Positions 1-56,431 of a DNA stretch of 56,431 bases are shown one piece after another. The stretch is from assembly GCA_964449385.1 (NCBI GenBank), contig CAYUYO010000004.1, positions 1 to 56,431 on the forward strand, written 5' to 3'. The position numbers were made by a program, and so were the translations under genes. The stretch comes from an uncultured Candidatus Saccharibacteria bacterium. Lineage in GTDB: Bacteria > Patescibacteriota > Minisyncoccia > Minisyncoccales > CAYUYO01. Every line of letters begins with the position of its first letter. The first letter of the stretch is position 1. The notes under the pieces are model-generated. The model ran no database searches. It had not been told where the DNA came from and worked only from the letters and a program-made list of their open reading frames with translations.

Positions 1-84
1 AATAGAAAAAGAAATGCCTTTTAGCACTTTAGTTTCAACATTGCCTGATTTATAGGCTTTTGTAATATTTTTGATCTCTATCAT
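1..84 (-). CDS. ABC transporter ATP-binding protein, first 28 codons only (gene continues past the left window edge)
   Basis: Minus-strand ATG at 84..82 reads MIEIKNITKAYKSGNVETKVLKGISFSI, the usual N-terminus of MacB/LolD-type ATPases. It lies 6 nt downstream of the HlyD-like gene, in the same order as locus 54951->52604. Confidence 0.6.
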   Translation of the reverse strand, partial: MIEIKNITKAYKSGNVETKVLKGISFSI

Positions 85-90
85 AAAATT

Positions 91-1926
91 TTATCGAATC
101 CTCATCTGAACCTGGTCTCCACCTCCACTGCTCATTCCCGGTATTTGAAGCCCCTGAGTTTGAGTGGTTCTGGTTTGAGTAGTTTGAGCCGCACTTGGAT
201 TAATCGTTGAAGAAACAACAACATCGCCTTCTTGAAGACCGGCCACGATTTCAGTAGAAAAGTCGCTTACCAGTCCTATTTCTATAAGTTGTAACTTTGG
301 GAGTGTTGGCATAATCGCTCCCGAAACGCTGGCTAATAATTGCTGTTTCATTTCTTCTGATACCTCTGCCAATTCAACATAGTAAGATTCTCCCTGTGCC
401 TTGATTGCGCTGTTCGGTAAAACTAAAACATCCTGTTTGGCTTCGGTAATAATATCTGCAGTAATACTCATGCCTGGTTTTACTTGTTCTACGTCAGTAT
501 CCAAGGCAATCTTAACTCCGTAACTTACCACCCCCTGAGAAACTTGTCCTACTATATCAACCTCTATAACTTTTCCAGAAATACTTACCTCCGGAAGAGC
601 ATCAAAAATAAGAGTTGCCTTTTGGCCAGCTTTTATATTGGCTGCATCAATTTCATTAAAGGTGATTTCAGCTATTTTTTGGTGAGTAATAATATTAGCC
701 AACACTGTGCCGACTGAAACCGAATCATCTTTCTTTATTTTTGTTTCAGTAATAATACCGTTAAAAGGAGCGTAAATATAGCAATCGGCAAGATCTTGTT
801 TTACTGCAAGTAGAGTATCTTCTTTTTGTTGGACAGCAATTTCTTTAGTTCGAATTTCCAATTCATCGGGGCCTGCTTTTAATTCGGCAAGCGATAATTC
901 TTTTTCTTCAATTGTTTGCTCGGCATTAACAAGAGCTTCTCTGTTGTCTCGAAACGATTTTTGAATTGATAAAAGGCTTTGGAGATAACTATTTATTTTT
1001 GAATTATAAGTTTTTAAATCTGATTGATAATCTATTATTTTGCTACAAGTCGTCCAATCATTTTTAAAAATATAATCAACAATGGAATAAAGAAGGTTGG
1101 TTTCACTTTTTATTGCCTGGGTAATTGATTTGGTTGTTTCTATGGTTTCATTAAGTAAATCTTCAATTGCCTCTCTTTCCGGATAACGACCCATATTCTT
1201 ATAGCTTTCAAAGTTCTGATTATAGCTTTCTCTAACTGTTTTATAATCATTTATAGCACCATTAAGAAGTCTTTCTAATTCGTATCGATTTTCACCACCA
1301 AAAAAATTTATATAGACAGAATCATTACTTTTATATCCGCCACTTCCCCAGCCACTTTCGATTATTCCATAGCTATACAAAACATCTTTCATTCCTGTAA
1401 TAATTGTCAGGAAATCTGAAAAGGTGTTAGAAATGGTATTAAAAGCATCTTCGTAAGTTTCTACAACATTGTCTTCTACTTTTTGTTTTGATTGCTCTGC
1501 TTGGGCTAAAGCGTTTTCGGCCGTAAGCAGAGCGAGTTCGTCAGGTGTTAATAATTTTTCTAATTCAAGTTTTGCTGTTTCAAGAGAGATTTCAGCATCC
1601 TCAACTGCTTTTTGATAATCTGTGTCATCTAATTTCGCAATTAACTCTCCCTCTTTAACCTCCTCTCCCCCCTCAATATAAACATCAACGACCTCGCTTT
1701 TTACTTTCGATTTAATGTCTACTTGATTTGAAGCTGAAACCTGACCGGAACCGGAAACTGAAATAATAAGCGTACCCTTTTCAACTGCCGCAACTGTATA
1801 ATGAACAACTTCGTCACCACTGCTAATAGCCTGATAGCCAAAATAACCTCCGATGACTATTACCAAAAGGGTTACTACTGTGGTAAATTTATTTCTAAAT
1901 AATTGTTTTAATATTTTGGAAAACAT
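91..1926 (-). CDS. HlyD-family periplasmic adaptor (MacA-like), long form
   Basis: 611-aa ORF with an N-terminal TM helix (VVTLLVIVIGGYFGY) and a lipoyl-like VKEGELIAKLD. It has a long helical insert and C-terminal barrel motifs (GQKATLIFDALPE, GMSITADII). Paralog of 53317..54951. Confidence 0.8.
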   Translation of the reverse strand: MFSKILKQLFRNKFTTVVTLLVIVIGGYFGYQAISSGDEVVHYTVAAVEKGTLIISVSGSGQVSASNQVDIKSKVKSEVVDVYIEGGEEVKEGELIAKLDDTDYQKAVEDAEISLETAKLELEKLLTPDELALLTAENALAQAEQSKQKVEDNVVETYEDAFNTISNTFSDFLTIITGMKDVLYSYGIIESGWGSGGYKSNDSVYINFFGGENRYELERLLNGAINDYKTVRESYNQNFESYKNMGRYPEREAIEDLLNETIETTKSITQAIKSETNLLYSIVDYIFKNDWTTCSKIIDYQSDLKTYNSKINSYLQSLLSIQKSFRDNREALVNAEQTIEEKELSLAELKAGPDELEIRTKEIAVQQKEDTLLAVKQDLADCYIYAPFNGIITETKIKKDDSVSVGTVLANIITHQKIAEITFNEIDAANIKAGQKATLIFDALPEVSISGKVIEVDIVGQVSQGVVSYGVKIALDTDVEQVKPGMSITADIITEAKQDVLVLPNSAIKAQGESYYVELAEVSEEMKQQLLASVSGAIMPTLPKLQLIEIGLVSDFSTEIVAGLQEGDVVVSSTINPSAAQTTQTRTTQTQGLQIPGMSSGGGDQVQMRIR

Positions 1927-1932
1927 ATTTTT

Positions 1933-2433
1933 CTAAAAGAAGAGAAATCGAGAGGGCTTAAGGGGCATAGGCGCACCTCTTAATTCGCCATCGAAAACTC
2001 TTATAAGTTTTGCCTCAATTTGACCTTCTTCGTTGGGAGAGCCGATAATAACAATCTGGTCGCCGACTTTTAATTCCTCTTTTTTGATTGTTCCCCTTTC
2101 TTTTTGAATGGCGGTATCTGCGGTAATAATAATTACTTTTTCTACATCGCCCCGCCCTTTAACCACCAGGTCAGTATCGCTAATTTGAATAATTTCACCG
2201 AAGGCACCGTGGCCCTCAATAAAATCTCCTTGGGGAAAACTTCGCCAGTCACTGAAAAAGCCAGCTTGGGGCCCGGCAAAATTTTTGTGATATTGTTCAG
2301 CCCAACGATAGGAAAATTTAGCTTTCATCCCGCCAACAACCATACCTGCGTCAAATATCAAACCAACCACTGCAAAACCAGCCAGTCCAATAATAATCCA
2401 TTTAAGAATATCTTTTTGTTTATTTTCGCTCAT
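1933..2433 (-). CDS. membrane-anchored hypothetical protein (third gene of the sigma/anti-sigma operon)
   Basis: 166-aa ORF with one N-terminal TM helix (WIIIGLAGFAVVGLIF), tightly packed with same-strand neighbours. Confidence 0.5.
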   Translation of the reverse strand: MSENKQKDILKWIIIGLAGFAVVGLIFDAGMVVGGMKAKFSYRWAEQYHKNFAGPQAGFFSDWRSFPQGDFIEGHGAFGEIIQISDTDLVVKGRGDVEKVIIITADTAIQKERGTIKKEELKVGDQIVIIGSPNEEGQIEAKLIRVFDGELRGAPMPLKPSRFLFF

Positions 2434-2444
2434 AATTTTATTAA

Positions 2445-2858
2445 TTAATGATTAATTAATAAACCTAATAATAGTCTTTTTCTGTAGAGAAATAGTCGAA
2501 AAGTAAAAACAGATAAGCTAAGACTTATTGTAAAAGCTATCATTCCCGTGAGAGGCAAGGATTCAAGAATGGCTAAACTGAAATCTTGCCAAAGAATAAG
2601 GAAGGTACCGAAATCGCTGAGCGCAGTGGAAACGAAATAAGAAATTCCGGAGCTCTCTATTTGGCTCATAAGTATTGTCAAAGAAAGAGGAACGGTCATA
2701 AAAGAAACAATTAAAATGCTTGCAAAACCAAATACTAATCTCCTTGTGTGTTGTGATTCTTGCTCCCGTTTAATTACCAAGATTATCCGATCAAAAAGAC
2801 CCGCGGGAGGCTCTGCGGGTTTAAGATGCGAGAAAAGTTTTTCGAAATCCTGTCTCAT
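2445..2858 (-). CDS. putative anti-sigma factor / membrane protein
   Basis: 137-aa ORF immediately downstream of the ECF sigma gene. It has a short cytoplasmic N-terminus followed by TM helices (LVFGFASILIVSFMTVPLSLTIL). Confidence 0.45.
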   Translation of the reverse strand: MRQDFEKLFSHLKPAEPPAGLFDRIILVIKREQESQHTRRLVFGFASILIVSFMTVPLSLTILMSQIESSGISYFVSTALSDFGTFLILWQDFSLAILESLPLTGMIAFTISLSLSVFTFRLFLYRKRLLLGLLINH

Positions 2859-2899
2859 AACTCCCTATATACTAATACGACTGAGGGAGCTGTTTTGGT

Positions 2900-3463
2900 T
2901 CACTTCTCCTTTAGGATTTTTCTTAATATTGCAATTCCTCTTCTGTGGCGGGTTTTTATAGTATCAATTGATTCTCCTAAACTCTCGGCTATTTCACGAA
3001 AGGTAAAGTGATCATTATAGCGAAGAAATAAAACCATGCGATATTTAGGAGAAAGTACTTCCAGTGCCTTATTTAAAAAATTAACCACATCTATTCTTTC
3101 TAACATCTGGTTTAGTAAAAGATCTGTGTCGGGTATGTTCTCAACAAAAAATCTATCTTTATTCCTGTATTCTAACTCTGAAAATGGAATAGCTCGCTTT
3201 TTCTTCTGCCAATCAAGACAAGCATTTTTAGCAATAGCAAAAATCCAGGTCTTAAATTTTTTGTTCTTATCAAATTTCTTAAGATTACGCCAGATTTTAA
3301 TAAAAACATCTTGAGTAATATCTTCTACTTCCTGGCCATTCCCAATAAATCTGAAAGTAAAGCTGTAAATAGGCTTTAGATATCGCTTAATTAAAATCTC
3401 CAACGATTCTTCATCGCCTTTTAGATAATTAGTGACTAATTGCTCGTCGGTATAAGTTTTCAT
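2900..3463 (-). CDS. RNA polymerase sigma-70 family ECF sigma factor
   Basis: Region 2 (DITQDVFIKIWRNLKKF) and a region 4 HTH (FREIAESLGESIDTIKTRHRRG). Confidence 0.85.
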   Translation of the reverse strand: MKTYTDEQLVTNYLKGDEESLEILIKRYLKPIYSFTFRFIGNGQEVEDITQDVFIKIWRNLKKFDKNKKFKTWIFAIAKNACLDWQKKKRAIPFSELEYRNKDRFFVENIPDTDLLLNQMLERIDVVNFLNKALEVLSPKYRMVLFLRYNDHFTFREIAESLGESIDTIKTRHRRGIAILRKILKEK

Positions 3464-3599
3464 TCTGAATTTGGTATATCACAAATTAATGCCTGAGACA
3501 ACAACACTCGGAGCCTACCAAAAAAATCGCTTTTTGGCGATTAATTGGTGCAACTCCGTTCCGAACTAGGAGTGTCTCACTGATATGTCTCGGTTGGGG

Positions 3600-4385
3600 C
3601 TATTTTAGATAATCTGATATTATGGAATTTTCCTCCAACGTATTTTTGAAAATCGTGATCGTCACTGGTCCAATATAACCCGGTACTACTTGATATTGCT
3701 GGAAATAGATTGTCAGAGAATTGTAATTGAAATTAAAATTACGGTAATTGTCCAATGTAGGTTGGGTCCCCTGCTGAATCATTTGGGTCAAAACGTCATC
3801 TATCTGTACGCCGCTGGATTGAAGTTGCGAAGTCACCTGCTGAACTGCAATTTGCGACAATTTTTGCAGAGCTTGCGGCGAACTACCCAAAAAATCATCA
3901 ATGGTTATTTCTTTCTTTTGTATAATATCGTAATTAAGAGCGTAAACCTTATTGAATCCGTGCGCTCCACCACTGAAATAATATATATTTATGACAAAAC
4001 TCAAGTATTTGTTGTTAAGCTGGATCGGTTTCCAATCAGCTATGAAGTCAAATGGTTCTTCTGGATTCTCAGACACGGTCTGATCAGGAAGAATTGTAGC
4101 TATTCTCGCATCCCAGTTGTCTTTCACATTTTTCTTGAATGTATCAATCTCTCCCGTAATAAATATTGAGACCTGGTCGTTAAAAGCTACGACAATATCT
4201 CCAAATTGCGGATATTCAACCTGGATATTATAAAAATTATCAGTCTGTGATATTGAACTTATCGACATTTCTAAACCTTTTTCGGCAGAAATTTCTGTGG
4301 AAACTTTTTCGTTTTTTATAAACCAAACTGCCACTGCGGCTAAAATTATCATTATTATTACTATAAATAAATAAGTTTTTTTCAT
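3600..4385 (-). CDS. DUF3298/DUF4163 (RsiV/PdaC-like) exported protein
   Basis: N-terminal signal anchor (YLFIVIIMIILAAVAVWF), a YYFSGGAHG motif and a C-terminal IYFQQYQVVPGYIGP pattern typical of this family. Confidence 0.6.
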   Translation of the reverse strand: MKKTYLFIVIIMIILAAVAVWFIKNEKVSTEISAEKGLEMSISSISQTDNFYNIQVEYPQFGDIVVAFNDQVSIFITGEIDTFKKNVKDNWDARIATILPDQTVSENPEEPFDFIADWKPIQLNNKYLSFVINIYYFSGGAHGFNKVYALNYDIIQKKEITIDDFLGSSPQALQKLSQIAVQQVTSQLQSSGVQIDDVLTQMIQQGTQPTLDNYRNFNFNYNSLTIYFQQYQVVPGYIGPVTITIFKNTLEENSIISDYLK

Positions 4386-4497
4386 AATTTTAGAGATTGA
4401 ATTTATTTTTATATCTTTATCATATTAATTATATCAAAAAAACCGTCTAAAAGAATAAGTGGAAGTTAGCTGTGTGCCCCGGTCTGGAACCAAGGGT

Positions 4498-5223
4498 TTA
4501 AAGGGAAATTAGACGGTTTTTGAGAATGTCTCGTAACGCGTCTCGGTCTGGTCTATTTTTAGATTTTAATACAGAATCCCATTGCGAAGGAATTCTTACG
4601 GATATTTCTTTTTTTTCTTTTGATGTTGCCGTTTGGAATAAAATTGAAGTAGCAGATAGGGCAATACTTTTATTTGGAAGAGCAAAGGGTGCGCCGTATT
4701 TTATGTCGCCTAAAATTGAATGGTCAATTAATGATAGTTGGGCGCGAATTTGGTGGAATCTGCCAGTTTTGATTTTAATTTCCAAAAGAGAGAATTTATT
4801 ATTTGAAGCAAGCACTTTATAGAAAAGCTCTGCTTTTTTACTATCCCCTTTTTTACCTATTGTCGCTCTTTTTTTATTTCTATCTTTTTGAATATAATTT
4901 ATCAATATTTCCTTATTTTTCTTTATTTTTCCCATAACTATAGCGTTATATGTCTTTTCAATCTGATGATTGCGGAATTGCTCAGAAAGGCGCGAAGCAC
5001 CTTTGCTTGTTTTGGCAAATAAAACAATTCCCGAAACCGGCCTGTCAAGACGATGCAATAATCCTAAAAAAACATTACCGGATTTTTGATATTTCTCTTT
5101 TAAATAAGCCTTCACCTCGTCTATTAAACTAATATCGCCCGTTTTGTCTCTTTGGGTTAAAACGCCAGCCGGTTTATAAACCGCTATCAAATGATTATCT
5201 TCGTACAAAATATTAAGCTTCAT
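4498..5223 (-). CDS. RluA-family pseudouridine synthase
   Basis: HRLDRPVSGIVLFAKT (catalytic Asp motif) and GRFHQIRAQL. Confidence 0.85.
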   Translation of the reverse strand: MKLNILYEDNHLIAVYKPAGVLTQRDKTGDISLIDEVKAYLKEKYQKSGNVFLGLLHRLDRPVSGIVLFAKTSKGASRLSEQFRNHQIEKTYNAIVMGKIKKNKEILINYIQKDRNKKRATIGKKGDSKKAELFYKVLASNNKFSLLEIKIKTGRFHQIRAQLSLIDHSILGDIKYGAPFALPNKSIALSATSILFQTATSKEKKEISVRIPSQWDSVLKSKNRPDRDALRDILKNRLISL

Positions 5224-5429
5224 AATATTATGATAACAAAAATCCGAGAAAAACTCTCGGACGAAGGCGACTCAGTTTCTCGATACCGAGTACAAGACTG
5301 CTGCGAGAACTGGAAAACGTTAGAACTTGTTTAATAGCGGATTCACTGGCATTTTCCAGATAATTACACTGATTTCAGTATATCAAAAAGTCTCTTTCTT
5401 GGCGATTGTTTAAGTTTGCATTAAGCTCT

Positions 5430-6401
5430 TTATTTCCAAATCTGGTTAAGATATCTAAGACCAGCTCTTCCCATTCCTAAAAAGTATTCATTTTCAGAAG
5501 ACGAATTATTATTCGCTACTTTCTCATAATTTGCTAAGAGGACGTGCATGGTATGGGCTAACTTCACATACTTGGGAAGCTTCCTAAGTTCGTCAGTTGT
5601 AAGAGAAATATAATTTTGATATTCATTTAAAGCTAAATCGTAAATTTTGGGAAACTCATTAGGATTTTTAGCGTCAAAAAATAAATCGCAGAGAATAACT
5701 GCTAATTCTTGAATTCGAGGGTAATAGTTAGCAACGGCAAAGTCCAAAATATAAATATCGCCATTCGCACTCTTCATGGTATTGGTTTTAGTAATATCTC
5801 CGTGGACAAAACAATGAGGTAAGCCATCAATAGATAAAGAATTATACACCTCGACCATCGGCTCAATAAGCTTTTTATCTTCTCCATTGAGATATTGGCT
5901 TTTCTTCTCATATTCTTTCAAGAAATTCGTTATCGCCCATTGGTCGTATACCATTGAGGGTTTAATACTAATTTTATTGATTAAGGCGGCTTGTTTTATA
6001 ATAAAGCGCTTTTCTTCGATATTTGGAGTAGTTTGAAGTTCATAAAAAATCTTTCCATCAATATATTGCATTACACAGAGCCTGTCTGTTTGGTTATTAT
6101 TTAATAATTCATATAAATATCCTCGGTTTGATTTAAAAAGTGAGGGGTGTGCTACGCCCGCCTTTAAAGCGCTTTCCATTATCCCAACATATCTATTGCA
6201 TTCATCTTTGCTACGAAAAGAACCGAATATTTTAACAAAATACTTGTCTTTGTTTGTTACAACAAATAAATTAAAATCTTCATAGCCAATCGTAACTATT
6301 TCGTGAGTATTATATTCTCCGATGTTAAAATCTCTACAAAGTCGTTGTAAAAATGACTCAAGATCGCCTTGATAATTTATCCTTTTTTGGAAATTATTCA
6401 T
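5430..6401 (-). CDS. aminoglycoside/choline-kinase-like phosphotransferase (APH family)
   Basis: Catalytic loop FVHGDITKTN and Mg-binding ILDFAVANYYPRIQELA. Confidence 0.7.
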   Translation of the reverse strand: MNNFQKRINYQGDLESFLQRLCRDFNIGEYNTHEIVTIGYEDFNLFVVTNKDKYFVKIFGSFRSKDECNRYVGIMESALKAGVAHPSLFKSNRGYLYELLNNNQTDRLCVMQYIDGKIFYELQTTPNIEEKRFIIKQAALINKISIKPSMVYDQWAITNFLKEYEKKSQYLNGEDKKLIEPMVEVYNSLSIDGLPHCFVHGDITKTNTMKSANGDIYILDFAVANYYPRIQELAVILCDLFFDAKNPNEFPKIYDLALNEYQNYISLTTDELRKLPKYVKLAHTMHVLLANYEKVANNNSSSENEYFLGMGRAGLRYLNQIWK

Positions 6402-6406
6402 TTCGG

Positions 6407-6589
6407 TTATTTCTTTTTATCCTTCTTAGAAGTTTTATTTATTTCAGACTCAACGATGGGCATATAAACAGCCCTGTAAAGATTAAGTAATCTCGTGGCT
6501 TTATCAAGCGCCACCCGATCAGAAAGATCTTCGCCGAATTCTTTCTTATAAAGTTCCTTAAATTTTTCTAACGATTCTTTAGATATCAT
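6407..6589 (-). CDS. small hypothetical protein (LSD..A...L..LYRAVY family; paralog of 15970..16179)
   Basis: 60-aa ORF whose start overlaps the mltG stop (ATGA). About 45 percent identical by eye over 40 aa to the island ORF at 15970..16179. Confidence 0.55.
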   Translation of the reverse strand: MISKESLEKFKELYKKEFGEDLSDRVALDKATRLLNLYRAVYMPIVESEINKTSKKDKKK

Positions 6590-7554
6590 TTTGATTTCAA
6601 ATATTGCTCAATGTTTTCTAAGTGCTCTTCGTAAGTTTTGGCCAGATGAATTTGTCCTTCGCTGTCGTGTAAGTAATAGAGATATTCGCTATCTTCCGAA
6701 TTAATCACAGCATTAATCGCCGCCAGACCAGGGTTGCAAATCGGAGATGGCGGCCGTCCCTTGTGAAGATAAGTGTTATAAGGTGAATCAAATTTATAAT
6801 CTTCTGGTTTTATAATCGGCCACCAGTTTCCTGGTTCTCCTAAGGCATACTGAATAGTAGCATCTATTTCAAACTTCATATCTTTTAACCACCTGTTCCA
6901 AATCACTCCAGCAATTAAAGGCATTTCGCCTTCATTGGCCGCTTCTCTTTGAACTAAAGATGCAAGGACGATTAAGGTGTCGTTCCTGATATTCTTCTCT
7001 TCGGCTTCTTTGAGTAGATCAACCGCTTTCTCATCAAACTGGCTTTTCATTCTTTTTGCAACGTCCGTGCCTGTATAATCTAAATTAAGAAGATAAGTGT
7101 CGGGAAACAAATAACCCTCGTGAGCCTCAACAAGAAATTCTCCTTTTGCCAGGTTGCTCCAGCTTAATTCTTTTTGTAATTTCTCCGCGATTTCCGTAGC
7201 TCTTAATCCTTCAGGTATCACTACCCATTTCTGATACGGTTGATTAACCAAAACATCGGCCAGCTGCCAAGCATTCATTCCTTTGGAAACCTTGTATCCG
7301 CCCGGCTCTATTTTCCCCTGCCAGCCTTTATTTTTTAAAACATAGTTAAACGCCCACTCGCTTCGGATATATCCTTGTTCTTTTAATTTGGGAATCAATT
7401 CTTCTTCGGTTGTAGTAAGGTTGATTGTGATTTTCTCTGTTTCTGCTCCTTTTTGCGGTGCTGAAAATTGATAAAGAAATAAAAAAACGGCGATTCCTAT
7501 TAGCAAAAAGATTATTGCTCCGCCTACTATTGCAATTTTTTTATTTACGGCCAT
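6586..7554 (-). CDS. mltG: endolytic murein transglycosylase MltG (YceG-like)
   Basis: N-terminal TM helix plus GYLFPDTYLL and NTYLHKGRPPSPICNPG motifs. Confidence 0.85.
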   Translation of the reverse strand: MAVNKKIAIVGGAIIFLLIGIAVFLFLYQFSAPQKGAETEKITINLTTTEEELIPKLKEQGYIRSEWAFNYVLKNKGWQGKIEPGGYKVSKGMNAWQLADVLVNQPYQKWVVIPEGLRATEIAEKLQKELSWSNLAKGEFLVEAHEGYLFPDTYLLNLDYTGTDVAKRMKSQFDEKAVDLLKEAEEKNIRNDTLIVLASLVQREAANEGEMPLIAGVIWNRWLKDMKFEIDATIQYALGEPGNWWPIIKPEDYKFDSPYNTYLHKGRPPSPICNPGLAAINAVINSEDSEYLYYLHDSEGQIHLAKTYEEHLENIEQYLKSK

Positions 7555-7574
7555 AATTTATGTTTTTCGGAAAT

Positions 7575-8363
7575 TCACTCGGTGCCCATTAAAATTTCCC
7601 CGCATTTGGATTCGGCAGCTATTGCCAAATCAATTATATCGTCAAGTTCCGGTTCAACACTGGTCAACTCTTCTCCGTTTTTCAGTTTCGCCCCTACCGT
7701 TCTAGCGTGTGTCTGCCAAACGCTTTCCACCTCGCAATTGGCAATCGCTTGTTTAATTGTCAGCCATTCTGGAGTATCTCCCGGGCAAGGAGTAAATTCG
7801 CAATTAGGACCAGTACGGCTAACGTAGGAGCCGTCCGGACAAAGCTTGGCTTCTTGGGTACAGGCTACCTGCCCTAATTCTGATGAAGGGTTGAGTTGCC
7901 AGATAGAATAATTGAGATAACCGGCGAAGCTGACCCAAAGAATATATGGTAAAAGAAGAAGTGCCGCCGGCCGTGAGATTTTATAAAAAACAATAATCGT
8001 CCCAATAATCGCCAGCCAGAGAAAAATAATCTCAATAAATGCCGCTCCGGGGTTACGCAGGCCGAAAAATATAATTGACCAGAGTGTATTCAAGACAAGC
8101 TGACCGATAAATATACAAAGCGCTGTTTTTACTTCTTTTCGTTCAAATCCATGACGCCACACCAAGAACGCCGCCACTCCCATAAGAAAATACAGCGTCG
8201 TCCACGCGGGACCAAAAATCCAATTTGGCGGACTAAAACTCGGCTTTTGAAGCAAGGCATACCAAGTTGGGATTGACGAGACGGTAAACACCGAGCCAAT
8301 CAATCCAGCAAGTTCCGAAACAACAATGGTAATAACTAACTTAAAAAAATTATTAAGCTTCAT
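7575..8363 (-). CDS. tspO: TspO/MBR tryptophan-rich sensory protein fused to a C-terminal Cys-rich soluble domain
   Basis: PSFSPPNWIFGPAWTTLYFLMGVAAFLVW and five TM helices in the first 160 aa or so, followed by a roughly 95-aa extension with 6 Cys. Confidence 0.75.
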   Translation of the reverse strand: MKLNNFFKLVITIVVSELAGLIGSVFTVSSIPTWYALLQKPSFSPPNWIFGPAWTTLYFLMGVAAFLVWRHGFERKEVKTALCIFIGQLVLNTLWSIIFFGLRNPGAAFIEIIFLWLAIIGTIIVFYKISRPAALLLLPYILWVSFAGYLNYSIWQLNPSSELGQVACTQEAKLCPDGSYVSRTGPNCEFTPCPGDTPEWLTIKQAIANCEVESVWQTHARTVGAKLKNGEELTSVEPELDDIIDLAIAAESKCGEILMGTE

Positions 8364-8442
8364 AAGTTTATTTTATCACAATCCACTTAATCTTGCCTCT
8401 CTTCATCCACTAATTGCCCCGTGGCGAAAGATATCGAAGGAA

Positions 8443-9675
8443 TTATCCTCCAGATGCTTGATTAACTAAGGTTAGATTTCCGTCATCATTTCGTATGTAT
8501 TGTTTCGTTTCTAAAAATTCCATTTTATCTTTATCGCCTTCCTCATAATATCCTATAACCTCTTCTTTGCCATCTTCTTCAACTAATTTAATCAATAAAT
8601 CCCCTTTATTATAAACTTCCCAGTTCTTATCTATTCTTCCAAAAATAAGGGCATCGCGTTTTTCGGCCTTTGGCATCGTGTAGATTAAATTATCATCTTT
8701 ATCATAAATTTTTATTTCATCTCGTGCTTGGATGGTATAAATAGTCCAAATCCAAGTTTCGGTAAAATTGAGGCTTCTCCTTTGATTTTTGATTATAACA
8801 TCAACGAGAAAATCATAACAAAAAAGTGCGTTTTCTTTTGTCCAATTCGGCGGGCCCCAATTATGACCATGATTTAATATATATTTCCATTCTTTATTAT
8901 TATTTACACCAACTTTTGCGGTTAAATCCTCGAACTTTCGCATTAAATCTCTATCAATCCCTTTTTCAAGAAAATCAGCTCTATCATACAAATCTGAAAA
9001 CCAACCTCTACCTTGTCCAGGAAAAATATTGCTTGATTCTCTTAATTTTTTATCCTCCTCTGACGGAGGGCTCAAATCGTATCGTGGATTAAGCCTTATT
9101 CGTAATAGTGATTCCTCAAAAACTTTAAATTTAATTATTGCCATTTCGTTTAATGCTTCTTTGTATTTACCTTGCTCAATAAAGTCTTCAACCGTCTTAA
9201 TCTGCGTCTTTATAGAATCATCTTTAATTAAATCGGCAAGACTTATTATCTCCCATTCTAAACCGAAGTAGTGACGAGAGTATTCTTGAAAGAAAGAAAC
9301 AATAGGAGCAATCAATCCCTTTGCATGATTGGTGTTTGGCACGATGCCCTGATGTTTTATATTATTACGAATGGTATTAAGTTGGGCGATCTCGTTTTTG
9401 CTTATTAAAGAAAAACTGGTGTCAGTTTTTCTTTCGTATCCCTCAATTGCATTCAGGGTATCCAACAAATAACTCTTTTGCGTTAAGGAAATGTTCAGTT
9501 GACTTGCTATTGCACCAGTAAAATTATCTAAGGCGTCGTGTAAGGCAATTAAACCCTGCGAGAAATTAAAAGTATCATTTGGCGTATCGCAAAACTGAAT
9601 TGCTTTCTTAAATATAGTTTTCGCCAACACCAATCTATAGACAATATGCGGTTTTAATTGTTGCAAAGTGGACAT
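8443..9675 (-). CDS. hypothetical protein with an N-terminal HEPN-like Rx4H motif
   Basis: 410-aa ORF. A helical N-terminal region of about 140 aa ends in LNTIRNNIKHQG (R-N-x-x-x-H). The rest is unrecognised. Confidence 0.4.
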   Translation of the reverse strand: MSTLQQLKPHIVYRLVLAKTIFKKAIQFCDTPNDTFNFSQGLIALHDALDNFTGAIASQLNISLTQKSYLLDTLNAIEGYERKTDTSFSLISKNEIAQLNTIRNNIKHQGIVPNTNHAKGLIAPIVSFFQEYSRHYFGLEWEIISLADLIKDDSIKTQIKTVEDFIEQGKYKEALNEMAIIKFKVFEESLLRIRLNPRYDLSPPSEEDKKLRESSNIFPGQGRGWFSDLYDRADFLEKGIDRDLMRKFEDLTAKVGVNNNKEWKYILNHGHNWGPPNWTKENALFCYDFLVDVIIKNQRRSLNFTETWIWTIYTIQARDEIKIYDKDDNLIYTMPKAEKRDALIFGRIDKNWEVYNKGDLLIKLVEEDGKEEVIGYYEEGDKDKMEFLETKQYIRNDDGNLTLVNQASGG

Positions 9676-9772
9676 GGTTTTTTTACAATAAGTCCTGATT
9701 TTTTATAAATTTCCGCTAAATGCTTTTGATAAAACTGAATTGAAAAGCTCTTTGAGTTTTGATTTTTTATTC

Positions 9773-10066
9773 CTAATCATTTATCAAATGATAAAATTGC
9801 TCTTTAACTATTTTTGTAATTCTATCAAGTTCTGCTTTGTCTACTTGTTTGAGATCATACTCATCAACAAATTTTACCCACTCATCGTTTCGAAGAGTAA
9901 AAAACCTTATCTCGTCTACCGAATATGGACTTTCGTCAGGCTTTAGCACTTCCATTCTTCCGCCGGCCCAACCTTTATACTTAGGATTCCGAATTATCTC
10001 CTCAACAAACGAAAGTGTGTATCCTTTATCTCTTTCTCTCCTAATTTTTTTTGTTGAATAAGTCAT
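9773..10066 (-). CDS. hypothetical protein (last gene of the 4-gene overlapping operon)
   Basis: 97-aa ORF whose start overlaps the upstream stop by 4 nt. Confidence 0.5.
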   Translation of the reverse strand: MTYSTKKIRRERDKGYTLSFVEEIIRNPKYKGWAGGRMEVLKPDESPYSVDEIRFFTLRNDEWVKFVDEYDLKQVDKAELDRITKIVKEQFYHLIND

Positions 10067-10875
10067 GATAGATTATATTTTTGATATGCTTCAGCAAGTC
10101 TAATATCGTATTTATTTTGAGCATATTCAGAACCATTATACAAACGGGCGAATGTAGCCCAATCCCTATTTTTCAAGGCATTAATCTTTCTCGAATCAGA
10201 ACTGATAAACTTTAAAAATGTCTCAACATGGGCTTCTTGTCCCGCTTTAAGATAATCAACAAATTCCCGTGCCGTATTAAAACCACAAGCTTGATGATTA
10301 AAACCCATAATTTGGAACATGCCATAAGATGCACAATTCCAAGCGCATTCATGGACGTTAAGAGCTTCGGCTAAGCGCGAGTTTTCAGCGTCGCCACCCT
10401 TATAAAGACTACGATTCCATGTGGGAGAAATAAGCGTGGGATACTTTATCATTAAAGCATCGAGGTCTAAGCCAACCTTTTTTAGTTCACGGTAAAATAT
10501 ATGCGCCTCGAATAGAACGGTTAATAAGCCAGTTTTTTGGAAACCAGAACGCCCGCCCGACTCTACTTCGGCAACAGCTAAAACGCTCGCAACATCCAGA
10601 CCATACAAGGAAGCCATTTCAGCAATTCTATTTCTATCTAAGGTTTGATTTTTATTCGGAGCGGGATAAACTTGATCCTGTTTCGGGATTGGCGACTTTT
10701 TTTCTTCAGAGTCTTTTACTGGTTCGGTTTTTATTATCGGCTTCTCATCCTTTGGAAGAATAACGGGGGTCTTTGGTAAGACACTATTCTTCTTTTTATT
10801 CTTAAAAGAAGCAATAAGTTCTAATATAAACCTCTTAAACGCTTCTCCTAATTTTTTTGTTGGCCGCTTAGTCAT
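10063..10875 (-). CDS. N-acetylmuramidase-family (DUF3380) peptidoglycan hydrolase, endolysin-like
   Basis: AVAEVESGGRSGF, FEAHIFYR, GMFQIMGFNH and FARLYNGSEYAQNKYD motifs. A K/P-rich N-terminal linker of about 85 aa has no clear signal peptide. Confidence 0.7.
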   Translation of the reverse strand: MTKRPTKKLGEAFKRFILELIASFKNKKKNSVLPKTPVILPKDEKPIIKTEPVKDSEEKKSPIPKQDQVYPAPNKNQTLDRNRIAEMASLYGLDVASVLAVAEVESGGRSGFQKTGLLTVLFEAHIFYRELKKVGLDLDALMIKYPTLISPTWNRSLYKGGDAENSRLAEALNVHECAWNCASYGMFQIMGFNHQACGFNTAREFVDYLKAGQEAHVETFLKFISSDSRKINALKNRDWATFARLYNGSEYAQNKYDIRLAEAYQKYNLS

Positions 10876-11486
10876 TGTTTTAAATATTTAATAAACTCTA
10901 CCCCAAATTCTGAAATCCAAACAAATGGAGCATTGACGGGCCCCAAACGAGAAGAAGGGTCGCTTAATAAGATCCTTAGATTTATCAAGTTATAAATATT
11001 AACGAGGTGAATGGCTTCGTTACCATAAACCTGATAATTTCTATCCTTTCGCGATACATCAACCTCTCTTAAAACTCTTATATCTTCGGAGCTCATCTGC
11101 GATAAAGTATGAATAAACTTTTCTAATTGAAATGTCGATTTTTGCTCAGTAACTGCATATCCTAAAAATATGTTTCGGAAGTGTTCCCTTTTCTCCTCAT
11201 TCCGCTCGGTTAAATATTTCTCAAGCGCAAAGACAAAACCGTCCTGAAATTCTTCTTGTTGTAAAAGTTTCTGTGTAAAAATTTCAGGGTTATCTCTTAT
11301 CATTTCCACCCATTCAAGAGCCTTTTGCTGTCTTAGTTTTAAGCCGGCACCAAATAAAGCCTTACTTAATCCCCACGCAATGTTCAAAGCGGGTACACTA
11401 GAAACAATCTGATCGGCAACAACCAGTGCGCTCTCTTTAATAATTTGCTTGTCTTTTTTATTCATAACCCTAACTTTATTAGTCAA
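10872..11486 (-). CDS. hypothetical protein with a weak Abi-alpha (DUF4393)-like pattern
   Basis: 204-aa ORF with an N-terminal amphipathic/hydrophobic stretch (SSVPALNIAWGLSKALFGAGL). FRNIFLGYA and LSQMSSEDIRVLREV resemble Abi-alpha conserved blocks. Judged by eye only. Confidence 0.35.
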   Translation of the reverse strand: MTNKVRVMNKKDKQIIKESALVVADQIVSSVPALNIAWGLSKALFGAGLKLRQQKALEWVEMIRDNPEIFTQKLLQQEEFQDGFVFALEKYLTERNEEKREHFRNIFLGYAVTEQKSTFQLEKFIHTLSQMSSEDIRVLREVDVSRKDRNYQVYGNEAIHLVNIYNLINLRILLSDPSSRLGPVNAPFVWISEFGVEFIKYLKQ

Positions 11487-12366
11487 AATTTTGTATTTCT
11501 GGTTTTCTTCTTCCTCCTTTACGTGCGGCGATTTTGGGAACTCCAGGACCGGGCATAATAATTGTTTTAATTTTCGTATTCTTCAGACTTCTCATTAGTT
11601 TTGCCATTGGAATTTTAGTCTCCCTACTTTTTTTCATTAATTCGGCTATTTCATCACCAGAAATAGTTTTACCTGGTATTGCCTCGACAAAAGTTTGAAT
11701 ATTCCATGTTGTCTCTGATTCCTCATTTGTATTAGTCATCGTATCTAAAAGAGTCTCTGGTGGCAATTCATCTATAACCCCTTGCATGCCCATTCCGTGC
11801 GTGTGTATATGTTTGAATTGATCAATTTCGCCCCGTTCAATTGCAAACACCCACATATCGTAATCTGTAAATGGAATATGAAAATCAGAATATTTAATGA
11901 ATGTATTTCCATCTATCCTCATTTGGAAATGATAGTGAGGTTTTCTCCCTCGAATCTTAAAAAAATGTCCAGTAAAATCTCCTTTAGAACATGAAAAAGA
12001 CCACTCAAGGTTTTTATACTTAATGGTTTGCTCAATAACTTTTGATGAGCGTTTTTCTTTAACAAGGTCATTTATATTTTTAAATGGTGCTTCACTATTT
12101 GCTAACCATCTAAAGTAGGGATTAATTCTCCAGTAATCAAATCTACTAAAAACCAAAGGAAAATGTTTTTTATTGAATCCGACAGGTCTTAGTAACCAGT
12201 GTATACAAGGACGATCAACGGAAAAATAATCAAATCTCTGATGACAAAGATAACATTCATCTCTCTTAAGAGCATCTTTAAACCCTTGAAATTCTTCTTC
12301 CGTTTCTTTAATAGTCCTTTCATTCATTTTCGTAATCTGCTGAGGTGTTAATTTGGGAAAATCCAT
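11479..12366 (-). CDS. hypothetical Cys/His-rich protein (first gene of the 4-gene operon)
   Basis: 295-aa ORF with CYLCHQRFDYFSVDRPCIHW, KPHYHFQM and HIHTHGMG. No family recognised. Confidence 0.5.
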   Translation of the reverse strand: MDFPKLTPQQITKMNERTIKETEEEFQGFKDALKRDECYLCHQRFDYFSVDRPCIHWLLRPVGFNKKHFPLVFSRFDYWRINPYFRWLANSEAPFKNINDLVKEKRSSKVIEQTIKYKNLEWSFSCSKGDFTGHFFKIRGRKPHYHFQMRIDGNTFIKYSDFHIPFTDYDMWVFAIERGEIDQFKHIHTHGMGMQGVIDELPPETLLDTMTNTNEESETTWNIQTFVEAIPGKTISGDEIAELMKKSRETKIPMAKLMRSLKNTKIKTIIMPGPGVPKIAARKGGRRKPEIQNFD

Positions 12367-12468
12367 AGTTTATCTTGAATTAACGCTTTTGATTACTTTT
12401 ATATCCTGTTTGATTAAGCCATAAAGTTTATAGCCCCCCTAAGTTATCCACAGTTGACTACTACTCTG

Positions 12469-12490
12469 CGTTCTAAAAACGTTCTATAAT
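12469..12490 (+). promoter_or_regulatory. candidate promoter/operator of the LexA-MTase gene
   Basis: Direct repeat CGTTCT (12469-12474) N5 CGTTCT (12480-12485) running into a perfect TATAAT (12485-12490), 37 nt upstream of the ATG. Confidence 0.4.
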
Positions 12491-12527
12491 AGAATTGTAG
12501 CATGTAAAGCTTACCAGTCAATAACTT

Positions 12528-14087
12528 ATGTTCACAAAAAGGCAAAAACAGATTCTTGATTACATAAAGAAGTTTATAAAAGATAAAGGCTACCCTCCTT
12601 CTTTTGAAGAAATAAGAAGGCATTTTGGATTTGTTTCAAAATCTACCGTTCATCACCACGTAGAAACACTGAAAGAAAAAGGATACCTTAATCACGCACG
12701 AACTATAGAGTTATCTAAAGGTGAAAAATCTTCTGGGCTTGTGGAAATTCCCCTACTCGGCACTATTGCCGCCGGCGAACCGATTGAGGCAATCGAAAAT
12801 AAGGAAACAATTGCAGTGCCAAAATCAAAGTTGCCCAGGAGCGGAGATTCTTATGCCCTACGTGTAGCTGGCGATAGTATGATTGACGAAAATATCAACA
12901 ATGGTGATGTCATTTTAGTAAAACAGCAGAACGTTGCTGAAAATGGTCAAAAAGTTGTCGCACTTATAGATAATCACGAAGCTACGCTAAAGAAGTTTTA
13001 CAAAGAAAAAGGATATATTCGCTTACAACCTGCCAACAAAAATATGGAGCCGATTATCCTACGTAACGGTAGAGATATTTCTATCCAGGGAGTAGTTCTT
13101 GATGTTATTCGTAAGGAAAATCCAACCCTTGCCGTTTTGCCAAAAATAAAAACAACCGAGATTAAGCAATATAGAAAACTCCCACTTAATCAAATTATTG
13201 TGGGAGATGCGATAGAAGAAATGAAAAAGATTCCAGGCAACTCAATAGATATGACATTCGCCGACCCGCCATTCAACCTTAATAAAAAATACGGCAACTA
13301 CAAAGATCAGAAAGCCTCCGAAGATTACATAAAATGGTGCGAACAATGGCTTAACGAGATGGTTAGAATAACTAAACCGAGCGGTTCGATCTTAGTACAT
13401 AACATACCAAAATGGTTAGTATATTTTGCTAACCATCTAAATAAAATTGCTGTATTCAAACATTGGATTGCGTGGGACTCAATGGGAGCTCCGCTCGGTA
13501 AAACTTTACTTCCCTCCCATTATGGAATTTTATTCTATACAAAAACTCCAAAAGGTTTTAAATTCCATGAACTTAGATCGCCGCATAAAAAATGTCGGGT
13601 TTGTGGGGAAATGATAAAAGACTACGGTGGGAAAAAAAGCCAAATCAATCCTTATGGAACTCTTTTAAGCGATGTTTGGACAGATATACATCGCATTAGA
13701 CACAATACACGCAGAGATGCTCACCCCTGCCAGCTTCCTGAACCGCTGCTTGAACGTTTAATACTAATGACGACAAACGAGAATGATGTAGTTTTAGATC
13801 CCTTTATAGGCGCTGGCACAACCGCATTAGCTGCAAAGCGACTTGGTCGGAACTATATTGGTATAGACATAGACCTGAAGTATAAAAAAATAGTTAGCGA
13901 CAAAATTAGAAAAGTAAATTATCGATCAAGTAATGGCTATAAATACAATAACGATGCCCCGGCTGTGGCATCGAAATATCTGAGAAATCTGACTATATCG
14001 GAAGATGAGGAAATCTATCCTATTGATAATCCTCAATTTAAATCCGATGACAAACGACGCAAGAATGTTACCCTTTCTCTGTTTTAG
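12528..14087 (+). CDS. complete LexA (wHTH + S24 peptidase) fused in frame to a beta-class N6A/N4C DNA methyltransferase
   Basis: The LexA head is RQKQILDYIKKFIKDKGYPPSFEEIRRHFGFVSKSTVHHHVETLKEKGYL. The cleavage loop is GTIAAGEPIEA, the catalytic Ser is in VAGDSM and the catalytic Lys in EATLKKF. MTase motif IV (FADPPFNL) precedes motif I (LDPFIGAGTTALAA). Confidence 0.85.
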   Translation: MFTKRQKQILDYIKKFIKDKGYPPSFEEIRRHFGFVSKSTVHHHVETLKEKGYLNHARTIELSKGEKSSGLVEIPLLGTIAAGEPIEAIENKETIAVPKSKLPRSGDSYALRVAGDSMIDENINNGDVILVKQQNVAENGQKVVALIDNHEATLKKFYKEKGYIRLQPANKNMEPIILRNGRDISIQGVVLDVIRKENPTLAVLPKIKTTEIKQYRKLPLNQIIVGDAIEEMKKIPGNSIDMTFADPPFNLNKKYGNYKDQKASEDYIKWCEQWLNEMVRITKPSGSILVHNIPKWLVYFANHLNKIAVFKHWIAWDSMGAPLGKTLLPSHYGILFYTKTPKGFKFHELRSPHKKCRVCGEMIKDYGGKKSQINPYGTLLSDVWTDIHRIRHNTRRDAHPCQLPEPLLERLILMTTNENDVVLDPFIGAGTTALAAKRLGRNYIGIDIDLKYKKIVSDKIRKVNYRSSNGYKYNNDAPAVASKYLRNLTISEDEEIYPIDNPQFKSDDKRRKNVTLSLF

Positions 14088-14823
14088 CGTCTTGAGCTTC
14101 TTTTATAATCTTCCTGTGTTTTTTAATAATTCTCTTTGATCTATAAACAATAGTTTTTCTGAACAATTGCTCAAATTGTTCCAATGTTTTTATTGGCGGA
14201 TCAATATCAAAATCCTTAGGCCTGAGATTCCCATCTTTTTCTCGATACTTAAGCAGTTTAGCTTTGTTAAGTCCCAAAAAGTTATAAAAGGGGGCTACCT
14301 CTATATTCTGAACTTCTTTTGTTTTTTCATTAAAATTGTAAATAACAAAAATATAGTAAATATTTCTCCCGTCAAATTTTCTAATTCTGTTAGGCCACTC
14401 ATTAAGAGTTCCCATATCGTTCTCGCTATTTTTCACAGCCACCCATTTGCCTTGCCTATTCTGACTCCTATTACCAGATTTAAACTCAATAGCAATAGGT
14501 GGCGCTGTCTTTAATTCGAAATCGGGGAAGTAATTTTTATGCGGCGCAATAGCATAATCTCTGTCGTTTTTGATAAAATCAGTTTTCTTAAAAATATCAA
14601 CGATAATATCGGTCAGGTATTCCTCAATAGCTGTGCCAAAAGTACGGTAATTGAAATCACCGGCACCAACAACCCGCTTTAAATCATCTAAAATCTTCTT
14701 TCTTGAGGAAATCAAAACCTTAATTGCCGCAGTACCATTTTTATTTTTTGCTTGTTTTTGAGGCATGTTTATTAAAATCACAATTCGTACTTTTAGGATA
14801 GCACTTAGAATGGGAAATGACAA
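14068..14823 (-). CDS. putative type II restriction endonuclease (PD-(D/E)xK)
   Basis: YFPDFELKTAPPIAIEFKSG fits PD...ExK. The gene is convergent with the MTase gene and overlaps it by 20 nt. The start is uncertain (14823 or the internal ATG at 14766). Confidence 0.55.
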   Translation of the reverse strand: MSFPILSAILKVRIVILINMPQKQAKNKNGTAAIKVLISSRKKILDDLKRVVGAGDFNYRTFGTAIEEYLTDIIVDIFKKTDFIKNDRDYAIAPHKNYFPDFELKTAPPIAIEFKSGNRSQNRQGKWVAVKNSENDMGTLNEWPNRIRKFDGRNIYYIFVIYNFNEKTKEVQNIEVAPFYNFLGLNKAKLLKYREKDGNLRPKDFDIDPPIKTLEQFEQLFRKTIVYRSKRIIKKHRKIIKEAQDAKTEKG

Positions 14824-14871
14824 TTCTTTTAATGGCGAATTCTGGTAAAATCTGTCAAAATGGAAATATAA

Positions 14872-15549
14872 ATGAAAATTACAATGAGCCTACCAAAAAC
14901 AATTTTAGATATTGTTAAAGTCATCCACGACAAGTTAGAAATTGTTCCAGAAAAAGATAAGGTACTTACGATTTCTTTATGGGATTTCAAGGACGAAAAC
15001 GGAGATGCTATTCCTAAAATGAACTTGAAAAATGGGTTAAGGAAATTAGCGGAAGATAATAAACTTATCCAATTAAGAGATATTAAATGTCTTGATAGAT
15101 TAGGAAGATTTGCCGGTGAGAGAATAGAGCTTGAAATTAATCGGGAAGCATTTTCAAAAATAAGTAAGTTAACGGAGAAAAGCATTAAAAAGAAAATCAA
15201 ACACGTTGCCTTAGACCCAAAATCTTATTCTTTAATAATTAACCATCAAGATTATGTGCCGTTTAGGTCAAAAAGGCATAAACAGGATTTAGAAGCAGAA
15301 ACAAAACAATTCAAAATCCTATATCATCTCTGGGAATTTAGAAAAGAAATAAAAAACGGGAAAGTAAGCCAGAAAATAGATTCTGATTTTGCATCCCTTT
15401 CCAATATCGCAAGAGGAGCTGAATGCACCGAAGAGGCATCCAGGCAACATATAAAAAGGCTTAGACAAAGATTTAAGAAAGAAAAGCTACCCATAGACAT
15501 TGAGCCAAGCGGAACTGGACTATATCAGTTGGTGATTGAATTAGAATAA
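14872..15549 (+). CDS. DNA-binding protein with a C-terminal OmpR/PhoB-type winged helix
   Basis: The C-terminus (EEASRQHIKRLRQRFKKEKLPIDIEPSGTGLYQLV) matches the Trans_reg_C pattern. Confidence 0.5.
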   Translation: MKITMSLPKTILDIVKVIHDKLEIVPEKDKVLTISLWDFKDENGDAIPKMNLKNGLRKLAEDNKLIQLRDIKCLDRLGRFAGERIELEINREAFSKISKLTEKSIKKKIKHVALDPKSYSLIINHQDYVPFRSKRHKQDLEAETKQFKILYHLWEFRKEIKNGKVSQKIDSDFASLSNIARGAECTEEASRQHIKRLRQRFKKEKLPIDIEPSGTGLYQLVIELE

Positions 15550-15719
15550 TCTCAATAAGTCTATTTCTGGACTATTTCTTGGTCGCCTTATCATAAGGTG
15601 GCTTTTTTATTTACGCATATTTTCAAGTCCCAATTGGTCATATGCTCCAAAATGACCAAATTTAGCTAGTGATTCGGCTGTTAAAATTAAATAAAAAGTA
15701 AATAAAATCATCAATTATT

Positions 15720-15959
15720 ATGAACCAAAATGAATTTTCAAGTTTTGATCTGGGATTGGCGACGGTGCTGATAACGCTGGCTTACGAGCTGCTCGAACTA
15801 GACAGATCTATGCCCAAAAAGGTTAGGTTTGTTTTCAGACGGGAGAAAAACATTGAGGGAGTAATGGCTGATTACTTTAATGACAAAATAAAACTGCCGG
15901 CCCAAACCTTATTCAATAACCAGAAAAATCTTAAATCACGCCTTTATTGTGGTGCGTGA
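15720..15959 (+). CDS. DUF5659-like small protein
   Basis: FSSFDLGLATVLITLAYELLELDRSMPKKVRFVFRRE matches the family pattern as I recall it. Confidence 0.45.
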   Translation: MNQNEFSSFDLGLATVLITLAYELLELDRSMPKKVRFVFRREKNIEGVMADYFNDKIKLPAQTLFNNQKNLKSRLYCGA

Positions 15960-15969
15960 TTTTTATTTT

Positions 15970-16179
15970 ATGTTGCCAGAAGCCGCAATTATTCAATTCA
16001 AAAAAATCTGGAAAAAGCTTTATGGAATTGAACTTAGCGATAAAGAAGCCGTTTTTCGGGCAAATAATTTGGTTGCTTTATATCGTGCGGTTTACGGAAA
16101 TCGGCAAGATATTCAAAACAATAAACAAATAAATTCTAATCATGCTGGAGAAAATAACATTCAAACAGAAAATAAATAA
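15970..16179 (+). CDS. small hypothetical protein (LYRAVY family; paralog of 6407..6589)
   Basis: Internal ATG of ORF 15949..16179. FKKIWKKLYGIELSDKEAVFRANNLVALYRAVY aligns with the 6407..6589 product. Confidence 0.5.
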   Translation: MLPEAAIIQFKKIWKKLYGIELSDKEAVFRANNLVALYRAVYGNRQDIQNNKQINSNHAGENNIQTENK

Positions 16180-16804
16180 GGATTGTGAAGGAAGTTTTGA
16201 AATAAGAGATTTGAGAGAAAAAGACAGATTTGTCGTGGACGACAAATTCCTGAACGGCTATGCCAGATTTCTGGGAGTTTATGCTGTCGGCGTTTACAAC
16301 TCACTCTGCCGGCACGCAAATAAAGAGCAAAAATGCTGGCCGTCCATTAAAAAGATAGTGCAGGAACTATCAATCGGCAGAAACAAAGTATTCGACAGCA
16401 TCAAGTATCTTGAATTTTGGCAGATCATCAAAAAGGAAAGGTTGGGCAAAAAACTAACAAACAGATATTTATTGCTAAGTAAACGCTATTGGAAACCCAT
16501 AAGTGAAGGTTCTCTCAAGGACTTCAGTGAAGTTTACCACATAAACTTCAAGAGTTTGCTGGATAAACTTCACGAGTTTACCTCATCAACTTCCATAGTA
16601 AGGAAACAAAATAGTAATTTATTAAAAAAGAAAGGAGATCTTTCTTTTAAAGAATTAGCCGACGCTTACAAAAAAGGAGAAAGAAAATGTAAGCCCTTCT
16701 TTTGGGGAGACGAAATGAGATGGTCTCAAAACAAATGGTGGGTTATTAAAAACGGTGAATGGCTTAAATTTGACGGAAATGAATCGGAAATAGAGTGGAG
16801 ATGA
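16142..16804 (+). CDS. winged-helix DNA-binding protein, replication-initiator/DnaD-like
   Basis: CWPSIKKIVQELSIGRNKVFDSIKYLEFWQIIKKER is a typical wHTH of plasmid/phage Rep-like proteins. Iteron-like repeats follow the gene. Confidence 0.45.
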   Translation: MLEKITFKQKINKDCEGSFEIRDLREKDRFVVDDKFLNGYARFLGVYAVGVYNSLCRHANKEQKCWPSIKKIVQELSIGRNKVFDSIKYLEFWQIIKKERLGKKLTNRYLLLSKRYWKPISEGSLKDFSEVYHINFKSLLDKLHEFTSSTSIVRKQNSNLLKKKGDLSFKELADAYKKGERKCKPFFWGDEMRWSQNKWWVIKNGEWLKFDGNESEIEWR

Positions 16805-16823
16805 ACCTGCCTCTTAAAACGCC

Positions 16824-16851
16824 TTGTATGAGTTGTATGAGCCTGTATGAC
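16824..16851. repeat. iteron-like tandem repeats TTGTATGAG TTGTATGAG CCTGTATGAC
   Basis: Three tandem 9-10 bp units read directly, 20 nt after the rep-like gene stop. Confidence 0.6.
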
Positions 16852-16920
16852 GATTTTCAAGCAAAAGGTAGAGATTTATACCGCCTACAAACATCTAACA
16901 CTTCTAACAATATATAATAT

Positions 16921-17211
16921 ATGGCGCAAGGTAAAAAAGTAACAGAAAAACAATGGAACGAATTTCTAAAAGTCCTCGGGGAGACGCTCGGTTTAATCGG
17001 AGCTACTTGTAGAAAAGTAGGGATTAGCCGCTGGACTTATTATGACCACCGATCAAAAGATAAAGAATTTGCTAAAAAAGCAGATCTAACCATAATGCAA
17101 ACGGGCGTAGCTTTTGCTGCGGATAAATTGCTCGAAGCAGTATCTCAAGGTGAGGGCTGGGCAATAAAATTTTTTTTAATGTGTAAAAGTAAGGAATGGC
17201 GGCCATACTAA
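16921..17211 (+). CDS. small HTH protein (terminase-small-subunit/excisionase-like)
   Basis: CRKVGISRWTYYDHRSKDKEFAKK HTH, with position immediately upstream of the recombinase gene. Confidence 0.4.
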   Translation: MAQGKKVTEKQWNEFLKVLGETLGLIGATCRKVGISRWTYYDHRSKDKEFAKKADLTIMQTGVAFAADKLLEAVSQGEGWAIKFFLMCKSKEWRPY

Positions 17212-17318
17212 GTTGTCCACTTGACTTCTTTTCTGGGTAGCACATTGTTTGTATTGAGCTGACGCTCCAGCCCTAAAAATGGCTCAGGTGGAGCGTCACC
17301 CGAGCCATTTTCAATAAC

Positions 17319-18956
17319 ATGAGCATGAACCAACAAGAAAAAATTAAATACTTGGTCTACTGCCGAAAATCTTCGGAACAAGAAGATAGGCAGGTACTAT
17401 CTATTGAATCTCAAAGAAACGAACTGGAAAGAATCATTGAAAACGAAGGATTAAAAGTTGTTGAGACATTGGAAGAATCTCATTCGGCAAAAAAGCCAGG
17501 CCGCCCTATCTTTGATAATCTTCTTGAAAAAATTGAAAAAGGAATCGCTAACGGACTCTTAGTTTGGAACGCAAATAGAATATCAAGAAATCCAATAGAT
17601 ACTGGCAGGATTGTTTATTTAATGGATGAAGGAAAACTGCTGGAAGTGAAGACGCCGGGCCAAGCATTTCGTAATACGCCCAACGATAAATTCTTACTCA
17701 ATCTCTTTTGTAGCCAGGCAAAATTGGAAAACGATAATAAAGGCGAAGATGTAAAACGTGGGCTGAAAACAAAAGCGGAAAAAGGAATGTATCCGGCGCC
17801 AGCTCCAACAGGATATATAAACGAAAAATATGCAGACAGGGGCAGCAAAAGAATACTGCCCGATCCTGAAAGGTTTGATCTGGTCAGAAAAATGTTTGAT
17901 ATGATGCTTAAAGGAATTCACTCGCCACTTCAAATTCTCAGAGCGGCTAATGACGAATGGGGTTTAAAAATGCCCAATGGTAAGAAAATGGGCAGAAGCA
18001 CTATCTATAACCTTTTTACCAATCCCGTTTATTACGGGATGTTTGAATATCCAAAACATAGTGGACTCTGGTATAAAGGCACTCACAAGCCAATGATAAC
18101 AGCTGAAGAATACGACCGAATTCAGTTCTTGCTCGGTAGAAAAGGGCGCCAGCGTCCTAAAACGCACGTCTTCGCCTTTACAGGACTTATACGATGCGCT
18201 GAGTGTGGTTGCATGGTTACGGCTGAAGAAAAGATAAAGAAACAGAAAAACGGCAACGTTCACCGATATATCTATTACCATTGCACCAAAAGGAAAAACC
18301 CGAACTGCACTCAAAAATGCATAGAGCAAAATGAATTGGAAAAACAAATCAAAGCCGCAATTGAAACAATCAGCATTCCGCCAGTGCTTCACGACTTTGC
18401 TCTGGAGTGGCTCAAAAAAGAAAACCAAAAAGAGTCGCATACCACAAACGTCGTGCTTGATACACAAGAAAAGAAATATAAAGACTGCCTGAAGAAATTA
18501 GCAGGTTTGATTGATATGAGGGCAGCTGGCGAAATAGATGAGGAAGAATTCAAATCAAGAAAACTTCCGCTAACTGCCGAGAAAAAGCGCTGGGAGCAGG
18601 TATTTACCAAAACCAGCCAGAGAGTGGATCAATGGCTAGATAAAGCTGACGAGATATTAGATTTCGCCCGAGATGCCAAAATAAGCTTCGAAAATGGCGA
18701 ACCCGACAATAAAAAAGAGATACTCTCCCGTTTAGGTTCGAACCTCCTGTTAAAAGACAAAATAATCGTAATTAACACCCAAAACACGCTGATTCCCATT
18801 CAGGCGCTTTCAACCGAAGATAAGCGGTTAGAACCTCTCAAAATAGGCAAAAATACGAAGGAGATAATGGAACTTTACTCAAAAAGTCCACGAATGCTGC
18901 GGGGCAAGGATTCGAACCTCGATCGATTGGACCAAAACCAACTGTCCTACCATTAG
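17319..18956 (+). CDS. large serine recombinase
   Basis: Resolvase-type N-domain (YCRKSSEQEDRQVLSIESQ, WNANRISRN), a recombinase domain, a zinc ribbon (CAECGCMV...YYHCTKRKNPNC) and a coiled-coil tail. The last 19 codons plus the stop lie antisense inside tRNA-Gln. Confidence 0.85.
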   Translation: MSMNQQEKIKYLVYCRKSSEQEDRQVLSIESQRNELERIIENEGLKVVETLEESHSAKKPGRPIFDNLLEKIEKGIANGLLVWNANRISRNPIDTGRIVYLMDEGKLLEVKTPGQAFRNTPNDKFLLNLFCSQAKLENDNKGEDVKRGLKTKAEKGMYPAPAPTGYINEKYADRGSKRILPDPERFDLVRKMFDMMLKGIHSPLQILRAANDEWGLKMPNGKKMGRSTIYNLFTNPVYYGMFEYPKHSGLWYKGTHKPMITAEEYDRIQFLLGRKGRQRPKTHVFAFTGLIRCAECGCMVTAEEKIKKQKNGNVHRYIYYHCTKRKNPNCTQKCIEQNELEKQIKAAIETISIPPVLHDFALEWLKKENQKESHTTNVVLDTQEKKYKDCLKKLAGLIDMRAAGEIDEEEFKSRKLPLTAEKKRWEQVFTKTSQRVDQWLDKADEILDFARDAKISFENGEPDNKKEILSRLGSNLLLKDKIIVINTQNTLIPIQALSTEDKRLEPLKIGKNTKEIMELYSKSPRMLRGKDSNLDRLDQNQLSYH

Positions 18957-18967
18957 ACGACCCCGCA
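18897..18967 (-). tRNA. tRNA-Gln (anticodon UUG)
   Basis: Manual cloverleaf: acceptor TGCGGGG/CCCCGCA, D stem GTCT/GGAC, anticodon stem GTTGG/CCAAT with loop TTTTGGT, T arm CGAGG-TTCGAAT-CCTTG. No CCA is encoded. Confidence 0.9.
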
Positions 18968-18970
18968 ATA

Positions 18971-20080
18971 TTAAGTTATTTGACAAGATTCGATGATGGC
19001 TAATTCCAAGGGTAACTGGGGTATAGGAGAATATTTTATTTTATTCTCGGCTTCCAGAAAAAGATTTAAAATATTTTGCAACTCAGTTTCTTTGAAAACT
19101 TCCGATTGTTTTTTTAATTTTTCTAATTCTTCTTTGGTCAATCCGGTAATAATAGGATTGGCTGAATCTGTTCCGACAATTTTTAAAATCAATGCCTGCC
19201 TTAAATAATTAATCAAAACCTTTGCAAATTCTTGAAGATCGGAACCTTTGTCGGTTATCTCGCGCAGAAAATCAATAGCCTTGAATGCTTTTTTTCCAGC
19301 AATAAAATCGCAGAATTTAGCTATTGATTCTATTTCTACCAATCCTAATAAATCTTTAATATTTTCAGCTTTAATTTCCTTGTTTTCTCCGGAAAAGGTT
19401 AATGTCTGATCCAATAATCCTTCAGCATCTCTTATTGATCCTCCGGCATTTAAAGCAATTAGTTCTAAAGCAGATTTTTCAATTTTAACTTTTTCTTTTT
19501 TAGAAATTATTTCCAGTCTTTTTATTATTTCCGGAACAGTTAGTTTTCTTAAATCAAACCGCTGGCACCTGGAAACAATAGTCGGAATCATTTTGTAGAT
19601 TTCAGTAGTTGCTAAGATAAAAATAGCGTAAGCAGGCGGTTCTTCTAAAGTTTTCAAAAGAGCGTTTGCCGCATCTTTTGTAAGCTGATGGCATTCGTCA
19701 ATAATAAATACTTTGTATTTTAATTTAGTAGGAGTGAATTTTATCCCATCTCTTAATTCTCTTACTCCGTCAATTCCTCCCTGGGAAGCAGCATCAATTT
19801 CAACTAAATCCAGAGTTCTTCCTTGATTAATATTCAAACAAGATGAACATTGATTGCAAGGTTCGGCTGTCCCCTCTTTCCGATTTTCACAATTAATAGC
19901 TTTGGCTAAAAGCCGGGCAATAGTAGTTTTCCCGCATCCTCTAGGTCCGCCAAATAAATAAGCATGGGAAATCATTCCTGAAGAAATAGCATTAGTTAAA
20001 GTCTGAACAACATGTTCTTGTCCGATAATTTCAGAAAAGGTTTTTGGCCTGTATTTACGATATAAAACCAAATTAGTCAT
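18971..20080 (-). CDS. dnaX: DNA polymerase III subunit gamma/tau (short form)
   Basis: Walker A GPRGCGKTT, zinc module CNQCSSC, DECHQL and SRCQRF. Confidence 0.9.
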   Translation of the reverse strand: MTNLVLYRKYRPKTFSEIIGQEHVVQTLTNAISSGMISHAYLFGGPRGCGKTTIARLLAKAINCENRKEGTAEPCNQCSSCLNINQGRTLDLVEIDAASQGGIDGVRELRDGIKFTPTKLKYKVFIIDECHQLTKDAANALLKTLEEPPAYAIFILATTEIYKMIPTIVSRCQRFDLRKLTVPEIIKRLEIISKKEKVKIEKSALELIALNAGGSIRDAEGLLDQTLTFSGENKEIKAENIKDLLGLVEIESIAKFCDFIAGKKAFKAIDFLREITDKGSDLQEFAKVLINYLRQALILKIVGTDSANPIITGLTKEELEKLKKQSEVFKETELQNILNLFLEAENKIKYSPIPQLPLELAIIESCQIT

Positions 20081-20131
20081 TTTTTATTGTTTTACTTTAG
20101 CATGAATTTCTTAAAAAGAGAAGTTTAGCGC

Positions 20132-20160
20132 TTGACAGGCAAATTTGCTGTTGTTAATCT
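20132..20160 (+). promoter_or_regulatory. sigma70-type promoter of the Cys leader / cysK-cysS operon
   Basis: TTGACA (20132-20137), a 17-nt spacer containing the palindrome GCAAATTTGC, then TAATCT (20155-20160). The ATG follows 12 nt later. Confidence 0.5.
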
Positions 20161-20172
20161 AAAAATAGAATA

Positions 20173-20262
20173 ATGAAAAAGAAAACTAACCTTATTATTT
20201 GTTGCAATTGTTGCAATTGTTGTACTTCTTTAAAAGAAGTGGTTAGTTTTATTAATTCTTAA
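20173..20262 (+). CDS. Cys-rich leader peptide MKKKTNLIICCNCCNCCTSLKEVVSFINS
   Basis: 29-codon ORF, below the ORF-track cutoff. Six Cys codons fall within 20200-20223. It lies upstream of cysteine synthase and Cys-tRNA ligase and is followed by alternative hairpins and a terminator. Confidence 0.6.
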   Translation: MKKKTNLIICCNCCNCCTSLKEVVSFINS

Positions 20263-20289
20263 TTCTTAATTTCTAATTTTTAAAACTAT

Positions 20290-20313
20290 CCTCTTCTTAA
20301 AAAGAGGTTTTTT
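20290..20313 (+). terminator. attenuator terminator upstream of cysK
   Basis: CCTCTT (20290-20295), a 6-nt loop, AAGAGG (20302-20307), then TTTTTT. It ends 18 nt before the cysK ATG. Confidence 0.5.
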
Positions 20314-20330
20314 ATTAAATAAAATTTAAT

Positions 20331-21173
20331 ATGAAAACAGAAAATATTTTAGATACAATCGGCAATACTCCTTTAATCAAAATTGATAATGTTTTTGCCA
20401 AATTAGAAACAATAAATCCTTCGGGTTCAATTAAAGACAGAATGGCAAAATACTTAATAGAAAAAGCAGAAGAAAGAGGAGAATTAAAACCAGGTTTTCA
20501 AATAATTGAGGCTACCTCAGGCAACACCGGAGTGAGTTTTGCTATGATTTCAGCCGTAAAAGGATATAAATTTATTGCTGTAATGCCGGAGAATACAAGT
20601 AAAGTAAAAAGGAAATTGATGAGAAACTTCGGAGCAGAGTTTGTTTTAACGCCGCAAACAGAACATTTAACAGGTGCTATTAAAAAAACTGAGGAACTGG
20701 CAAAAAAATATAAAAATGTTTGGCTGCCAAAACAATTTGAAAACTATGATAATGTTGAAGCTGTTAGAAAAAGCTTAGGCAAAGAAATTTTAGAGCAAAT
20801 GGACGAAGTTGATGCTTTTGTAGCCGGAATTGGCACCGGCGGAACGCTTATGGGAACAGCAAAAGCGTTAAAAATTAAGTTTCCCGAAGTAAAGATATTT
20901 GGAGTGGAAGCAGCCGAACTTCCCCATCAAATAGAAGGAATTTCAGACGGAATTGTGCCCAAAATTGTGGATTTTAATTTAATCGATGAAATGATTAAAA
21001 TTAAAAGCAAAGATGCGATTTTAATGGCGAAGCAGTTAGCTAAAAATAAAGGTTTATTGGTTGGAATTTCTTCGGGAGCTAATGTTTTAGCGGCTCTGAA
21101 ACTGAGCGAGAAATATAAGAATGTGATTACAGTGTTGCCTGACCGGGCTGAAAGATATGCTGAATTATGTTAA
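20331..21173 (+). CDS. cysK: cysteine synthase / O-acetylserine sulfhydrylase family (short form)
   Basis: PLP-Lys motif SGSIKDRMA, plus SGNTGVS and GTGGT. Confidence 0.8.
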   Translation: MKTENILDTIGNTPLIKIDNVFAKLETINPSGSIKDRMAKYLIEKAEERGELKPGFQIIEATSGNTGVSFAMISAVKGYKFIAVMPENTSKVKRKLMRNFGAEFVLTPQTEHLTGAIKKTEELAKKYKNVWLPKQFENYDNVEAVRKSLGKEILEQMDEVDAFVAGIGTGGTLMGTAKALKIKFPEVKIFGVEAAELPHQIEGISDGIVPKIVDFNLIDEMIKIKSKDAILMAKQLAKNKGLLVGISSGANVLAALKLSEKYKNVITVLPDRAERYAELC

Positions 21174-21184
21174 AATAAATTAAC

Positions 21185-22579
21185 ATGCTAAGAGTTTATA
21201 ATACGCTTTCCAAGAAAAAGGAGAATTTTAAACCCTTTAAAGATAAAAAAGTTGGTTTTTATACTTGTGGACCAACTGTTTACTGGTTTGCCCATATTGG
21301 TAATTTAAGAAGTTATCTTTTTTCCGATATTTTGAAGAAGGTTTTAGATTACAATCATTACCGTGTTAAATATGTGATGAATTTCACTGATATTGATGAT
21401 AAAACTATTAAAGGAACAATAGAAAAATACGGGAAAAATGTAAATAAAAGTGATCTAAAAAATTATACTGAAAAATATATTAAAATATTTAAAAACGACA
21501 TCAAAAAATTAAATATTGAACAGCCTTATTTTGTAAGGGCTACAGATACTATTGAAGATATAAAAAAAGTAATTAAGATTTTAATTAAAAAAGGATTTGC
21601 TTATATTAAGGAAGGTTCTACTTATTTTAATATTCAGAAATATAATCAAAAATATAAAGATTACGGAAATTTAGCAGGAAAGAATTTTTTAAAGGGCTTG
21701 AAATTAGGAGAAATAATTAGTGTTGATGAATATCAGAAAGAAAACATTGGAGATTTTGTTCTTTGGAAAAAGTGGGATAAAGAAAGAGATAAGAATATTT
21801 TTTGGACAGATCCTGTTTTAGGAAAGGGACGGCCAGGCTGGCATATTGAATGTTCGGTAATATCAATGAAATATTTAGGAAAACAATTTGATATTCATTC
21901 GGGCGGAGTGGATTTAATTTTTCCTCATCATTCTAACGAAATAGCTCAATCCCAAGCCTTTAGCGATAAAGTTCCTTTTGTGAAATATTGGATACATCCG
22001 GAACACTTAATGGTTGAAGAAGAAAAAATGGCAAAGTCAAAAGGAAATTTTTATACCTTAAAAGACATTGAGAAAAAATTTAATCCCATAGCCCTTCGTT
22101 ATCTATTTTTATCTTCTCATTATCGTTCTAAGTTAAATTTTACTTGGAAAAGCATAGAATCAAGCCAAAATGCCTTAAACAGGCTTTACGAAAAAATAAA
22201 AGAGCTTAAAAAAGAAGGAACAGTTAAGAAATTGGGATTAAAAGCAAAAGTATATCAGAGTAAATTTTTAGAATATATTAATAACGACTTGGATACCGTA
22301 AGAGCTTTGGCTTTAACTTGGAAAATAATTGAAGCTAAAGATATTTCTAAACAAGAAAAATATAATTTATTATTAGACTTTGATAAGATTTTTGGCTTGG
22401 GCTTAGCTGAAATCAAGAAAGAAAAAATTCCAGAAAATGTTTTAACATTAACCAAAGAAAGAGAAAAATATCGCCTAAAAAGCCAATGGAAGAAAGCCGA
22501 TGAAATTAGAAATAAAATTAAAAAAATGGGTTATTGGGTGGAGGACACTAAGAAAGGGTCAAAATTGAAACGGATATAA
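21185..22579 (+). CDS. cysS: cysteine--tRNA ligase
   Basis: HIGH motif HIGNLRSY, KMSKS motif KMAKSKGN, and GRPGWHIEC. Confidence 0.9.
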   Translation: MLRVYNTLSKKKENFKPFKDKKVGFYTCGPTVYWFAHIGNLRSYLFSDILKKVLDYNHYRVKYVMNFTDIDDKTIKGTIEKYGKNVNKSDLKNYTEKYIKIFKNDIKKLNIEQPYFVRATDTIEDIKKVIKILIKKGFAYIKEGSTYFNIQKYNQKYKDYGNLAGKNFLKGLKLGEIISVDEYQKENIGDFVLWKKWDKERDKNIFWTDPVLGKGRPGWHIECSVISMKYLGKQFDIHSGGVDLIFPHHSNEIAQSQAFSDKVPFVKYWIHPEHLMVEEEKMAKSKGNFYTLKDIEKKFNPIALRYLFLSSHYRSKLNFTWKSIESSQNALNRLYEKIKELKKEGTVKKLGLKAKVYQSKFLEYINNDLDTVRALALTWKIIEAKDISKQEKYNLLLDFDKIFGLGLAEIKKEKIPENVLTLTKEREKYRLKSQWKKADEIRNKIKKMGYWVEDTKKGSKLKRI

Positions 22580-22603
22580 GATAAATATAAGATATAAAAT
22601 AGT

Positions 22604-22634
22604 GGAGGCGTCTCTTTTTTAGGGAAACGCCTCC
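22604..22634. terminator. hairpin between the convergent cysS and small-ORF transcripts
   Basis: GGAGGCGT (22604-22611) pairs with ACGCCTCC (22627-22634). No clean U-tract on either side. Confidence 0.45.
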
Positions 22635-22643
22635 TGGAATGAA

Positions 22644-22859
22644 TCAACAAGGAATCACTAACAAATTACAGGGGAATTCTGCAACCCCTCCTGTACGAGT
22701 GTTCCTCGCCGAAACTCCCCTCTCTGTGGAGTAGAAGTTAAGGATGAGATAGACATCCCCATCAGGGGATATCCTGAATCGCTCATTTCCTTTCTTCTCT
22801 CCATTCTTCCGCCGGTCCTGGCGGCGCTGGTACAATCCTACCAAACTTACTCTTTCCAA
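22644..22859 (-). CDS. small GC-rich hypothetical protein, TTG start with a strong SD
   Basis: AAGGAGG lies 5 nt upstream of the TTG. The region is visibly GC-richer than its flanks. It sits 30 nt downstream of the GT4 gene. Confidence 0.5.
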   Translation of the reverse strand: MERVSLVGLYQRRQDRRKNGEKKGNERFRISPDGDVYLILNFYSTERGVSARNTRTGGVAEFPCNLLVIPC

Positions 22860-22889
22860 TTGTTCCTCCTTCTGCCAACTGCGAAATTA

Positions 22890-24077
22890 CTACATTTTAT
22901 TATAAATTTTATTAATGATCTTGTCAAGAGAAAAAATCTTTACTTTTTTCTTTTTCTTTTTTTGACATAATTTATAAAAATCTAAAACTTGATCAGCAAC
23001 TTTAGACCAGGAATAATTTTGAGCTTCTTTCCATCCCCTTCCCCCTACTTCTTTCCTTAGTTTTTTGTTTTTAATTAAAACTTCTATTTTTTTAGCTAAA
23101 GCTTGATAATCTTTGGGTTTAACTAAAAATTTCTCCCCCTTTTTTCCTTTAAGAAATTGTTTATAACCTAAATTGGCGAAAGCTACTACCGGCTTTCCGC
23201 AAGCCATTGCTTCTAAAAGCACCAAGCCGAAACTCTCGCCAAAAATAGCCGGACTTACAAAAATATCGCAAGTTCGGTAATAAGGAGGAAGTTTTTTACC
23301 TATAACTTCTCCTTCAAAAACAACATTTTTTAATTTATTTTCCTTAACGTATTCTTGGCAGTTTTCTTTTAATTCTCCTTCACCAACTATAATTAAACGA
23401 AGATTGGAGAATTTTTTAGTTAAAATCTTATAAGCTTTTAAGAGATAAATTAAACCTTTTCTTTCTTCAATCCTACCAACAAATAAAATATTAATTTTAT
23501 CATCAAGAAATTTTTTAATCTTTGGAACCTTTAAGTTAAACTCGTCTAAATCTATTCCGTTTGGAATAACTATTTTCGGTCCCTTAAAATCTTTGGCAAT
23601 TTTAAGATTCAGAGGAGCTACGCCGATTGCACCGTCAATTTTCCATTGGGCAATTTTTTTACAAAGATAAAAAAAACCTGACATTTTTAAAAATTTACTT
23701 TTTTCAGTATTAGCGTGAATGGTTAAGATATTTAAAGCTTTAGACCTTTCTAAAATCTGCCATCCTGACGGAAAGATAAAATTATGAAAATGTAAAACAT
23801 CAAACTTCTCTTTTTTAAGAAGTTTTTCTATAGCTAATGGATTAAAATTAATATCAATATCTCCTTGGGTTCCAGCAATAGTAATAGGAAAAGAAGTTCC
23901 AGACAAAATAACGTTTTTACCGTAAAACTCTTTTCTTTTTCTTCTTTGGATAATAATTTTTGATTTAATCCCCTTTTTTTTAAATTCTTTATCCAAACTT
24001 AAAACATGTCTTTTAACTCCTCCTGGTTGAGAAAAGGAATGAAACGAAATTAAGCCAATCTTGAGTTTTTTCACCAT
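22890..24077 (-). CDS. family 4 glycosyltransferase
   Basis: ESFGLVLLEAMACGKPVV motif. The start is set at ATG 24077 (MVKKLKIGLISF) because the longer ORF runs into dnaB. Confidence 0.8.
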   Translation of the reverse strand: MVKKLKIGLISFHSFSQPGGVKRHVLSLDKEFKKKGIKSKIIIQRRKRKEFYGKNVILSGTSFPITIAGTQGDIDINFNPLAIEKLLKKEKFDVLHFHNFIFPSGWQILERSKALNILTIHANTEKSKFLKMSGFFYLCKKIAQWKIDGAIGVAPLNLKIAKDFKGPKIVIPNGIDLDEFNLKVPKIKKFLDDKINILFVGRIEERKGLIYLLKAYKILTKKFSNLRLIIVGEGELKENCQEYVKENKLKNVVFEGEVIGKKLPPYYRTCDIFVSPAIFGESFGLVLLEAMACGKPVVAFANLGYKQFLKGKKGEKFLVKPKDYQALAKKIEVLIKNKKLRKEVGGRGWKEAQNYSWSKVADQVLDFYKLCQKKKKKKVKIFSLDKIINKIYNKM

Positions 24078-24096
24078 ATTTGATATATTATACTCG

Positions 24097-25473
24097 ATGA
24101 CTGATAACTCTTCAAATTTTGAACTTCCTGACAAGCTGCCTCCTCAAAATATTGAAGCCGAACAATCCCTTCTCGGCTGCTTGATGTTAGATAAAAATGC
24201 CATGGTTAAAGTGGCTGATTCTTTGAAACCTAAGGATTTTTATCGAGGAACTCACCAAAAAATTTATCAAGCCAGTTTAGATTTATTTGAAAAAGGAGAG
24301 CCAATTGATTTATTATCTCTTTCCAGCCGTCTTAAAGAAAAAGAACAATTTGAAGAAATTGGCGGGAGCAGTTATTTAACTGAATTAATAAATTCTGTAC
24401 CTACGGCAAGTCATGTCTTAAGTTATGCTAAAATTGTTCAAAGAAAAAGCGTTTTGAGAGATTTAATTTCTGCCAGTCAGGAAATTGGAATACTGGGATA
24501 TAAAGAAAGCGAAGACAGCGACTTACTTTTAGACGAAGCCGAGAGAAAGATTTTCAGTATTGCTCAAAAATCATTAAACCAAAACTTTATCCCGATAAAA
24601 GATACCCTAGAAGATGCTTTTGAAAGAATTGATAAATTGTCTAAACACGAGGGAGGTCTTAGAGGTTTGCCCACTGGCTTTACTGCTTTAGACAATATGT
24701 TAGCCGGTTTCCAGAAATCCGATTTAATAATTCTAGCTTCCAGACCTTCTATGGGAAAAAGTGCTTTAGCTACTAATATTGCTGCTAATATTGCTACTTC
24801 TCAAAAAATACCGGTAGGGATATTTAGCTTGGAAATGTCAAAAGACCAAGTAGTAGATAGATTAATTGCCAGTTTGGCTAATATTGATTTATGGAGATTA
24901 AGAACCGGGAGACTTTCTGGAGATGGAGAAGAAAATGATTTTTCTAAAATTCAAAAAGCAATAGGAGTTTTATCTGAAGCACCGATTTATGTTGACGATG
25001 CTGCTTCGGCAAATATTCTTCAAATGAGAGCTATGGCTAGAAGATTGCAAGCTGAAAAAGGATTAGGACTGATTATTGTTGATTATTTACAACTAATGGA
25101 GCCGAGGAACCCTTCTGATCAAATGGTAAGGCAGATAACCGAGATTTCACGTTCTTTGAAAGGATTGGCCAGAGAGCTTGATATTCCTGTTCTAGCCCTA
25201 TCTCAGCTCTCCAGAGCAGTAGAACAAAGGTCTCCTCAGAAACCGAGATTAGCCGACCTTCGTGAATCAGGCTCGTTGGAGCAGGATGCGGACGTAGTCT
25301 TGTTTATTTATCGGGAGGATCGCTATCGACCTGATACTCCCAGGAAAAACATCGCTGATATAATTATAGCTAAACACCGTAATGGTCCGGTTGGAAATGT
25401 TGAGTTGTATTTTAATGACCAAGAAGTTACTTTTTACAATTTGGAAAAACAACACACTATTGAAGAAGAATAA
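24097..25473 (+). CDS. dnaB: replicative DNA helicase DnaB
   Basis: NIEAEQSLLGCLM and Walker A SRPSMGKSALA, plus RELDIPVLALSQLSR and SGSLEQDADVV. The start is set at ATG 24097. Confidence 0.9.
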   Translation: MTDNSSNFELPDKLPPQNIEAEQSLLGCLMLDKNAMVKVADSLKPKDFYRGTHQKIYQASLDLFEKGEPIDLLSLSSRLKEKEQFEEIGGSSYLTELINSVPTASHVLSYAKIVQRKSVLRDLISASQEIGILGYKESEDSDLLLDEAERKIFSIAQKSLNQNFIPIKDTLEDAFERIDKLSKHEGGLRGLPTGFTALDNMLAGFQKSDLIILASRPSMGKSALATNIAANIATSQKIPVGIFSLEMSKDQVVDRLIASLANIDLWRLRTGRLSGDGEENDFSKIQKAIGVLSEAPIYVDDAASANILQMRAMARRLQAEKGLGLIIVDYLQLMEPRNPSDQMVRQITEISRSLKGLARELDIPVLALSQLSRAVEQRSPQKPRLADLRESGSLEQDADVVLFIYREDRYRPDTPRKNIADIIIAKHRNGPVGNVELYFNDQEVTFYNLEKQHTIEEE

Positions 25474-26108
25474 TGCTTTCTCCTACTATTCAAAAACTTA
25501 TTTCTCTATTTTCTAAATTTCCAACGGTTGGACCGCGAACTGCTTCCCGTTTTGTTTTTTATTTATTGAAGCTGTCAAAAGAAGAGATTGAAGAACTTAT
25601 AAATTCTATCTCCAAACTAAAGAAAGATGTTAAAATTTGTTCTTTTTGCTTTAATCCTTTTGAACCTTCGACAAGTTCAAATCAAGAAGAAAAGCTTTGC
25701 AAGATTTGTTCTAATCCTATGCGCGATAAAACTTTGCTTTGTATTATTGAAAAAGAAACTGACTTAGTTACTCTTGAGAAAACTAAAAAATATACCGGAA
25801 GGTATTTTATTTTAGGCGGAACTGTTTCTAAACTCAAAAAGGCTGATATTGAAAAATTGAGGACTAAAGAACTGGAAAAACTAATAAAAGATCATCCGGA
25901 AATTAAAGAAGTAATCATTGCTATTAATCCAACTGTTGAGGGTGAAGCTACGGCTTTATATTTAGAAAGATTATTAAAACCGTTTACTCATAGTGAGCTT
26001 GTTAATCCAATAAAAATCACCCGGCTTGGCCGGGGCTTGCCTACTGGAGCTGAATTGGAATATGCCGACGAAGAAACTTTATCTTCCGCTTTAGAAAATC
26101 GAAAATAA
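25473..26108 (+). CDS. recR: recombination protein RecR
   Basis: FPTVGPRTASRFVFYLL HhH, a C4 zinc finger (CSFC...CKIC) and a Toprim domain. Confidence 0.85.
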   Translation: MLSPTIQKLISLFSKFPTVGPRTASRFVFYLLKLSKEEIEELINSISKLKKDVKICSFCFNPFEPSTSSNQEEKLCKICSNPMRDKTLLCIIEKETDLVTLEKTKKYTGRYFILGGTVSKLKKADIEKLRTKELEKLIKDHPEIKEVIIAINPTVEGEATALYLERLLKPFTHSELVNPIKITRLGRGLPTGAELEYADEETLSSALENRK

Positions 26109-26447
26109 CTAGGTGTTAGAAATCTTAAGTATTTCTACTTCGGTAAAGGGCTGACGATGGCCCTTTTTTACTTTGTAACGTTTTTTTGCTCTATATTTGA
26201 AAATAATTACTTTTTTAGCTTTTGCTTGACGAACAATTTTTGCAATAACTTTGGCTCCTTTAATAAAAGGAGTACCGATTTCTAATTTATTGCTTTTTTC
26301 CAAAAGCAAGACATTATCAAAGATAATTTCTTCTTTTTCTTTCTCTGCACTTTTTTTAAAGTGTTGGGGATCAATTTTTTCAATCTTAATTTTTTGACCT
26401 GGAGAAACAAGATATTGTTTCCCTCCGGTTTTAATTACTGCTAACAT
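26109..26447 (-). CDS. rplU: 50S ribosomal protein L21
   Basis: MLAVIKTGGKQYLVSPGQKIKIEK and FKYRAKKRYKVKKGHRQ. Confidence 0.9.
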   Translation of the reverse strand: MLAVIKTGGKQYLVSPGQKIKIEKIDPQHFKKSAEKEKEEIIFDNVLLLEKSNKLEIGTPFIKGAKVIAKIVRQAKAKKVIIFKYRAKKRYKVKKGHRQPFTEVEILKISNT

Positions 26448-26452
26448 AATAT

Positions 26453-27475
26453 TTATTCTTGAGATGGCCTTTCTAATTGTTTTATTTTTATTTTTGTTTT
26501 CCCTTCTGTAATTTTTACCACATCTTTATCAATTTTACAAAATTCTTTATAGCTATTATTGTAAGCATTTACGGTTGTACCAAGATTATTTCCAAGTTTT
26601 TGTAAATATCCATCATATGTTATTAGATGCCGTCCTAATGATTCTACTCTTTTACGAATTTCTTTGGTTGATTCTTCAATTTGCATTGCGCGTAAACCTT
26701 GTAAAATTGTTTGAAGATAAGCATAAAAGGAAGTAGGAGAAACTATATGAACATGTTTTTCTCTGACTGCGTAATCAATTAAATCGCGGGTATTACTCTT
26801 AATTTCTCCAATTTTATTAATTAGTAAGTCATAATAAATTGCTTCGGCTGGAATAAACATAAAAGCAAAATCTAAGGTTTTTTCCTGCGGCATAATATAT
26901 TTTGCCGTTTCATCAATCCGATTTTTTAAATCCTGTTTAAATGTTTTTTCTAATTTTTCTCGTTCAATTGGATTTTTTTCCTCAATAATCCTATTATAAT
27001 TTTCTAAGGAGAATTTTGAATCTATAGGAATAATTTTATCTTTTATAAATATAACTGCATCAACTATTTGTTTGTTTTTAAATTCATATTGCATTTGGTA
27101 TTGATTAGGAGCAAAAACATTCTTTAATAATTCTTCCAAATAATATTCTCCTAATACTCCTCTTTGTTTTGGATTTTTTAAGATATTTTCCAACGATTGC
27201 AATTGTTCTGCAAAACCAATTACCTGTTTATTGGTATTGTCTAAATTAGTTAATTTTTCGGTAATATTCTCGATAATCTTAACATTTTGACCCAATTGAG
27301 TTTGTATTGTTTTATTTGATTCTGATAGCTTGTTATCTAAAATCTGATTGATTTGATTCAATTGCTGCATTATCAAAGAGCTACTTTCTTTTTCGGTTTC
27401 TTTTTTGATAAAAAAAATTACTACTACTAAAATAAGAACAATTAAAATTAAAAACGGAATTATTATTTGTTCCAT
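26453..27475 (-). CDS. rmuC: DNA recombination protein RmuC
   Basis: N-terminal TM helix, a coiled coil, and an LDFAFMFIPAEAIYYDLL nuclease-like core. Confidence 0.75.
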   Translation of the reverse strand: MEQIIIPFLILIVLILVVVIFFIKKETEKESSSLIMQQLNQINQILDNKLSESNKTIQTQLGQNVKIIENITEKLTNLDNTNKQVIGFAEQLQSLENILKNPKQRGVLGEYYLEELLKNVFAPNQYQMQYEFKNKQIVDAVIFIKDKIIPIDSKFSLENYNRIIEEKNPIEREKLEKTFKQDLKNRIDETAKYIMPQEKTLDFAFMFIPAEAIYYDLLINKIGEIKSNTRDLIDYAVREKHVHIVSPTSFYAYLQTILQGLRAMQIEESTKEIRKRVESLGRHLITYDGYLQKLGNNLGTTVNAYNNSYKEFCKIDKDVVKITEGKTKIKIKQLERPSQE

Positions 27476-27494
27476 TATAAATATCTTAGCATTA

Positions 27495-28448
27495 TTAGAC
27501 TAAAATTTCAACTAAAACAAAGACGATATAAATTCCCAATAAAAATAAAGCTTCTTTTTTAGTAATTTTTCTGTCGGTCCAGATAAAAAAGAGAAAAAAT
27601 AAAGCAGCAATTATCAAGAAGAATCTACCAATAGCAAAAGGAGAAAAATCTGAAATTTCAATCGGACAAATTAAAGCTACGGTACCTAAAACTAAAGTAG
27701 CAGGCACTATTACCGCTCCAATTAAATCTCCTAAAATCATCCAGGTTTGTCCTTTTCTGGCTGAAGCTATGGCAAAATAAGCTTCGGGTAAGGCATTGCC
27801 AAAGCCAACAATTAAGATTCCGATTAAAGCAATAGACAAATTTAAACTTTCAGCAAAAAAAGATGCCGATCTAACCATTCCTTCAGCAGCTAATAATAGA
27901 AGAACTATTCCCAAAATTATTGCACCTAAATCTTTAATGAAAGTTCCGAATCCTTTGACAATTTTTACTTTTTCTTCCTCATATACTTTGGTGAATCTTT
28001 CCTTTTTAGAAAAGAGCCAGAAAACATAAAAAACAAAGCATAAAATCAATAATACACCGTCTATTCTACCCAAAGTACCGTCTAAGATTAATAAGAGAGG
28101 CAAGATAACGATTATAATAGTAAAAATAGAACTAGTTTGAACTACTTTGCTGTTTGTCGGAAGACCTTTCGCAATTAAAGCAGCTATTGCTACGATAATA
28201 GTCAAAACAATTAAATTTCCTCCGACGATATCACCAAAAGAAAGCTGAGGAATGCCGTGAAGAGCTGAAGAAATTCCCACAAAAAGATTAGGAAGAGAGC
28301 CGGCAAAAGCCATAACTAAAAATGAAAGGACAAATTCCCGCCAACCTAAAAACCTGGCCATTCTAGTTAAAACTTTAACTAATAAGCTTCCAGAAAAAAA
28401 TAAAAGTCCGCAACTGCCCAAAAAAATTAAGACATAAGTCCATATCAT
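27495..28448 (-). CDS. Ca2+/Na+ antiporter (CaCA family, YrbG-like)
   Basis: Two alpha-repeats (AGSLPNLFVGI and GNALPEAYFAI) in a polytopic membrane protein. Overlaps the upstream ATPase gene by 4 nt. Confidence 0.75.
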   Translation of the reverse strand: MIWTYVLIFLGSCGLLFFSGSLLVKVLTRMARFLGWREFVLSFLVMAFAGSLPNLFVGISSALHGIPQLSFGDIVGGNLIVLTIIVAIAALIAKGLPTNSKVVQTSSIFTIIIVILPLLLILDGTLGRIDGVLLILCFVFYVFWLFSKKERFTKVYEEEKVKIVKGFGTFIKDLGAIILGIVLLLLAAEGMVRSASFFAESLNLSIALIGILIVGFGNALPEAYFAIASARKGQTWMILGDLIGAVIVPATLVLGTVALICPIEISDFSPFAIGRFFLIIAALFFLFFIWTDRKITKKEALFLLGIYIVFVLVEILV

Positions 28449-31030
28449 ATTTCAGTTTGATGTCTAATAATAAAATAATGTTTAGCTGCTTCAATCAAAA
28501 TTACTTCAATTATTCCCAGACTAATTAAAATTAACCAGTCAAATAATCCCAAGGGAACGGTTTTAAGCAAGGTTTGAAAAACCGGTAAATATAAAGCAGA
28601 AATAAGAGCAACGAATCCAACAATCCAGGCAAGAATTAAAAGCTTGTTTGAAAATAGATTTATGTGCCATAAATTACGTCTTAAGCTTTTACAGCAAAAA
28701 ACATAGAAAATAGAATCAATAGCCAAACAGGCAAAAACCATTGTTCTAATATGAGCTATATCATGATCTTGTCGCCAAAGCCAGAAAAATAATCCCAAAA
28801 GAATCAAATCGGTAATTAATCCGATAACAAAAATTATTACTTTCATTTCTTTAGTCAAAAGAGGAGTATCGTGTCCATGAGGTTTTTGTCGCATTAAATC
28901 TTTTTCTTTTGGTTCAAAAGCCAAAGCAATATCAGGCAAACCGTCTTCAATTAAGTTTACCCATAAAATTTGGACCGGTAAAATCGGTAATGGCAGTCCG
29001 GCCATTAAAGCTCCACCAATTAAAATTACTTCGGAAAAGCTGTCCGAGAGCAAATAAGTAATAACTTTTCGCATATTATCGATAATTGCCCTTCCTTCTT
29101 CTATAGCAGCTACAATTATATTAAAAGAATCCGGCAAAAGAATTAGATCAGAAGCTTCCTTAGCTACGTCGGTTCCAGAACCCAAAGCTATTCCAATATC
29201 TGCTTTCTTTAAAGCAGCGGCATCATTTATTCCGTCCCCTGTCATAGCTATTACTTCTCCTTTTTCTTGCCAAGCTTCAATAATTCGAAGTTTATGGCGC
29301 GGTTCAGCTCTAGCATAAACTTCAATATTTTTCACGATTTTTAGGAATTCTTCATCTGACAATTTATCTAAATCTTTTCCTTCAATAATATTTTCTTTTT
29401 TAGTTTTGAGACCAATTTCAATAGCTACTGCTTTAGCCGTTAATTTATGATCGCCGGTTACCAGAATTGACTTCATTCCTGCCTGACGACATATTTTAAT
29501 AGCTTCTTTCACTTCTTTTCTTAAAGGATCGGTAAGTCCTAAAAGAGCGGTAAATTCCAAATCTTTGAATTCAATATTGGCAATCTTTGTTTCTTTGGTA
29601 GTTTTTACGGCTAAAGCTATGGTCCTAAATCCCTGAGATGTAATATTTTTTAATTCTTCTTCCCATTTTTTTCTTTCCCTATCGTTTATTTTTGACATTT
29701 CTAAAATTTTCTCCGGTGCTCCCGAAACAAACAAAATATTTTTATTGTTTAATTTATTCAGATTATGCAGAGTGGATATAAACTTTTTTTGATTATCAAA
29801 AGGAATTTCATCAATTTTTGGCAGTTCTTTTTCTAATTTTTCTTTTGTGAATCCTTGTGATAATGCATAAAAAAGCAAAGCTTTATCGGTAGGCCTTCCT
29901 CTTAGTTTCCATTTTTCTGATGGAGCTTTTGGATTTTCAACAAAAGCTTCATTACATAATAAAGCAATTTTAGGAATAAGGCCTTTATTTTTTCCGGGCA
30001 AGACTTTTGTTACTTTTATTTTTCCTTCGGTTAAAGTACAGGTTTTATCAGTTGCAATAATTGAAGTGCTGCCTAATGTTTCAGCTGCTACTAATTTCCT
30101 GACCAATCCTTTTTTATTTAGAATTTTTTGCATTCCTAATGCTAAAATTACGGTCATAGCTACTGGTAATCCTTCGGGAATAGCAGCTACTGCTACTGCT
30201 ACAGAAGTAGTAAACATTTCCAAGAAAGTATTGCCGGTAACTAATCCTTCAATAAAAATAAAAATACAAATTATTCCGATAGCTCCTCCAACAATCTGGC
30301 TAAGATGAGTTATTTTTTTCTGAAGAGGGGTTTTTTCTTCTTTAGTTTCTTTTATCATTTTTGCTACTTTTCCTATTTCGGTCTGAATCCCAATTTCAAC
30401 AACTATTGCTTTTCCGTTTCCGGATTCAACTATTGTTCCCATATAGACCATATTGTCCCTGTCAGCCAAAGGTACTTGAATTGGCAGGGTTTCAGATTTT
30501 TTTTCAGCTGCCATCCACTCTCCGGTCAAAGTCATTTCGTTAATTTTTAAATCATGACTTTCAATTATTCTTCCATCAGCCGGTACTTTGTTTCCCGGAT
30601 TTAAAACAATAATATCTCCAGGAACTATTTCAGCTGAATCAATTATTTTTAGATTGCCGTTTCTTAAAACTTCAGCTTTATATTCAACTACTTTTTTTAA
30701 CTCTTTTAAGGTTTGAGAAGCTTTATTTTCCTGTAAATATCCTACAATGGTATTTAAAAAAACAGCACCAAAAATGACGATACTGTCAGTAAACTCTTTT
30801 AAAAGTAAGGTAATAATTCCTGCAATTATTAAAATAAAAATTAAAGGACTTTTTAACTGTTCAAAAAATATACTTAGTTTAGATATTGGTTTTTCTTCCG
30901 GAAGTAAATTTTTACCAGATTGTTTTTGATATAATTGAACTGCTTTTTCGGTTAATCCTTTTTCCTTATTAGTTTTTAAGAATTTAATTACTTCTGAAAC
31001 ATTTAAACTATGCCAATAGATTTGAGTCAT
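28445..31030 (-). CDS. P-type (type II, Ca2+-ATPase-like) cation-transporting ATPase
   Basis: TGEW actuator motif, phosphorylation motif variant DKTCTLT, and the TGDHKLTA and GDGINDAAALKKADIG motifs. Confidence 0.85.
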   Translation of the reverse strand: MTQIYWHSLNVSEVIKFLKTNKEKGLTEKAVQLYQKQSGKNLLPEEKPISKLSIFFEQLKSPLIFILIIAGIITLLLKEFTDSIVIFGAVFLNTIVGYLQENKASQTLKELKKVVEYKAEVLRNGNLKIIDSAEIVPGDIIVLNPGNKVPADGRIIESHDLKINEMTLTGEWMAAEKKSETLPIQVPLADRDNMVYMGTIVESGNGKAIVVEIGIQTEIGKVAKMIKETKEEKTPLQKKITHLSQIVGGAIGIICIFIFIEGLVTGNTFLEMFTTSVAVAVAAIPEGLPVAMTVILALGMQKILNKKGLVRKLVAAETLGSTSIIATDKTCTLTEGKIKVTKVLPGKNKGLIPKIALLCNEAFVENPKAPSEKWKLRGRPTDKALLFYALSQGFTKEKLEKELPKIDEIPFDNQKKFISTLHNLNKLNNKNILFVSGAPEKILEMSKINDRERKKWEEELKNITSQGFRTIALAVKTTKETKIANIEFKDLEFTALLGLTDPLRKEVKEAIKICRQAGMKSILVTGDHKLTAKAVAIEIGLKTKKENIIEGKDLDKLSDEEFLKIVKNIEVYARAEPRHKLRIIEAWQEKGEVIAMTGDGINDAAALKKADIGIALGSGTDVAKEASDLILLPDSFNIIVAAIEEGRAIIDNMRKVITYLLSDSFSEVILIGGALMAGLPLPILPVQILWVNLIEDGLPDIALAFEPKEKDLMRQKPHGHDTPLLTKEMKVIIFVIGLITDLILLGLFFWLWRQDHDIAHIRTMVFACLAIDSIFYVFCCKSLRRNLWHINLFSNKLLILAWIVGFVALISALYLPVFQTLLKTVPLGLFDWLILISLGIIEVILIEAAKHYFIIRHQTEI

Positions 31031-31084
31031 TAGTTTATTGTAAACAAAAAAAGACTGGACTTCCAGCTTGATGTATTAGTATTG

Positions 31085-31157
31085 CGGCCCCAGCGGGAGT
31101 CGAACCCGAATTACATGGATGAGAACCATGCGTCCTAAACCATTAGACGATGGGGCC
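31085..31157 (-). tRNA. tRNA-Glu (anticodon CUC)
   Basis: Manual cloverleaf: acceptor GGCCCCA/TGGGGCC, D stem GTCT/GGAC, anticodon stem CATGG/CCATG with loop TTCTCAT, T loop TTCGACT. There is one mismatch at the base of the T stem. Confidence 0.85.
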
Positions 31158-31171
31158 TATAATTATTAATG

Positions 31172-31202
31172 AAGGTCGCCTTGATAGAATCTAGGCGACC
31201 TT
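31172..31202 (-). terminator. 10-bp hairpin between the small Zn-ribbon gene and tRNA-Glu
   Basis: AAGGTCGCCT pairs with AGGCGACCTT. The U-tract is weak. Confidence 0.45.
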
Positions 31203-31226
31203 CTAGACAAACTTGAAGCAGAGAAG

Positions 31227-31439
31227 CTACATCTTTCTCTTGGAGTGAGAGTTACGGATCTTCACATTCACCATAACTCTATTGAAAGAATTATTGTTTT
31301 CTTCAACAATACTGGTGACTTCAAGAGATGCTCCACAGCCAAGATTGGAACATTTCGGAAAATGATTCCGGTGAGTAGTGCCGATTTCTCCACAAACAGG
31401 ACACCTGAATTCCCAGACTTCCAAGTTTCTCCTACTCAT
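31227..31439 (-). CDS. small GC-rich zinc-ribbon protein
   Basis: MSRRNLEVWEFRCPVCGEIG...KCSNLGCG, with a GGGGGG purine tract 11 nt upstream of ATG 31439. The longer track ORF (to 31487) lacks a plausible SD. Confidence 0.5.
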   Translation of the reverse strand: MSRRNLEVWEFRCPVCGEIGTTHRNHFPKCSNLGCGASLEVTSIVEENNNSFNRVMVNVKIRNSHSKRKM

Positions 31440-31546
31440 TATGTTTCGTTCCCCCCTTTTCAAGCCTTTCTGGTTGTTAAAGGACAATCAATATTTCATA
31501 AATCCTCCTTTCTTATATTATATTATCTTTGAAAATTTTTTCAAGC

Positions 31547-33139
31547 CTACTCATAGTCATGAGGAATTTGATAATAATCAATAATATATTTTATTAAATC
31601 ATGAGCAACCAATGTGGTTGATGCACCGGCTGATTGAGCCATCGGATTATCAAGTTTTATTAAAACTAAGAACTTTGGCTCAAAAGCCGGAGCAAATCCA
31701 ACAAAGCTTTGCCAGGTTTTATCCGAATAACCGGATTTGTCAATTCCTAAAACAGAAAAAGGAATATTAGAAGTTCCGGTTTTTCCAGCAATATAATAAC
31801 CGGGAATTTTAGCTTTTTCAGCATAACCATTTTCTACCGAGCTAACTAACATTGCTGTTAATTGAGAAGCAGTTTTATAAGAAATTACTTGTCTTTCTTC
31901 TTCAGGATTAGAATAAGATGGATCGTTTATCAAATGTGGTGTGACTAATTTTCCATTATTAGCAATAGTACCTATAGCTTTTACTAATTGAATGGGAGTC
32001 ATTTCAATTCCTTGTCCAAAACTGGCTGTTGCAAAATTTATTTCATAACCTTGTTTAAATTCTTTATTTTCAGAATAAGTTTCCGGCAGATCAATTCCAG
32101 TTGGTTCAAAAATGCCGAATTTAGTTAAATAGTCTAAAAAAACTTTATGAGGAAGTTGTTTTTCAACAAAGACCGCTCCGGTATTAATTGAATTTTCTAG
32201 GACTTGGGTCATTGTTTGTTCTCCCCAAACATGAAAGTTATAATTAGTAATTGACCAACCTCCGATTTTCACTACTCCTTCATCAATATAAGTGGTTTGA
32301 GGAGTAATTTTTCCTTCTTCCAGTCCAATAGCCATAGTTATAGGCTTAAAAATTGAACCCGGTTCAAAGAGTTTTTGAGTTGCTCCATTCTGAAAGATTT
32401 CTAAATTGTCAGCTGTTGCATATTCGATATATTCATTGGGATTAAAGTTTGGAAAATTAGCCAAAGCGATTATTTCTCCAGAATGTGGCTCCATCACTAT
32501 AATTTGGCCTCCCTCAATAGCTAAATCTTCTTTAGCTTTTTGTAATAATTTTTCAGCTGTAAATTGAATATTATAATCTAATGTCAGAACAATATCAGAG
32601 TTGTTTGCAAGTTCTTCGTTATAATATTCTTCTAATCCATATTGCCCTTTTTTTTCAGCTCCTAAGAAACCAATTACTTGAGAAGCTAATGATTCTTGAG
32701 GATAATATCTGCCTTGTTCAGATTCAAGATAAATTCCTGCTAGGTTTATTTTTTTTAAATCTTCCACTTCTTGATTACTCAGTCTACTTTTAATTGGCGA
32801 ATATAATGTATCTTTCTGGAGTTTTTTTAAAACAAAAGCTTCGTCAAGCGAAAGCATTTCAGATAAAGTTTTGGCAGTTTCTTCTATTTTTGTAATTTTG
32901 GGAGGATAAGCAAAAACCAATGGCCATTTCTTATCAATTGCTAAATATTCTTTATCTTTTAAAAAAATCTTTCCTCGAGCTGTTATTTGACTTTCTTCGC
33001 CGTTGGCGGAAACACTTTGGCCTTGAGCCAGGGCTTTATAGAAATCAGCTCGAACAATTTGAATAAAAAAAAGCTTACTAAGAAGCACTACTAAAAGTAA
33101 AAATATTAATATAAAAATTAAATTGATTCTTGTTCTCAT
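31547..33139 (-). CDS. ftsI: penicillin-binding protein 2/3-type transpeptidase (FtsI-like)
   Basis: SxxK (GSIFKP), SxN (NSINTG) and KTG (GKTGTS) motifs, with dcw-cluster position after ftsL. Confidence 0.8.
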   Translation of the reverse strand: MRTRINLIFILIFLLLVVLLSKLFFIQIVRADFYKALAQGQSVSANGEESQITARGKIFLKDKEYLAIDKKWPLVFAYPPKITKIEETAKTLSEMLSLDEAFVLKKLQKDTLYSPIKSRLSNQEVEDLKKINLAGIYLESEQGRYYPQESLASQVIGFLGAEKKGQYGLEEYYNEELANNSDIVLTLDYNIQFTAEKLLQKAKEDLAIEGGQIIVMEPHSGEIIALANFPNFNPNEYIEYATADNLEIFQNGATQKLFEPGSIFKPITMAIGLEEGKITPQTTYIDEGVVKIGGWSITNYNFHVWGEQTMTQVLENSINTGAVFVEKQLPHKVFLDYLTKFGIFEPTGIDLPETYSENKEFKQGYEINFATASFGQGIEMTPIQLVKAIGTIANNGKLVTPHLINDPSYSNPEEERQVISYKTASQLTAMLVSSVENGYAEKAKIPGYYIAGKTGTSNIPFSVLGIDKSGYSDKTWQSFVGFAPAFEPKFLVLIKLDNPMAQSAGASTTLVAHDLIKYIIDYYQIPHDYE

Positions 33140-33145
33140 TGCTTA

Positions 33146-33424
33146 TTATCTTATAGCCACTGAAGTTTCCAGAATATGAATATATTTTATTTTATTTGCT
33201 CTTTCAAAGTTTTGGGTTTGAAGATAACTTACAATGTTTTTAAGAGAATTAACTTCTGAAAAATTAATTTCTAAAGCCTCATTTTCTTCAGAAAGCTGAT
33301 TTAATTGTTTCTCATAATTTTCGATGAGATAAATTTCCTTACTTAAAGAATTAACCTGAAAAACATAAAAAGATAAGAGAAACAGTATGGAAATAGAGAT
33401 TGTTGCTTTAATAAATTTAGCCAT
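33146..33424 (-). CDS. ftsL: cell division protein FtsL-like (TM + coiled coil)
   Basis: 92 aa with an N-terminal TM helix and a leucine-zipper-like region, positioned between rsmH and ftsI. Confidence 0.55.
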   Translation of the reverse strand: MAKFIKATISISILFLLSFYVFQVNSLSKEIYLIENYEKQLNQLSEENEALEINFSEVNSLKNIVSYLQTQNFERANKIKYIHILETSVAIR

Positions 33425-34299
33425 TATATTTTTATTGCCGCTCTAAGTTTAGCTGACCTTGCTCTAGGATTAATTTTTATTTCTTCTTCTTGAGGTTTAA
33501 TCGGCTTTTTAGTTAAAATATTTAATTTTTTTGAAGCGCAAGACCGATAAAAATTTTTTACAATTCGGTCTTCTAAAGAATGAAAGGAAATTACTACTAA
33601 TCTTCCTCCCGGAGCTAATATTTTTACGGCCTGAGGTAAGGCTTCTTCTATATTGTTTAATTCGTTATTAACGGTAATTCTCAAAGCTTGAAAGGTTTTA
33701 GTAGCAGGATGAATTTTTTTATGTTGATATTGAAAAGGAACTGTTTTCTTAATAATTTCTACCAACTGAGATGTTGTTTCAATTGGTTTTATTCTTCTGA
33801 AGTCAATAATTTTTTCAGCAATCTTTTTAGAGAATTGTTCTTCTCCGTATTCTCTTAAAACTCTTTCAATTTCAAGTTTTGACCAAAAATTCAGAATTTT
33901 CTCAGCTGTTAAGGGATTTTGAATGTTATACCTCATATCTAAAAGTTCTTCTTTCAAAAAACTAAATCCCCTTTTACTCTCTTCTAAATCCCAGCTTGAA
34001 AAACCTAAATCAAATAATATTCCTGAAACAAAAGAAAATTTTTCTTTCTTAACAATCTCTTCCAAATTGATAAAAGAATCGCAAATAAGAATTAGCCTTT
34101 CTTTTTCCTTCTTTTCCTTTAAATTTTTAATCTTTTCTGAATCCCAATCAATTCCCAAAACTTTTCCTTTTGGAGTATTTTTTTCCAGAATTGCAGTAGT
34201 ATGGCCTGCTTCGCCAATCGTACAATCAATAAAATCCTCATTTGGCTTAGGATCCAAGTATTTAATAACTTCTTTTTGAAGAACTGGTATATGACTCAC
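33424..34299 (-). CDS. rsmH: 16S rRNA (cytosine1402-N4)-methyltransferase RsmH
   Basis: MSHIPVLQKEV, DCTIGEAGHT, LFDLGFSS and ISFHSLEDR motifs. Confidence 0.9.
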   Translation of the reverse strand: MSHIPVLQKEVIKYLDPKPNEDFIDCTIGEAGHTTAILEKNTPKGKVLGIDWDSEKIKNLKEKKEKERLILICDSFINLEEIVKKEKFSFVSGILFDLGFSSWDLEESKRGFSFLKEELLDMRYNIQNPLTAEKILNFWSKLEIERVLREYGEEQFSKKIAEKIIDFRRIKPIETTSQLVEIIKKTVPFQYQHKKIHPATKTFQALRITVNNELNNIEEALPQAVKILAPGGRLVVISFHSLEDRIVKNFYRSCASKKLNILTKKPIKPQEEEIKINPRARSAKLRAAIKI

Positions 34300-34320
34300 A
34301 ATTAAATTTTAAATTTAAGA

Positions 34321-34752
34321 TTAAATGCCGAGTTCCTTAAGGCGTTCTGCTATATCCCCTATTTCTGCTTCAGTTTTATTTTTATATTTTTCAAACTCTA
34401 ATTCATCCCATATTTCAACTTTATCGTACATTCCGACAAATATAACTTTCTTTTTAAGTATTGCGTATTTTTTTAAATAATCAGGTATTAAAATTCTGCC
34501 CAAATTATCAATATTAACTTCCATTGCTCCTCCTAATATTGATCTAGAAAATCCTCTGGCATCAGCTTGTGTAAAAGGAAGTTTGGCTATATTTTTAGCA
34601 ACATTTTCCCACACCTTAATTGAATAAAGATAAAGACATTGGTCTAACCCCTTAGTTATTATTGCCCGTTTTTCTAAAGCCTTCCGAAATTTAGCCGGAA
34701 TAGCTAATCTTTTCTTATCATCTATTGAGTATGTATATTCTCCTATAAACAT
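34321..34752 (-). CDS. mraZ: transcriptional regulator MraZ
   Basis: MFIGEY...DDKKRLAIPAKFR and NLGRILIPDYL duplicated SpoVT/AbrB-like motifs. Confidence 0.9.
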   Translation of the reverse strand: MFIGEYTYSIDDKKRLAIPAKFRKALEKRAIITKGLDQCLYLYSIKVWENVAKNIAKLPFTQADARGFSRSILGGAMEVNIDNLGRILIPDYLKKYAILKKKVIFVGMYDKVEIWDELEFEKYKNKTEAEIGDIAERLKELGI

Positions 34753-34757
34753 ATTTA

Positions 34758-34824
34758 TTCACAGTTTTGTTCACTTATCCCCAGCTTTTTCCACAATTCC
34801 CCACTTATGTTCTTTTTAACCCAC
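34758..34824 (-). promoter_or_regulatory. array of GTGG(G/A)-type direct repeats with about 10-bp phasing (candidate MraZ operator)
   Basis: The minus strand reads GTGGGTT..GTGGGGA..GTGGAAA..CTGGGGA..GTGAACA..GTGAATA, ending 6 nt before the mraZ ATG. A TTGACT-17-TAAAAA promoter overlaps the array. Confidence 0.5.
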
Positions 34825-34962
34825 TCTAGACTATGAGTCAACCAATATTAACCACTCTTAAAATCCCGATAAAAACTGAGTTTTATCCACAGTATATCCA
34901 CAGACAATAAAAAAAACAGTCATAAATGCTGTTTTTTATATTTCTTATCTAATAGAAGTTTA

Positions 34963-37485
34963 TTACCTAATATTTAGTTTAAATTTCTCTGGATCAATTT
35001 CTATTTTATCTCCTTTTTTCAGTTTGCCTGATAAAAGAGCTGAAGCTAAAACGTTTTCTATTTTGTTCTGAATTACTCTTTTCATCTCTCTGGCTCCAAA
35101 GATTGGAGAATAACTTAATTCAACAATCTTTTCTTTAAGTGGCAAGGTAATAATAAATTCAACATTTTTTTCTTTAAGGTTTTTCTTTAATTTTTGAAGT
35201 AGAAGTTCAGCAATATCAAGAAGGTTTTCTTTAGACAACGGCTTAAAGACAATTACTCCATCAAACCGATTAATAAATTCGGGCCTAAAAATAGCTTTTT
35301 CAAACAAGTAGTCTAAAAGTTTTTCTTTGACCTGAGACCATTCAGTCTTTTCTTTTAATGCTTCTAAAATTATTTTGTAACCAGCATTAGACGTAGCGAT
35401 AATAATTGAATTTTTAAAATTAATTTTTCTGCCCAAACCATCGGTTAAAAATCCTTCGTCTAAGACTTGTAAAAATAAATTTAGAACATTGGGATGAGCT
35501 TTCTCAATTTCATCCAGTAAGATTAAAGAAAAAGGATTTTCTCTGACCTGAGTAGTCAATAATCCTTCTTGTTGAGGTGAACCAATTAACCTTGAAATAT
35601 CTTTTATTGCTTGGAATTCAGACATATCAAGCCGAATCATTTTTTGTTCCGAACCAAAATATATTTCAGCTAAGGCTTTTGATGTTTCAGTTTTTCCAAC
35701 TCCAGTTGGTCCTAAAAACAAGAAGCCACCCATTAGCCCTTTTTTGATTGTTATTCCTGCCCTAGCTCTTCTTAGAGCAGCTGATATTTCATCTACGGCT
35801 TTATCTTGATTAATAATTCTCTGATGAATTAATTTTTCCAAATTGAGCAAAATTTCTTTTTCTTTAGTTTCTATTTCGCCAACCGGGATTTGAGTTTTTT
35901 CTGAAACAATCTTAGCTACATGTTTTGGCAAGACTATCTTATCTTTGATTTGAGAAATATAAACCATTACTTCATCTAAAAGACCAACTGCTTTTTTAGG
36001 AAAAGGTAAAGAAGGAAGATATTTTGCAGCTAAACTAATTATTTCTTTTAAAGCTTGATAGCTGATAAATTTTTTATATTTTTGTTCATAAATTAAAGCT
36101 AATCTTTCTAAAAGCACTAAGGTTTCTCTTTCGGAAATTTCAGAAACTTCCACTTTTTCAAAAAGGTTTAAAATTTCCGGTCTCTTTTCAAGATATTTAT
36201 GAAGACCTTGATAAGTAGTAATAGCTATAATTTGAAAACCAGACAAAGCCAAATAAGAAGAAATAATTCCTGAAATATCAATTACTCCAGGTTGTTTCTC
36301 GCTTTTAATAAAATTATCAAAATCGTTAATAGTTAGAATAACATTATCAGCTGTTAATGTTTCTTGAAAAATTTTGTCTAAAATAGCTTGAATTTCTTCC
36401 TGATTCTCGGCATTAGACAAAAGAAACGAGATATTTAGTGCCTTTATTTTTTTATAATTAAGATTTGGCAGACTTTTGCCCAAAAGAAGTTTTGCTGCTA
36501 GTCCCTGAACAATGCTTTTTTTACCTGCTCCAGGTTCTCCTATCAATAAAACATTATTGTCTTCTTCTTTGGATAGAATTCTTTCTATCGCCCTAATCTC
36601 TTCTTGATGACCAATTATTTCAGGAGAACCTCTCTTTTTTAGCACTTTTGATAAATCTATTGAAAATTTATCCAAAGTAATAGTGTAGCCAAATGCCCAC
36701 TCTTTAGCCAAAGAACCTTTTTTAATCAAATTTTCCCATTTCCAAAATTTTTTTCTTTCTTTAATTTCCTCTTCTAAATTTTCCTCCCACCAAGTTAAAT
36801 TTTCGACATCTTTCGTTGTCAAATTATTTTCAATTAAAATTTTCTTGAACATCGGCTCATATTCAGACAAGGCAGTTATCATATCTCCTTTTTCAATTCT
36901 TTGATGTTTTTTTCTTTGAGCAACTTTCAGAGCATTTAAGATTACTTCTTGCTTAATATCAATTTTGACATCAATAGATTTCTTTAGATATTTTTTTAAT
37001 TCTTTTTTGATTTCTCTTAAACTTAAAACAGCTCGAGAAAATACAAAATTAAAATTAGGATTATTACAAAGAAGATTGTAAAAAAGACGAGTTAGGTCGT
37101 TTTTTGATCTGCAAACAGCTTCGGCAACTTCAAAATTCATAAATCCTGCAAGATTATATTTTTCGGGTTTTGAAAGGGCTTGGACAATCGTTGTTTTTAA
37201 TTCAGGATTTTTAAATTTTGACTTAAAGAAGTTTATTTTTAAACAAAGACTAATAGATAAAGTAAAAAGTATTATCAATAAACCGAGTAATTTTGAATTT
37301 AAACTTTGAGGAAAATTTTCACCTAAAAATCCGTAGAGAAAAGCTAAAAAAATTAAGATAAATAGAATTAAAAATAAGTTCTTTAATAATTCGGCAAGTC
37401 TAAAATAACCTTTCCATCTTACGGCTTGGAAGATTGCTGTTTTTTTAAAATTAAAGAAAAATTCTGAATCCATAATAAATTCCAA
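34963..37485 (-). CDS. membrane-anchored ClpB/ClpC-like double AAA+ ATPase
   Basis: Two N-terminal TM helices. D1 has GEPGAGKKS (degenerate Walker A) and lacks a DE Walker B. D2 has GPTGVGKTE and LILLDEIEKA. Confidence 0.75.
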   Translation of the reverse strand: MEFIMDSEFFFNFKKTAIFQAVRWKGYFRLAELLKNLFLILFILIFLAFLYGFLGENFPQSLNSKLLGLLIILFTLSISLCLKINFFKSKFKNPELKTTIVQALSKPEKYNLAGFMNFEVAEAVCRSKNDLTRLFYNLLCNNPNFNFVFSRAVLSLREIKKELKKYLKKSIDVKIDIKQEVILNALKVAQRKKHQRIEKGDMITALSEYEPMFKKILIENNLTTKDVENLTWWEENLEEEIKERKKFWKWENLIKKGSLAKEWAFGYTITLDKFSIDLSKVLKKRGSPEIIGHQEEIRAIERILSKEEDNNVLLIGEPGAGKKSIVQGLAAKLLLGKSLPNLNYKKIKALNISFLLSNAENQEEIQAILDKIFQETLTADNVILTINDFDNFIKSEKQPGVIDISGIISSYLALSGFQIIAITTYQGLHKYLEKRPEILNLFEKVEVSEISERETLVLLERLALIYEQKYKKFISYQALKEIISLAAKYLPSLPFPKKAVGLLDEVMVYISQIKDKIVLPKHVAKIVSEKTQIPVGEIETKEKEILLNLEKLIHQRIINQDKAVDEISAALRRARAGITIKKGLMGGFLFLGPTGVGKTETSKALAEIYFGSEQKMIRLDMSEFQAIKDISRLIGSPQQEGLLTTQVRENPFSLILLDEIEKAHPNVLNLFLQVLDEGFLTDGLGRKINFKNSIIIATSNAGYKIILEALKEKTEWSQVKEKLLDYLFEKAIFRPEFINRFDGVIVFKPLSKENLLDIAELLLQKLKKNLKEKNVEFIITLPLKEKIVELSYSPIFGAREMKRVIQNKIENVLASALLSGKLKKGDKIEIDPEKFKLNIR

Positions 37486-37849
37486 AAACTAAAAGAACAG
37501 GCAATATAACCTGTCCTATCAGAATAAATATTCCGATAAAAATGATAAAAATTTCTACTGAAAGTCCAATAAAAATTAGAAGAGTTCTCAAAATAACACC
37601 TAAAAGACGAAAGATTAAATTAGAAAATAACGCCGTAGAATATTCGCCGATGTCAAAACCTTTTCCATGATATATTTTATATTTTCTCCAGGGAGAAAAA
37701 AAAGTTCTTATAAGCAGAGGAATTGAAAAGTAATTTAGATTGAACAAAAGAAAATTTTTCCAGACTTTTAAAATATTTCTCGGTACTTCAAAAAATTGCC
37801 AAGAAAATCCTTGGATAAAGATGTTTTGTTTTTTCGTAATTTCTTCCAT
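37451..37849 (-). CDS. small polytopic membrane protein
   Basis: 132-aa ORF with 3-4 hydrophobic helices, overlapping the Clp-like gene start. Confidence 0.5.
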   Translation of the reverse strand: MEEITKKQNIFIQGFSWQFFEVPRNILKVWKNFLLFNLNYFSIPLLIRTFFSPWRKYKIYHGKGFDIGEYSTALFSNLIFRLLGVILRTLLIFIGLSVEIFIIFIGIFILIGQVILPVLLVFGIYYGFRIFL

Positions 37850-37960
37850 AAAAGGCTAATATGCCTAAAAAAACATTTTAGTTACTTGCCAAAAAGCAAC
37901 ACTAAAAACAATTATGGTAAATAAGATATCTAAAAGTATAATCATATAATGTTAATTTGT

Positions 37961-38290
37961 TTATTTTTTTACTAATTTTACTCCTATATTGGATATTTGA
38001 GCTCCTCCAAAAATTAAGATTCCGGCTAAAACTGCCCAAACGGTTAAATTAAACAACTTAGGAATAGTATCAGCTGGAATTAACCCTTTTAGTTGTTCTC
38101 CAATCATTTCTTGCATTTGGGACTCTATACTATTAGAAGTTTCTTTTTTTTGAGAAGAAGCTTCTTCTGTCTGAAAAATTTCCGGTATAGCTGCCTGGCC
38201 GGTAAACATATTATAGGAAGAGTATAAAGTCCAAGCTATTATTAAAATACCAGCTATTAATAATGCCCACCCAAAGATTTTTGTACCCAT
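37961..38290 (-). CDS. two-TM membrane protein
   Basis: 109-aa ORF with N- and C-terminal TM helices. Confidence 0.5.
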   Translation of the reverse strand: MGTKIFGWALLIAGILIIAWTLYSSYNMFTGQAAIPEIFQTEEASSQKKETSNSIESQMQEMIGEQLKGLIPADTIPKLFNLTVWAVLAGILIFGGAQISNIGVKLVKK

Positions 38291-38304
38291 ATATTTTTAC
38301 TTTA

Positions 38305-38643
38305 TCAGAATTTAGTTAGTTTTTCCAGTTCTTCTAAAACGTCATCGGGAATAGGCGGTGGTTCTCCCAAAGGACTTCTTCCTGGATATCGCCAAGCACT
38401 GATGATTCTAATTTGTTTTGGTTTTTTTATTAATTGGTACATCATCCAAACTTCAGTCGGATGTTTTTTTGTTCCGGTAATCTGCATTACTGCAATTGTT
38501 TCTGGAGCTACTCCGGTTTCTTTTCTATCGGGTTTTCGCAAAATTCGCAAAACTCGCTTTTCCGAAAGTTGATACTGCTGCATTTTTCCTTTAGAATGCT
38601 TTGTCCAGGAAATTTTTCTATCTTCCGGCAACTTCAAAAACAT
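38305..38643 (-). CDS. hypothetical protein
   Basis: 112-aa ORF packed between same-strand genes. No confident family assignment. Confidence 0.45.
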   Translation of the reverse strand: MFLKLPEDRKISWTKHSKGKMQQYQLSEKRVLRILRKPDRKETGVAPETIAVMQITGTKKHPTEVWMMYQLIKKPKQIRIISAWRYPGRSPLGEPPPIPDDVLEELEKLTKF

Positions 38644-38645
38644 AT

Positions 38646-39404
38646 TTATTTAATTTCGTAAGTAATAGTAACGGTTACTTCTATTTTATTTTCGCCAGTT
38701 TCTATTTGAGGTTGAGGTGTTGCTTCTTCGCCAGCATCAAAACTTATTGTTTTTTCTAAACCGTAATAACCAGGAAAAGTTCCGCTTTCTTGAAAATTAC
38801 TAATTCTTATTAAGCTTATTCCCAATTGAGAAGCTAATTCTTTAGCTTTATTTTTAGCTTTTTCAATTGCTTGCGCCCTAGCTTGATCTTTAAGTTCGTC
38901 CTCTTTATCAATAGTGAATTGTAAGTTTCCTACTTGGTTGGCTCCTGATTGAGTTGCTTTTTCAATAATATCGCCTATTTTTTCCATATCTCTGATTTTT
39001 ACCTGAAGAGATTGTTGAATTTCATAACCTACTAGTACTCTTTCTCCTTGAGGAGAAGGAGGAATTTGAACATCTTTTTGCCATTCATAGCGAGGATAGA
39101 TATTAAAGCTAGTGGTTTTTAAATCTTTTTCTTCCACTCCTTGATTCTTGATAGAATCAATTATCATATTCATTTTTGTTATATTTTGGCTCATTGCCTC
39201 GTCAACAGTTTCAGCTTCCGTTATCACTGAAAAAGTAGTTAAAGCCAAATCGGGTTTAGCATAAACTTCACCGGTGGCAGAAACAGTAATGGTATTTTCA
39301 CTTTTTTCAATTTTATCTTGAATATTAATTCCTACCCAAATAATAAGAGAAACCAAAAAGACTGTAGTTGTAATTGCAAGGATATTAATTATATTTTTTT
39401 TCAT
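38646..39404 (-). CDS. SIMPL-domain (DUF541) periplasmic protein
   Basis: Signal anchor, GYEIQQSLQVKIRD, and a QARAQAIEKAKNKAKELASQLG pattern. Confidence 0.7.
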   Translation of the reverse strand: MKKNIINILAITTTVFLVSLIIWVGINIQDKIEKSENTITVSATGEVYAKPDLALTTFSVITEAETVDEAMSQNITKMNMIIDSIKNQGVEEKDLKTTSFNIYPRYEWQKDVQIPPSPQGERVLVGYEIQQSLQVKIRDMEKIGDIIEKATQSGANQVGNLQFTIDKEDELKDQARAQAIEKAKNKAKELASQLGISLIRISNFQESGTFPGYYGLEKTISFDAGEEATPQPQIETGENKIEVTVTITYEIK

Positions 39405-39433
39405 TTTTATAAATTTAATCTTAAAAATTATTA

Positions 39434-40096
39434 TTATTCGACCTTATTATTAAGTTTATTAATTTTACGAAAGATAAAATAAGAATAAATTATTGGAGTA
39501 AGAGCTGTTAATAAAATAACTGCGATAAAAATTGATAAGAAGTACTGAGGAAATAACAAGCTGAATATGGCAAGTATTCCGCCAACAATAAAACATTTTC
39601 CGCCAAATTGATGGGTTTTATCCCAAACCTCTTCTGAGTGAATAGTCCAAGGAGTTTTAATGCCAACGAAATAGTTTTTTTTGACTTTTGGAAGAAATAT
39701 TCCGATTAAAGTAAATAAAACTGAAAAAGCTGGGATAATGAAAAAGTTTATGTTTAACTTTGTTTCTAAAGCAGCCCAAAGAGTATAAAAATAAAGCAAA
39801 ACAAAGAAGAGAATAAAAAGAGTCCGGAACCAAAAATAAGGAATAGCAAATTTAGAATAATTCTTTTTTAAAGGATCAATCAAAGGAATAAGAGTAATTA
39901 AAAGATAGATTCCTAAGGTTATGCTGGGAAGAAAGAAAACACCGAAATTTCTGCTTGACCAGGCATCAATTTCTCCCTGAGCATTCCAATGAGAAGGAAT
40001 AGTTTCCGGTAAACTAGAATATGAAAGAAGTCCTACTACAAAAGCAAGAATAATTAAAACAATCGGTAGAATTTCTTTTTTAGTAATAATTTTCAT
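39434..40096 (-). CDS. SdpI/YhfL-family membrane protein (DUF1648)
   Basis: IPSHWNAQGEIDAWSSR and NYFVGIKTPWTIHSEEVWDKTHQFGGK. Confidence 0.7.
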   Translation of the reverse strand: MKIITKKEILPIVLIILAFVVGLLSYSSLPETIPSHWNAQGEIDAWSSRNFGVFFLPSITLGIYLLITLIPLIDPLKKNYSKFAIPYFWFRTLFILFFVLLYFYTLWAALETKLNINFFIIPAFSVLFTLIGIFLPKVKKNYFVGIKTPWTIHSEEVWDKTHQFGGKCFIVGGILAIFSLLFPQYFLSIFIAVILLTALTPIIYSYFIFRKINKLNNKVE

Positions 40097-40102
40097 AAAT
40101 TA

Positions 40103-40657
40103 TTAAAGGCCCAAGTCTTTAGCAATTTTTTGCATAGCTTCTATGCCTATTTTAACAAAATCTTCTAATTTTAGATTAAGAAGCTCTTCAGATTTTTTAA
40201 TAATTTCTCTATTAGCCCCTTTGGCAAAACTTTTTTCTTTAAAACGATTCAAAACATTTTTCAAAGTTAAATCAGCTATTTTTTTTGAAGGTAAAACTAA
40301 TGTAGCTGCTACAATTAATCCGGTTAAAGGATCAGTTACAAAAAGAGCTTTCTCTAAAAGAGTTTGGGGAAGAATATTGTGAGCTTCATTATGAACTTTT
40401 ACTGCCTGACAAATATCTTTATCTATACCCAAATCCTCAAGCATTTTTGCTCCTACTAAAGAATGTTGGGATAAATCATCTTTTACTTTTTCATAGTCTA
40501 TATCATGTAATAGTCCAGTTAAACCCCATTTTTCCTCATCCTCTTTAAAATTGCGAGCTAAAGTTCGCATTATTGCTTCCACAGCTAAACAATGCTTTAT
40601 CAAGTTTTGATTCTGAATATTTTGTTTTAATGTTTCAAATGCTTCGCCTCTAGTCAT
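40103..40657 (-). CDS. HD-domain phosphohydrolase
   Basis: H...HD signature (IKHCLAVEAIM, GLLHDIDYE). Confidence 0.7.
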   Translation of the reverse strand: MTRGEAFETLKQNIQNQNLIKHCLAVEAIMRTLARNFKEDEEKWGLTGLLHDIDYEKVKDDLSQHSLVGAKMLEDLGIDKDICQAVKVHNEAHNILPQTLLEKALFVTDPLTGLIVAATLVLPSKKIADLTLKNVLNRFKEKSFAKGANREIIKKSEELLNLKLEDFVKIGIEAMQKIAKDLGL

Positions 40658-40659
40658 TT

Positions 40660-41007
40660 TTATTTTATTTTAGTTAAAATCTTTTTCCAATCCTTGTAAT
40701 TAAAAATACCTTGGATAACTAAACCTCCTAAAACTCCATAAAAAAATTGTGAATAGAATAAATCAAAAATTAAAATAGATATAAGAGCTCCTAAACCAAA
40801 TAACCAATGATGTAGATGGAGTTTGTAGCTGCCCATCTGAAAAGCAAGAGATTTTATTTTTCCTTGCTGCCCAGTTTGCTTTCCGGATAAAAGTTTAGCT
40901 GTAAAATACCCAAGAATTATTCCTAAACCCAATTGTAAAGACAGCCAGATTGAAATTCCAGTTAAAGATACTTTAGAAACATTAAGGCCAATCTTTTTTA
41001 TATTCAT
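40660..41007 (-). CDS. small membrane protein
   Basis: 115-aa ORF with 3 hydrophobic helices. Confidence 0.5.
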   Translation of the reverse strand: MNIKKIGLNVSKVSLTGISIWLSLQLGLGIILGYFTAKLLSGKQTGQQGKIKSLAFQMGSYKLHLHHWLFGLGALISILIFDLFYSQFFYGVLGGLVIQGIFNYKDWKKILTKIK

Positions 41008-41067
41008 ATATTTATTATATCATTTTTTTTTACGAAACAAAAAGGCATGATCCAGGGGGAAAATATT

Positions 41068-41316
41068 CTAGACCACGCCTTTCCCTATTTTCATAGGTTT
41101 TTCAGCTGCCTCGTGGGCAGCCCTAGCTGCTTGGCGACCGAACTTCTTCACAAGCTCTATCCGCTGGTTTAATGGGAAGTCGAGGACTGACTCATATCCT
41201 TCAACTTTGAATGATACAAGCTTCCAGGAACCATCGTCAGCTTCATAGTATGCCTTATAAAAGAATCTAAAGGGTCCTCTTACAAAGCTCATTGACCTTG
41301 CCCAAACTTTTTTCAA
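41068..41316 (-). CDS. small GC-rich hypothetical protein, TTG start with a strong SD
   Basis: GGGAGGTG lies 4 nt upstream of the TTG. It has its own consensus promoter and a structured leader of about 75 nt. Confidence 0.55.
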   Translation of the reverse strand: MKKVWARSMSFVRGPFRFFYKAYYEADDGSWKLVSFKVEGYESVLDFPLNQRIELVKKFGRQAARAAHEAAEKPMKIGKGVV

Positions 41317-41391
41317 TCTACACCTCCCTTTTTTCTGTTTTTAAGTCAGAAAGTTTTGCTTTCCTTAGAAAGCTTCGCTTTCCACTGTTAA

Positions 41392-41420
41392 ATTGTAACG
41401 TATAAAATAATATATGTCAA
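41392..41420 (-). promoter_or_regulatory. near-consensus sigma70 promoter for the 41316..41068 ORF
   Basis: The minus strand reads TTGACA (41420-41415), a 17-nt spacer, then TACAAT (41397-41392). Confidence 0.6.
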
Positions 41421-41430
41421 GTTTTATTTT

Positions 41431-42273
41431 CTATTTTAATAGAATTTTTGCTTCTTTTATTAATAGATTGAAACGACTTGGAGATACTTTAACCTTTTTA
41501 GCAAGCTTTATAGGATTAATTTTTAAAATATCTTTAGCTAATATAATCTTTTCTGAAGTTAAGATATCAGCTAAATCTTTTTTTAATGAAGGAAGAATAG
41601 TAATTGGATATAAGTTTTGATTTTCAATAAAATACTCTAACCCTTTAGGTTTAGGATATCTCCATCCCAAAAGACAGGTATTTACGCATTTAGAATATCT
41701 AATAGCCGATGTAGTAAACTTGGTATTGGTAACTAAAATAGTTTTTAATTCAAAGTTTTTGAACGTTTTTTGCCTTAAAAAATATCCCTTTTTAAGATCT
41801 AAGAATCGAGCATAATTAGACAGAGCTATATCAGAATGAACCCTTCCTTCTGATAAGTTTCGATATTTACATTCTCCAATATAGAGTAAATTTCCTTTCT
41901 GGGCTAAGAAATCAATTTCATAACGTAAACAAAGACCCTGAATATGCTGATTTAATTTAACTTGAAAACCTTGCCGAGAAAAAATCTCTACGATATATTT
42001 CTCAAAAGGAAACCCGGTAGGTCCCAATTTTCTCATTGCTTCTTTGAGAGAAAATTTTATAGCCAAATTCGGCGCTTCCCAACGAAGTATTTGCTTTATT
42101 TTTTTAAATATTTCTAAGGTTTTAATACCCGGATAAATTTCTTTTTGAATAGTTTTAGCAATTTCTTCAGCCAAGCTTTTTGAGGCGCCAATTCTCTTTG
42201 CGCTTTGATATACTTTCCTCAAAGAAAAAAGCTCTTTCTCCCCTCTTGAATTAATTACATAAGAAGAATTCAT
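41431..42273 (-). CDS. ATP-cone domain fused to an Mrr-like PD-(D/E)xK restriction endonuclease domain
   Basis: The N-terminal 90 aa or so are ATP-cone-like (VINSRGEKELFSLRKVYQSAKRIGAS...). The rest is Mrr_cat-like (FEKYIVEIFSRQGF...YEIDFLAQKGNLLYIGECKY). Confidence 0.6.
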   Translation of the reverse strand: MNSSYVINSRGEKELFSLRKVYQSAKRIGASKSLAEEIAKTIQKEIYPGIKTLEIFKKIKQILRWEAPNLAIKFSLKEAMRKLGPTGFPFEKYIVEIFSRQGFQVKLNQHIQGLCLRYEIDFLAQKGNLLYIGECKYRNLSEGRVHSDIALSNYARFLDLKKGYFLRQKTFKNFELKTILVTNTKFTTSAIRYSKCVNTCLLGWRYPKPKGLEYFIENQNLYPITILPSLKKDLADILTSEKIILAKDILKINPIKLAKKVKVSPSRFNLLIKEAKILLK

Positions 42274-43121
42274 ATTCCTATTTCTATTTGAGAAACATCA
42301 TCTAATATAATTTCCGGCTTACCTTGATAATCTTTAATTTTTCCTTTTACTCTGACAGTTTTTCCCGAATAATAGTTTTGCGGATTTTCAACAAATTTAG
42401 ATTGGTTAGAACTAAAAATTACTGCCGTAAAACATTGATTGGGATAAGCTTCTTCAAAATTCAAAAAAGTAGTATCAGTTGCTGATTTATAAACATCAAT
42501 AACCTTTCCTTCAACAATCATTTCTTTACCAATATAATTCCCTGCATCACAAGCTAAAACTACTTCTAAACCGGTTTTTTCGGGAACAAGTTCTTTAAAA
42601 TTCTCTTCTTCTCCCCATTTACAGCCGATTTTGTTTTCAATGGCTTCTTTTTCAGCTTCATTTATAACTTCCTTATATTTTATATCCGGTTCATAAAATC
42701 GAGCGATAGCTAAACCTTCTTTTACTAATTGAAGATTGATATTTTTATTGTCAAAAAAAACATATCTCAGAGATCTGCCATATTGGTCAACATCTGTTTG
42801 ATCCTTTTCCAATTCAACTTTTTTATTTAAAACCAATTCTTCAAGGCGTAATTTAGCTGCTGTATAGCAAGGATAACCACTTTCATCCGTATCAATGCCT
42901 AAAAGCCTTAAATGATAGCCACCTTCAACTACTATTGTATCCCCATCAATAACTTTAGTCACTATTACTTCAGATGAAGCTAAATATTGGCCATTTGTAA
43001 TTTCTGCTTCTCCTTTTTCTGAAATTTGTTTTTTAGACGAAACATAAATAGCAGCTCCAATAATTAAAGCTCCAATAATAATCGCCAGGAATATTTTATT
43101 TTTCTCTAAAAACTGTTTCAT
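42270..43121 (-). CDS. membrane-anchored thermonuclease (SNase-like) with a C-terminal OB-like domain
   Basis: TM anchor IFLAIIIGALIIGAAIYV plus SNase motifs VIDGDTIVV, LRLLGIDTDE and GRSLRYVF. The start is moved to ATG 43121 because the longer ORF reads through tRNA-Val. Confidence 0.7.
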   Translation of the reverse strand: MKQFLEKNKIFLAIIIGALIIGAAIYVSSKKQISEKGEAEITNGQYLASSEVIVTKVIDGDTIVVEGGYHLRLLGIDTDESGYPCYTAAKLRLEELVLNKKVELEKDQTDVDQYGRSLRYVFFDNKNINLQLVKEGLAIARFYEPDIKYKEVINEAEKEAIENKIGCKWGEEENFKELVPEKTGLEVVLACDAGNYIGKEMIVEGKVIDVYKSATDTTFLNFEEAYPNQCFTAVIFSSNQSKFVENPQNYYSGKTVRVKGKIKDYQGKPEIILDDVSQIEIGI

Positions 43122-43123
43122 AG

Positions 43124-43196
43124 TGGGCACTATAGGATTCGAACCTATGACCTCTTCGATGTGAACGAAGCACGCTAACCCCTGCGCCAAGTGCCC
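43124..43196 (-). tRNA. tRNA-Val (anticodon CAC)
   Basis: Manual cloverleaf: acceptor GGGCACT/AGTGCCC, D stem GCGC/GCGT, anticodon stem CTTCG/CGAAG with loop TTCACAT, T arm ATAGG-TTCGAAT-CCTAT. Confidence 0.9.
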
Positions 43197-43232
43197 TGTT
43201 ATTATTATTTTGACATTTTCTATACCTTTTAT

Positions 43233-43274
43233 CAAAAAAAAGAGCGGCTAAGAGCGTTCAAAACACTCTTAGCC
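43233..43274 (-). terminator. intrinsic terminator of the two-gene small-ORF operon
   Basis: On the minus strand, GGCTAAGAG pairs with CTCTTAGCC (9 bp) and a U-run follows. Confidence 0.65.
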
Positions 43275-43281
43275 ACTTGCC

Positions 43282-43455
43282 TTAAGTGAAATAAGGCTTG
43301 GTAGGAGGCTCGATAGGTGGTGTCGGTTTGGAAGGTCTAGGCTCTTCTATGATAAGTGTAGCTCCACACTTGTCACAGATCTGTTGACCCTGACACAGGG
43401 CCCAGCCGTAGTAGACCTTTCCACATTTGGGATTAGGACATGTCCCTTTCAACAT
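43282..43455 (-). CDS. small GC-rich zinc-ribbon protein (57 aa, not in the ORF track)
   Basis: MLKGTCPNPKCGKVYYGWALCQGQQICDKCGATLIIEEPRPSKPTPPIEPPTKPYFT, with GGAGGAG 5 nt upstream of the ATG. Confidence 0.6.
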   Translation of the reverse strand: MLKGTCPNPKCGKVYYGWALCQGQQICDKCGATLIIEEPRPSKPTPPIEPPTKPYFT

Positions 43456-43482
43456 CTTTCTCCTCCTTCACTCAGACAGACG

Positions 43483-43638
43483 TTAGGCGATTGTCAGTTT
43501 CTCAATCAAGGATTTCAACTCCTCCAGATTCAGTAATCCGTAGTGATTCCCATTAGACCCTTGGACCCTATTCAACTCTTCTGTCATAATGTGAATCATC
43601 ACCCACTTTTCTTTCTCCGTAGCCAATATTATTGGCAT
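43483..43638 (-). CDS. small GC-rich hypothetical protein (51 aa, not in the ORF track)
   Basis: MPIILATEKEKWVMIHIMTEELNRVQGSNGNHYGLLNLEELKSLIEKLTIA, with AAGGAG 7 nt upstream of the ATG. Confidence 0.5.
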   Translation of the reverse strand: MPIILATEKEKWVMIHIMTEELNRVQGSNGNHYGLLNLEELKSLIEKLTIA

Positions 43639-43669
43639 TTCACTCTCCTTATCCGAATGTACTGTTTTT

Positions 43670-43697
43670 ATAATACTACAAATTAAATAAAAGTCAA
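43670..43697 (-). promoter_or_regulatory. promoter of the 43638..43282 small-ORF operon
   Basis: The minus strand reads TTGACT, a 16-nt spacer, then TATTAT. Confidence 0.5.
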
Positions 43698-43818
43698 GTA
43701 CTGAGCCTCCATAGAGGCGAGGTGGAAGATGAGATTTACCTCATCGCCTGTTGAAAATTAAAAAAGGAAACTTCTTTAATATTTGTTATTTTTTTATAAA
43801 TTTTCTACAATATACTTG

Positions 43819-45627
43819 ATGCAGGTTTTTGAATTTCATTTTAATCCAAAAAGAAAAGAAGATTTGGTTTTCGATAGTTTTTGTTATGAACCGGAAAATA
43901 TCTATGAAAGGAGAGTAGGAAGTTTATACATGGTAGGAAATCTAAAAAATGTTCTACCTAAAAACAACCGCTTTCTTGATAATTTATCCAGTGTTATTAA
44001 AGAAAAATATTACAGTCCAAAACTTCATTTACCAGAAAATTCACTTAAAGAAAGCTTAAGAACGGCTAATGATCACTTAGAAAGAATTGCTAAAAGTAGT
44101 GATGTAAGCTGGCTTGGAAATTTAAGTTTTGCCGTACTTTCTTTGAGAAACTTTGAACTTAATTTTACTAAGGTTGGAGATTTAAAGATACTCTTATTAA
44201 GAGGAAGAGGAATTATCGATATTGACGAGAAATTAAAATTAGAAGAAATTGACCCTTATCCTTTAAAGATATTTGGCAATATTGCTTTTGGGAAATTGGC
44301 TGAAAATGATTTGATTTTAGTTTTGACAAAGGAAGTTTTTGATTATTGCCAAAGTAAGAACCTTTTAGACAAAATCGCTGAAATAGTTCCCTTTGACGGA
44401 GAAAAATTAAGGGGAATCTTTAATCACGGTAAAGAAGATCTTTTAAATATTTCAGGAGTTTGTTTAGTTATAGCTTTAACCAAAGAAACTTTAATCAAGA
44501 AGCGAGAATCTATTTTACCACAACAAAAAAGATTTTCTCTGAAAGAAGCTTTTACTCCGATTATTAATTATATTAAGAAATTAATTAAAAAACCTAAATT
44601 AAGACTACCTCATCCATCTATTCCTAAATTAACTATTCATAAGCCAGCTATTCCTAAAATTATTATCCCTAAATTAAATATCAAGATTCCATTTATGAAA
44701 GAGAAGATGGAAAAAAGGATAAAGACTTCTTCTTTTAAAAATATAATTATAATTTTAGTTTTAATATTTCTATTAGTTTTAGGGTCTTTTGTTTTTCAAA
44801 AGGAAAAAGAGCAGCAATTAAAAGAATATCAAACCACCTTAAGTCAAATTCAAGAAAAAGTTAGCCAAGCAGAAAACCTTTTACTTTTAAAAGAATTAAG
44901 ACCAGAAGCTCAAAAACAAGCAAACTTACTATTGAAAGAAAGCTGGGATGAAATTTTACCTTTAACTAAAATTCAAAATTTACCATTGAAAGAACAAGCT
45001 CTCGCTATCCAAGAAACAATGAAAGGATATTTAGAATCTCTTAACAGGATGAAAATAATCGAAGAACCTTTATTGTCTCCTGATTTTGATGAAAACGAAT
45101 TTATTTCTAAAAAAATGTCTGTTTTAAGAGAAACTGCTCCGGAAAATTTTACGTCTGATATCTTTTGTGATTATAAATCAAACCTTTATTCTTTAGACAA
45201 TATATCCGGAGAAATAATTAAATATATTTCAACAGGAGATCTTAAATGGGCCGAACCAAAGGTTTGGATAAAATCTGATTCATTAATTGAAGCAAAATCA
45301 ATAATAATAGACGGAGGCATTTGGATTCTGAACAAAGATAATTCAATCAGTAGATATTATGCCGGTAATCTTCAAAAAACCTTAGAATTAAATATTTTCC
45401 CGGAACCAAAAAACTTTTCCAGGATTTTTACTTCCGAAACACTTCCCTATCTTTATATTTTAGAACCAAATAAAAACCGGCTTATTATTATTAATAAAGC
45501 CGGCGAAACTATTAAGCAGTATCAAAGCGAAAAGTTTGACAATCTTTCAGATTTTGCCGTATCTCTTAACGGCAAAACTATTCATTTATTCAATGGCTTG
45601 AAGATTTATCAAATTGATATTCCCTGA
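43819..45627 (+). CDS. large single-pass membrane hypothetical protein
   Basis: The start is set at ATG 43819 (TTGTTA-17-TACAAT-7nt-ATG). It has a Pro/Lys-rich IPK repeat linker (HPSIPKLTIHKPAIPKIIIPKL), a TM helix (IIIILVLIFLLVLGSFVF) and a C-terminal extracytoplasmic domain of about 270 aa. Confidence 0.65.
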   Translation: MQVFEFHFNPKRKEDLVFDSFCYEPENIYERRVGSLYMVGNLKNVLPKNNRFLDNLSSVIKEKYYSPKLHLPENSLKESLRTANDHLERIAKSSDVSWLGNLSFAVLSLRNFELNFTKVGDLKILLLRGRGIIDIDEKLKLEEIDPYPLKIFGNIAFGKLAENDLILVLTKEVFDYCQSKNLLDKIAEIVPFDGEKLRGIFNHGKEDLLNISGVCLVIALTKETLIKKRESILPQQKRFSLKEAFTPIINYIKKLIKKPKLRLPHPSIPKLTIHKPAIPKIIIPKLNIKIPFMKEKMEKRIKTSSFKNIIIILVLIFLLVLGSFVFQKEKEQQLKEYQTTLSQIQEKVSQAENLLLLKELRPEAQKQANLLLKESWDEILPLTKIQNLPLKEQALAIQETMKGYLESLNRMKIIEEPLLSPDFDENEFISKKMSVLRETAPENFTSDIFCDYKSNLYSLDNISGEIIKYISTGDLKWAEPKVWIKSDSLIEAKSIIIDGGIWILNKDNSISRYYAGNLQKTLELNIFPEPKNFSRIFTSETLPYLYILEPNKNRLIIINKAGETIKQYQSEKFDNLSDFAVSLNGKTIHLFNGLKIYQIDIP

Positions 45628-45740
45628 AAAGAAAAATAATTAACATAATTATCGGAATTATTAAAGGCAAGCATTTCATCAATATAGCTAAGATAATTAA
45701 GATGATTATATTAAAGATTGAAAGCCAAAAATGTTTCTTT

Positions 45741-45923
45741 TTATCTTCTGCTTTCTTTTTTTTCTTTCGAGATAAGAGAAGCAAGGCAGCTAATATAGCC
45801 ATAATAAGAGCTAGAATCCAGCAATAATTGTCTAAGCCAAGACCCACCAGGCGATTCAGCCAAAGCCGTGGCCGGAAGTAGAACCAGTGTCAGTGCCAGT
45901 ATCAGAATTATTACCTTTTTCAC
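45741..45923 (-). CDS. small secreted/anchored peptide, GTG start with SD; possibly frameshifted into ORF 45590..45847
   Basis: AAGGAG lies 5 nt upstream of the GTG. The signal peptide is MKKVIILILALTLVLLPATALA. A TM segment plus poly-Lys tail appears only in the overlapping frame. Confidence 0.4.
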   Translation of the reverse strand: MKKVIILILALTLVLLPATALAESPGGSWLRQLLLDSSSYYGYISCLASLISKEKKESRR

Positions 45924-46235
45924 TTCTTCTCCTTTTCTCTTTAGTTTTGATTTACTGCTTTGTCAGCAGTAGCCAAAGAAAAAATTTCCAGTCTTTCCTG
46001 AATGTCATTCAGTCTTTCCCGAATGTCAATTTTTCTATAAGCATCACCTCCCTTTATTTCCAATCTCAGCTTATGTCAATTATCAGTATTCTTCTCTCAA
46101 AGAGCCAAAGAACTATTATATAAAAAGGCCCTCCTTGACCTTTCATAATTGTTTGTTTTAACACAAATAAAAAACTTGTCAATAGTTTTGATGTCCTATC
46201 TATGTCCTACCTTAATTATATTTTTTAACATTTAT

Positions 46236-46260
46236 AAAAAACCAAGTCCTTGCGGACTTG
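46236..46260 (-). terminator. displaced copy of the rplL terminator
   Basis: CAAGTCC pairs with GGACTTG (7 bp, loop 4) followed by a U-run on the minus strand. Near-identical to 48251..48277. Confidence 0.6.
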
Positions 46261-46286
46261 ATTTTTAAAATTTCGGAATACTTGTC

Positions 46287-46319
46287 CTATTTTAATTCTA
46301 CTTTGGCGCCGGCTACTTC
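46287..46319 (-). pseudogene. rplL 3'-end fragment, part A (last 10 codons plus stop)
   Basis: The minus strand encodes ..VAGAKVELK*. The wider repeat (46236-46319) aligns with 48253-48336 with 4 mismatches. Confidence 0.75.
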
Positions 46320-46321
46320 TA

Positions 46322-46549
46322 TTATAAAAGTTTTAGAAATTCATCTTTTGAAATTTCAGCTTGTTTTAAAATATGTAAAAGTGTCAATTGGGGAATATCT
46401 TTTGAATGAACTGGAACAGTAATTTTTAAATAAGATTTTGTCCGATGGAATAACCGAGCATGACTTCCAATCTGGTGATGAATATAAAAACCGGCTCGCT
46501 GAAGAGCTCGGATTACTTCTTTTGGTTTCAGTATTGGCAAGGTGGTCAT
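46322..46549 (-). CDS. hicA: HicA-family mRNA interferase toxin
   Basis: LKPKEVIRALQRAGFYIHHQIGSHARLFH. Confidence 0.8.
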   Translation of the reverse strand: MTTLPILKPKEVIRALQRAGFYIHHQIGSHARLFHRTKSYLKITVPVHSKDIPQLTLLHILKQAEISKDEFLKLL

Positions 46550-46819
46550 TTATTTTAGAGAAAAAGAAACTGCTACTTTTTCTCTTATTGGCTTTTTAAA
46601 AGATTGAGGTCTTTCGGAAATTATTTCTCTACTCTTGAAAGCGCTTTCTAAATAACAACGTAAAGCATCTTTAGCCATCTCTTTGGATTCCTTCAAGTTT
46701 CGGCCAAAGGTACAAATTTCTGGGATAGCTGGGAAAACAACATTAAAACCACCGTCTTTTAAGGGTTCATAAATTACTGTATAAGAATATTCTTTTGAAT
46801 GAATAAATTTTTTAGTCAT
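46550..46819 (-). CDS. hicB: HicB-family antitoxin (UPF0150-like)
   Basis: YTVIYEPLKDGGFNVVFPAIPEICTFGRNLKESKEMAKDAL, abutting hicA. An extended -10 (TGaTATAAT) lies upstream. Confidence 0.75.
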   Translation of the reverse strand: MTKKFIHSKEYSYTVIYEPLKDGGFNVVFPAIPEICTFGRNLKESKEMAKDALRCYLESAFKSREIISERPQSFKKPIREKVAVSFSLK

Positions 46820-46900
46820 ATTTTATTAATTTTTCCATATTTATAGACTAATTGTTAGTTTTAACCTTATATCCAGTTTAAATTATATCAAAGATACTGT

Positions 46901-46933
46901 CTTTTTCTTCATCTCCTCAGCTTCTTCTTTCTT
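46901..46933 (-). pseudogene. rplL 3'-end fragment, part B
   Basis: 33 nt matching 48340-48372 with 1 mismatch. Parts A and B are contiguous (3 nt apart) in the intact gene. Confidence 0.7.
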
Positions 46934-47295
46934 TAAGTTAAAGCTTTTTTTAATAAAGAATTTATATTAATTTTTTCCAGATTAAACTTTGGTTTTTGCG
47001 ATTTGGGAACAGCTCTATTTGCGGCTACAGCACGTAACATCTCTGCTACATTTTTATTGGTATTAATAAAAAGTATAGATTTTTTAGCTCGTAGATTTTC
47101 CTTCATCAATAATAAGGCATGGGTAGCAGAACGTGAAATAAATATTACATTGATGAAATCCAAATCGACCAATCGGGTATTGGTTTTTTTAATAAATTTC
47201 TCCAATATACTAACTATATCACGAGAGCTTATAATCGGTGCTAATAAATTGGCGACGTCTATTGAAGTTTTCTTTTCTTTTTTAATATTTTTCAT
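46933..47295 (-). CDS. STAS-like (DUF4325-like) small protein
   Basis: RLVDLDFINVIFISRSATHALLL resembles the D-x-S/F-x-V-x-F-I-(D/S)-S block of anti-sigma antagonists and DUF4325. It sits directly downstream of the GHKL kinase-like gene. Confidence 0.5.
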   Translation of the reverse strand: MKNIKKEKKTSIDVANLLAPIISSRDIVSILEKFIKKTNTRLVDLDFINVIFISRSATHALLLMKENLRAKKSILFINTNKNVAEMLRAVAANRAVPKSQKPKFNLEKININSLLKKALT

Positions 47296-47344
47296 ATTTT
47301 TAATTGTCGTATAAATATTATTTAATTATAACATAAATTAAATA

Positions 47345-48199
47345 TTATTCTAAAAAATAAGAGATATCAAGAGGTCCTGTCGGTTTTGGTATTCTATAAG
47401 CAATAATTACTCCTTGCCAATAAAAATTAGGAAAAAATACCAATCTTTCTTTTTTGTTTTCGGAAACTAAACCAGCAGCACCCGATATCATAATAAACCC
47501 TCCATTTAAAACGTCGCATATAATCTTTTTAGATGTCCAAACACCATAACCTCTTTCTCTGTCAGATTTTACCGAATTACCCTTCATTACTTCAGTAATG
47601 GCATCGATATCTGATAATTTTAGATTTTTTTCTTCTTTATACGCACCGGCAAATCCCCTACCGCAATCAACAATGCAAATATCTAAATAATTTTTGTTAG
47701 GATAAAATTGGCCGAAGATAAATCCGGTATCTTTCTTACTATGCTCAAATATATTAGTCACCAACTCTGCAATAGGATAACAAACAGCGTTTTGCGCTCC
47801 TGGAATATTACCAAGTGTCTCGTAAATTTTTTCCGAAAATAATGCTTCTAACCTCTCTCTTTTAGTTCCCTCTTTTTTTCTTAATATACTTATTGGAATA
47901 TAACTTTTGTATTTCTGAGTTTTTCGTTGAAATGAAGAAATAGAATCTATACCCTTTGGAAAGTTTACTGTTTCTAGGTATGTTTTAATTTTGGACAATT
48001 GATTTATTCTATACTCACTATGAGTATTATTTATATAGGCACTTATAGGCAACACTAATAAAGGACAAACCCAATCAAGCAAAGATAAATCAAATTCTAA
48101 ATCTTCTTTATTTTTAGTATTTATAAAAGTTCTATACAATGATCCTAATTGAGCTACAAGAGAATCATTTTTGGGCAACGGAACAATGACATTTTTCAT
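47345..48199 (-). CDS. SpoIIAB/RsbW-like GHKL ATPase/Ser kinase with an unknown N-terminal domain
   Basis: N box IAELVTNIFEHS, G1 box IVDCGRGF, G2-like ERGYGVW. The N-terminal 130 aa or so are unassigned. Confidence 0.6.
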   Translation of the reverse strand: MKNVIVPLPKNDSLVAQLGSLYRTFINTKNKEDLEFDLSLLDWVCPLLVLPISAYINNTHSEYRINQLSKIKTYLETVNFPKGIDSISSFQRKTQKYKSYIPISILRKKEGTKRERLEALFSEKIYETLGNIPGAQNAVCYPIAELVTNIFEHSKKDTGFIFGQFYPNKNYLDICIVDCGRGFAGAYKEEKNLKLSDIDAITEVMKGNSVKSDRERGYGVWTSKKIICDVLNGGFIMISGAAGLVSENKKERLVFFPNFYWQGVIIAYRIPKPTGPLDISYFLE

Positions 48200-48250
48200 A
48201 TCAACCTTATTCTACCAAAAAATCATTCTTTAGGCGATGTCAATAACTGT

Positions 48251-48277
48251 AAAAAAAACCAAGCCCTGGCGGACTTG
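48251..48277 (-). terminator. rplL intrinsic terminator
   Basis: On the minus-strand RNA, CAAGUCC pairs with GGGCUUG (one G-U pair), followed by U8. Confidence 0.65.
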
Positions 48278-48303
48278 ATTTTTAAAATTTCGGAATATTT
48301 GTC

Positions 48304-48744
48304 CTATTTTAATTCTACTTTGGCGCCGGCTGCTTCAAACTTTTTCTTCATCTCCTCGGCTTCTTCTTTCTTAACGTTTTCTTTAACCATCTGAGGAGCA
48401 GTAGCAGCAGCGTCAACTAAATCTTTGGCTTCTTTCAATCCTTTCTCGGTTATATCCCTTACTGTCTTAATCACTTCAATCTTTTTGTCGCCAACAGTTG
48501 TAAGCTCAATGTTGAAAATACTTTTTTCTTCGACAGAATCTGCAGCAGGACCAGAAGCAGCAGCAGGAGCAACTGCTATTGGAGCCTGAGCTGAAACTCC
48601 GAATTTTTCTTCTAAAACCTTAACCAATTCGGATAAATCTAAAACTGACAATTCTTCTATTTTCTTAACAATGTCTTCAAATTTCTTTGGAACCTTAGCT
48701 TCTTTTTTTTCTTCCTTTTTTTCTTCTTTTTTTTCTTCAGTCAT
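48304..48744 (-). CDS. rplL: 50S ribosomal protein L7/L12 with a Lys/Glu-rich N-terminal extension
   Basis: [41 protein letters not shown] and a GAKVELK end. Confidence 0.9.
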
Positions 48745-48774
48745 AATTATAGTTTTAAAATTAATAATTGATAA

Positions 48775-49287
48775 TTACGTTTTGACCTTAGCCAAAACAC
48801 AGATTAGACCTTTAATATTTCCCTGTAAAACATTGACAAATTGAGACATGGGAGCAGAAATAGTTGCAACTAATTCAGATAAAAGCTCATTTCTAGTTGG
48901 AAGTTTAGCCAAAATAATTGTTTCTTCCGCATTCTGGAATTTATTTCCAAAGAAACTGCCTAAGATTTTTAAATTTGGATTTCCTTGGCTAAATTGATAA
49001 ATTATTTTAGCAGGAGACAGTTCATCCTTAAACCCAAAAATCACGGCAATCTCTCCTTTTAATTTTTCATTTTCTATCTCAATCTTTTTTTCTTTTAAAG
49101 CTAATCCCAATAAAGTTTTTTTAACTACTTTCAATTCATTTTCAGATGCCCTCAATTCTTTTCTCAAATTAGACAAGTCTTTTACTTTCAAACCTGTAAA
49201 ATCAGCAAAAACCATTGCTTTTTGTTTGGAAGCTTTTTCTTTTAAATCTTCGATGATCTTCTGTTTTTGAATTTTTGTTAATGCCAT
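48775..49287 (-). CDS. rplJ: 50S ribosomal protein L10
   Basis: Position upstream of rplL, plus the MVFADFTGLKVKDLSNLRKELR motif. Confidence 0.9.
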   Translation of the reverse strand: MALTKIQKQKIIEDLKEKASKQKAMVFADFTGLKVKDLSNLRKELRASENELKVVKKTLLGLALKEKKIEIENEKLKGEIAVIFGFKDELSPAKIIYQFSQGNPNLKILGSFFGNKFQNAEETIILAKLPTRNELLSELVATISAPMSQFVNVLQGNIKGLICVLAKVKT

Positions 49288-49388
49288 AATAATATAATAA
49301 AAAATCTGCGATAAACCGCAGACGATAAAAATATACTATTTTACCTCGAGAGGACTTAGTGATTGCCTCTTATCTACGGCTAGTTTTA
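49288..49388 (-). promoter_or_regulatory. L10-leader-like 5' UTR with an attenuator hairpin
   Basis: On the minus strand, a structured region (AGCCGTAGATAAGAGGCAATCACTAAGTCCTCTCGAGG) is followed by TCTGCG-GTTTAT-CGCAGA plus U6, ending 11 nt before the rplJ ATG. Confidence 0.45.
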
Positions 49389-49417
49389 AGTTTACTAAAT
49401 TACTATTTCTTTGTCAA
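49389..49417 (-). promoter_or_regulatory. rplJL promoter
   Basis: The minus strand reads TTGACA (49417-49412), a 17-nt spacer, then TAAACT (49394-49389). Confidence 0.5.
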
Positions 49418-49424
49418 CTCCTTA

Positions 49425-50285
49425 TTAATAATATTCAGCTTTTAACAAATTATGTTCCTTCAAGGTTTTACTGAAAATTGTTTCTCCTTCTGGCGTTGAT
49501 AAATAATACCAGTACAAGCTGTCCTTAGGATACACTGCTGCTATTATGCTTTCCAGCCCGGGATTACAAATCGGTTTTTCCGGCAGGCCTAATTTCTCAT
49601 ACGTTTCCAGAAAACAATCAACTTGTAGAGGCATCTTTGCATTTAATCTCTTCCATAATACTCCCGCAGCCAATTCTTTTTCTTCTTTCGTTATCAGTTC
49701 TTTTTCCAATAAAGAAGCCATTGTAACTATTTCCGGAATTGTTTTATTTTGTTTCTCTATTTCTTCCCGCAAATCAGAAGTTAATTTCTTATCAAAGTTA
49801 TCCAGCATCTTTCGGATGATTTCTTGATTAGTTTCCGAATAAGAGAATTGATAAGTGTCGGGAAATAAAAATCCTTTCAAAGAAACATCAATAGGAGAAA
49901 TCGGATATCCTATTTCTTTAAATCGTTCTTCAATTTGTTTTATGGTAAATCCTTCGGGAATGGTAATTTTTATCTTAGCCGTACTTCCCGAAATAATTTT
50001 TTTAGCAATATCCAATATATTTTCCGAAGGGCTTAAAAGGTATTTTCCGGCTTGAAGTTTTTTCTGATTACCTTTCATTATCAAATAAAAATCAAAGAAA
50101 AATTTGTTTTTGATTATCCCCTCTTTCTCTAAGTTTTCTCCGATTTGAAAAAGCTTCTGCCCTTTTTCTATGGAAAACATAGTATTTTCAACAGAACCAA
50201 GATTTTTAGGCAGATAAATCCCCTGCCAAACAAAAAACCCAATTAAGAAAATAATAATAAATGTAAGAATTAATCTAAATTTCAT
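49425..50285 (-). CDS. mltG: endolytic murein transglycosylase MltG, second paralog
   Basis: N-terminal TM helix, GFLFPDTYQF and LPEKPICNPGLESI. Confidence 0.8.
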   Translation of the reverse strand: MKFRLILTFIIIFLIGFFVWQGIYLPKNLGSVENTMFSIEKGQKLFQIGENLEKEGIIKNKFFFDFYLIMKGNQKKLQAGKYLLSPSENILDIAKKIISGSTAKIKITIPEGFTIKQIEERFKEIGYPISPIDVSLKGFLFPDTYQFSYSETNQEIIRKMLDNFDKKLTSDLREEIEKQNKTIPEIVTMASLLEKELITKEEKELAAGVLWKRLNAKMPLQVDCFLETYEKLGLPEKPICNPGLESIIAAVYPKDSLYWYYLSTPEGETIFSKTLKEHNLLKAEYY

Positions 50286-50286
50286 T

Positions 50287-50913
50287 TTATTTTGTGACTA
50301 ACGGCACAAAAGCAAAGCCCGGATATTCAACTTTATCAAACTCTTCTTTATTTCTCTTAACAAACAGCCAAATAGAAGATTCAATTGGAACGACAATTCT
50401 CCCTCCAATTTTTAATTGCTCTTTCCAAGCTGGCAAGATTTCATCGGCGGTTGCTGAAACCAGGATTTTATCAAAGGGAGCCCTTCCTATATAACCTTTT
50501 GAACCGTCAGCGCAAACACATTCTACGATTCCTTTCTTAATAAAATTGTATTTGGCAATATTTTTCTCGCCAAACTCTTTTAATTCCGGAATAATTTCTA
50601 ATGAGACAACTTTTCCTTTGGAACCAATAATTTCAGCTAATAAAGCGCTGGTCCATCCGGAACCGAAACCTACATCTAAAATTTTATCTCCTGGTTGGGG
50701 TTGAAGCTGTTCCAACATAAAAGCCACTACTAATGGCTGGGAAATTGTCTGGTTAAAACCTATGGGAAGAGCTTCGTTCAATTCAAATAAATCTTTGCTG
50801 TCTTGTGGCAAAAAGTCTATTCTTTTAATTTTTTGAAAAGCTTCAATGATTCTCTTATTTTTAAGCCAGCCTTCCTGAATCAACTCATCTATCAGAGCCA
50901 TATCTTTTTTCAA
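50287..50913 (-). CDS. pcm: protein-L-isoaspartate O-methyltransferase
   Basis: QTISQPLVVAFMLEQL and the SAM motif LDVGFGSGW. Confidence 0.8.
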   Translation of the reverse strand: MKKDMALIDELIQEGWLKNKRIIEAFQKIKRIDFLPQDSKDLFELNEALPIGFNQTISQPLVVAFMLEQLQPQPGDKILDVGFGSGWTSALLAEIIGSKGKVVSLEIIPELKEFGEKNIAKYNFIKKGIVECVCADGSKGYIGRAPFDKILVSATADEILPAWKEQLKIGGRIVVPIESSIWLFVKRNKEEFDKVEYPGFAFVPLVTK

Positions 50914-51382
50914 GTTCTTTAAGCTTATTTCTAATTCTAAATCTTTTTAATTTACTAATTCTATCAATGAATAAAATTCCGTTTAAATGATCAATTTCAT
51001 GCTGAAGAATTCTAGCCAAAATTCCTTCAGTTTTTATTTTTTTGCCGTCTCCATCCAAACTTTCAATTTCTACTTCTTTCCATCTTTTTATTTTCAGCCG
51101 AAGATCCGGAAAACTCAAACAACCTTCTTCCATAATTTCAGTTTCTTTTGACTTTTTTAGAATTTTAGGATTAATAAATTCTTTAACGCCGTTTTCTGTT
51201 TCAGCTATGATTACTCTTTTTGAAACTCCGACCTGTGGCGCAGCTAATCCAACTCCCTGTTCTTTTTTCATTGTTTCTATCATATCTTCGACCAATTTTT
51301 TTATCTCCGGAGTTATTTCCTTTACTTTTTCACATTTTTTTCTCAAAACCGAATTAGAATATTTTTTTATTTGAAGAATCAT
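50885..51382 (-). CDS. def: peptide deformylase
   Basis: GVGLAAPQVG, EGCLSFP and HEIDHLNG. Confidence 0.9.
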   Translation of the reverse strand: MILQIKKYSNSVLRKKCEKVKEITPEIKKLVEDMIETMKKEQGVGLAAPQVGVSKRVIIAETENGVKEFINPKILKKSKETEIMEEGCLSFPDLRLKIKRWKEVEIESLDGDGKKIKTEGILARILQHEIDHLNGILFIDRISKLKRFRIRNKLKELEKRYGSDR

Positions 51383-51386
51383 AGTT

Positions 51387-52616
51387 TTATTCGAAGCGCC
51401 TTAGAGCTTCGACTGGTTTAAGCTTTGCTGCACTTCTAGCCGGAAAAAATCCGGATAAGCAACCGATAATAAACGAAAATCCCAAGCCGAAAAGAATTAA
51501 CCCGGGACTGATAGATGCATTGAAATAAAATATCGGGTGAACCTGGCCGTATATTTGAATTCCTTTGGCTAAAATAACTCCCATTAATGTTCCTACGACT
51601 CCACCCACCAGACCGACTATTCCGGCTTCAAATAAAAATATTAAAAGGATTGCCGAGTTTTTAGCGCCCAATGCTTTCATAATTCCGATTTCCCGAGTTC
51701 TTTCCCTAACCGAAGTAAACATTGAATTTGTAATTCCAATTCCTCCTACAATAATAGCAATACCGGCAAACAAAAATATAACTAATTGAATTATTCCCAT
51801 AATAGTGCCGGTTATTTCTCCCATTTTTTCTGAAGTAAGAACCGAAAAATCAGCTTCATCTGCCCCAAACCTTCTTTTTCTAGTTTTTTCCAGAGCTGCT
51901 TTGATTGCTTTTGCTACAATATTTTCGTCCGTACCTTCTTTTAACTTAGCCATTGCATAGGAAGCAGTACCTCGTTTTTCTCCGGTTATATCTTGATATA
52001 CTTCCATATCCATATAAACCATACTATCGTCTTGCTTGCTCCCTAAGGTTTTTAAAACTCCCACTACATTAAATTTTCTGCCTTTTATTATCAATTCTGA
52101 TCCTGATTTTACTTTTTTCGAAAAAATATCCTCGGCTACCATCTTACCAATTAAAATTTCCTTTCCTTTTGTGGGCCACCTGCCTTCCGATAAATCCCAT
52201 CCTTGAAAAATAGTCATAATTTCCAAACTTTTTTTCCAGGGATCAAGACCAGATATAGCAATTTGTTTTGCTTCCGTCTTATATCTGGCGAGCGTCCCGG
52301 TATAAGAATATCCTATAACAGTATCTACTCCTTCCGCTTTTTCAATAGCTTCCATATCTACTTTTTCTAATTTTGCACCGCCGAACATCATACTGGAGAA
52401 AAAATCTTCATCACCCCCTGGCATTATCATAACCATTTTTCCTCCCAAGGACTGCAGTTGCTGATTGATAGTTGACTTTAACCCTTCACTTAAAGAAAGC
52501 AGAGAAATTATCAAAAATATACCTATGATAATACCTAAAAGAGTCAACAAAGTCCTCAATTTTCTGGTCTTTATATTCCTTAGGGCTATTTTAAAATATT
52601 CTTTTATTTCTTCCAT
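51387..52616 (-). CDS. ABC transporter permease (MacB/FtsX-like)
   Basis: N-terminal TM helix, a large periplasmic domain, and a C-terminal FtsX-type 3-TM bundle (REIGIMKALGA). Confidence 0.8.
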   Translation of the reverse strand: MEEIKEYFKIALRNIKTRKLRTLLTLLGIIIGIFLIISLLSLSEGLKSTINQQLQSLGGKMVMIMPGGDEDFFSSMMFGGAKLEKVDMEAIEKAEGVDTVIGYSYTGTLARYKTEAKQIAISGLDPWKKSLEIMTIFQGWDLSEGRWPTKGKEILIGKMVAEDIFSKKVKSGSELIIKGRKFNVVGVLKTLGSKQDDSMVYMDMEVYQDITGEKRGTASYAMAKLKEGTDENIVAKAIKAALEKTRKRRFGADEADFSVLTSEKMGEITGTIMGIIQLVIFLFAGIAIIVGGIGITNSMFTSVRERTREIGIMKALGAKNSAILLIFLFEAGIVGLVGGVVGTLMGVILAKGIQIYGQVHPIFYFNASISPGLILFGLGFSFIIGCLSGFFPARSAAKLKPVEALRRFE

Positions 52617-53317
52617 AGATATTTTCTGCCATTTGCGTGGTTTTCGACTATTTGACCATCTTTAATTTGGATTATTTCTTCAGCATAATTAGCGATATTG
52701 GAATCGTGAGTAACTACTACCATTGTACCGCCTTTCTTAATATGGTATTCAGTTAAAATTTCCATTATTTTTCTTCCAGTAATAGAATCAAGGTTTCCGG
52801 TTGGCTCATCGGCAATAATTACTTCCGGATCATTAGCAAAAGCTCGAGCTAACGCCACCCTTTGTCTTTCTCCTCCCGAAAGCTCAGCCGGCTGATGTAG
52901 AACTCTTTCTTTAAGTCCAACCATCTCCAAAAGATCTGCTGCCTTTTTGTTTCTTTTTTCTAATGATGTTTTTTGAAAAATCATTGACAGGGTTACGTTT
53001 TGTAAAGCATTAAGATTAGGAAGCAGATTAAATTCTTGAAAAACAAATCCTAATACTTTCCCCCGAAATTGAGCAAGTTGACTTTCCGTCATTTTAGAAA
53101 TATCTTTTCCCTTTAAAAATACTTTTCCTTTTGTCGGAAAATCCAAACAACCCACCATATTTAACAAAGTAGATTTACCAGACCCGGAAGAACCCATAAT
53201 AGTTACAAAAGCACCTGGAGTAATCTCCAGGCTTATTCCCCTTAAAGCTGACAGCTCTACTTTTCCCAACTGATAAATCTTCCAAACATTTTCTAATTTG
53301 ATAACCGGCTCTGGCAT
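52604..53317 (-). CDS. ABC transporter ATP-binding protein (MacB/LolD-like)
   Basis: Walker [10 protein letters not shown], signature LSGGERQR, Walker [12 protein letters not shown]. Confidence 0.9.
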
Positions 53318-54951
53318 TATCGTAGAATTATTTTTTCTCCTTCTTCAAGTCCGGAAATAACTTCTATCATATCATTGCTTCCGAGAAGACCTGTTTCTAT
53401 TTCCCTGCTTTCAATAACTCCATCTTTAAAAATTTCAACTATTGTTTTCCCCTCTTTCTTTTGGACGGCATCTTCCAGAACAGTTAATACGTTTTCTCTG
53501 GAAGCAGTTTTAATAATAATGTCGGCTGTCATACCTGGATTTATTCCGTTTGGAATCTGTTCAAAAGCAACGGTTACTTCATAATAAACTATTCCTTCAA
53601 TAAGTTTTTCAGTAGGCTCAAGAGAAATTACTCTTCCTTTAAAAACTTGATCAGGAAAAGCAACTAAAGAAATATCAACTTGATTTCCAATATTTATTTT
53701 AATTATATCCTCTTCATAAATATCAACCTCTATTTCAAAAGGATCTGTTGGTAAAAGAATAATAACCGCATCTGGCAAGGCAGGCTGAACCATCTCCCCT
53801 ATTTTTTTGTTTATCTTTATTATTTGCCCTTCAATAGGACTTTTGAGAGTAGATTCTTGAATCTGATTTTCTAAAAGCTGAACTTGGGCTTGAGCTTGTT
53901 TTACTTGAGCTTGATATGAATTAACATCTTCCTGGCGAGGCGAAGCAACAAGCAAAGAAAGTTTGTCTTGGGCTGTTTTTAAAACACCTTGGGCAGTGGA
54001 AACCGAAGCCATACTAATATTTATATTTGTTTCGTTGGTCGCTTTGGCTGAAGCTATAGCTTGCTGAAAATTAGTGATATTTGTCAAAGCAGTATTGATA
54101 TAACTTTTTTGAGTATCTAAAGAAGTTTTATCAGTTGCAGAAACAGTATTATAATAAGATGATTGTTCGCAGATTTCTCTGATAAACCTTAAGCTGATTT
54201 GAATTTCCTTTAAAGCTTCTTTTGTACCAGAAACAGCAAGGTCAATATTATAATGTTGATTATTGTCGTCAACTGAACCTATATAAGATTTTATATCAGC
54301 TACAGCTTTTTCAATTTCATCTTTATTTTCTCTAACCATGATGCCTTCCTGGTATTCTTCAATTCTAATACCTCCTGCATAGTTTTCAGTAAAATAAGTT
54401 TTTTGAAGTAAAACGATCACCGTTGAAGCATTATCAGCTTCCAGATAAGAATCATCTAAGCTATTTACGACATCTTCATAGGCGGAATCTAGACTTTCTT
54501 CTGCTTTAGATTGAACATCTTTTAGGTTTTGCTGACTCGATTCTAAAGAAGTTTGCGCATTAGCTACGGTTGTTTCCGCAACTTGAATTTCTTCAGGACT
54601 TGCCCCAGTCAACAGTTTATCTAATCCTGCTTGAACCAAAGAAAGAGATGCTTTACTTTCTTGAAGTTGAATTTGAAGCTGAGTTGCTTCAAGTTTAATT
54701 AATTTTTCTCCCGATTTAACTTCATCGTTAACAGCAACATAGATTTTTTCAATTCTACCAGCATTTTTAAAATTAAGATTTGTTTCCTCTCCTTTTTTAA
54801 CCTGACCAGTTTCAGAAATTTCCTGAGTAATATTACCTATTTCTGTCTCAACTAAAGTAAATTTTGGCGTTTCTTTCTTTAAAAACCCTTGGTAGATGCC
54901 AATTATTAAAACGAGAACAATAATAATGGTTAAAATTATTTTCTTCTGCAT
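53317..54951 (-). CDS. HlyD-family periplasmic adaptor (MacA-like), long form
   Basis: N-terminal TM helix, lipoyl-like VKSGEKLIKLE, a long helical insert and C-terminal barrel motifs. Paralog of 91..1926. Confidence 0.8.
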   Translation of the reverse strand: MQKKIILTIIIVLVLIIGIYQGFLKKETPKFTLVETEIGNITQEISETGQVKKGEETNLNFKNAGRIEKIYVAVNDEVKSGEKLIKLEATQLQIQLQESKASLSLVQAGLDKLLTGASPEEIQVAETTVANAQTSLESSQQNLKDVQSKAEESLDSAYEDVVNSLDDSYLEADNASTVIVLLQKTYFTENYAGGIRIEEYQEGIMVRENKDEIEKAVADIKSYIGSVDDNNQHYNIDLAVSGTKEALKEIQISLRFIREICEQSSYYNTVSATDKTSLDTQKSYINTALTNITNFQQAIASAKATNETNINISMASVSTAQGVLKTAQDKLSLLVASPRQEDVNSYQAQVKQAQAQVQLLENQIQESTLKSPIEGQIIKINKKIGEMVQPALPDAVIILLPTDPFEIEVDIYEEDIIKINIGNQVDISLVAFPDQVFKGRVISLEPTEKLIEGIVYYEVTVAFEQIPNGINPGMTADIIIKTASRENVLTVLEDAVQKKEGKTIVEIFKDGVIESREIETGLLGSNDMIEVISGLEEGEKIILR

Positions 54952-55105
54952 TGTTCTTAAAATAACTTATTTTAATTATAAAGTCAATCTTTTAGTGGTG
55001 TGGATAACTTAGTTTATTTAATTTAAAAATTAGTTTAAAATTAAATAATATAAATAATATTTTAAAAAGGTCGAAAAAAAATAAAAAATATTTTATAAAA
55101 AAAAT

Positions 55106-55426
55106 ATGGCAGATTTAACTATTTTATTTGGAACGCCACAAATGAGCTGGATAATAATTTTAATTGGTATTGATGTTCTTTTAGGAATTATTGCTGCTTT
55201 AGTTAAGAAAGAATTTGTTTTCGGAAAGCTTTGTAATTTTATGAAAGGACCGGTTTTAAGTTATGTTTTAGGTTTCGCTGTAGTTGAATTAGTAGGAAGC
55301 TCATTGCCTTCTTTGTCCTTTGTTGTTCCAATAGTTTTTGTTTTAGTAGTTATTGCTCTCTTGGCTTCAGTTTTTGGTAATTTAGGAAAATTGGGATTAC
55401 CTTTACCAGGAACTCTGAAAAAATAA
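55106..55426 (+). CDS. small 3-TM membrane protein, holin-like (Phage_holin_4_1-like pattern)
   Basis: IIILIGIDVLLGIIAALVKKEFVFGKL resembles the DxxTGxxxA..K.. block of that holin family. Judged by eye only. Confidence 0.35.
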   Translation: MADLTILFGTPQMSWIIILIGIDVLLGIIAALVKKEFVFGKLCNFMKGPVLSYVLGFAVVELVGSSLPSLSFVVPIVFVLVVIALLASVFGNLGKLGLPLPGTLKK

Positions 55427-55445
55427 AAGAAAACTTGTATATTAC

Positions 55446-55473
55446 AAAATGCGCGTTTTTAGACGCGCATTTT
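55446..55473 (+). terminator. intrinsic terminator (bidirectional hairpin)
   Basis: AAAATGCGCGT pairs with ACGCGCATTTT, with T-rich sequence after it. Confidence 0.7.
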
Positions 55474-55646
55474 GTATTTTCAATACTTAAAATCTTTATG
55501 CGGTGTTTTTTGGACGAAGTTCGAACATTTTTACTGAAATACAAAAGCCCTCTTTCATAAAATAAATATGATTGAGGGCTTCGTCCAAGGGCCAAGAGAC
55601 CAAGCTCCAAACAGGAACCAAACCTCCAAGAATCCAAGGGCTTTTC

Positions 55647-56138
55647 TTACTTGCGGGGAAGACAGAAGACCCACTGAAAGACATCAGACCAGACACGGTT
55701 GGAAAAGCCCCAAGTACTGAAGAACCAGAGTTCCGAAACAAGGTACACCATGCCAAACACATTCGGGTTTCCATCGGAATTGGGAATCGGCTCCATTCCG
55801 ATTAAGACCCACTCGTCATTCGGCTGGTCCTGGTATTGCAGCCTCAGTTGAGGACCGACTTCCGCCGGACAAAGCTCCAAGCCGAGTTCTTTGGCGCGCT
55901 CGCATATCTGGTCGCGATTGGTATCATTCTCGAAGCCGAGTTTGGCAAGCGTAACTTTGACCAGATCAATTTCAGTTTCCTTGGTAGCTACTGTGAAAGC
56001 GGGTTGCCCAAGAATGTCGTTGGCCCAGTGGTTGAGATTAATTTCATTGTCCTTCAGGGCTTCCCGGAAATCACCAGGGGTCTTTGGGCCAGTGCCGAGG
56101 TGGATGGTTTTCCAGGTCTTAAATTCATTTGCTGTCAT
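55647..56138 (-). CDS. GC-rich hypothetical protein with a strong SD
   Basis: 163-aa ORF with AAGGAGG 8 nt upstream of the ATG. By eye about half G+C, against about one-third in the flanks. Confidence 0.6.
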   Translation of the reverse strand: MTANEFKTWKTIHLGTGPKTPGDFREALKDNEINLNHWANDILGQPAFTVATKETEIDLVKVTLAKLGFENDTNRDQICERAKELGLELCPAEVGPQLRLQYQDQPNDEWVLIGMEPIPNSDGNPNVFGMVYLVSELWFFSTWGFSNRVWSDVFQWVFCLPRK

Positions 56139-56172
56139 TAACGTTTCCTCCTTTTGCTAGTGGGCTACTTCT

Positions 56173-56224
56173 GTAGTCATAGCCAGTAGACACCGAAAAA
56201 TCAGTGGCTTTTGGCTATGACTAC
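56173..56224. repeat. 12-bp perfect inverted repeat GTAGTCATAGCC N28 GGCTATGACTAC
   Basis: Read directly. It lies 35-86 nt upstream of the 56138 start, on its leader/promoter side. Confidence 0.7.
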
Positions 56225-56431
56225 TAATTCGCAAGTAAATAATGAAAAGAGCTAATTTATTATGTTTAAAGAGTAATACACTAATTAATTTCTGTCAATA
56301 TTTCCGTGATACATTCTACTCTGAAGTGCAACATAAAAAAATCACCTTCTTGGGTGATTTTTTTAATACAATCAGATCGCAACTTGCTCTCAGTTATTCG
56401 GGTTGCACCGATAAAAAATTGTCTTGGCGGG

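Follow-up and report, generated by a model that had tools for sequence, protein, structure and literature searches.

The integrative island and its cargo genes

The window analysed here, a stretch of 56,431 nucleotides from a lake-water Patescibacteria (CPR) genome, carries an integrative island of ~10.5 kb (roughly 8.4–18.97 kb), recognisable by an integrase at a tRNA gene, core-gene flanks, and cargo that varies between relatives. Its backbone (14872–18967, plus strand) consists of a 225-aa gene, a DUF5659 gene, an O-like HTH_36 replication gene containing three 22-bp iterons (16531–16596), a 96-aa HTH gene, and a large serine recombinase, which ends inside a tRNA-Gln gene (18896–18967, minus strand) adjoining dnaX. 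TspO/YceG lie on the opposite flank. The 225-aa and DUF5659 genes recur at two further loci (L015 and L021). No convincing att direct repeats were found flanking the island, and excision or deletion joints seen in metagenome contigs were treated as unreliable, as they extended over only 20–24 nt on one side. The initial annotation had proposed a mobile island with defence character, and the R-M module, a HEPN-like gene, and the serine recombinase adjoining tRNA-Gln bear this out.

The cargo includes four genes on the minus strand, g1 (11479–12366, 295 aa), g2 (10872–11465, 197 aa), g3 (10063–10875, 270 aa), and g4 (9773–10066, 97 aa), and the same four ORFs were recovered by independent gene calls in 24 same-population contigs. 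Overlaps of 8, 4, and 4 nt had been reported between them. The g2/g3 and g3/g4 junctions are indeed 4-nt ATGA stop/start overlaps, whereas the 8-nt overlap of g1 with g2 is not genuine and arises when the longest possible ORF, opening at TTG 11486, is chosen. No ribosome-binding site precedes this codon, all g2 homologues open with MN(K/E)KDK, and gene callers start g2 at ATG 11465, giving 197 aa instead of the earlier 204 aa. With the TAA stop of g1 at 11479–11481, the two genes are thus separated by 13 nt. Downstream of g4, on the same strand and after a 97-nt gap, follows a 410-aa gene (8443–9675) with an Rx4H (RNNIKH) HEPN-like motif and a match to phrog_37995 (6e-9). Its N-terminus resembles a gene of the pAgo island L013, and it has no match in cultured phages.

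A single transcription unit is plausible because the best promoter-like site lies in the intergenic region of 161 bp upstream of g1 and faces this gene. Genes g1 to g4 are probably co-transcribed, and the unit probably extends through the 410-aa gene to a terminator-like hairpin just past it (8435–8452, minus strand), which was found by a consensus scan that returned 5 sites against 2.5 expected. A search for RNA runs containing this stretch returned none. Tight spacing is the norm in the compact genomes of Patescibacteria, so the coupling of these genes need not mean that their products are partners.

Families of the cargo proteins

The product of g3 combines an amphipathic N-terminal helix and a K/P-rich linker with a DUF3380 N-acetylmuramidase domain, which is matched over its entire profile (PF11860, positions 1–175 of 175, 190.7 bits against a cut-off of 22.3, 3e-56), in agreement with the initial annotation. 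It also matches endolysin PHROGs and, in the PDB, 7RUM (2.5e-45) and 5NM7 (1.8e-40). Residue E105 (AVAEVESGG) aligns with Glu101 of AP3gp15 (VNEVESKG), for which a catalytic role of the single Glu in the EVES motif has been described (PMC5674055). Judged by its sequence, g3 is a bona fide DUF3380 muramidase with an intact catalytic Glu. Like the DUF3380 endolysins of phages (Burkholderia phage AP3 gp15, i.e. 5NM7; 7RUM; and Salmonella phage enzymes), it has a full catalytic domain with 40%–50% identity and the conserved Glu, but it differs from them in that the helix and linker replace the N-terminal PG_binding_1 domain, and in lying outside a holin–endolysin cassette or phage genome. The N-terminal 75 residues are K/P-rich and, as had been noted before, without a TM segment: the Kyte–Doolittle scan finds no TM-grade hydrophobicity there, and the peak of 1.53 falls on residues 84–102, inside the catalytic domain (19-residue maximum means of the other products: g1 0.42, g2 1.37, and g4 −0.16). 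The absence of phage structural genes and of an obvious holin also holds, with no TM protein adjacent to g3 and no structural or packaging family in 8.4–19 kb. No signal peptide or SAR sequence was found on g3, and the locus does not qualify as a holin–endolysin cassette; g1 to g4 possibly represent the remnant of a lysis cassette.

Patescibacteria are often epibionts, and the initial annotation had also considered that the muramidase might be an effector aimed at the wall of the host cell, in which case its neighbours would be chaperones or export helpers. The DUF3380 enzyme family degrades Gram-negative-type peptidoglycan (PMC5674055), in keeping with such a role. However, g3 has no signal peptide, TM segment, or nearby secretion-system genes, its island varies between strains, a sister island has other genes in its place, and the contexts in which its neighbours occur are those of defence, not of secretion. 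The idea found no support, and we regard it as the least probable of the explanations weighed here.

The g1 protein belongs to a family of 398 clusters (at 50% identity) of ~300 aa with one constant architecture and no fusions, in which a CCCH zinc-site and the motif PHYHFQM are invariant and the C-terminus is helical and basic. It had been described as a protein without a nameable family, and no Pfam, NCBIfam, or PADLOC profile matches it at E ≤ 1; the two PHROG matches obtained are at chance level (E about 0.07). Its AF2 model is confident (pLDDT 90, pTM 0.85) and finds no match at E < 0.1 when compared by Foldseek with the PDB and BFVD. PDB sequence and profile searches with g1 and g2 returned chance-level matches only (MoaB, NDC80, and Csn2). 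An HUH endonuclease or transposase was considered in view of the PHYHFQM motif and solitary insertions, and was rejected because structure comparison matched the confident model to nothing, the PDB profile search was empty, no inverted repeats flank the solitary g1 copies, and the family keeps its constant architecture without fusions. A cupin or PD-(D/E)xK assignment was likewise discarded, given unfitting motif spacing and no fold match. Elsewhere, g1 occurs beside a type III-like R-M system with an HSDR_N_2 gene, beside a Gabija-like pair of OLD-TOPRIM and UvrD genes between two integrases, and beside AIPR and MmeI-like genes. On prophage contigs it is solitary, adjoining the integrase or the tail end, and in L229 it stands alone between housekeeping genes. 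Neither g1 nor g2 has a match in cultured phages and plasmids. The g1 family is autonomous, borne on mobile genetic elements (MGEs), and has no known fold; its protein may act on its own as a metal-dependent enzyme or a DNA-binding protein that depends on metal.

The g2 family is Patescibacteria-wide and comprises at least 348 clusters at 90% identity. The protein is helical with a C-terminal winged-helix-like part (AF2 model, pLDDT 79.5), for which Foldseek gave weak MarR-like matches, confined to this part and not significant (E > 0.2). In 20 of 27 loci, a gene on the same strand ends −8 to +26 nt from the g2 start, and the genes directly before g2 include those for PifA (6e-90), a CBASS cyclase (5e-177), Mrr (twice), a HEPN protein, and HsdR. 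A type IIG fragment and a helicase-MTES_1575 protein are further partners, and type I R-M operons, caspase and pAgo genes, and GmrSD/AbiEii are found near g2 loci. The defence-island context that had been assigned to the locus is thus corroborated by both the g1 and the g2 family, which repeatedly occur beside known defence genes in other genomes.

A resemblance of g2 to Abi-alpha/DUF4393 had been suspected from blocks in the sequence. There is indeed a weak Pfam match to Abi_alpha (PF14337), limited to profile positions 42–92, but its 16.1 bits fall short of the cut-off of 29, and within the family such matches are seen in 4 of 27 members (best E 0.011). At the level of sequence, the resemblance is therefore a lead and does not amount to membership. 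No PADLOC-DB v2 model is matched by any of the four genes: g1, g3, and g4 have no hit there, and g2 has only a weak one to AbiEi (E 0.0077, 13.7 bits). The PHROG holin hit of g2 has an E value of 0.35, and g2 is absent from IMG/VR. Abi-alpha itself (DUF4393/PF14337; EF2833 of Enterococcus faecalis V583 prophage 6) provides abortive infection from a single gene and brings about premature lysis (PMC6356687). In common with this system, g2 is a helical protein, here of about 200 aa, whose gene sits with defence genes on a mobile element; unlike g2, Abi-alpha has 272 aa and works alone. A lysis phenotype would be consistent with the cell-wall hydrolase gene adjoining g2, and a comparable arrangement exists in L129, which carries the closest full-length relative of g3 (60% identity). 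There, the muramidase adjoins a LexA–methyltransferase fusion and also a different, weak Abi_alpha-like gene (E 0.0016), which hhalign relates to g2 with a probability of only 13.6%. From these sequence features, a g2–g3 pair causing premature lysis is possible. We infer more generally that g2 is an Abi-alpha-like protein acting with or beside whichever gene precedes it.

Taken further, the recurrent position of g2 suggests a reading to which we give limited credence: g2 would be an undescribed accessory module of many unrelated Patescibacteria defence systems, and g1 a zinc-binding single-gene defence protein of new fold, spread across phyla on prophages and islands. Translationally coupled after PifA, CBASS cyclases, Mrr/HEPN nucleases, type I HsdR, and here g1, g2 could serve as a common trigger, a membrane-acting executioner, or a regulator, and its pairing with the muramidase at this locus would result in lysis-based abortive infection.

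Conversely, the proximity of g1 and/or g2 to defence genes might merely reflect shared cargo hot-spots of MGEs, with one or both genes serving element maintenance or counter-defence (anti-restriction, regulation, or addiction). The solitary g1 copies at prophage ends and adjoining integrases would fit, as would the winged-helix-like C-terminus of g2 and its conservation (55%–90% identity), which is unusually high for a defence gene and far above that of its partners. The joint movement of g1 and g2 with the repressor HTH and promoter (see below) points the same way. However, the structural matches of g2 lack significance, and no known anti-defence family was matched in any library. The regulators BrxR and CapW sit upstream in their operons, whereas g2 lies inside operons directly after effectors. 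Overall, we consider a maintenance or counter-defence role improbable.

The remaining gene, g4, encodes a small conserved protein of the island family (35 clusters, 62%–94% identity) that exists in long and short forms. In L045 and L047 it is located between LexA/R-M and TspO with differing neighbours, and it is a backbone gene of this island family. A sub-cut-off match to the Pfam family Recombinase (E 0.004) had raised the option of a serine recombinase fragment, which was dismissed after BLASTP against the island's own recombinase gave an E value of 0.73.

Mosaic structure of the cargo

Compact co-directional genes with ATGA overlaps in a defence-island context are what one would expect of a dedicated four-component system for abortive infection or self-lysis, as the initial annotation had proposed; in such a system, the proteins would act together as a sensor, an adaptor, a muramidase effector, and a regulator. 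The quartet is indeed found at 90%–95% nucleotide identity in a groundwater metagenome (X13), but only within the same lineage. Outside of it, none of 29 g2 loci in representative genomes contains g1, g3, or g4; g2, g3, and g4 are all missing around g1 in its 7 distinct contexts and on the 13 prophage contigs; and the four-gene set is not repeated at g4 loci or around g3 relatives. The nearest sister island (L015) keeps g1 and g2 together with the promoter and the LexA HTH, matching positions 10845–12800 of the window at 95.8% nucleotide identity, while the remainder of the LexA–methyltransferase shares only 44% protein identity. Past g2, this island carries unrelated genes (183 aa, 203 aa, SLFN_AlbA_2, and 234 aa) in place of g3 and g4. 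A sediment run (X12) likewise has g2, g1, and the LexA N-terminus without g3 and g4, and L013 shares g2 alone, at 87% nucleotide identity over a segment that begins right at the g1 stop and ends 16 nt beyond that of g2. The co-occurrence of the four genes thus fails outside the immediate lineage, which largely refutes a single dedicated cassette and leaves the four-component system very improbable.

The balance of evidence instead leans towards g1 to g4 being separately exchangeable defence-type cargo, stacked in a compact operon on the integrative island, and not one machine. Guilt by association suggests an anti-phage (or anti-MGE) role for g1 and g2. One promoter, divergent from the LexA–methyltransferase gene, would drive g1 to g4 and, probably, the HEPN-like gene of 410 aa. 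The first two genes would move as one 2-kb block, along with the promoter and the DNA-binding domain of LexA, the muramidase gene would have come in by exchange some 30 nt beyond the stop codon of g2, and g4 would derive from the backbone of the island family. In an infected cell, g2 could release or time the cytoplasmic muramidase, leading to early lysis and hence abortive infection.

Such a layout resembles the cargo hot-spots of well-studied integrative elements (prophage moron loci, P2/P4-type elements, and PICI-like satellites), in which a conserved integrase/replication/repressor backbone surrounds a variable slot holding R-M, HEPN, nuclease, SLFN, or Abi-like genes, with break-points at gene edges. 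In contrast to known hot-spots, the island has a Patescibacteria host, a large serine recombinase, a LexA fused to an R-M methyltransferase, and the undescribed cargo families g1 and g2; unlike in PICI-like satellites, no capsid-hijacking or packaging genes were recognised in it. If the exchangeable-cargo reading is correct, even tiny Patescibacteria genomes maintain, on integrative elements of small size, swappable defence hot-spots of the kind seen in well-studied bacteria, and g1 and g2 are sizeable unannotated families and good candidates for new anti-phage functions.

Control region and LexA–methyltransferase fusion

The intergenic region upstream of g1 contains the promoter-like site TTGACT-16 nt-TG-n-TACAAT (12494–12521, minus strand), a consensus match that scores best in 8300–12700 (10/12 matches, extended −10) and belongs to a stretch that L015 shares at 97% identity. 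A perfect palindrome, TTCTATAATAGAA (12482–12494), abuts the −10 box and is a candidate operator for a LexA-type HTH. It is the sole perfect match in the 56-kb window and, with arms of 6 nt, was missed by the repeat search. TTCTAT/ATAGAA half-sites are also found in the LexA/cargo intergenic region of L045, and the classical GAAC-N4-GTTC LexA box is absent from the intergenic region.

Divergent from g1, the plus-strand gene at 12528–14087 encodes a LexA (HTH and S24) fused to an N6/N4 DNA methyltransferase (LexA_DNA_bind PF01726, 1e-18; Peptidase_S24 PF00717, 7e-31; N6_N4_Mtase). In Escherichia coli LexA, cleavage occurs between A84 and G85, and S119 and K156 are catalytic. The self-cleavage motifs are intact in the fusion, with the AG site (IAAGEP), the GDSM serine, and the ATLKKF lysine. 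A 251-aa gene (14068–14823, minus strand), which is convergent with and overlaps the methyltransferase gene, has no family match and is, judged by position only, the probable restriction endonuclease. Both the fusion and this gene are counted as part of the island backbone. As in R-M systems controlled by transcription factors (C-protein controllers and HTH-methyltransferases), an HTH heads the methyltransferase gene and faces a divergent promoter with a palindrome, and as in prophage CI/LexA-type S24 repressors, the S24 cleavage site and Ser/Lys dyad are intact. A complete LexA in one chain with the methyltransferase sets the fusion apart from controlled R-M systems. A literature search on LexA–methyltransferase fusions or Patescibacteria muramidase cassettes found nothing specific.

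This arrangement raises the question whether the island is a defective prophage or satellite-like replicon with an SOS-triggered lysis or escape module. LexA-type self-cleavage would induce the divergent operon, the muramidase would lyse the cell and release the element, and g1, g2, and g4 would be early or lysis-accessory proteins. An intact LexA/CI-type S24 repressor facing a promoter with a palindrome, a backbone with its serine integrase and its iteron-containing O-like replication gene, and the endolysin type of g3 all agree with this scenario. Moreover, the closest relatives of g3 (60%–70% identity) adjoin LexA-type repressors in Patescibacteria-like contigs, and such a repressor lies within a few genes of all three close g3 copies (the window, L129, and L130). 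Yet there is no holin or TM protein, nor does the island carry genes for capsid, tail, or packaging; g1 and g2 do not occur in cultured phages and plasmids, nor g2 in IMG/VR; and replication and recombination are encoded on the strand of the repressor, outside the divergent operon. Sister islands share this backbone and fill the slot between LexA/R-M and g4/TspO with non-lytic cargo (SNase, SLFN_AlbA_2, and a 1249-aa protein), indicating that lysis is not part of the conserved life cycle of the element. We therefore deem the escape scenario fairly unlikely.

Under the exchangeable-cargo reading, the LexA-type repressor would silence the operon until it cleaves itself in response to DNA damage or infection, with the operator predicted from the palindrome. 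The fusion would then represent an unusual form of control, tying R-M and cargo expression to DNA damage. It recurs with two different methyltransferase classes. The intergenic region also contains a DnaA-box-like 9-mer, TTATCCACA(G) (12444–12452, plus strand, read from the sequence), and the corresponding 10-mer is present once in each of the LexA/cargo intergenic regions of L045 and L047.

Layout and mosaic structure of the proposed cargo operon

All four minus-strand ORFs proposed in the initial annotation were confirmed, namely g1 (11479–12366, 295 aa), g2 (10872–11465, 197 aa), g3 (10063–10875, 270 aa), and g4 (9773–10066, 97 aa), with identical calls on 24 contigs from the same lake-water population. 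The proposed overlaps at g2/g3 and g3/g4 are indeed ATGA stop/start overlaps, but the 8-nt overlap of g1 and g2 did not hold, as it needs a TTG start at 11486, before which no ribosome-binding site was found. Since the gene callers start g2 at ATG 11465 and every g2 homologue has the N-terminus MN(K/E)KDK, g1 (stop at 11479–11481) and g2 are separated by 13 nt.

A promoter-like site reading into g1 (TTGACT-16-TGnTACAAT, 12521–12494) is the top-scoring site in 8300–12700. The next gene downstream of g4 on the same strand (8443–9675) encodes a protein of 410 aa that contains a HEPN-like Rx4H motif (RNNIKH). As the 97-nt gap between them contains no terminator-like site and a terminator-like hairpin is located 3' of the 410-aa gene (8452–8435), the predicted transcription unit probably comprises five genes, of which the fifth is probably a further defence gene. 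The 410-aa protein matches phrog_37995 (6e-9), and its N-terminus resembles a protein encoded by the pAgo/caspase island L013 (27% identity, 1e-8).

The predicted operon is mosaic. Positions 10845–12800 share 95.8% nucleotide identity with the sister island L015, in a block spanning 30 nt of the gene that follows g2, g2 and g1 themselves, the entire intergenic region, and the helix-turn-helix (HTH) of the divergent LexA-methyltransferase fusion, which outside the HTH is only 44% identical between the two proteins. After g2, L015 carries genes for a 183-aa, a 203-aa, an SLFN_AlbA_2, and a 234-aa protein in place of those in the window. The otherwise unrelated genes after g2 have their first ~30 nt in common (MTKRPTKKLG, 10845–10875; MINRPTKKLG, L015 6222–6252), which therefore places the cargo-swap recombination junction just inside the ORF downstream of g2. 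L013 shares g2 alone (87% nucleotide identity), in a segment that starts at the g1 stop and extends 16 nt beyond the g2 stop. A sediment metagenome contains g2, g1, and the LexA N-terminus and lacks g3 and g4, while g1–g3 recur at 90%–95% identity, and g4 apparently too, judging from read depth, in the same lineage in a groundwater metagenome.

With moderate confidence, we interpret the locus as an operon of defence-type cargo genes, stacked and individually exchangeable, on a small integrative, probably replicative island. Here, g1 and g2 would form the conserved block, the muramidase gene g3 would have been swapped in, g4 and the HEPN-like 410-aa gene would be additional island genes, and the promoter may be controlled by the LexA-type HTH. 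The initial annotation had treated g1–g4 as one cassette; because the quartet was not found elsewhere beyond its own lineage, an outcome that the initial annotation itself had named as refuting the idea, a dedicated four-gene system is very unlikely. Defence hot-spots on mobile elements are already known, and what is new here is the setting in Patescibacteria, two sizeable uncharacterised families, one of them without a known fold, and a recurrent LexA-methyltransferase fusion.

Genomic contexts of g1 and g2

The g1 family comprises 659 clusters at 90% identity (398 at 50%), with members all of ~300 aa and without fusions. The invariant residues are a CCCH site (C38, C41, C54, H56), NIND, E104, K109, P143-HYHFQM, H163, and D170, and the C-terminal part, also conserved, is helical with a basic tail at its end. 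The initial view that g1 belongs to no nameable family still stands: Pfam scans of 30 members and profile searches of the PDB gave no match, and an AlphaFold2 model built with a supplied alignment (pLDDT 90, pTM 0.85) retrieved nothing below E 0.1 from PDB or BFVD with Foldseek. We infer that g1 is a metal-dependent DNA-binding protein or enzyme.

Homologues of g1 occur in diverse contexts. One follows a type III-like R-M system and precedes an HSDR_N_2 gene with an 8-nt overlap (L001), and another adjoins genes for an AIPR protein and an MmeI-like enzyme (L228). Lone copies are located at the edge of a serine-recombinase island in Gottesmanbacteria (L004–L007), in a Nitrospirae MAG with a tyrosine integrase on either side and a Gabija-like pair (OLD-TOPRIM and UvrD) adjacent (L008), and between mraZ/rsmH and tgt/clpB (L229). 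In 13 IMG/VR contigs (L209–L221; 34%–39% identity, GC 48%–61%) the homologue is solitary and mostly on the opposite strand to its neighbours; at the five IMG/VR loci where neighbours were scanned, it adjoins an integrase or the final tail/baseplate gene, as is classical for morons. No inverted repeats flank the solitary copies. Given this variety of contexts, g1 is an autonomous mobile-element gene that has been transferred widely.

The g2 family (at least 348 clusters at 90% identity) is labelled Patescibacteria in nearly all cases, and its members are 55%–90% identical. Its AlphaFold2 model is all-helical (pLDDT 79.5), the last ~80 residues weakly matching MarR-type winged helices (Foldseek E 0.5). 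The resemblance to Abi-alpha/DUF4393 noted initially was only partly borne out: an Abi_alpha match exists, but at 16 bits it is under the cut-off of 29, and 4 of 27 members produce it. When one genome per species was scanned, g2 turned up at 29 loci, and g1, g3, and g4 are missing from all of them. Of the 27 loci that could be used, 20 have a gene on the g2 strand whose end lies -8 to +26 nt from where g2 starts, and ~12 have a tight downstream gene. Upstream partners include PifA (6e-90), a CBASS cyclase (5e-177), Mrr_cat and HEPN proteins (twice each), type I HsdR, a type IIG fragment, a helicase-MTES_1575 nuclease, and several unknowns; HsdS/HsdM, DUF2726, a caspase-like protease with pAgo, and GmrSD/AbiEii/XhoI are encoded downstream or nearby. 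With defence genes among its tight upstream partners and neighbours, g2 is, by gene neighbourhood, a gene associated with defence operons. It may act jointly with the gene ahead of it or simply be stacked there. In L032 (4656–6624) the homologue comes right after the CBASS oligonucleotide cyclase gene (identified by PADLOC), in the position normally occupied by the CBASS effector gene, and the contig ends 70 nt further on.

The muramidase and its possible role in lysis

The assignment of g3 to the DUF3380 muramidases was upheld (PF11860, 190.7 bits). PHROGs matches are endolysin families, PDB matches include 7RUM (1e-45) and 5NM7 (1e-40), and E105 corresponds in the alignment to Glu101 of AP3gp15, the catalytic residue (PMC5674055). 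By homology, g3 is thus a bona fide DUF3380 muramidase, to which phage endolysins are 40%–50% identical in the catalytic domain only. Its first 75 residues form an amphipathic helix and the K/P-rich linker described before, without a TM-grade segment.

Close relatives were found on two metagenome contigs only. L129 encodes a LexA-methyltransferase fusion, a 113-aa protein, a muramidase 60% identical to g3 over the full length, and a protein of 226 aa that weakly matches Abi_alpha (E 0.0016). On L130 (1199–5691), one strand encodes a LexA-like repressor, a 493-aa wall hydrolase (Peptidase_M15_4, PG_binding_1, and a DUF3380 muramidase domain 70% identical to the catalytic domain of g3), a patatin, and an SMODS/AGS_C cyclase, i.e. 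CBASS. The muramidase could instead serve SOS-induced lysis for the element itself, as LexA is constantly near these relatives, but we regard this main rival as rather improbable, given that sister islands carry non-lytic cargo and that holin and virion genes are absent: family profile scans of the island detected no families of capsid, tail, terminase, or holin proteins, in agreement with the initial annotation. For the muramidase as exchangeable defence-type cargo, one tentative mode of action, of fairly low probability, is that the Abi-alpha-like g2 and g3 jointly lyse infected cells prematurely, based on the Abi-alpha phenotype of premature lysis in E. faecalis (PMC6356687), the neighbouring muramidase and Abi_alpha-like genes in L129, and the lack of a holin. 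The suggested role of g3 as an episymbiont effector found no support and is highly improbable.

The island and its LexA-methyltransferase fusion

To the right of g1–g4, a plus-strand gene (12528–14087) encodes a complete LexA (HTH and self-cleaving S24 domain) and the DNA methyltransferase of the R-M module as one polypeptide. The LexA part has IAAGEP as its Ala-Gly cleavage site, together with the serine of GDSM and the lysine of ATLKKF. Fusions recur in L015 (3143–4570), L045 (519–2057), and L129 (491–1951), with differing methyltransferase classes (N6_N4 and D12), whereas LexA is unfused yet adjacent in L047 and L130; a literature search gave no description of such a fusion. In the 161-bp intergenic region, the perfect palindrome TTCTATAATAGAA (12482–12494), which occurs once in the window, abuts the -10 box.

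Further right follow a convergent gene for a 251-aa probable restriction enzyme, a 225-aa gene, a DUF5659 gene, and an HTH_36 gene (16142–16804, plus strand) containing three tandem 22-bp repeats (16531–16596, AGTTTACCACATAAACTTCAAG-like). Iterons inside a putative initiator gene recall lambda O with its internal origin, and this layout suggests that the island is able to replicate. Beyond a small HTH gene, the ORF of a large serine recombinase (17319–18967) runs 61 nt into an oppositely oriented tRNA-Gln gene, with dnaX beyond, making this tRNA gene the likely integration site. The recombinase was left out of the JGI gene calls on two contigs.

The 35 relatives of g4 (62%–94% identity) come in long (137–159 aa) and short (~90 aa) forms. 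In L045 g4 follows the LexA-D12-methyltransferase fusion and a 1249-aa protein gene; in L047, which has a HinfI-type R-M system, it lies directly opposite LexA, and in both TspO is found within two or three genes after it. From these placements, g4 is assigned to the backbone of the island family, not to the muramidase.

TspO and YceG form the left flank of the island. TspO adjoins the island end in the window, L045, and L047, and may mark the insertion region or be part of the element. The TspO/MBR protein of the window (7575–8363, minus strand) is 262 aa long and carries at its C-terminus a Cys-rich extension of ~100 aa, which the 158-aa TspO beside L045 and L047 lacks. A perfect DnaA-box 9-mer, TTATCCACA (then G), is present in the LexA/cargo intergenic region of the same three islands (window 12444–12452, plus strand; L045 ~2123–2132; L047 ~5970–5979), and the whole window contains three copies against 0.5 expected.

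Follow-up and report, generated by a model that had tools for sequence, protein, structure and literature searches.

The window analysed in this work (the whole 56,431-nt stretch of DNA from an uncultured Candidatus Saccharibacteria bacterium) contains on its forward strand (12528..14087) a gene that encodes, in a single uninterrupted frame, a protein of 519 aa composed of three domains: a LexA winged helix, an S24 domain of the self-cleaving type and a beta-class DNA methylase (M). It is followed by a convergent gene on the reverse strand, predicted to encode a restriction endonuclease (R). The first-pass annotation had read the ORF 12528..14087 as 519 codons without a break, and this was borne out: the Pfam models LexA_DNA_bind (residues 3-55, E 1e-18), Peptidase_S24 (residues 75-190, E 7e-31) and N6_N4_Mtase (residues 240-456, E 1e-51) all matched the fusion protein, and the frame of the fused gene is intact (502-542 aa) in 52 of 57 independent loci, which come from many samples and assemblers. 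Together with the promoter/operator region and the region upstream of R, the two genes occupy positions 12423..14861. DNA homology to one related locus (L086, 87%) covers exactly 12423-14861 and that to another (L106) covers 12398-14832, the flanks being unrelated in both cases, and the genes that flank the cassette differ from locus to locus. Judging by these homology limits, the restriction-modification (R-M) pair and its promoters are a mobile cassette of 2.4 kb.

The LexA part (residues 2-196) is complete and in frame, as had been claimed. It scores 193 bits against the NCBIfam model TIGR00498 (lexA), whose curated equivalog cut-off is 111, and its full length can be aligned with the structure of Thermotoga LexA (3k2z, E 2e-34) as well as with E. 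coli LexA, to which it is 34% identical. The winged-helix DNA-binding domain (12534..12692, forward strand; residues 3-55, PF01726) contains a recognition helix that encompasses approximately residues 38-48, with the specificity residue H43 (12654-12656) aligned with Glu45 of E. coli LexA. The Peptidase S24 domain (12750..13097, forward strand; residues 75-190, PF00717) includes the predicted self-cleavage bond Ala82-Gly83 (codons 12771..12776), aligned with A84-G85 of E. coli LexA, and the catalytic dyad Ser117 (12876-12878) and Lys155 (12990-12992), aligned with S119 and K156. The first-pass annotation had noted this cleavage site and dyad, and they proved to be not only intact but invariant in 64/64 members of the family, while the adjoining positions vary; the same residues are invariant in 47/47 representatives in which the LexA module is attached to other methylases. 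A tblastn search of the window and of all fused loci with their flanks revealed neither a stand-alone lexA nor a recA gene, so that the presence of RecA in the host is an assumption.

The linker between the S24 domain and the methylase comprises residues 196-219 (13113..13184, forward strand), and methylase relatives that lack the fusion begin near fusion residue 200-220. The AlphaFold2 (AF2) model of the full-length protein is of moderate confidence (pLDDT 68) and was used solely to assess that the winged-helix and S24 domains are folded and the linker disordered (pLDDT <50 at residues 197-210). The methylase domain (13245..13895, forward strand; residues 240-456, PF01555) displays motif IV (DPPF, residue 246; 13263-13274) ahead of motif I (DPFIGAG, residue 424; 13797-13817), and this order identifies it as a beta-class amino-methylase, in agreement with the earlier assignment. 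Its relatives in the PDB include M.MboIIA (1g60, E 2e-29), CcrM and M.RsrI, PADLOC labels it MTase_II, and the Asp of motif IV suggests that it may methylate N6 of adenine. No recognition site stood out when 590 kb of host DNA was examined for avoided palindromes: GGTACC (0.49) and GATATC (0.71) are both mildly depleted and GTYRAC is not.

The R gene (14068..14772, reverse strand) most likely starts with the ATG at 14772 and encodes a protein of 234 aa, with the stop codon at 14068-14070. It had been reported as a convergent ORF 14068..14823; the 20-nt overlap with the 3' end of the methylase gene (14068-14087) is indeed present, but the length of the homologues (223-233 aa) favours the start at 14772 over the TTG at 14823. 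The R protein had no match in Pfam, NCBIfam, PHROGs, PADLOC or PDB sequences, and none of its 256 homologues carries a Pfam domain or a functional name (they are unnamed or "hypothetical protein"), so that it was identified by fold search only. The AF2 model of R has a pLDDT of 92.9, and the best 50 PDB matches reported for it by Foldseek are all type IIP restriction endonucleases, with R.SwaI (E 6e-7), NlaIV, EcoRV and HincII at the top (E 6e-7 to 1e-4). The predicted catalytic residues D84 (14521-14523), E96 (14485-14487) and K98 (14479-14481), located on the reverse strand in the motif FPDFEL ... IAIEFKSG, are invariant in 48 homologues. The model thus supports the earlier proposal of a PD-(D/E)xK nuclease as the partner and specifies it as a predicted type II endonuclease of the EcoRV/SwaI/HincII type. 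In 26/26 genome loci an R homologue adjoins the fused methylase gene, convergent and immediately downstream, and a separate endonuclease gene linked to a methylase gene is the arrangement expected of a type II R-M system. The region upstream of R (14773..14861, reverse strand) contains neither a C gene nor a copy of the tandem operator described below. A weak sigma-70-like match (TTGTCA-17-TATCCT) was noticed there at 14823-14795.

The promoter of the fused gene reveals a candidate LexA operator (12469..12489, forward strand), a direct repeat of 11-nt period and pattern GTTC-N7-GTTC (CGTTCTAAAA / CGTTCTATAA), whose second copy overlaps the -10 hexamer TATAAT (12485..12490, forward strand). In nearly every one of the 57 promoters a repeat of this period adjoins TATAAT or extends over it. 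The core of the repeat follows the residue at position 43 of the recognition helix, CGG occurring with Q/E in 34/34 cases and CTA with F/H/Y in 14/14, a covariation that is confounded by common ancestry and corresponds perhaps to two or three independent switches. The tandem repeat is confined to the M promoter, both within the window and in related loci that extend to at most 21 kb; no candidate LexA operator was found upstream of R or elsewhere. The pattern GTTC-N7-GTTC occurs a second time at 14408, inside the R ORF and over the conserved ENDMGT codons, and was rejected as an operator, two matches being at chance level (28/100 shuffles). The TATAAT at 12485 has no good -35 element at the canonical distance, a layout shared by most loci; TTGACT at 12454 was considered and is too distant (25 nt) to serve as the forward -35.

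Two further elements accompany the candidate operator. A DnaA-box-like 12-mer AGTTATCCACAG (12442..12453, forward strand), with the core TTATCCACA at 12444-12452, hardly varies between loci and is separated from the -10 box downstream of it by 28-32 nt. Of the 57 promoters of the fused gene, 49 contain the exact 9-mer and 55 contain it if one mismatch is allowed, both orientations being counted. A survey of 473 kb yielded 63 exact copies, 50 of them in the 210 nt that precede the fused gene; composition alone predicts about 6 in total. The 12-mer probably adds the input of a host factor, for which DnaA is the simplest candidate. The other element is a predicted divergent sigma-70-like promoter (TTGACT-16-TACAAT, 12494..12521, reverse strand; 10/12 matches, TG-extended), which points leftward across the candidate operator and is the best sigma-70-like match in the region. 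A TGTCAA element just before the ATG was observed in "type A" promoters only.

The first-pass annotation had not recognised the architecture, and a search of the full-text literature indeed found no description of a LexA-methylase fusion; the article of Sanchez-Osuna, Barbe and Erill (2017, Environ Microbiol 19:3465), which reportedly deals with the SOS network of Patescibacteria, lies outside that search. The fusion is, however, no isolated case: the three-domain protein forms a large family in Patescibacteria (more than 108 clusters at 90% identity), whose members already bear the database names "transcriptional repressor LexA" or "site-specific DNA-methyltransferase". Close relatives of the LexA module occur in fusion with DNA methylases of at least four families, the other partners being gamma-class, Dam-class and C5 methylases, and a LexA module on an unrelated C5+N6 double methylase is accompanied by the same cis cassette and a convergent candidate R gene. 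As the module recurs on several methylase families, this design has repeatedly been favoured by selection.

Type II methylases with an N-terminal HTH, of the M.SsoII, M.Ecl18kI, M.EcoRII and M.MspI type, repress their own promoter (PMC3874152). The LexA-methylase fusion is a variant of these autoregulators, with which it shares, as far as can be told in silico, an N-terminal DNA-binding domain on the protective methylase and a candidate operator over the M promoter. The SsoII/EcoRII-type enzymes, in contrast, carry a short HTH on C5 methylases, lack a protease domain and have no known link to DNA damage, whereas the fusion combines a complete LexA and its conserved cleavage site with a beta-class amino-methylase. 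The alphaproteobacterial SOS box also has the form GTTC-N7-GTTC. According to PMC7739468, LexA has evolved the recognition of direct repeats several times, Patescibacteria being among the cited cases. Compared with LexA itself (TIGR00498; PDB 3k2z, 1jhh, 3jso), the fusion exhibits full-length homology, the Ala-Gly site and the Ser/Lys dyad, but it differs in its 300-residue C-terminal methylase, in its residence in a mobile R-M cassette and in a candidate operator confined to its own promoter. The window and the related loci, which reach 21 kb at most, give no sign of an SOS regulon.

The convergent transcription units are also typical of R-M systems with C proteins (AhdI, PvuII, Esp1396I, Kpn2I), and in 13 of 52 relatives of the cassette an XRE-type C gene immediately precedes R, which is also the case in a relative whose LexA is attached to a C5 methylase (L195). 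Unlike these systems, the cassette in the window has no C gene, and its LexA module is proposed to act on M rather than on R. The suggestion that LexA serves as an establishment timer in place of a C protein is not simply correct, given that both occur together in these relatives. A coupling of defence to DNA damage has precedents in the alleviation of type I restriction by ClpXP and in the control of CBASS by CapH/CapP (PMC12255303), in which, as we propose by analogy for the fusion, the activity or expression of a defence system is retuned when damage is sensed. Restriction alleviation, however, degrades a subunit of the nuclease, and the metalloprotease CapP cleaves a separate repressor, whereas here the sensor-repressor resides within the methylase polypeptide.

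Altogether, we consider it rather probable that the fusion is an autorepressor of the methylase gene, fused in cis to its product and releasable by DNA damage. The S24 core would dimerise the protein, and the two heads of the dimer would bind the 11-bp-period repeat (12469-12489); as the repeat overlaps the protein's own -10 box, methylase synthesis would be autorepressed in the manner of the known HTH-methylases. Strict conservation of the cleavage chemistry leads us to propose that activated RecA triggers self-cleavage, its possible sources being DNA damage, incoming single-stranded DNA or breaks made by the system's own nuclease in under-methylated DNA. Cleavage would separate the head from the S24-methylase body, derepress the promoter and raise the output of methylase. 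The chromosome would thus gain a protection that responds to damage, the equivalent in type II systems of restriction alleviation. Such a feedback loop would counter self-restriction and make methylase maximal during establishment in a new host, while the endonuclease would be transcribed convergently from its own promoter, outside the control of the LexA operator. The idea put forward in the first-pass annotation, that RecA*-stimulated cleavage tunes M expression or the M:R balance, is consistent with all the sequence evidence. The cleaved S24-methylase fragment could, by analogy with the fragments of E. coli LexA, be degraded, and the predicted outcome would then be reversed.

A simpler possibility is that LexA serves as a dimeric DNA-binding head for establishment and steady state, with the S24 domain used for dimerisation only and cleavage playing no physiological role. 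Two loci (L143 and L144) encode a winged helix and a methylase without S24 and retain the same cis elements, which shows that the R-M system as such can do without the protease core; a quarter of the relatives also have a C protein that times the expression of R, and autorepression by HTH-methylases requires no protease (PMC3874152). We nevertheless regard this explanation as unlikely, because the Ala-Gly bond, the Ser and the Lys are kept without exception in both sets of diverse fusions amid variable neighbours, which is hard to account for without selection for cleavage.

The release of the head could also be a suicide signal: upon DNA damage or phage-induced activation of RecA, cleavage would expose degrons, the S24-methylase fragment would be degraded, methylation would fall and the stable endonuclease would kill the cell, as in abortive infection or post-segregational killing. 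With its terminal ...IAA, the N-terminal fragment would resemble that of cleaved E. coli LexA, whose end is recognised by ClpXP, and R, lacking a LexA operator, would remain expressed. Cleavage would, however, derepress the promoter as well, so that new methylase would be produced, and the methylation already present on the DNA persists; we find this outcome quite improbable. Little probability is likewise left for the view that the fusion is the LexA of the cell, which governs a chromosomal SOS regulon and carries the methylase as an added activity. Although the equivalog cut-off of TIGR00498 is exceeded, no second lexA was found in the window or the flanks and the nearest stand-alone LexA proteins are about 50% identical, the gene moves together with its nuclease as a 2.4 kb cassette among unrelated flanks, the same LexA module is found on several methylase families, the tandem operator is restricted to the gene's own promoter in the DNA surveyed, and the operator sequences vary from cassette to cassette, tracking the recognition helix of each. 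Finally, a collapsed stop, a frameshift or a chimeric assembly that joined lexA to a methylase gene can be dismissed, as the fused protein recurs in more than 108 independent clusters, is intact in 52 of 57 loci and, in the form present in the window, is identical on 11 contigs, even though the genes are separate in one locus (L025) and an in-frame TGA interrupts the fusion gene in another (L014).

Type II R-M systems are modules akin to toxin-antitoxin pairs, whose chief regulatory problem is to have the methylase ahead of the nuclease, and C proteins, HTH-methylases, promoter methylation and antisense RNA are the known solutions. To our knowledge, none of these senses DNA damage. If damage-releasable autorepression by the fusion is correct, the fusion would be the first example of a type II system in which RecA activation is linked directly to the supply of methylase, and it would provide a mechanism that limits self-restriction and aids establishment after the entry of single-stranded DNA. 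More tentatively, with somewhat less than an even chance of being right, we speculate that LexA-methylase fusions represent a widespread, undescribed class of SOS-coupled control of type II R-M in Patescibacteria, in which operator, host-factor box and self-cleaving LexA head make up a portable cassette that at least four methylase families have acquired, with RecA-induced cleavage boosting methylation and DnaA or MraZ as a second input. In that case the accidental cuts of the system itself would activate RecA, the fusion would act as an inbuilt sensor of autoimmunity and as a form of restriction alleviation for type II systems, and the input from DnaA or MraZ would couple the supply of methylase to replication or division. 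The hosts, Patescibacteria, are organisms with tiny genomes and scant experimental biology. The family would also offer a compact, natural repressor-enzyme fusion that is predicted to be releasable by damage, and a set of operator/recognition-helix pairs (residue 43 versus repeat positions 5-6) for studies of LexA specificity.

With respect to the origin of the fusion, 50,697 GenBank phage records and IMG/VR contained cI genes next to methylase genes but no fused form, and a phage origin of the fusion was rejected. The immunity regions of temperate phages (Marinitoga phage MPV1, an Acinetobacter prophage) resemble the cassette in that an S24 repressor is encoded directly upstream of a beta-class methylase on the same strand, but the genes are separate and the repressors are of the XRE-type CI kind (HTH-S24) and not of the LexA winged-helix type. 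A related order is seen in L025, in which a separate lexA-like gene is followed three codons later by the M gene and then by the convergent R gene. The cI-methylase layout of the phages, as well as the unfused layout of L025, is a plausible evolutionary precursor of the LexA-methylase fusion.

The Pfam search identified in the product of ORF 12528..14087, a single frame of 519 codons, three domains: LexA_DNA_bind (residues 3-55, E-value 1e-18), Peptidase_S24 (residues 75-190, E-value 7e-31) and N6_N4_Mtase (residues 240-456, E-value 1e-51). TIGR00498, the NCBI equivalog model of LexA, matched residues 2-196 with 193 bits (cut-off: 111), and thus the HMM searches bear out the first-pass annotation, which had read LexA, an S24 domain and a beta-class methylase in this one frame. 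Solved LexA structures align over the full length with residues 2-196 (best: 3k2z from Thermotoga maritima, E-value 2e-34). E. coli LexA shares 34% identity with the same region, and its residues A84-G85, S119 and K156 correspond to A82-G83, S117 and K155 of the fused protein. The Ala-Gly cleavage site and the Ser/Lys dyad are conserved throughout the family alignment (68 sequences, the S24 domain being present in 64): A82, G83, S117 and K155 are unchanged in all 64 S24-bearing sequences, with the neighboring positions 84, 114, 116 and 150 varying freely. Conservation is lower in the LexA half than in the methylase half. The latter's nearest relatives in the PDB, found by sequence, are M.MboIIA, CcrM and M.RsrI, and, as had been proposed, it has the motif order of the beta class, with motif IV (DPPF, residue 246) ahead of motif I (DPFIGAG, residue 424). 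The variable, low-confidence region of residues 353-401 contains the invariant residues C356, C359, H399 and C401, which may form a zinc-binding target-recognition insert.

The LexA part (the head, residues 1-205) was compared with 1.84 billion cluster representatives, and the best 150 matches were taken. Among these, 47 proteins (within P0242-P0350 of the cluster searches) have at least 300 aa, and all 47 contain LexA_DNA_bind and Peptidase_S24 with the Ala-Gly, Ser and Lys residues unchanged; stand-alone LexA proteins (about 200 aa) start at about 52% identity, downward. The other parts of the 47 proteins match N6_N4_Mtase (30), Eco57I (7), N6_Mtase (5, two of them with TaqI_C), the D12 (Dam) class (4), MmeI_Mtase (4) and the C-5 cytosine methylase (3), counts that overlap, as related models match the same proteins. 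The design recurs on several methylase families: the LexA head is found on at least four (N6_N4, Eco57I/N6_Mtase/TaqI-like, D12 and C5). Two loci (L193, 5001-8126; L195, 2167-5301) encode an unrelated type, in which LexA is fused to a C5+N6 double methylase (about 1040 aa), in the same layout as in the window, with a convergent downstream ORF of 395-400 aa without Pfam domains (preceded in L195 by an HTH_3 gene) and a promoter with TGTGGATAA and an 11-nt-period ACCGAAA or TTCGGTA repeat. Of the PADLOC models for type II methylases, the one with the best score (PDLC03238) aligns from residue 118, hence it already contains a part of an S24 domain, and LexA-methylase fusions sit unremarked in REBASE-derived data. 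Public databases list them under generic names ("transcriptional repressor LexA" in Patescibacteria, Parcubacteria or Tagabacteria genomes at NCBI, "site-specific DNA-methyltransferase" at JGI), and full-text literature searches, the coverage of which left out Sanchez-Osuna et al. 2017 (SOS network of Patescibacteria), returned no paper in which a LexA-methylase fusion is described from nature. What appears to be new is that the autoregulatory N-terminal DNA-binding domain of a methylase is here a complete, apparently cleavable SOS repressor.

The convergent ORF (R, minus strand) overlaps the 3' end of the methylase gene (M) by 20 nt, as first annotated; its start was then placed at TTG 14823, ATG 14772 being likelier because the homologues have 223-233 aa. 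The 256 homologues lack Pfam domains throughout, and only a few bear a name, which is "hypothetical protein"; searches with the R protein sequence against Pfam, NCBIfam, PHROGs, PADLOC and PDB gave no match. The AlphaFold2 model built from 48 homologues (mean pLDDT: 92.9, pTM: 0.87) was compared with the PDB by Foldseek, and the best 50 matches were all type IIP restriction endonucleases, with R.SwaI at the top (E-value 6e-7), and NlaIV, EcoRV and HincII among the others. These four enzymes are blunt cutters of the EcoRV branch. Residues D84, E96 and K98 are invariant and, in the model, are found on consecutive strands, in agreement with the cognate PD-(D/E)xK nuclease previously proposed from FPDFEL ... 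IAIEFKSG. Judged by its predicted fold, the ORF is a restriction endonuclease. Palindrome avoidance in 590 kb of host DNA revealed no clear recognition site for the R-M pair.

We took 57 distinct fused-gene loci from genome and metagenome collections, and in nearly all of their upstream regions a direct repeat with an 11-nt period abuts or overlaps the TATAAT box. In the window it reads CGTTCTAAAA/CGTTCTATAA (12469-12489), a candidate LexA operator of the form GTTC-N7-GTTC. The repeat units differ among cassettes (GTTCGGT, TTTCGGT, TTTCTAT, GTTCTAT, GTTAGTA, TTTAGGT, ATCGGG), with both copies changing together, and they track the recognition helix: the core CGG goes with Q or E at residue 43 in 34 of 34 loci and the core CTA with F, H or Y in 14 of 14, counts that are inflated by shared ancestry. 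The helices associated with CTA are otherwise unlike (SKSTVHHH, SVSTAHFH, SVSTIHYH), and this points to more than a single switch. Residue 43 aligns with Glu45 in helix 3 of E. coli LexA, a residue that contacts bases in the LexA-operator structure. The repeat is private to the promoter of M: over the 56 kb window and loci of as much as 21 kb, no further cassette-specific tandem repeat was found, the region upstream of R included. Within the window GTTC-N7-GTTC recurs only at 14408-14422, in the R ORF, where it coincides with the invariant codons for ENDMGT; it probably just reflects the protein sequence there, two matches being no more than chance would give. The alphaproteobacterial SOS box has the same GTTC-N7-GTTC pattern as the candidate operator of the window. 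Recognition of direct repeats has evolved several times in LexA (PMC7739468, which cites a Patescibacteria study among its sources). No -35 element was recognizable for the forward M promoter, and the best sigma-70-like match near it (TTGACT-16-TACAAT, 12521-12494) runs leftward across the operator. The M promoter is also bracketed by the inverted repeat TAAGTTAT/ATAACTTA (12440-12447/12521-12528), the right arm of which resembles the left arm minus TCCACAG, and by TTGACT/AGTCAA (12454-12459/12513-12518); "type A" promoters are flanked by GTTGACA ... TGTCAAC.

The 57 promoters share a further element, the 9-mer TTATCCACA, which is exact in 49 and has at most one mismatch in 55, in either orientation, usually 28-32 nt upstream of TATAAT; conserved flanks extend it to AGTTATCCACAG, which matches the consensus high-affinity DnaA box, flanks included. 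In 473 kb the exact 9-mer occurs 63 times, 50 of them within 210 nt upstream of a fused gene (expected from base composition: about 6 in all). The box is constant while the LexA heads vary, which makes a conserved host factor its likely reader. A third exact TTATCCACA in the window (54999-55007), extended as in the R-M promoters (GTGTGGATAACTT), lies between an HlyD-like gene (53317-54951, minus strand) and a holin-like gene (55106-55426, plus strand); with this copy in another intergenic region, the box seems to be a host-wide regulatory site. Directly upstream of mraZ-rsmH-PBP (mraZ: 34321-34752, minus strand) there is a run of direct repeats that contain GTGG and recur every 10-12 nt (34755-34902, minus strand), among them two tandem copies of CTGTGGATA (34883-34902), in what looks like an MraZ operator of DnaA-box-like units. 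These copies call for caution in naming the promoter box a DnaA box, and its reader could possibly be DnaA, MraZ or another factor.

From these sequence features we consider it fairly probable that the fused protein is a damage-releasable autorepressor of M. It would dimerize via the S24 core and repress its own promoter at the direct repeat, by the same autorepression logic as in the known HTH-methylases (PMC3874152), and self-cleavage at A82-G83, which activated RecA would stimulate, would separate the head from the S24-methylase dimer, so that the M promoter is no longer repressed. Activated RecA could plausibly arise from general DNA damage, from single-stranded DNA entering with the cassette, or from cuts by the nuclease of the cassette itself at times of lagging methylation; in the last case the fusion would sense self-restriction in a negative-feedback loop and would correspond, in a type II system, to restriction alleviation. 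A plain autorepressor is rather unlikely: the cleavage chemistry is strictly retained over more than 100 diverse fusions with several methylase families, which speaks for a use of self-cleavage. Proteins with the winged helix and methylase and without S24 (P0115 and P0116, 385-399 aa; L143, 2201-3319, and L144, 2008-3147) retain the box and a TTTAGGT direct repeat in their promoters. We doubt that self-cleavage serves as a suicide trigger, by which the cleaved methylase fragment would be degraded, methylation would drop and the cell would die. A role as the host SOS regulator is improbable too: in the window and in loci of up to 21 kb, the candidate operator stands before M only. A tblastn search of the window and the fused loci with their flanks found neither recA nor a second lexA. 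That lexA and methylase genes were joined by an assembly or sequence error, the frameshift or collapsed stop to be checked according to the first-pass annotation, is hardly conceivable, as the search of about 5.8 billion protein clusters found over 108 (clustered at 90% identity) with full-length three-domain proteins, which share 65-90% identity with the window protein; the window protein itself is present, identical, on 11 contigs, and the frame is intact, with 502-542 aa, in 52 of the 57 loci.

An R homologue is convergent and directly downstream of the fused gene in all 26 loci from the genome collection. In 59 loci with only an unfused methylase relative (55-70% identical; Chloroflexota, Poribacteria, Planctomycetota, archaea and other groups) R is absent, save for one 30%-identical archaeal copy. 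The genes flanking fused cassettes are wholly different from locus to locus, and the DNA match of the window to its closest relative (87%) extends exactly from 12423 to 14861; because homology ends there, the mobile unit comprises the promoter, M, R and the upstream region of R, about 2.4 kb. The window cassette probably resides in an integrated element (about 8400-18967) flanked by host genes, YceG (6586-7554) and TspO (7575-8363) on the left and DnaX and CysS on the right. The putative element encodes a muramidase/endolysin (10063-10875), a Rep/DnaD-like HTH_36 protein (16142-16804) and a large serine recombinase (17319-18956), the 3' end of which overlaps by about 60 nt the tRNA-Gln gene on the right (18896-18967, minus strand). 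In two further loci (L026 and L087) a tRNA gene adjoins the cassette upstream of R, a hint that insertion of the cassette, or of the element carrying it, is linked to tRNA genes.

The fused form was not found in 50,697 phage records or IMG/VR; temperate phages (Marinitoga phage MPV1, an Acinetobacter prophage) have instead cI (HTH-S24) followed by a separate beta-class methylase gene. An unfused version of the cassette, plausibly an evolutionary forerunner, is present in L025 (6001-7374; 803,983-bp contig CAZLGV010000001.1), where a 203-aa lexA-like gene ends with TAA, the methylase starts three codons on and a homologue of the nuclease is convergent; the record bears the label Gammaproteobacteria, but contig size and gene content resemble those of Patescibacteria. 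In L014 a TGA occurs in frame. In 13 of 52 cassettes (L010, L014, L015, L020, L023, L024, L090, L094-L097, L100, L195) a gene for an XRE-type C protein (...KPQSYISKIESGERRLDV...), absent from the window, ends shortly ahead of R, thus control by LexA-methylase and by C protein coexist in some cassettes. In nine cassettes without a C gene (L001, L119, L122, L132, L134, L136, L143-L145) the motif AAAATAGGGGTAGAGTGAAAG, absent from the window, is found ahead of R, about 10-40 nt from its start, and may be a promoter or leader element of R.

Follow-up and report, generated by a model that had tools for sequence, protein, structure and literature searches.

The classical leader-peptide transcription attenuators are those of Proteobacteria, among them trpL, hisL, leuL, thrL, pheL and ilvL. 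In Firmicutes, cysteine-related genes are controlled by Cys-specific T-box leaders, which recognise tRNA by direct binding, independently of translation. The Patescibacteria (CPR) are a group of uncultured bacteria whose genomes are reduced. To our knowledge almost nothing has been learned about their gene regulation, and we know of nothing reported on intrinsic termination or transcription-translation coupling in this group.

Leaders that carry cysteine codons have precedents elsewhere. Polycysteine leaderless sORFs serve as attenuators in the mycobacterial 'Cys ribulon' (Canestrari et al. 2020, bioRxiv 10.1101/834739); the case that was dissected is translational: a duplex hides the Shine-Dalgarno (SD) sequence of the downstream gene, and an intrinsic terminator plays no part (bioRxiv 10.1101/834739). 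The uORFC-8-2 motif, upstream of cysS in Rhodobacterales (Alphaproteobacteria), is a predicted ribosome-mediated attenuator in which two tandem Cys codons lie inside the first of two stems, followed by a terminal U-run and by cysS alone (Brewer et al. 2021, PMC8632094). In Actinobacteria, Cys-rich candidate leader peptides precede cys or cbs operons (Seliverstov et al. 2005, PMC1262725); no conserved terminator or antiterminator hairpins accompany them, and the authors suggested Rho (PMC1262725).

Here we describe a leader in front of a cysK-like gene and cysS in an uncultured Candidatus Saccharibacteria bacterium, found in a stretch of 56,431 nucleotides that is called the window throughout. 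Its features are collected in Table 1. The leader is, in our judgment, probably a ribosome-mediated (leader-peptide) transcription attenuator that senses charged tRNA-Cys and controls read-through into cysK-cysS. It most likely belongs to a known kind, the ribosome-mediated transcription attenuators, with Cys-codon members already known from, or predicted for, mycobacteria and Rhodobacterales. An earlier note on this DNA had proposed a Cys-codon leader peptide with alternative hairpins at cysK-cysS, a proposal now supported by 21 leaders, by covariation in the 2:3 helix and by a ribosome-footprint model. The note named a mycobacterial precedent, but the kind is less new than it implied, because Cys-codon attenuators of cysS have also been predicted in Rhodobacterales (PMC8632094). 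Its statement that none had been described in a CPR lineage agrees with our own search, in which the limited set of papers covered contained no earlier description of a Cys-codon attenuator from that lineage.

As in the classical attenuators, a short leader ORF carries a cluster of cognate codons, the 1:2, 2:3 and 3:4 hairpins are mutually exclusive, a predicted intrinsic terminator stands before the first structural gene, and the position of the stop codon may let a terminating ribosome cover segment 2. Unlike them, the leader would sense cysteine, and its operon joins a biosynthetic enzyme to the cognate tRNA ligase. Its ORF is predicted to be near-leaderless, lacks an SD and starts 5-13 nt past the -10 hexamer. 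An additional upstream segment 0 pairs with the 3' half of segment 2, leaving the Cys codons in a bulge, and segment 1 can pair with segment 4, both of which set the leader apart from the classical scheme, as do its lack of similarity to any Rfam leader family and its host among the Patescibacteria (CPR). Like a Cys T-box, the leader would read whether tRNA-Cys is charged and would answer by a choice between terminator and antiterminator, although no T-box match is obtained for this leader at E <= 10.

With uORFC-8-2 the leader shares a tandem-Cys uORF, stems, a U-run and control of Cys-tRNA ligase, both systems being computational predictions. It differs in having its three to six Cys codons outside the stems, in the interval from segment 0 to segment 1, in preceding cysK and then cysS, and in its segment sequences; it falls outside uORFC-8-2 as judged from that motif's description. 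The mycobacterial Cys sORFs are leaderless, as the present ORF is predicted to be or nearly so, and carry consecutive Cys codons upstream of cysteine-metabolism genes; in them a ribosome that pauses on these codons remodels an RNA duplex farther downstream, as would happen here. The present leader has a conserved hairpin and T-run, essentially no SD usage and no sequence relationship to them. Comparative genomics also revealed the actinobacterial leaders, short upstream ORFs with Cys runs at cysteine-biosynthesis genes, but only the present family keeps a complete set of competing hairpins.

Table 1. Features of the dnaX, cysK and cysS region, with positions in the window.
Feature	Position	Strand	Remarks
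dnaX	18971-20080	-	divergent from cysK
-35 hexamer TTGACA	20132-20137	+	read from sequence; TTGACA in 20/21 relatives, TTGACG in L138
-10 hexamer TAATCT	20155-20160	+	17 nt past -35; 3/6 match to TATAAT
Leader ORF MKKKTNLIICCNCCNCCTSLKEVVSFINS	20173-20262	+	29 codons; homologous short ORFs in 21 relatives
Segment 0 AAAACTAACC	20182-20191	+	perfect 10-bp complement to GGTTAGTTTT, 20241-20250
Regulatory codon cluster TGT TGC AAT TGT TGC AAT TGT TGT	20200-20223	+	6 Cys in 8 codons
Segment 1 ACTTCTTT	20224-20231	+	directly 3' of last Cys codon; partner is 5' half of segment 2 or segment 4
Segment 2 AAGAAGTGGTTAGTTTT, antiterminator 5' strand	20234-20250	+	15/17 positions pair with 20282-20298
Spacer / antiterminator loop	20252-20283	+	7-nt repeat TTAATTC x4.6; TAA in all three frames
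Segment 3 AAAACTATCCTCTTCTT, antiterminator 3' strand	20282-20298	+	3' part doubles as terminator 5' arm
Segment 4 AAAAGAGG, terminator 3' arm	20300-20307	+	terminator scan: 6 pairs, 6-nt loop
T6 tract of predicted intrinsic terminator	20308-20313	+	ends 17 nt before cysK ATG
cysK-like gene, cysteine synthase family	20331-21173	+	280 aa; PLP-dependent PALP enzyme; PF00291 1.4e-68
cysS, cysteine--tRNA ligase	21185-22579	+	TIGR00435 430.5 bits, cut-off 340 exceeded

Results

Locus, promoter and leader ORF

The product of the cysK-like gene scores 319.6 bits against TIGR01136 (cysKM), slightly under the cut-off of 344. Because cysS begins 11 nt past the cysK stop codon, the two genes presumably share a transcript, and the adjacent pair cysK-cysS recurs in the related loci L132-L137. 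The intergenic region between dnaX and cysK, which is of the divergent-promoter type, houses a hairpin and a T-run; given this arrangement, no upstream gene there is in need of a terminator.

Checked base by base, all of the coordinates that the earlier note gave for the leader match the sequence. These include a TTGACA-17-TAATCT promoter with an ATG 12 nt downstream, the motifs ACTTCTT (20224-20230), AAGAAGT (20234-20240), CCTCTTCTT (20290-20298) and AAGAGG (20302-20307), and a 10-bp stem, 20182-20191 with 20241-20250, around the Cys codons. The promoter is not among the sites listed by a consensus promoter scan, because its -10 hexamer fits the consensus at so few positions (Table 1). It is kept in the model because its position is conserved in all relatives: the distance from the -35 hexamer to the uORF ATG is 34-46 nt in the 21 relatives, the -10 position is conserved, and most have a TAAnnT-type hexamer at equal spacing from the -35. 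We infer a transcription start near 20167-20168, which puts it about 5 nt ahead of the leader ORF.

The ATG that follows the -10 hexamer by 12 nt in the window follows it by just 5-6 nt in L040 and L047, so that the implied 5' leader, counted from predicted starts, would be 0-6 nt. The ORF had been called near-leaderless and without an SD. The short predicted leader is a leaderless-like feature (the -10 precedes the ATG by 5-13 nt, and some relatives would have a leader of about zero), but the missing SD is nothing special, since SD-like motifs occur in just 3 of 52 ORFs of the window and, in a genome generally without Shine-Dalgarno sites, their absence is uninformative about this ORF. Leader ORFs vary from 16 to 30 codons among relatives, with variable stop positions, and the conserved residues of the peptide (KTN, SLKEGVS) are those encoded by paired RNA segments.

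Cysteine codons in the leader ORF

Cysteine accounts for 0.74% of the 16,105 residues in the 52 long ORFs of the window, which contain a single CC dipeptide. From this usage, the probability of six or more Cys in eight codons is about 4.5e-12. The run is a 9-bp tandem repeat, TTGTTGCAA x2.7, and a strain that is 93-94% identical (L046/L119) has one repeat unit fewer. Cys clusters occur in 21 of the 22 family members; L087 is degenerate, with 2 Cys. The clusters of the relatives occupy the same place and read CCxCC, CCC, CCCC or CCCCC, with variants CCNCC, CCDCC and CECCC. In close relatives the distance from the ATG to the Cys codons is 24, 27, 33 or 36 nt, always in frame and with no stop between.

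We scored as a Cys uORF any short ATG-initiated ORF with at least 3 Cys within 6 codons, no more than 260 nt upstream of cysK. By this definition, 18 of the 23 loci with a CysK of 55% identity or more have one on the sense strand, while the antisense and downstream controls each gave 0/23. Among more distant CysK homologues (below 55% identity; Dehalococcoidales, Thermoplasmata, WOR-3 and others) a Cys uORF was found in 1 of 65, which equals the control level. The leader was not seen in the Patescibacteria L002 and L005, where cysK stands behind another gene, nor in L140 and L141. Where cysS is detached from cysK (L138, L139), no Cys leader of its own was found.

Competing RNA segments

A terminator scan places a hairpin on the + strand at 20290-20307, with the tail TTTTTTATTA. 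The 600-nt region scanned has 2 terminator-like sites, compared to 0.3 +/- 0.5 in shuffles. Hairpin-plus-T terminators also occur at gene ends elsewhere in the genome, such as at 15581-15603 and 26145-26166. In the window, the terminator hairpin has an energy of -5.7 kcal/mol and the 2:3 duplex one of -18.4 kcal/mol; the leader fold comes to -32.7 kcal/mol (z = -3.7). Segment 2 begins 10 nt past the last Cys codon, as it does at about 10-11 nt in most relatives. Segment 0 pairs with the 3' half of segment 2 as part of an anti-antiterminator. Left free, the RNA is thermodynamically most stable as 2:3 with 1:4 added to it, and this long hairpin still borders on the T-run; because of this, read-through would need segment 1 to be masked in addition to segment 2 being freed.

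For the 1:2 helix, the pairing put forward earlier (ACTTCTT with AAGAAGT, 3-nt loop) exists in the window and in the near-identical strain but does not extend to the family, where it reaches 70.5% pairing, with one pair broken in 15 and another in 19 of the 22 sequences. The register of the family pairs segment 1 with the downstream AAGAGGT across a 6-nt loop.

Conservation and covariation

Twenty-one further distinct leaders with the same layout lie upstream of CysK homologues (57-94% identity), mostly on contigs of Patescibacteria type. They share the promoter, an ATG 5-13 nt past the -10 hexamer that would be leaderless or nearly so, the Cys cluster, the five segments and the T-run. A covariance model identifies 22 leaders at E <= 1.3e-6, every one of them directly upstream of a CysK homologue. 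The model found no credible second copy of the leader in the window; matches at 32962-33139 and 8732-8835, with E of 0.13-0.69, were taken as noise.

Across the 21 leaders the 2:3 duplex ranges from -16.7 to -26.7 kcal/mol (z = -2.3 to -7.4). The terminators have short, weak stems of 4-7 bp and energies of -2.1 to -9.0 kcal/mol, far weaker than the 2:3 antiterminator. That antiterminator and terminator exclude each other, as had been claimed: the 2:3 duplex overlaps 100% of the terminator 5' arm in 21/21 leaders, and 2:3 covaries. Its helix is 82.5% paired, and 14 of 17 pairs are changed on both sides. Two-sided changes fill 42 cells compared to 16.1 +/- 3.5 in shuffles, the observed values being reached by 0 of 500, and on a MAFFT alignment that was not fitted to structure the helix is 75.9% paired with 32 cells compared to 17.2, again reached by 0 of 500 shuffles; these statistics overstate independence, since the sequences share a phylogeny. 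The helix has a covariation score of 0.38, and sliding the partner columns gives no score above 0.19.

The 0:2 helix is 76-79% paired, with 5-6 pairs changed on both sides (5 of 7 in one count). In the register of the family, the 1:2 helix is 90.6% paired, with little two-sided covariation, and the 3:4 terminator helix is 86% paired. As these two are mostly conserved and do not covary, they are backed by pairing frequency and not by compensatory change. Cys uORFs and compensatory changes had both been expected in relatives; the uORFs are there, and 2:3 and 0:2 change as expected, while 1:2 and 3:4 are mostly conserved. RNAalifold, run on the MAFFT alignment, returns 1:4 plus part of 2:3 instead of the terminator; the 1:4 pairing is a genuine alternative and not an error.

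All 21 leaders analysed have a hairpin with four or more T behind it, and this T-run starts 8-62 nt before cysK. In 13 of the 21 it starts 8-16 nt before the ATG, which leaves no room for a second promoter, and cysK would therefore have to be transcribed across the terminator. In 20 of the 21, stop codons block every reading frame ahead of segment 3, compared to 11.2 expected from shuffles. Three leaders (L040, L047 and L136) have the uORF stop codon ahead of segment 2, and the others have it past that segment; to judge from this geometry, a terminating ribosome would cover segment 2 wherever the stop falls.

Ribosome footprint and folding

We folded the leader with a ribosome footprint placed at successive codons. 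In the window, the probability that segment 4 is paired drops to 0.16-0.21 only when the A site is on codons 16-17, the last two Cys codons. It is 0.65 with the A site at codon 15, 0.74 at codon 18, and 0.96-0.98 at nearly all other positions and without a ribosome. Two of the six Cys codons, the last two, thus score. The effect coincides with Cys codons in 13-17 of the 21 leaders, depending on the footprint length chosen in what is an equilibrium model; segment 4 stays paired in the other 4-8 (L043, L132, L135, L137, L138, L139).

Discussion

Proposed mechanism and alternative explanations

The analysis shows the sequence elements and their conservation, the covariation found among the alternative helices, and how these helices are placed with respect to the Cys codons. 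From these we infer where transcription starts, that the ORF is translated, that transcripts end at the T-run and that the leader responds to cysteine. The leader ORF would be translated from its near-leaderless start, about 5 nt downstream of the transcription start. Segment 2 (20234-20250) could either join segment 3 (20282-20298) as antiterminator or be held by segments 0 and 1; segment 4 (20300-20307), next to T6, would form a short terminator hairpin with segment 3, or, once 2:3 has formed, may take segment 1 and extend the helix down to the T-run. When cysteine is plentiful, the ribosome would reach the stop codon at 20260 and cover segment 2, so that 3:4 forms and RNA polymerase terminates at 20308-20313. 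With no ribosome on the leader, the RNA would adopt either 0/1:2 with 3:4 or 2:3 with 1:4, and termination would be expected because both folds set a hairpin against the T-run. When Cys-tRNA is scarce, the ribosome would stall once the last Cys codons reach its A site, and its footprint would then hide segment 1; segment 2 could then take segment 3, segment 4 would be left without a partner, and transcription would read through into cysK and cysS. The core of the stalled-ribosome scheme in the earlier note survives in this model, with the amendment that segment 1 also pairs with segment 4, so that segment 1 has to be masked.

The same leader might act on translation, in the mycobacterial manner, with 3:4 hiding a cysK ribosome-binding site (the GAGG of segment 4), a stalled ribosome freeing that site, and termination playing no role. 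The sole Cys-codon leaderless sORF dissected by experiment does work in this way (bioRxiv 10.1101/834739), and segment 4, AAGAGG, is SD-like, with its end some 8-16 nt upstream of the cysK ATG in 13 of 21 leaders. Yet the GAGG ends 23 nt before the ATG in the window and 31-62 nt before it in seven other leaders, too far away to serve as an SD. The scarcity of SD-like motifs among the ORFs of the window means that the organism does not rely on SD pairing. Upstream of cysK in the window we find no SD, and no duplex that sequesters one. A hairpin of that type would need no T-run, and in 21/21 leaders a T-run comes right after the hairpin. We consider translational attenuation quite unlikely.

A switch made of RNA alone (a riboswitch, or an element that binds tRNA or protein), with the Cys codons incidental to a TTGTTG repeat, would fit the conservation that the alternative helices show by themselves, and the Cys run of the window is indeed a simple 9-bp repeat. 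Against it, every close relative has an ATG 5-13 nt past the -10 hexamer in frame with the TGT/TGC run, and Cys is retained while the nucleotides and the arrangement of the cluster vary. The footprint positions that abolish the terminator coincide with Cys codons, and the structure consists of linear competing helices with no conserved junction resembling a ligand pocket. Rfam reports three tRNAs and no leader family for the whole window at gathering thresholds, and over the leader (20050-20400) even E <= 10 gave just meaningless sub-threshold matches, with no T-box among them; on this ground the T-box, known leader families and riboswitches are rejected. A translation-independent switch is in our estimation very unlikely. 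Promoter, ORF and terminator would also be the layout of a small independent gene, one for a Cys-rich peptide (metal-binding, or a precursor) with its own terminator, cysK being expressed separately. This we regard as highly improbable: the 8-16 nt from T-run to ATG in most leaders give no space for a cysK promoter, and neither the length nor the C-terminus of the peptide is conserved, short forms ending in ...CCASF* before segment 2. Its conserved residues, KTN and SLKEGVS, are encoded by paired RNA segments, and the element is always beside cysK and found nowhere else.

Implications and archaeal-type loci

If the leader is the transcription attenuator proposed here, its conservation would imply close coupling of transcription and translation in Patescibacteria. 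It would also mean that these bacteria initiate efficiently on near-leaderless mRNAs without an SD and that their intrinsic terminators serve regulation. Cysteine synthesis and tRNA-Cys charging would then be actively adjusted, as opposed to a passive reliance on the host. The leader offers a compact module for studies of CPR RNA polymerase and ribosomes, whether in vitro, in a heterologous host or in cell-free systems. The family illustrates how one sensor sequence, segment 2, co-evolves with its alternative partners.

Members of the same CysK clade, at 55-62% identity, turn up on five or more other distinct contigs. Two of these have archaeal markers, GatE in L010 and ApgM in L004, the latter labelled Pacearchaeota. 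On these contigs cysK is preceded by apparent leaderless uORFs, each with a TATA-like box about 20-25 nt before the ATG. That Cys-codon uORFs extend beyond these bacteria to DPANN-type archaea is a tentative suggestion, and we are inclined to doubt it. We know of no amino-acid-sensing attenuation by a uORF in Archaea, so uORFs of this type, if functional, would be a novelty in sensing charged tRNA-Cys in DPANN-type archaea. In that event the cysK(-cysS) module may have moved between CPR and DPANN, gaining versions of the sensing principle appropriate to each domain. A programmed +1 frameshift at a Cys codon was considered for the archaeal-type loci and rejected, since a slippery CCC-T site is present in L072 only. 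These uORFs end in poly-Cys immediately before the stop (...SCCC*, MKGKSLVGCCCC*, ...VPCCC*, ...LCCCCCCCC* and ...ACC*), and an oligo-T tract follows the uORF in four of the five.

The cysteine leader of the window

The earlier note had proposed a cysteine-codon leader peptide with a trp-style attenuator, and every element it listed could be read from the sequence at the positions tabulated below. The gene downstream encodes a cysteine synthase family protein (PF00291 at 1.4e-68; TIGR01136 at 319.6 bits, slightly below cut-off), and cysS also lies downstream (TIGR00435 at 430.5 bits, above cut-off). Upstream, dnaX runs on the other strand, which makes the 250-nt gap between the genes a divergent promoter region, where a terminator serves no gene. 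A terminator scan detects the hairpin and T-run, with 2 sites per 600 nt versus 0.3 +/- 0.5 in shuffles, and the leader folds more strongly than shuffled sequences (z = -3.7). Cys makes up 0.74% of the 16,105 residues in the 52 long ORFs of the window, which contain a single CC dipeptide; given this rarity, the chance probability of six Cys in eight codons is about 4.5e-12. The Cys run is a 9-bp tandem repeat, which explains its origin but not its retention.

G+C content of the window is 33.5%. The earlier note had remarked on the lack of a Shine-Dalgarno (SD) sequence at the leader ORF. The SD is indeed absent, but this is a genome-wide property rather than one special to the ORF: only 3 of the 52 long ORFs have an SD-like motif upstream, start regions are A/T-rich, and the organism appears to initiate translation largely without SDs. 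Hairpin-plus-T terminators occur at gene ends (e.g. 15581-15603 and 26145-26166), with 24 such sites over 20 kb versus 14.6 +/- 4.1 in shuffles.

Coordinates of leader elements in the window and of related features on other contigs carrying CysK homologs (L handles)
Feature	Contig	Position	Strand	Basis	Remark
Promoter TTGACA, 17-nt spacer, TAATCT	window	20132-20137, 20155-20160	+		ATG 12 nt downstream
Leader ORF, 29 codons	window	20173-20262	+	sequence	
Cys run TGT TGC AAT TGT TGC AAT TGT TGT	window	20200-20223	+	sequence	
ACTTCTT	window	20224-20230	+	sequence	
AAGAAGT(GG)	window	20234-20242	+	sequence	
CCTCTTCTT	window	20290-20298	+	sequence	
AAGAGG	window	20302-20307	+	sequence	
T6	window	20308-20313	+	sequence	
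10-bp complement	window	20182-20191 with 20241-20250	+	sequence	
Leader	L098	1363-1490			Encodes MKANNQTLTLCCCSPELLGEPLFG, then stop; four segments re-coded CTCCCC/GGGGAG, then T5
Poly-Cys uORFs	archaeal-type	L004:2795-2869, L063:300-371, L006:1808-1846 (= L060), L072:1312-1386, L104:1369-1446, L010:2877-2945 (= L083)			
Second short ORF	archaeal-type	L004:2949-3010, L072:1445-1500, L006:1985-2110			Strong SD and ATG; three loci

A family of leaders with one architecture

CysK loci were drawn from genome contigs, metagenome contigs and contigs encoding specific homologs. Among genome contigs, those encoding the closest CysK carry the labels Patescibacteria (L001, 79%), Parcubacteria GBS-2 (L040, 72%) and Peribacteria (L003, 60%). 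Scanning of upstream regions showed short Cys-rich ORFs at nearly all loci whose CysK is at least 55% identical. The Cys-rich uORFs that the earlier note suggested seeking in related genomes are present: at 18 of 23 such loci the sense strand ahead of cysK carries a short ATG-initiated ORF with at least three Cys in six codons, as against 0/23 on the antisense strand, 0/23 downstream, and 1/65 among more distant CysK homologs.

One architecture is common to 21 distinct leaders, that of the window included. TTGACA, about 17 nt and a TAAnnT hexamer are followed 5-13 nt on by the ATG; in L040, L047 and L136 this amounts to a leaderless start. Immediately after the Cys cluster (variants CCNCC, CCDCC, CECCC, CCC, CCCC and CCCCC) comes segment 1, resembling CCTCTT, then segment 2, resembling GGAAGGGGTTAGTTT, an AT-rich spacer, segment 3 (similar to AAACTAACCTCTTCC), segment 4 (similar to AAGAGG) and finally a T-run. 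A covariance model trained on the 21 leaders recovers all of them plus the degenerate L087 at E <= 1.3e-6, and in addition scores a weak match (26.6 bits) at L098, a distant bacterial locus with a RecR neighbor and a CysK 45% identical. The re-coding of all four segments at L098 to CTCCCC/GGGGAG suggests that the design persists or recurs outside the core family.

Contigs from many samples, 24 in all, encode an identical CysK, with the leader identical in eight of nine places inspected and 1 nt different in the ninth. In a strain 93-94% identical (L046, L119; L046:1378-1392), one 9-bp TTGTTGCAA unit fewer is found than in window 20200-20223, and the number of sensor codons varies at strain level, CCNCC as against CCNCCNCC in the window.

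Predicted competing RNA helices

With segment 0 (20182-20191 in the window) placed upstream of the Cys run, the predicted helices are the antiterminator 2:3, the terminator 3:4, the anti-antiterminators 0:2 and 1:2, and the alternative pairing 1:4. Every leader has a hairpin (stems of 4-7 bp, -2.1 to -9.0 kcal/mol) followed directly by at least T4. In every leader, too, the best duplex that the post-Cys region forms with sequence 5' of the terminator loop is the long 2:3 helix (-16.7 to -26.7 kcal/mol; z = -2.3 to -7.4 versus shuffles), and the 5' arm of the terminator lies 100% inside it.

Compensatory changes, which the earlier note had proposed as a check, are present in 2:3. Pairing of this helix is 82.5% in the model-based alignment, with two-sided changes at 14 of 17 pairs (42 cells versus 16.1 +/- 3.5) and a covariation score of 0.38, compared to at most 0.19 for slid registers; the observed values were reached by 0/500 shuffles. 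A structure-agnostic MAFFT alignment gives 75.9% pairing and 32 two-sided changes versus 17.2 +/- 3.3, again reached by 0/500 shuffles. The "perfect 10-bp stem" noticed in the window, which joins segment 0 to the 3' half of segment 2, proves to be family-wide (76-79% paired, two-sided change at 5-6 pairs). The 1:2 register proposed earlier is instead window-specific, being 70.5% paired across the family; the family register, in which segment 1 joins a downstream AAGAGGT, has a 6-nt loop and reaches 90.6% pairing. In the largely invariant terminator helix the figure is 86%. The minimum-energy fold of the free RNA is 2:3 extended by 1:4, a long hairpin that still ends at the T-run.

Modeling of the ribosome on the leader

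A ribosome, modeled as 27 unpaired nucleotides from -12 to +14 of the first P-site base, was stepped codon by codon along the leader ORF, and pairing probabilities were calculated on a transcript ending with segment 4. For the window leader, the strand adjacent to the T-run is paired with P = 0.96-0.98 without a ribosome and at nearly all ribosome positions. The value falls to 0.65 with the A site on codon 15, to 0.16-0.21 on codons 16-17, the last two Cys, and is 0.74 on codon 18. This "terminator-free" interval coincides with the Cys cluster in 13-17 of the 21 leaders (footprints to +12 to +18), and the minimum lies in or beside the cluster in all but L138 and L139. Segment 2 starts about 10-11 nt past the last Cys codon in most leaders, roughly the reach of a ribosome beyond its A site.

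The logic would be that of trp and his attenuators with two additions: segment 2 would be clamped by segment 0 when no ribosome is present, and segment 1 would have to be masked, because it can substitute for segment 3 as partner of segment 4. In the short forms the leader stop codon immediately precedes segment 2, and elsewhere it falls shortly after it; in either position a terminating ribosome would cover segment 2. Between segments 2 and 3, a 7-nt repeat in the spacer at 20252-20283 (TTAATTC x4.6; TAATTCC x4 in L001) puts TAA in all three reading frames; in 20 of 21 leaders no frame stays open through the spacer, versus 11.2 expected from shuffles. These TAAs would also free ribosomes that slipped frame on hungry codons.

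Alternative explanations and known systems

For polycysteine leaderless sORFs of mycobacteria, a translational mode of action has been demonstrated, in which an SD is unmasked (bioRxiv 10.1101/834739). Similar SD sequestration is unlikely here, since SDs are hardly used by the organism, and the end of the hairpin is separated from the cysK ATG by 23 nt in the window and by 31-62 nt in seven other leaders. A switch independent of translation is likewise improbable: the in-frame ATG and the identity of the Cys residues are kept while nucleotides vary, and the leader has no Rfam match, T-box included. Nor is the ORF likely to be a stand-alone peptide gene ending in its own terminator. The T-run starts 8-62 nt from the cysK ATG, and at 8-16 nt, as in 13 leaders, a separate promoter for cysK cannot fit; moreover, the residues conserved in the peptide are the ones whose codons lie in the paired RNA segments. 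The observation is real, and the attenuator interpretation of the earlier note, judged from sequence, appears essentially right.

Cys-rich candidate leader peptides have been predicted upstream of actinobacterial cys and cbs operons, without terminators (PMC1262725), and in Rhodobacterales a motif that combines two Cys codons with stems and a U-run, uORFC-8-2, has been predicted in front of cysS (PMC8632094). The window element would operate as do classical attenuators and uORFC-8-2, but it represents a distinct RNA family from another phylum, lies 5' of cysK-cysS and has a near-leaderless start. A literature search of limited range found no description of such an element in CPR/Patescibacteria. 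The proposed mechanism is textbook, yet it offers a rare, well-supported look at CPR gene regulation.

Poly-Cys uORFs on archaeal-type contigs

The element points on to related poly-Cys uORFs on archaeal-type contigs, which share the same CysK clade (55-62% identity). The archaeal markers are GatE in L010 and ApgM in L004, labelled Pacearchaeota; cysS lies 3' of cysK in L006. The uORFs precede cysK and carry poly-Cys immediately before the stop codon, the ends being SCCC, MKGKSLVGCCCC, VPCCC, LCCCCCCCC and ACC. A TATA-like box precedes the ATG of each uORF by about 20-25 nt, and an oligo-T tract follows in 4/5. At three loci, the second short ORF, with one Cys codon in each case, overlaps the apparent GTG start of cysK, whose frame is +1 relative to it; this could represent coupled translation, another uORF or a site of frameshifting.

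Other observations

In L138 and L139, contigs otherwise bacterial-looking (dnaX, GtrA), a TFIIB-like gene (PF00382 at 2.2e-15; PF08271 zinc ribbon) lies on the minus strand between cysK and cysS (L138:2361-3299, L139:2358-3281). There cysS has its own promoter and no Cys leader.

Converging on the 3' end of cysS in the window, a perfect consensus promoter, TTGACA-17-TATAAT (22927..22899, minus strand), precedes about 300 nt of exceptionally GC-rich, strongly structured RNA (22590-22927, minus; MFE -117.9 kcal/mol, z = -6.1) that terminates in a hairpin, GGAGGCGT...ACGCCTCC, and a T-rich tail. This RNA has no Rfam match at E <= 1 and is a candidate for an undescribed non-coding RNA. A large serine recombinase ORF (17319-18956, plus strand; Resolvase, Recombinase and Zn-ribbon domains) overlaps at its 3' end a tRNA-Gln (18896-18967, minus strand), which may mark the edge of an integrated element beside dnaX.

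Follow-up and report, generated by a model that had tools for sequence, protein, structure and literature searches.

Small cassettes without recombinases between duplicated rplL 3' ends in Patescibacteria

Small units of site-bounded cargo that lack a recombinase of their own are familiar as CIMEs and as Xer-dependent modules (IMEX, pdif); they stack in tandem and often carry toxin-antitoxin genes. The 3' end of rplL, the gene for ribosomal protein L7/L12, is a documented attachment site of tyrosine-integrase ICEs in Streptococcus (PMC4701971). These elements (ICESa2603 and the Tn5252 family) are tens of kb long, with a tyrosine integrase beside the att site, conjugation genes and direct repeats of 12-54 bp. 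For T6SS and Rhs loci, displacement mediated by an anchor and leaving orphan 3' regions has been proposed (PMC5361080). There, as in CDI loci, it is the variable toxin domain at the 3' end that is replaced, and the immunity gene for it forms the cargo.

The locus described here lies in a stretch of 56,431 nucleotides (the window) from an uncultured Patescibacteria genome (contig CAYUYO010000004.1). It resembles the ICESa2603/Tn5252-family elements in the gene and gene end used, in direct repeats made of the rplL 3' end, in the intact gene and in the cargo downstream (PMC4701971). In contrast to them, the cassettes are only 0.6-1.3 kb, are without recombinase or transfer genes, occur in a different phylum, and have repeats of up to ~130 nt that include the terminator. 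With the Rhs/CDI/T6SS orphan arrays it shares a conserved upstream anchor, an incoming 3' end with cargo, old 3' pieces arrayed downstream, and no involvement of a dedicated recombinase (PMC5361080). Here, however, what is replaced is the unvarying tail of a ribosomal protein gene or the end of a tRNA, and the cargo has no relation to the anchor gene. The units are also like CIMEs and Xer-dependent modules in being small, recombinase-less, able to stack and provided with toxin-antitoxin cargo, but their bounding repeats differ from locus to locus. No cognate integrase, ICE or dif-like 11-6-11 site was identified here, and a literature search found nothing on a GHKL-STAS cassette or on rplL islands in Patescibacteria. 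The parts of the locus are as follows.

48775-49287: rplJ, upstream of rplL
48304-48744, minus strand: intact rplL (L7/L12, 146 aa), a listed ORF (Pfam Ribosomal_L12 E=1.3e-25, Ribosomal_L12_N E=2.8e-17)
48340-48378, minus strand: X1, part of intact rplL with a second copy at 46901-46939 (repeat search and pattern search)
48250-48336, minus strand: Z1+T1, upstream copy of the 87-nt repeat, with the final 10 rplL codons, stop, spacer ATTCCGAAATTTTAAAAATC and terminator hairpin (48254-48283) with T-run
48200-48249, minus strand: non-coding region 5' of GHKL-STAS, with an extended -10-like TGGTAGAAT (about 48209-48217) 9 nt before the ATG
47345-48199, minus strand: GHKL (Bergerat-fold) ATPase/kinase-like protein, 284 aa (Pfam HATPase_c_2 E=8e-4, below cut-off)
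46933-47295, minus strand: STAS-domain protein, anti-anti-sigma-like, 120 aa (Pfam STAS PF01740 matches of its homologues)
46901-46939, minus strand: X2, displaced rplL fragment copying X1, starting inside the STAS stop codon
46320-46900, minus strand: hicBA cassette, with promoter-like TGATATAAT, hicB and hicA (profile matches, junctions read)
46550-46819, minus strand: hicB (HicB_lk_antitox E=5e-5, 23.8 bits, just under the cut-off of 27)
46322-46549, minus strand: hicA (HicA_toxin E=4.3e-16, 59 bits against a cut-off of 27)
46233-46319, minus strand: Z2+T2, displaced final 10 codons (with an Ala to Val change), stop, spacer and second terminator (hairpin 46237-46266)
45628-46232, minus strand: native DNA downstream of rplL (alignment with the relative L180)
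45741-45923: small signal-peptide ORF in this native DNA
43783-45627, plus strand: convergent gene for a 614-aa protein, after the native DNA

The last ~75 nt of rplL and the terminator are present again downstream as two pieces, 46901-46939 and 46233-46319. The larger matches 48250-48336 over 87 nt at 94% in the repeat search, with 5 mismatches (4 in the 84 nt compared in an earlier note on this DNA); the smaller matches 48340-48378 over 39 nt at 92%, with 1 mismatch in 33 nt. All repeat coordinates of the earlier note hold. Each pattern has exactly 2 copies in the window versus 0 expected from 100 shuffles, and a pattern search of the whole window revealed no further copies of either. The pieces lie 3 nt apart in intact rplL (48337-48339) versus 581 nt apart in the displaced copy. 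The terminator stem is 13 bp, and T1 and T2 fold at -16.9 and -17.5 kcal/mol, with z values of -3.4 and -4.5. From the intact gene the order is rplL, terminator T1, GHKL, STAS, fragment X2, hicB, hicA, fragment Z2 and terminator T2, and a microhomology, AAC(G)TTAA, is found at the joint of the STAS stop and X2. The note had described one inserted two-gene cassette. The GHKL-STAS pair is present, but a second cassette, hicBA (46322-46819), had been overlooked, and it is this one that splits the displaced fragment. The absence of an integrase between the repeats, also claimed there, is borne out: the only genes found are those for GHKL, STAS, HicB and HicA.

As in islands and ICEs, the 3' end of the target gene forms direct repeats while rplL itself is intact. 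The window duplications, 39-87 nt and variable in length, are unlike the short fixed target duplication of an IS or transposon. The repeat search of the window showed no terminal inverted repeats around either cassette, a feature of those elements. Integron attC-type palindromes (RYYYAAC/GTTRRRY cores) are absent from the cassette ends in the window, and no IntI-type integrase occurs among the called genes fetched across it. Base composition shows no GC deviation of the insert from its flanks.

An empty site is found in L180, the closest relative with a long contig (L12 91% identical, upstream synteny kept). In L180 rplL and its terminator are followed by the DNA that follows T2 in the window, and Z2+T2 is colinear with this site through T2 and for >170 nt past it. 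This colinearity identifies ~2 kb in the window as an insertion and places the downstream copy in its native context. Many species-representative genomes also have rplJ, rplL and then the convergent 614-aa homologue directly abutting rplL. Thus the rplL 3' end has received ~2.0 kb of accessory DNA (roughly 46320-48336) in the form of two small cassettes, and rplL stays functional because a full 3' end and terminator lie upstream of the cargo. The repeats and L180 agree with the earlier proposal of an insertion at the rplL 3' end that leaves the gene an intact 3' end and terminator and a displaced 3' fragment downstream. A comparison with related genomes, for an empty site versus other cargo, had been suggested; L180 is empty, and other hosts have other cargo at rplL. 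The spacer motif was found in 27/190 loci, which belong to the window's own population, to the close relatives L180 and L181, and to the cassette-bearing L026/L099.

The data are short-read metagenome assemblies, and the repeats (39-87 nt) are below or near the k-mer sizes used, so that a collapsed or chimeric repeat has to be considered. The same gene order, however, occurs on >20 independent metagenome contigs across samples, assemblers and archives. The exact L12 and GHKL proteins were read on 23 and 22 contigs, respectively (ENA, JGI and Logan assemblies), with the window order in every displayed contig of sufficient length, and each junction is spanned by short contigs (L189, L190, L016, L017). 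Mis-assembly is ruled out as far as short-read data allow, and the chance of such an artefact is negligible. All contigs of the window's population represent the filled site, and they gave no sign of a recombination intermediate, a circle or a mixed population.

The 5 substitutions between the copies had been taken as a sign that the incoming copy came from a diverged lineage, a view that the relatives contradict. Both window copies share states that differ from L180 and L181 (GAATTAAAATAGGAC, TTCC, a 2-nt deletion and CTTGG), and such lineage-specific states mean that the substitutions are no sign of a diverged donor. Three differences are unique to the displaced copy, as expected for drift of a dead copy. 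A sharp recombination boundary within rplL was also sought by comparing hosts; the sequences are alignable throughout, with no clear step. The common lineage of the two copies would suit purely local slippage, in which the rplL tail and terminator were duplicated in tandem and unrelated genes later came to lie between the copies by chance. So would L057, where a 28-nt rplL-tail repeat has only the terminator between its copies. This explanation is improbable: bracketed cargo is found at rplL in at least five host lineages, the same cassette is bracketed at other targets far above the control rate, and distant hosts have received the terminator and spacer together with the cassette.

In Patescibacteria the 3' end of rplL is a hotspot for insertions with varied cargo, and orphan rplL tails are left each time. 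The cargo includes GHKL-STAS, HicBA, Fic/DOC and a block of about 6-7 kb. Orphan tails after STAS have been detected in L111 (47 nt, 100%), L102/L103, L026 and L098. One series is on a contig common to L182 and L098: after intact rplL come ~6 kb of genes, the decayed remnant of an rplL tail, a HicB-like block and then further units, namely a Z fragment with T1, GHKL-STAS and another tail. This series indicates accretion on one contig. In L045 a Fic/DOC gene has a direct repeat of ~75 nt, the downstream copy of which starts, like Z2 in the window, at the GAAG codon. A conserved upstream anchor gene with serial displaced 3' fragments downstream is seen in the window, the L098/L182 array, L045 and L057.

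The left ends of the orphan copies vary, from ~28 to 75 nt before the stop. In several independent cases, breakpoints are clustered. The hicBA cassette is inserted exactly at TTT of the intact gene, at the Lys-Lys-Lys/Phe-Glu junction, and the window hicBA, the L045 Fic gene, an insert in L026/L102/L103 and the truncated copy of L098 all break 0-3 nt from Lys/Phe-Glu. Clustering of this kind looks more site-specific than generic illegitimate joining. The insert shared by L026/L102/L103 near this junction is structured and 46-50 nt long; a search of the window and all loci found it in these three only, and Rfam gave no match above threshold.

GHKL and STAS form a two-gene module that has moved recurrently and is found across the phylum. 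Between hosts the GHKL protein is 74-84% and the STAS protein 65-83% identical, in hosts where L10 is 42-66% identical, and cargo so much more conserved than L10 indicates that the pair moved horizontally. The earlier reading of the cargo as foreign is thus upheld, since conservation between hosts is much higher for GHKL-STAS than for the ribosomal genes beside it. In these hosts the terminator, spacer and 5' region upstream of GHKL are conserved too. A flanking direct repeat is present at 20/43 distinct cassette loci, as opposed to 1/113 random mock cassettes and 2/37 mock gene pairs (p=3e-5 for the latter). Tight brackets, 2-131 nt from the gene ends, occur at 13/43 loci versus 0/37 mock gene pairs. 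The bracketing direct duplications are 23-156 nt long and are copied from whatever precedes GHKL-STAS: rplL, tRNA 3' ends, the end of another gene, or terminator-promoter units. For example, L174 has four copies of a 41-nt tRNA 3' end, and in L118 the repeat starts at the T-loop.

Duplication of a tRNA 3' end from the T-loop onward is the classic signature of a tyrosine integrase. A T-loop-like motif, GTTCKAA, is also enriched after the STAS gene. An attC-like reading of the GTTCTAAC/GTTAGAAC motifs found after STAS in some loci was considered and dropped; remnants of tRNA T-loops fit better, and the window lacks these motifs. A tyrosine or Xer-type recombinase, acting in trans or since lost, could account for these features if each cassette carries an attP that includes the rplL or tRNA 3' end, as in a CIME or an Xer-dependent module, so that integrase-less cassettes flanked by att stack at the same site. 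The tandem arrays would follow the same logic, as would the breaks of independent cassettes and hosts within 0-3 nt of one junction and the repeats at tRNA 3' ends in L174 and L118. rplL 3' ends are moreover proven att sites of tyrosine-integrase ICEs, with direct repeats of 12-54 bp (PMC4701971). An integrase acting in trans could lie elsewhere, as only 56 kb of this genome was seen. The account is nonetheless unlikely, if far from idle. The Pfam annotations of the called genes that were fetched from across the window (56 kb) include no integrase, resolvase or transposase. None appears among the 25 commonest families of 150 ORFs neighbouring ~60 cassette loci, and no helper gene was found there. 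One cassette family has many unrelated targets, and for each of them an integrase and attP to match would be required. The repeats, which reach 156 nt, are long and of varying extent, with rplL-side boundaries from about -28 to -75, and in the window both copies belong to one lineage. The likeness to tRNA-targeting islands drawn in the earlier note therefore stands in that the 3' end of the target is duplicated and the gene left intact; it is weakened by the many unrelated bracketed targets without a nearby recombinase.

The pair might also be a new mobile element, one of whose own proteins (e.g., through the N-terminal domain of GHKL) inserts it with long, variable target-site duplications. 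Nothing between the repeats is constant except GHKL and STAS, no known structure matches the N-terminal domain in the searches made, and the proteins, although patchy in their genomic positions, show very strong conservation (57 invariant columns in 26 sequences). Against this, the proteins yielded no fold or motif of a nuclease, recombinase or transposase, and their domains fit a kinase and STAS partner-switching pair. About half of the loci have no repeat, and the hicBA and Fic cassettes bear the same rplL-tail signature without GHKL-STAS. Self-insertion is accordingly very improbable.

The preferred reading, to which a probability of about 0.5 is given, is that the rplL 3' end is a hotspot where recombinase-less cassettes stack after being moved in trans, most likely by host recombination anchored on conserved sequence. 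The lack of a recombinase in the cassettes and the occurrence of one family at many unrelated targets make such movement the most likely. DNA from relatives would be taken up and then acted on by host recombination; natural competence of the organism is assumed from general knowledge of the phylum. A conserved stretch on the incoming DNA, such as an rplL or tRNA 3' end, would serve as the homologous anchor, and the second end would be joined at a short microhomology, i.e., by homology-facilitated illegitimate recombination. Campbell-type reintegration of a looped-out circle of repeat and cassette would be an equivalent route. By either route the incoming 3' end would complete the gene and the resident one would be moved downstream as a direct repeat, and later events would place cassettes beside or within the orphan tail.

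Very little is known of the ways in which the tiny, host-dependent Patescibacteria (CPR) gain and rearrange accessory genes, and this locus provides a concrete case that can be tested. Here an essential ribosomal gene collects at its end, without a recombinase, small cassettes of toxin-antitoxin and of regulatory or defence-like genes; each insertion rebuilds rplL and leaves a fossil tail. These tails give a readable order of events and a simple key for finding such islands in metagenomes. If host recombination uses the anchor, conserved gene ends act as portable homology with which cargo crosses large phylogenetic distances; if an integrase acts in trans, the sites indicate its specificity. 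For annotation, a second rplL end plus terminator is an orphan fragment and not a gene. A wider and doubtful generalization is that Patescibacteria harbour minimal recombinase-less cassettes, GHKL-STAS, HicBA and Fic among them, that spread between distant hosts by means of carried, conserved housekeeping-gene or tRNA 3' ends which rebuild the target, so that the rplL tail would be an integrase-free, integron-style collection point. In its boldest version GHKL-STAS itself would drive insertion with long target duplications.

hicB and hicA abut with no gap, and their adjacent HicA toxin and HicB antitoxin domains fit a HicAB type II toxin-antitoxin pair. All contigs encoding the exact HicB protein are of the window type. 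A different left flank of hicBA is known from L181 alone, a contig of 1140 bp that ends 20 nt on; there the left end of the cassette, GACAGTATCTTT, comes after the rplL terminator. The window order is not derivable in one simple step from an L181-like state (rplL, terminator, hicBA); it needs a deletion of ~100 nt or an independent insertion of hicBA.

The other cassette probably encodes, judging from its domains, a partner-switching type kinase/STAS regulatory or defence-like module, which here lies beside a type II toxin-antitoxin pair. Its 5' region is kept in other hosts (alignment of the upstream regions of the window, L026, L098, L101 and L102) and is promoter-like, with a putative promoter of its own. 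As in RsbW/RsbV and SpoIIAB/SpoIIAA, a GHKL Ser-kinase-like protein is encoded beside a STAS protein with a serine position, here within an FISRS motif. In contrast to those systems, the gene order is reversed, the kinase-like protein is extended by an N-terminal domain of ~130 aa, there is no linked sigma factor gene, and the window's proteins score below the family cut-offs of Pfam and NCBIfam. The STAS gene is directly downstream of GHKL in nearly every locus long enough to show it. PF01740 is matched by 25/27 homologues, the window's own STAS protein being below threshold. The FISRS motif is invariant (S54, R55 and S56) and sits where anti-anti-sigma factors carry the phosphorylated serine. 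The neighbouring genes include no constant third gene that might be a linked target, and sigma-70 domains occur in just 2/150 neighbouring ORFs.

For the GHKL protein 277 homologues were found. Searches of PADLOC and NCBIfam for an identity of the cargo gave a weak match to the DrmA N-terminal region (PADLOC, E=1.4e-7), a sub-threshold RsbW match and nothing else. The AlphaFold model (pLDDT 90.6) predicts a GHKL ATPase fold, with Foldseek matches to the GHKL domains of GyrB, Hsp90, histidine-kinase and phage proteins, and a PDB fold search of the model gave weak GHKL matches alone. The N-terminal domain is alpha/beta and has no structural match in Foldseek or PDB searches. A viral structure library returned phage GHKL proteins, together with one unnamed protein of 233 aa (E=9e-8).

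The tail of rplL, the gene for ribosomal protein L12, occurs twice in the window, and the copies enclose inserted genes. Either repeat pattern is found exactly two times (none expected by chance), and a repeat search and alignment gave the same coordinates and mismatch counts as the earlier note. Following transcription, the elements of the region are:

48775-49287, rplJ, upstream of rplL
48304-48744, minus strand, intact rplL
48340-48378, X1, part of the intact rplL tail
48337-48339, Y, the TTT of the intact tail
48250-48336, Z1 (final 10 codons and stop), then spacer and terminator T1
between T1 and the GHKL gene, a leader of 50 nt
47345-48199, GHKL-type protein, 284 aa
46933-47295, STAS protein, 120 aa
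46901-46939, X2, a displaced tail piece whose start falls inside the STAS stop codon
46550-46819, hicB
46322-46549, hicA
46233-46319, Z2 and T2, the displaced copies of Z1 and T1
beyond T2, some 600 nt that include a small signal-peptide ORF
43783-45627, convergent gene for a 614-aa protein

On folding, T1 and T2 both form a 13-bp stem followed by a U-run. A single two-gene cassette had been described here, but there are two, since hicB/hicA occupies the 581-nt gap between the displaced tail pieces.

The duplicated arrangement is not a mis-assembly. For the exact L12, GHKL and HicB proteins, 22-23 contigs per protein were examined in ENA, JGI and Logan assemblies; the gene order is identical in every sufficiently long contig shown, and each junction is spanned by short contigs with 100% identity to the window. 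Samples containing this population include ERZ27248885 and JGI 3300028167 and 3300028193. Comparison with related genomes, as suggested in the earlier note, turned up an empty site in L180, the closest relative with a long contig (L12 91% identical; loci on other Patescibacteria contigs carry L numbers). Upstream synteny is the same as in the window (RND, ABC, FtsX, def, PCMT, yceG, rplJ). In L180, rplL and the same type of spacer and terminator are followed by more than 170 nt colinear with window sequence beyond T2, whereas the window past T1 departs from L180 and enters the cassette leader. About 2.0 kb is thus inserted relative to the empty site, and X2, Z2 and T2 stand in the ancestral context, the downstream copy being native. 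In many species-representative genomes rplL directly adjoins a homologue of the convergent 614-aa gene. The core of the earlier reading, an island in the rplL tail that supplied a replacement 3' end, therefore holds, with rplL reconstituted and the resident tail displaced.

The proposal that the incoming copy came from a diverged lineage does not stand. Measured against L180 and L181, two close relatives, the copies in the window both have GAATTAAAATAGGAC (vs GAGTTAAAGTAGGAT), TTCC (vs TTCT) and CTTGG (vs CTTGA), and a 2-nt deletion before the hairpin is common to both. Five differences separate the copies, and three of them (GCA to GTA, AAATAT to AAGTAT, and GGGC to GGAC) are unique to the displaced one. 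The pattern fits drift in a dead copy, or else homogenisation of the two.

The GHKL-STAS cassette is a tightly conserved two-gene module across Patescibacteria, with 277 homologues. The 120 best GHKL homologues of these are at least 55% identical, and the STAS gene comes after the GHKL gene in nearly all loci long enough to show it. The cassette has spread horizontally, terminator included. Cassettes of the clade closest to the window occupy the position behind rplL in another four host lineages (L026 = L099, L100 = L101, L102/L103, and L111). Between these hosts the GHKL protein is 74-84% identical, as against 42-66% for L10, the rplJ product, and 29-55% for the 614-aa protein. Upstream of GHKL, those hosts also keep the terminator, the spacer ATTCYGAAATTTTAAAAA and the leader TTGAYATCGCC...TTTTTTGGTAGAAT. 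A search for the spacer motif in 190 loci found it only in the window's population, in L180/L181, and beside the cassette in L026/L099, which argues that the terminator moves along with the cassette.

Orphan rplL tails after the STAS stop codon have been detected in L111 (47 nt, 100% identical), in L098, and in L102/L103 and L026. In the last three the tail is split by a structured insert of 46-50 nt at the same Lys | Phe junction. L102 (7016-7030) and L103 are otherwise the same strain, identical over about 3 kb save for the hairpin in this insert, where CCCCGC..GCGGGG is replaced by CTTTTG..CAAAAG with compensatory C:G to T:A changes; L026 has a third version. The flanks GAAGAAAC-TAAG-GTTTCTTC and CCACC..GGTG are conserved and fold (z to -3.9), and no Rfam match was found for the insert of L102/L103/L026.

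The rplL tail is a hotspot at which cassettes stack, with rplL reconstituted and old tails displaced. Matches to the tail lie downstream of rplL in 10 of 86 rplL loci; about 8 are convincing orphan tails, those in L069 and L079 being short and doubtful. L098 and L182 come from a single 115-kb contig. There, about 6 kb of small genes (DUF5678, MazG, DUF5674, UPRTase and others) separate intact rplL from a decayed X-Y-Z fragment, after which come a HicB-like block, a Z fragment from exactly TTTGAG with T1, GHKL-STAS, and another X'YZ' tail. Two loci without GHKL-STAS show the same site in use. L045 has a Fic/DOC gene between two copies (about 75 nt) of Z, stop and terminator, the downstream copy beginning at the same GAAG codon as window Z2, after a similar TTATARTA. 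In L057 (6365-6515) the last 28 nt of rplL are duplicated with no cargo, only a terminator lying between the copies; this may be what a lost cassette left behind, or else a replacement 3' end in minimal form. The left end of hicBA (GACAGTATCTTT) is found directly after the rplL terminator in L181, whose L12 (P0173) shares 94% identity with that of the window, so that the position of hicBA differs in the sister lineage. For the window there are two alternative orders of insertion: an L181-like start, which needs a deletion of about 100 nt, or later entry of hicBA into the dead tail.

Some details of L045 (6360-7890) can be added. The Fic/DOC gene is on the opposite strand, and the loop of the terminator reads TTAT in one copy and its reverse complement ATAA in the other, with the stem unaltered. 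Just downstream are ORFs that, from their translations only, are nucleotidyltransferase-like and HEPN-like.

Most GHKL-STAS loci are located away from rplL; the bracket belongs to the cassette family and is not peculiar to rplL. When the 600 nt before each cassette were compared with the 2 kb after it, a direct repeat was shared between the two in 20 of 43 distinct cassettes. The controls gave 1 of 113 for random mock cassettes and 2 of 37 for mock gene pairs, the latter with Fisher p=3e-5. Tight brackets, at most 150 nt from both ends, surround 13 of the 43 cassettes and none of the 37 mock pairs (p=1e-4). Repeat lengths span 23-156 nt, with identities of 89-100%. Examples are:

L125, 156 nt, the upstream gene's 3' end with terminator and promoter
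L174, a 41-nt tRNA 3' end, in four copies
L118, tRNA-His from the T-loop onward
L104, L112, L122 and L140, terminator-promoter units
L109, 148 nt and 99% identical, other local sequence

In L174 (5415-7292) the four tRNA ends surround a single intact tRNA (5514-5586). A 99-aa ORF at 5611-5910, GIY-YIG nuclease-like by its motif as judged by eye, lies between two copies, and GHKL-STAS between the next two, so that tiny cassettes form an array at a tRNA gene. Just downstream of the cassette the T-loop-like heptamer GTTC(T/G)AA is enriched: about 19 of 73 loci have it, where roughly 2 would be expected (5-180 nt past the STAS stop in L104, L106, L116, L118, L131, L144, L155, L156, L165, L173 and others). 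This excess suggests that many cassettes may carry or adjoin tRNA 3' remnants. In L134 (7254-7380), short tandem repeats GCCTGCCTGCC / GGTAGGCAGG directly after the STAS gene form a long imperfect palindrome.

No recombinase is encoded in cis. The precomputed Pfam lists of called genes fetched across the window contain no integrase, resolvase or transposase; at the cassette ends in the window a repeat search gave no terminal inverted repeats, and no attC-like palindromes occur there. About 60 distinct cassettes gave 150 flanking ORFs, in which Fic (6), HD (4) and NYN (3) lead the family counts; no recombinase family is among the 25 commonest. The suggested analogy with tRNA-targeting islands is weakened, and this island is probably not integrase-borne, since one cassette family without a recombinase in cis is found at many unrelated targets.

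Host recombination is favoured over a dedicated integrase, because one family is bracketed at many unrelated targets and because the repeats are long, variable and match the host's own sequence. A conserved stretch on the incoming DNA (the rplL or a tRNA end) would anchor homologous pairing, the far end would join at a microhomology (AAC(G)TTAA at the joint of STAS stop and X2), and the resident rplL tail would be pushed downstream. Looping-out and re-integration through the repeats could then spread the unit. Anchoring and displacement of this kind have been put forward to explain the orphan 3' arrays of T6SS and Rhs loci (PMC5361080). The main rival, insertion by a site-specific recombinase acting in trans, draws on the clustering of breakpoints from several independent events to within 3 nt of a single junction, on the tRNA T-loop signatures at cassettes, and on rplL tails being proven att sites in Streptococcus (PMC4701971). 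The locus is a variant, in Patescibacteria, of themes already on record: elements that integrate at the 3' ends of genes, and arrays of orphan 3' pieces. The mobile DNA of these organisms is poorly known, and the family-wide bracket around a two-gene cassette lacking a recombinase is most worth following.

Functions of the cargo are predicted from domains. The C-terminal half of the GHKL protein is a Bergerat-fold ATPase (weak Pfam matches; AlphaFold model pLDDT 90.6) whose model matches the folds of GyrB, Hsp90, histidine kinases and phage GHKL proteins; fold searches gave no match for the N-terminal alpha/beta domain (about 130 aa). In the viral library the model of the GHKL protein matches an unnamed 233-aa viral protein best (J7KH07, E=9e-8 over 242 aligned columns), which suggests that the whole two-domain protein, as modelled, may have phage relatives. 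In PADLOC, residues 96-242 align to the N-terminal region of the DrmA (DISARM) model. PF01740 is matched by 25 of 27 STAS homologues, and their FISRS motif is invariant. The pair resembles an anti-sigma kinase and its anti-anti-sigma factor in domains, but the order is reversed and no sigma factor is linked. HicA/HicB is, by domain profiles, a standard type II toxin-antitoxin pair. The neighbours of such cassettes (Fic, HEPN/nucleotidyltransferase and HicAB genes) suggest a selfish or defence-type role.

Elsewhere in the window, a tRNA-Val (43123-43196, minus strand) lies within the 5' part of a mechanical ORF (42270-43235) for an SNase-domain protein, so that gene must really begin downstream of the tRNA. 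In L099, this tRNA-Val is found after the 614-aa gene. A phage- or mobile-looking block at 9700-18970 (HTH_36, DUF5659, muramidase and many ORFs without family) has no called integrase and includes a 519-aa LexA/S24 peptidase fused to an N6_N4 DNA methyltransferase (12528-14087). It terminates at tRNA-Gln (18896-18967) and may be a prophage remnant or an island at a tRNA.
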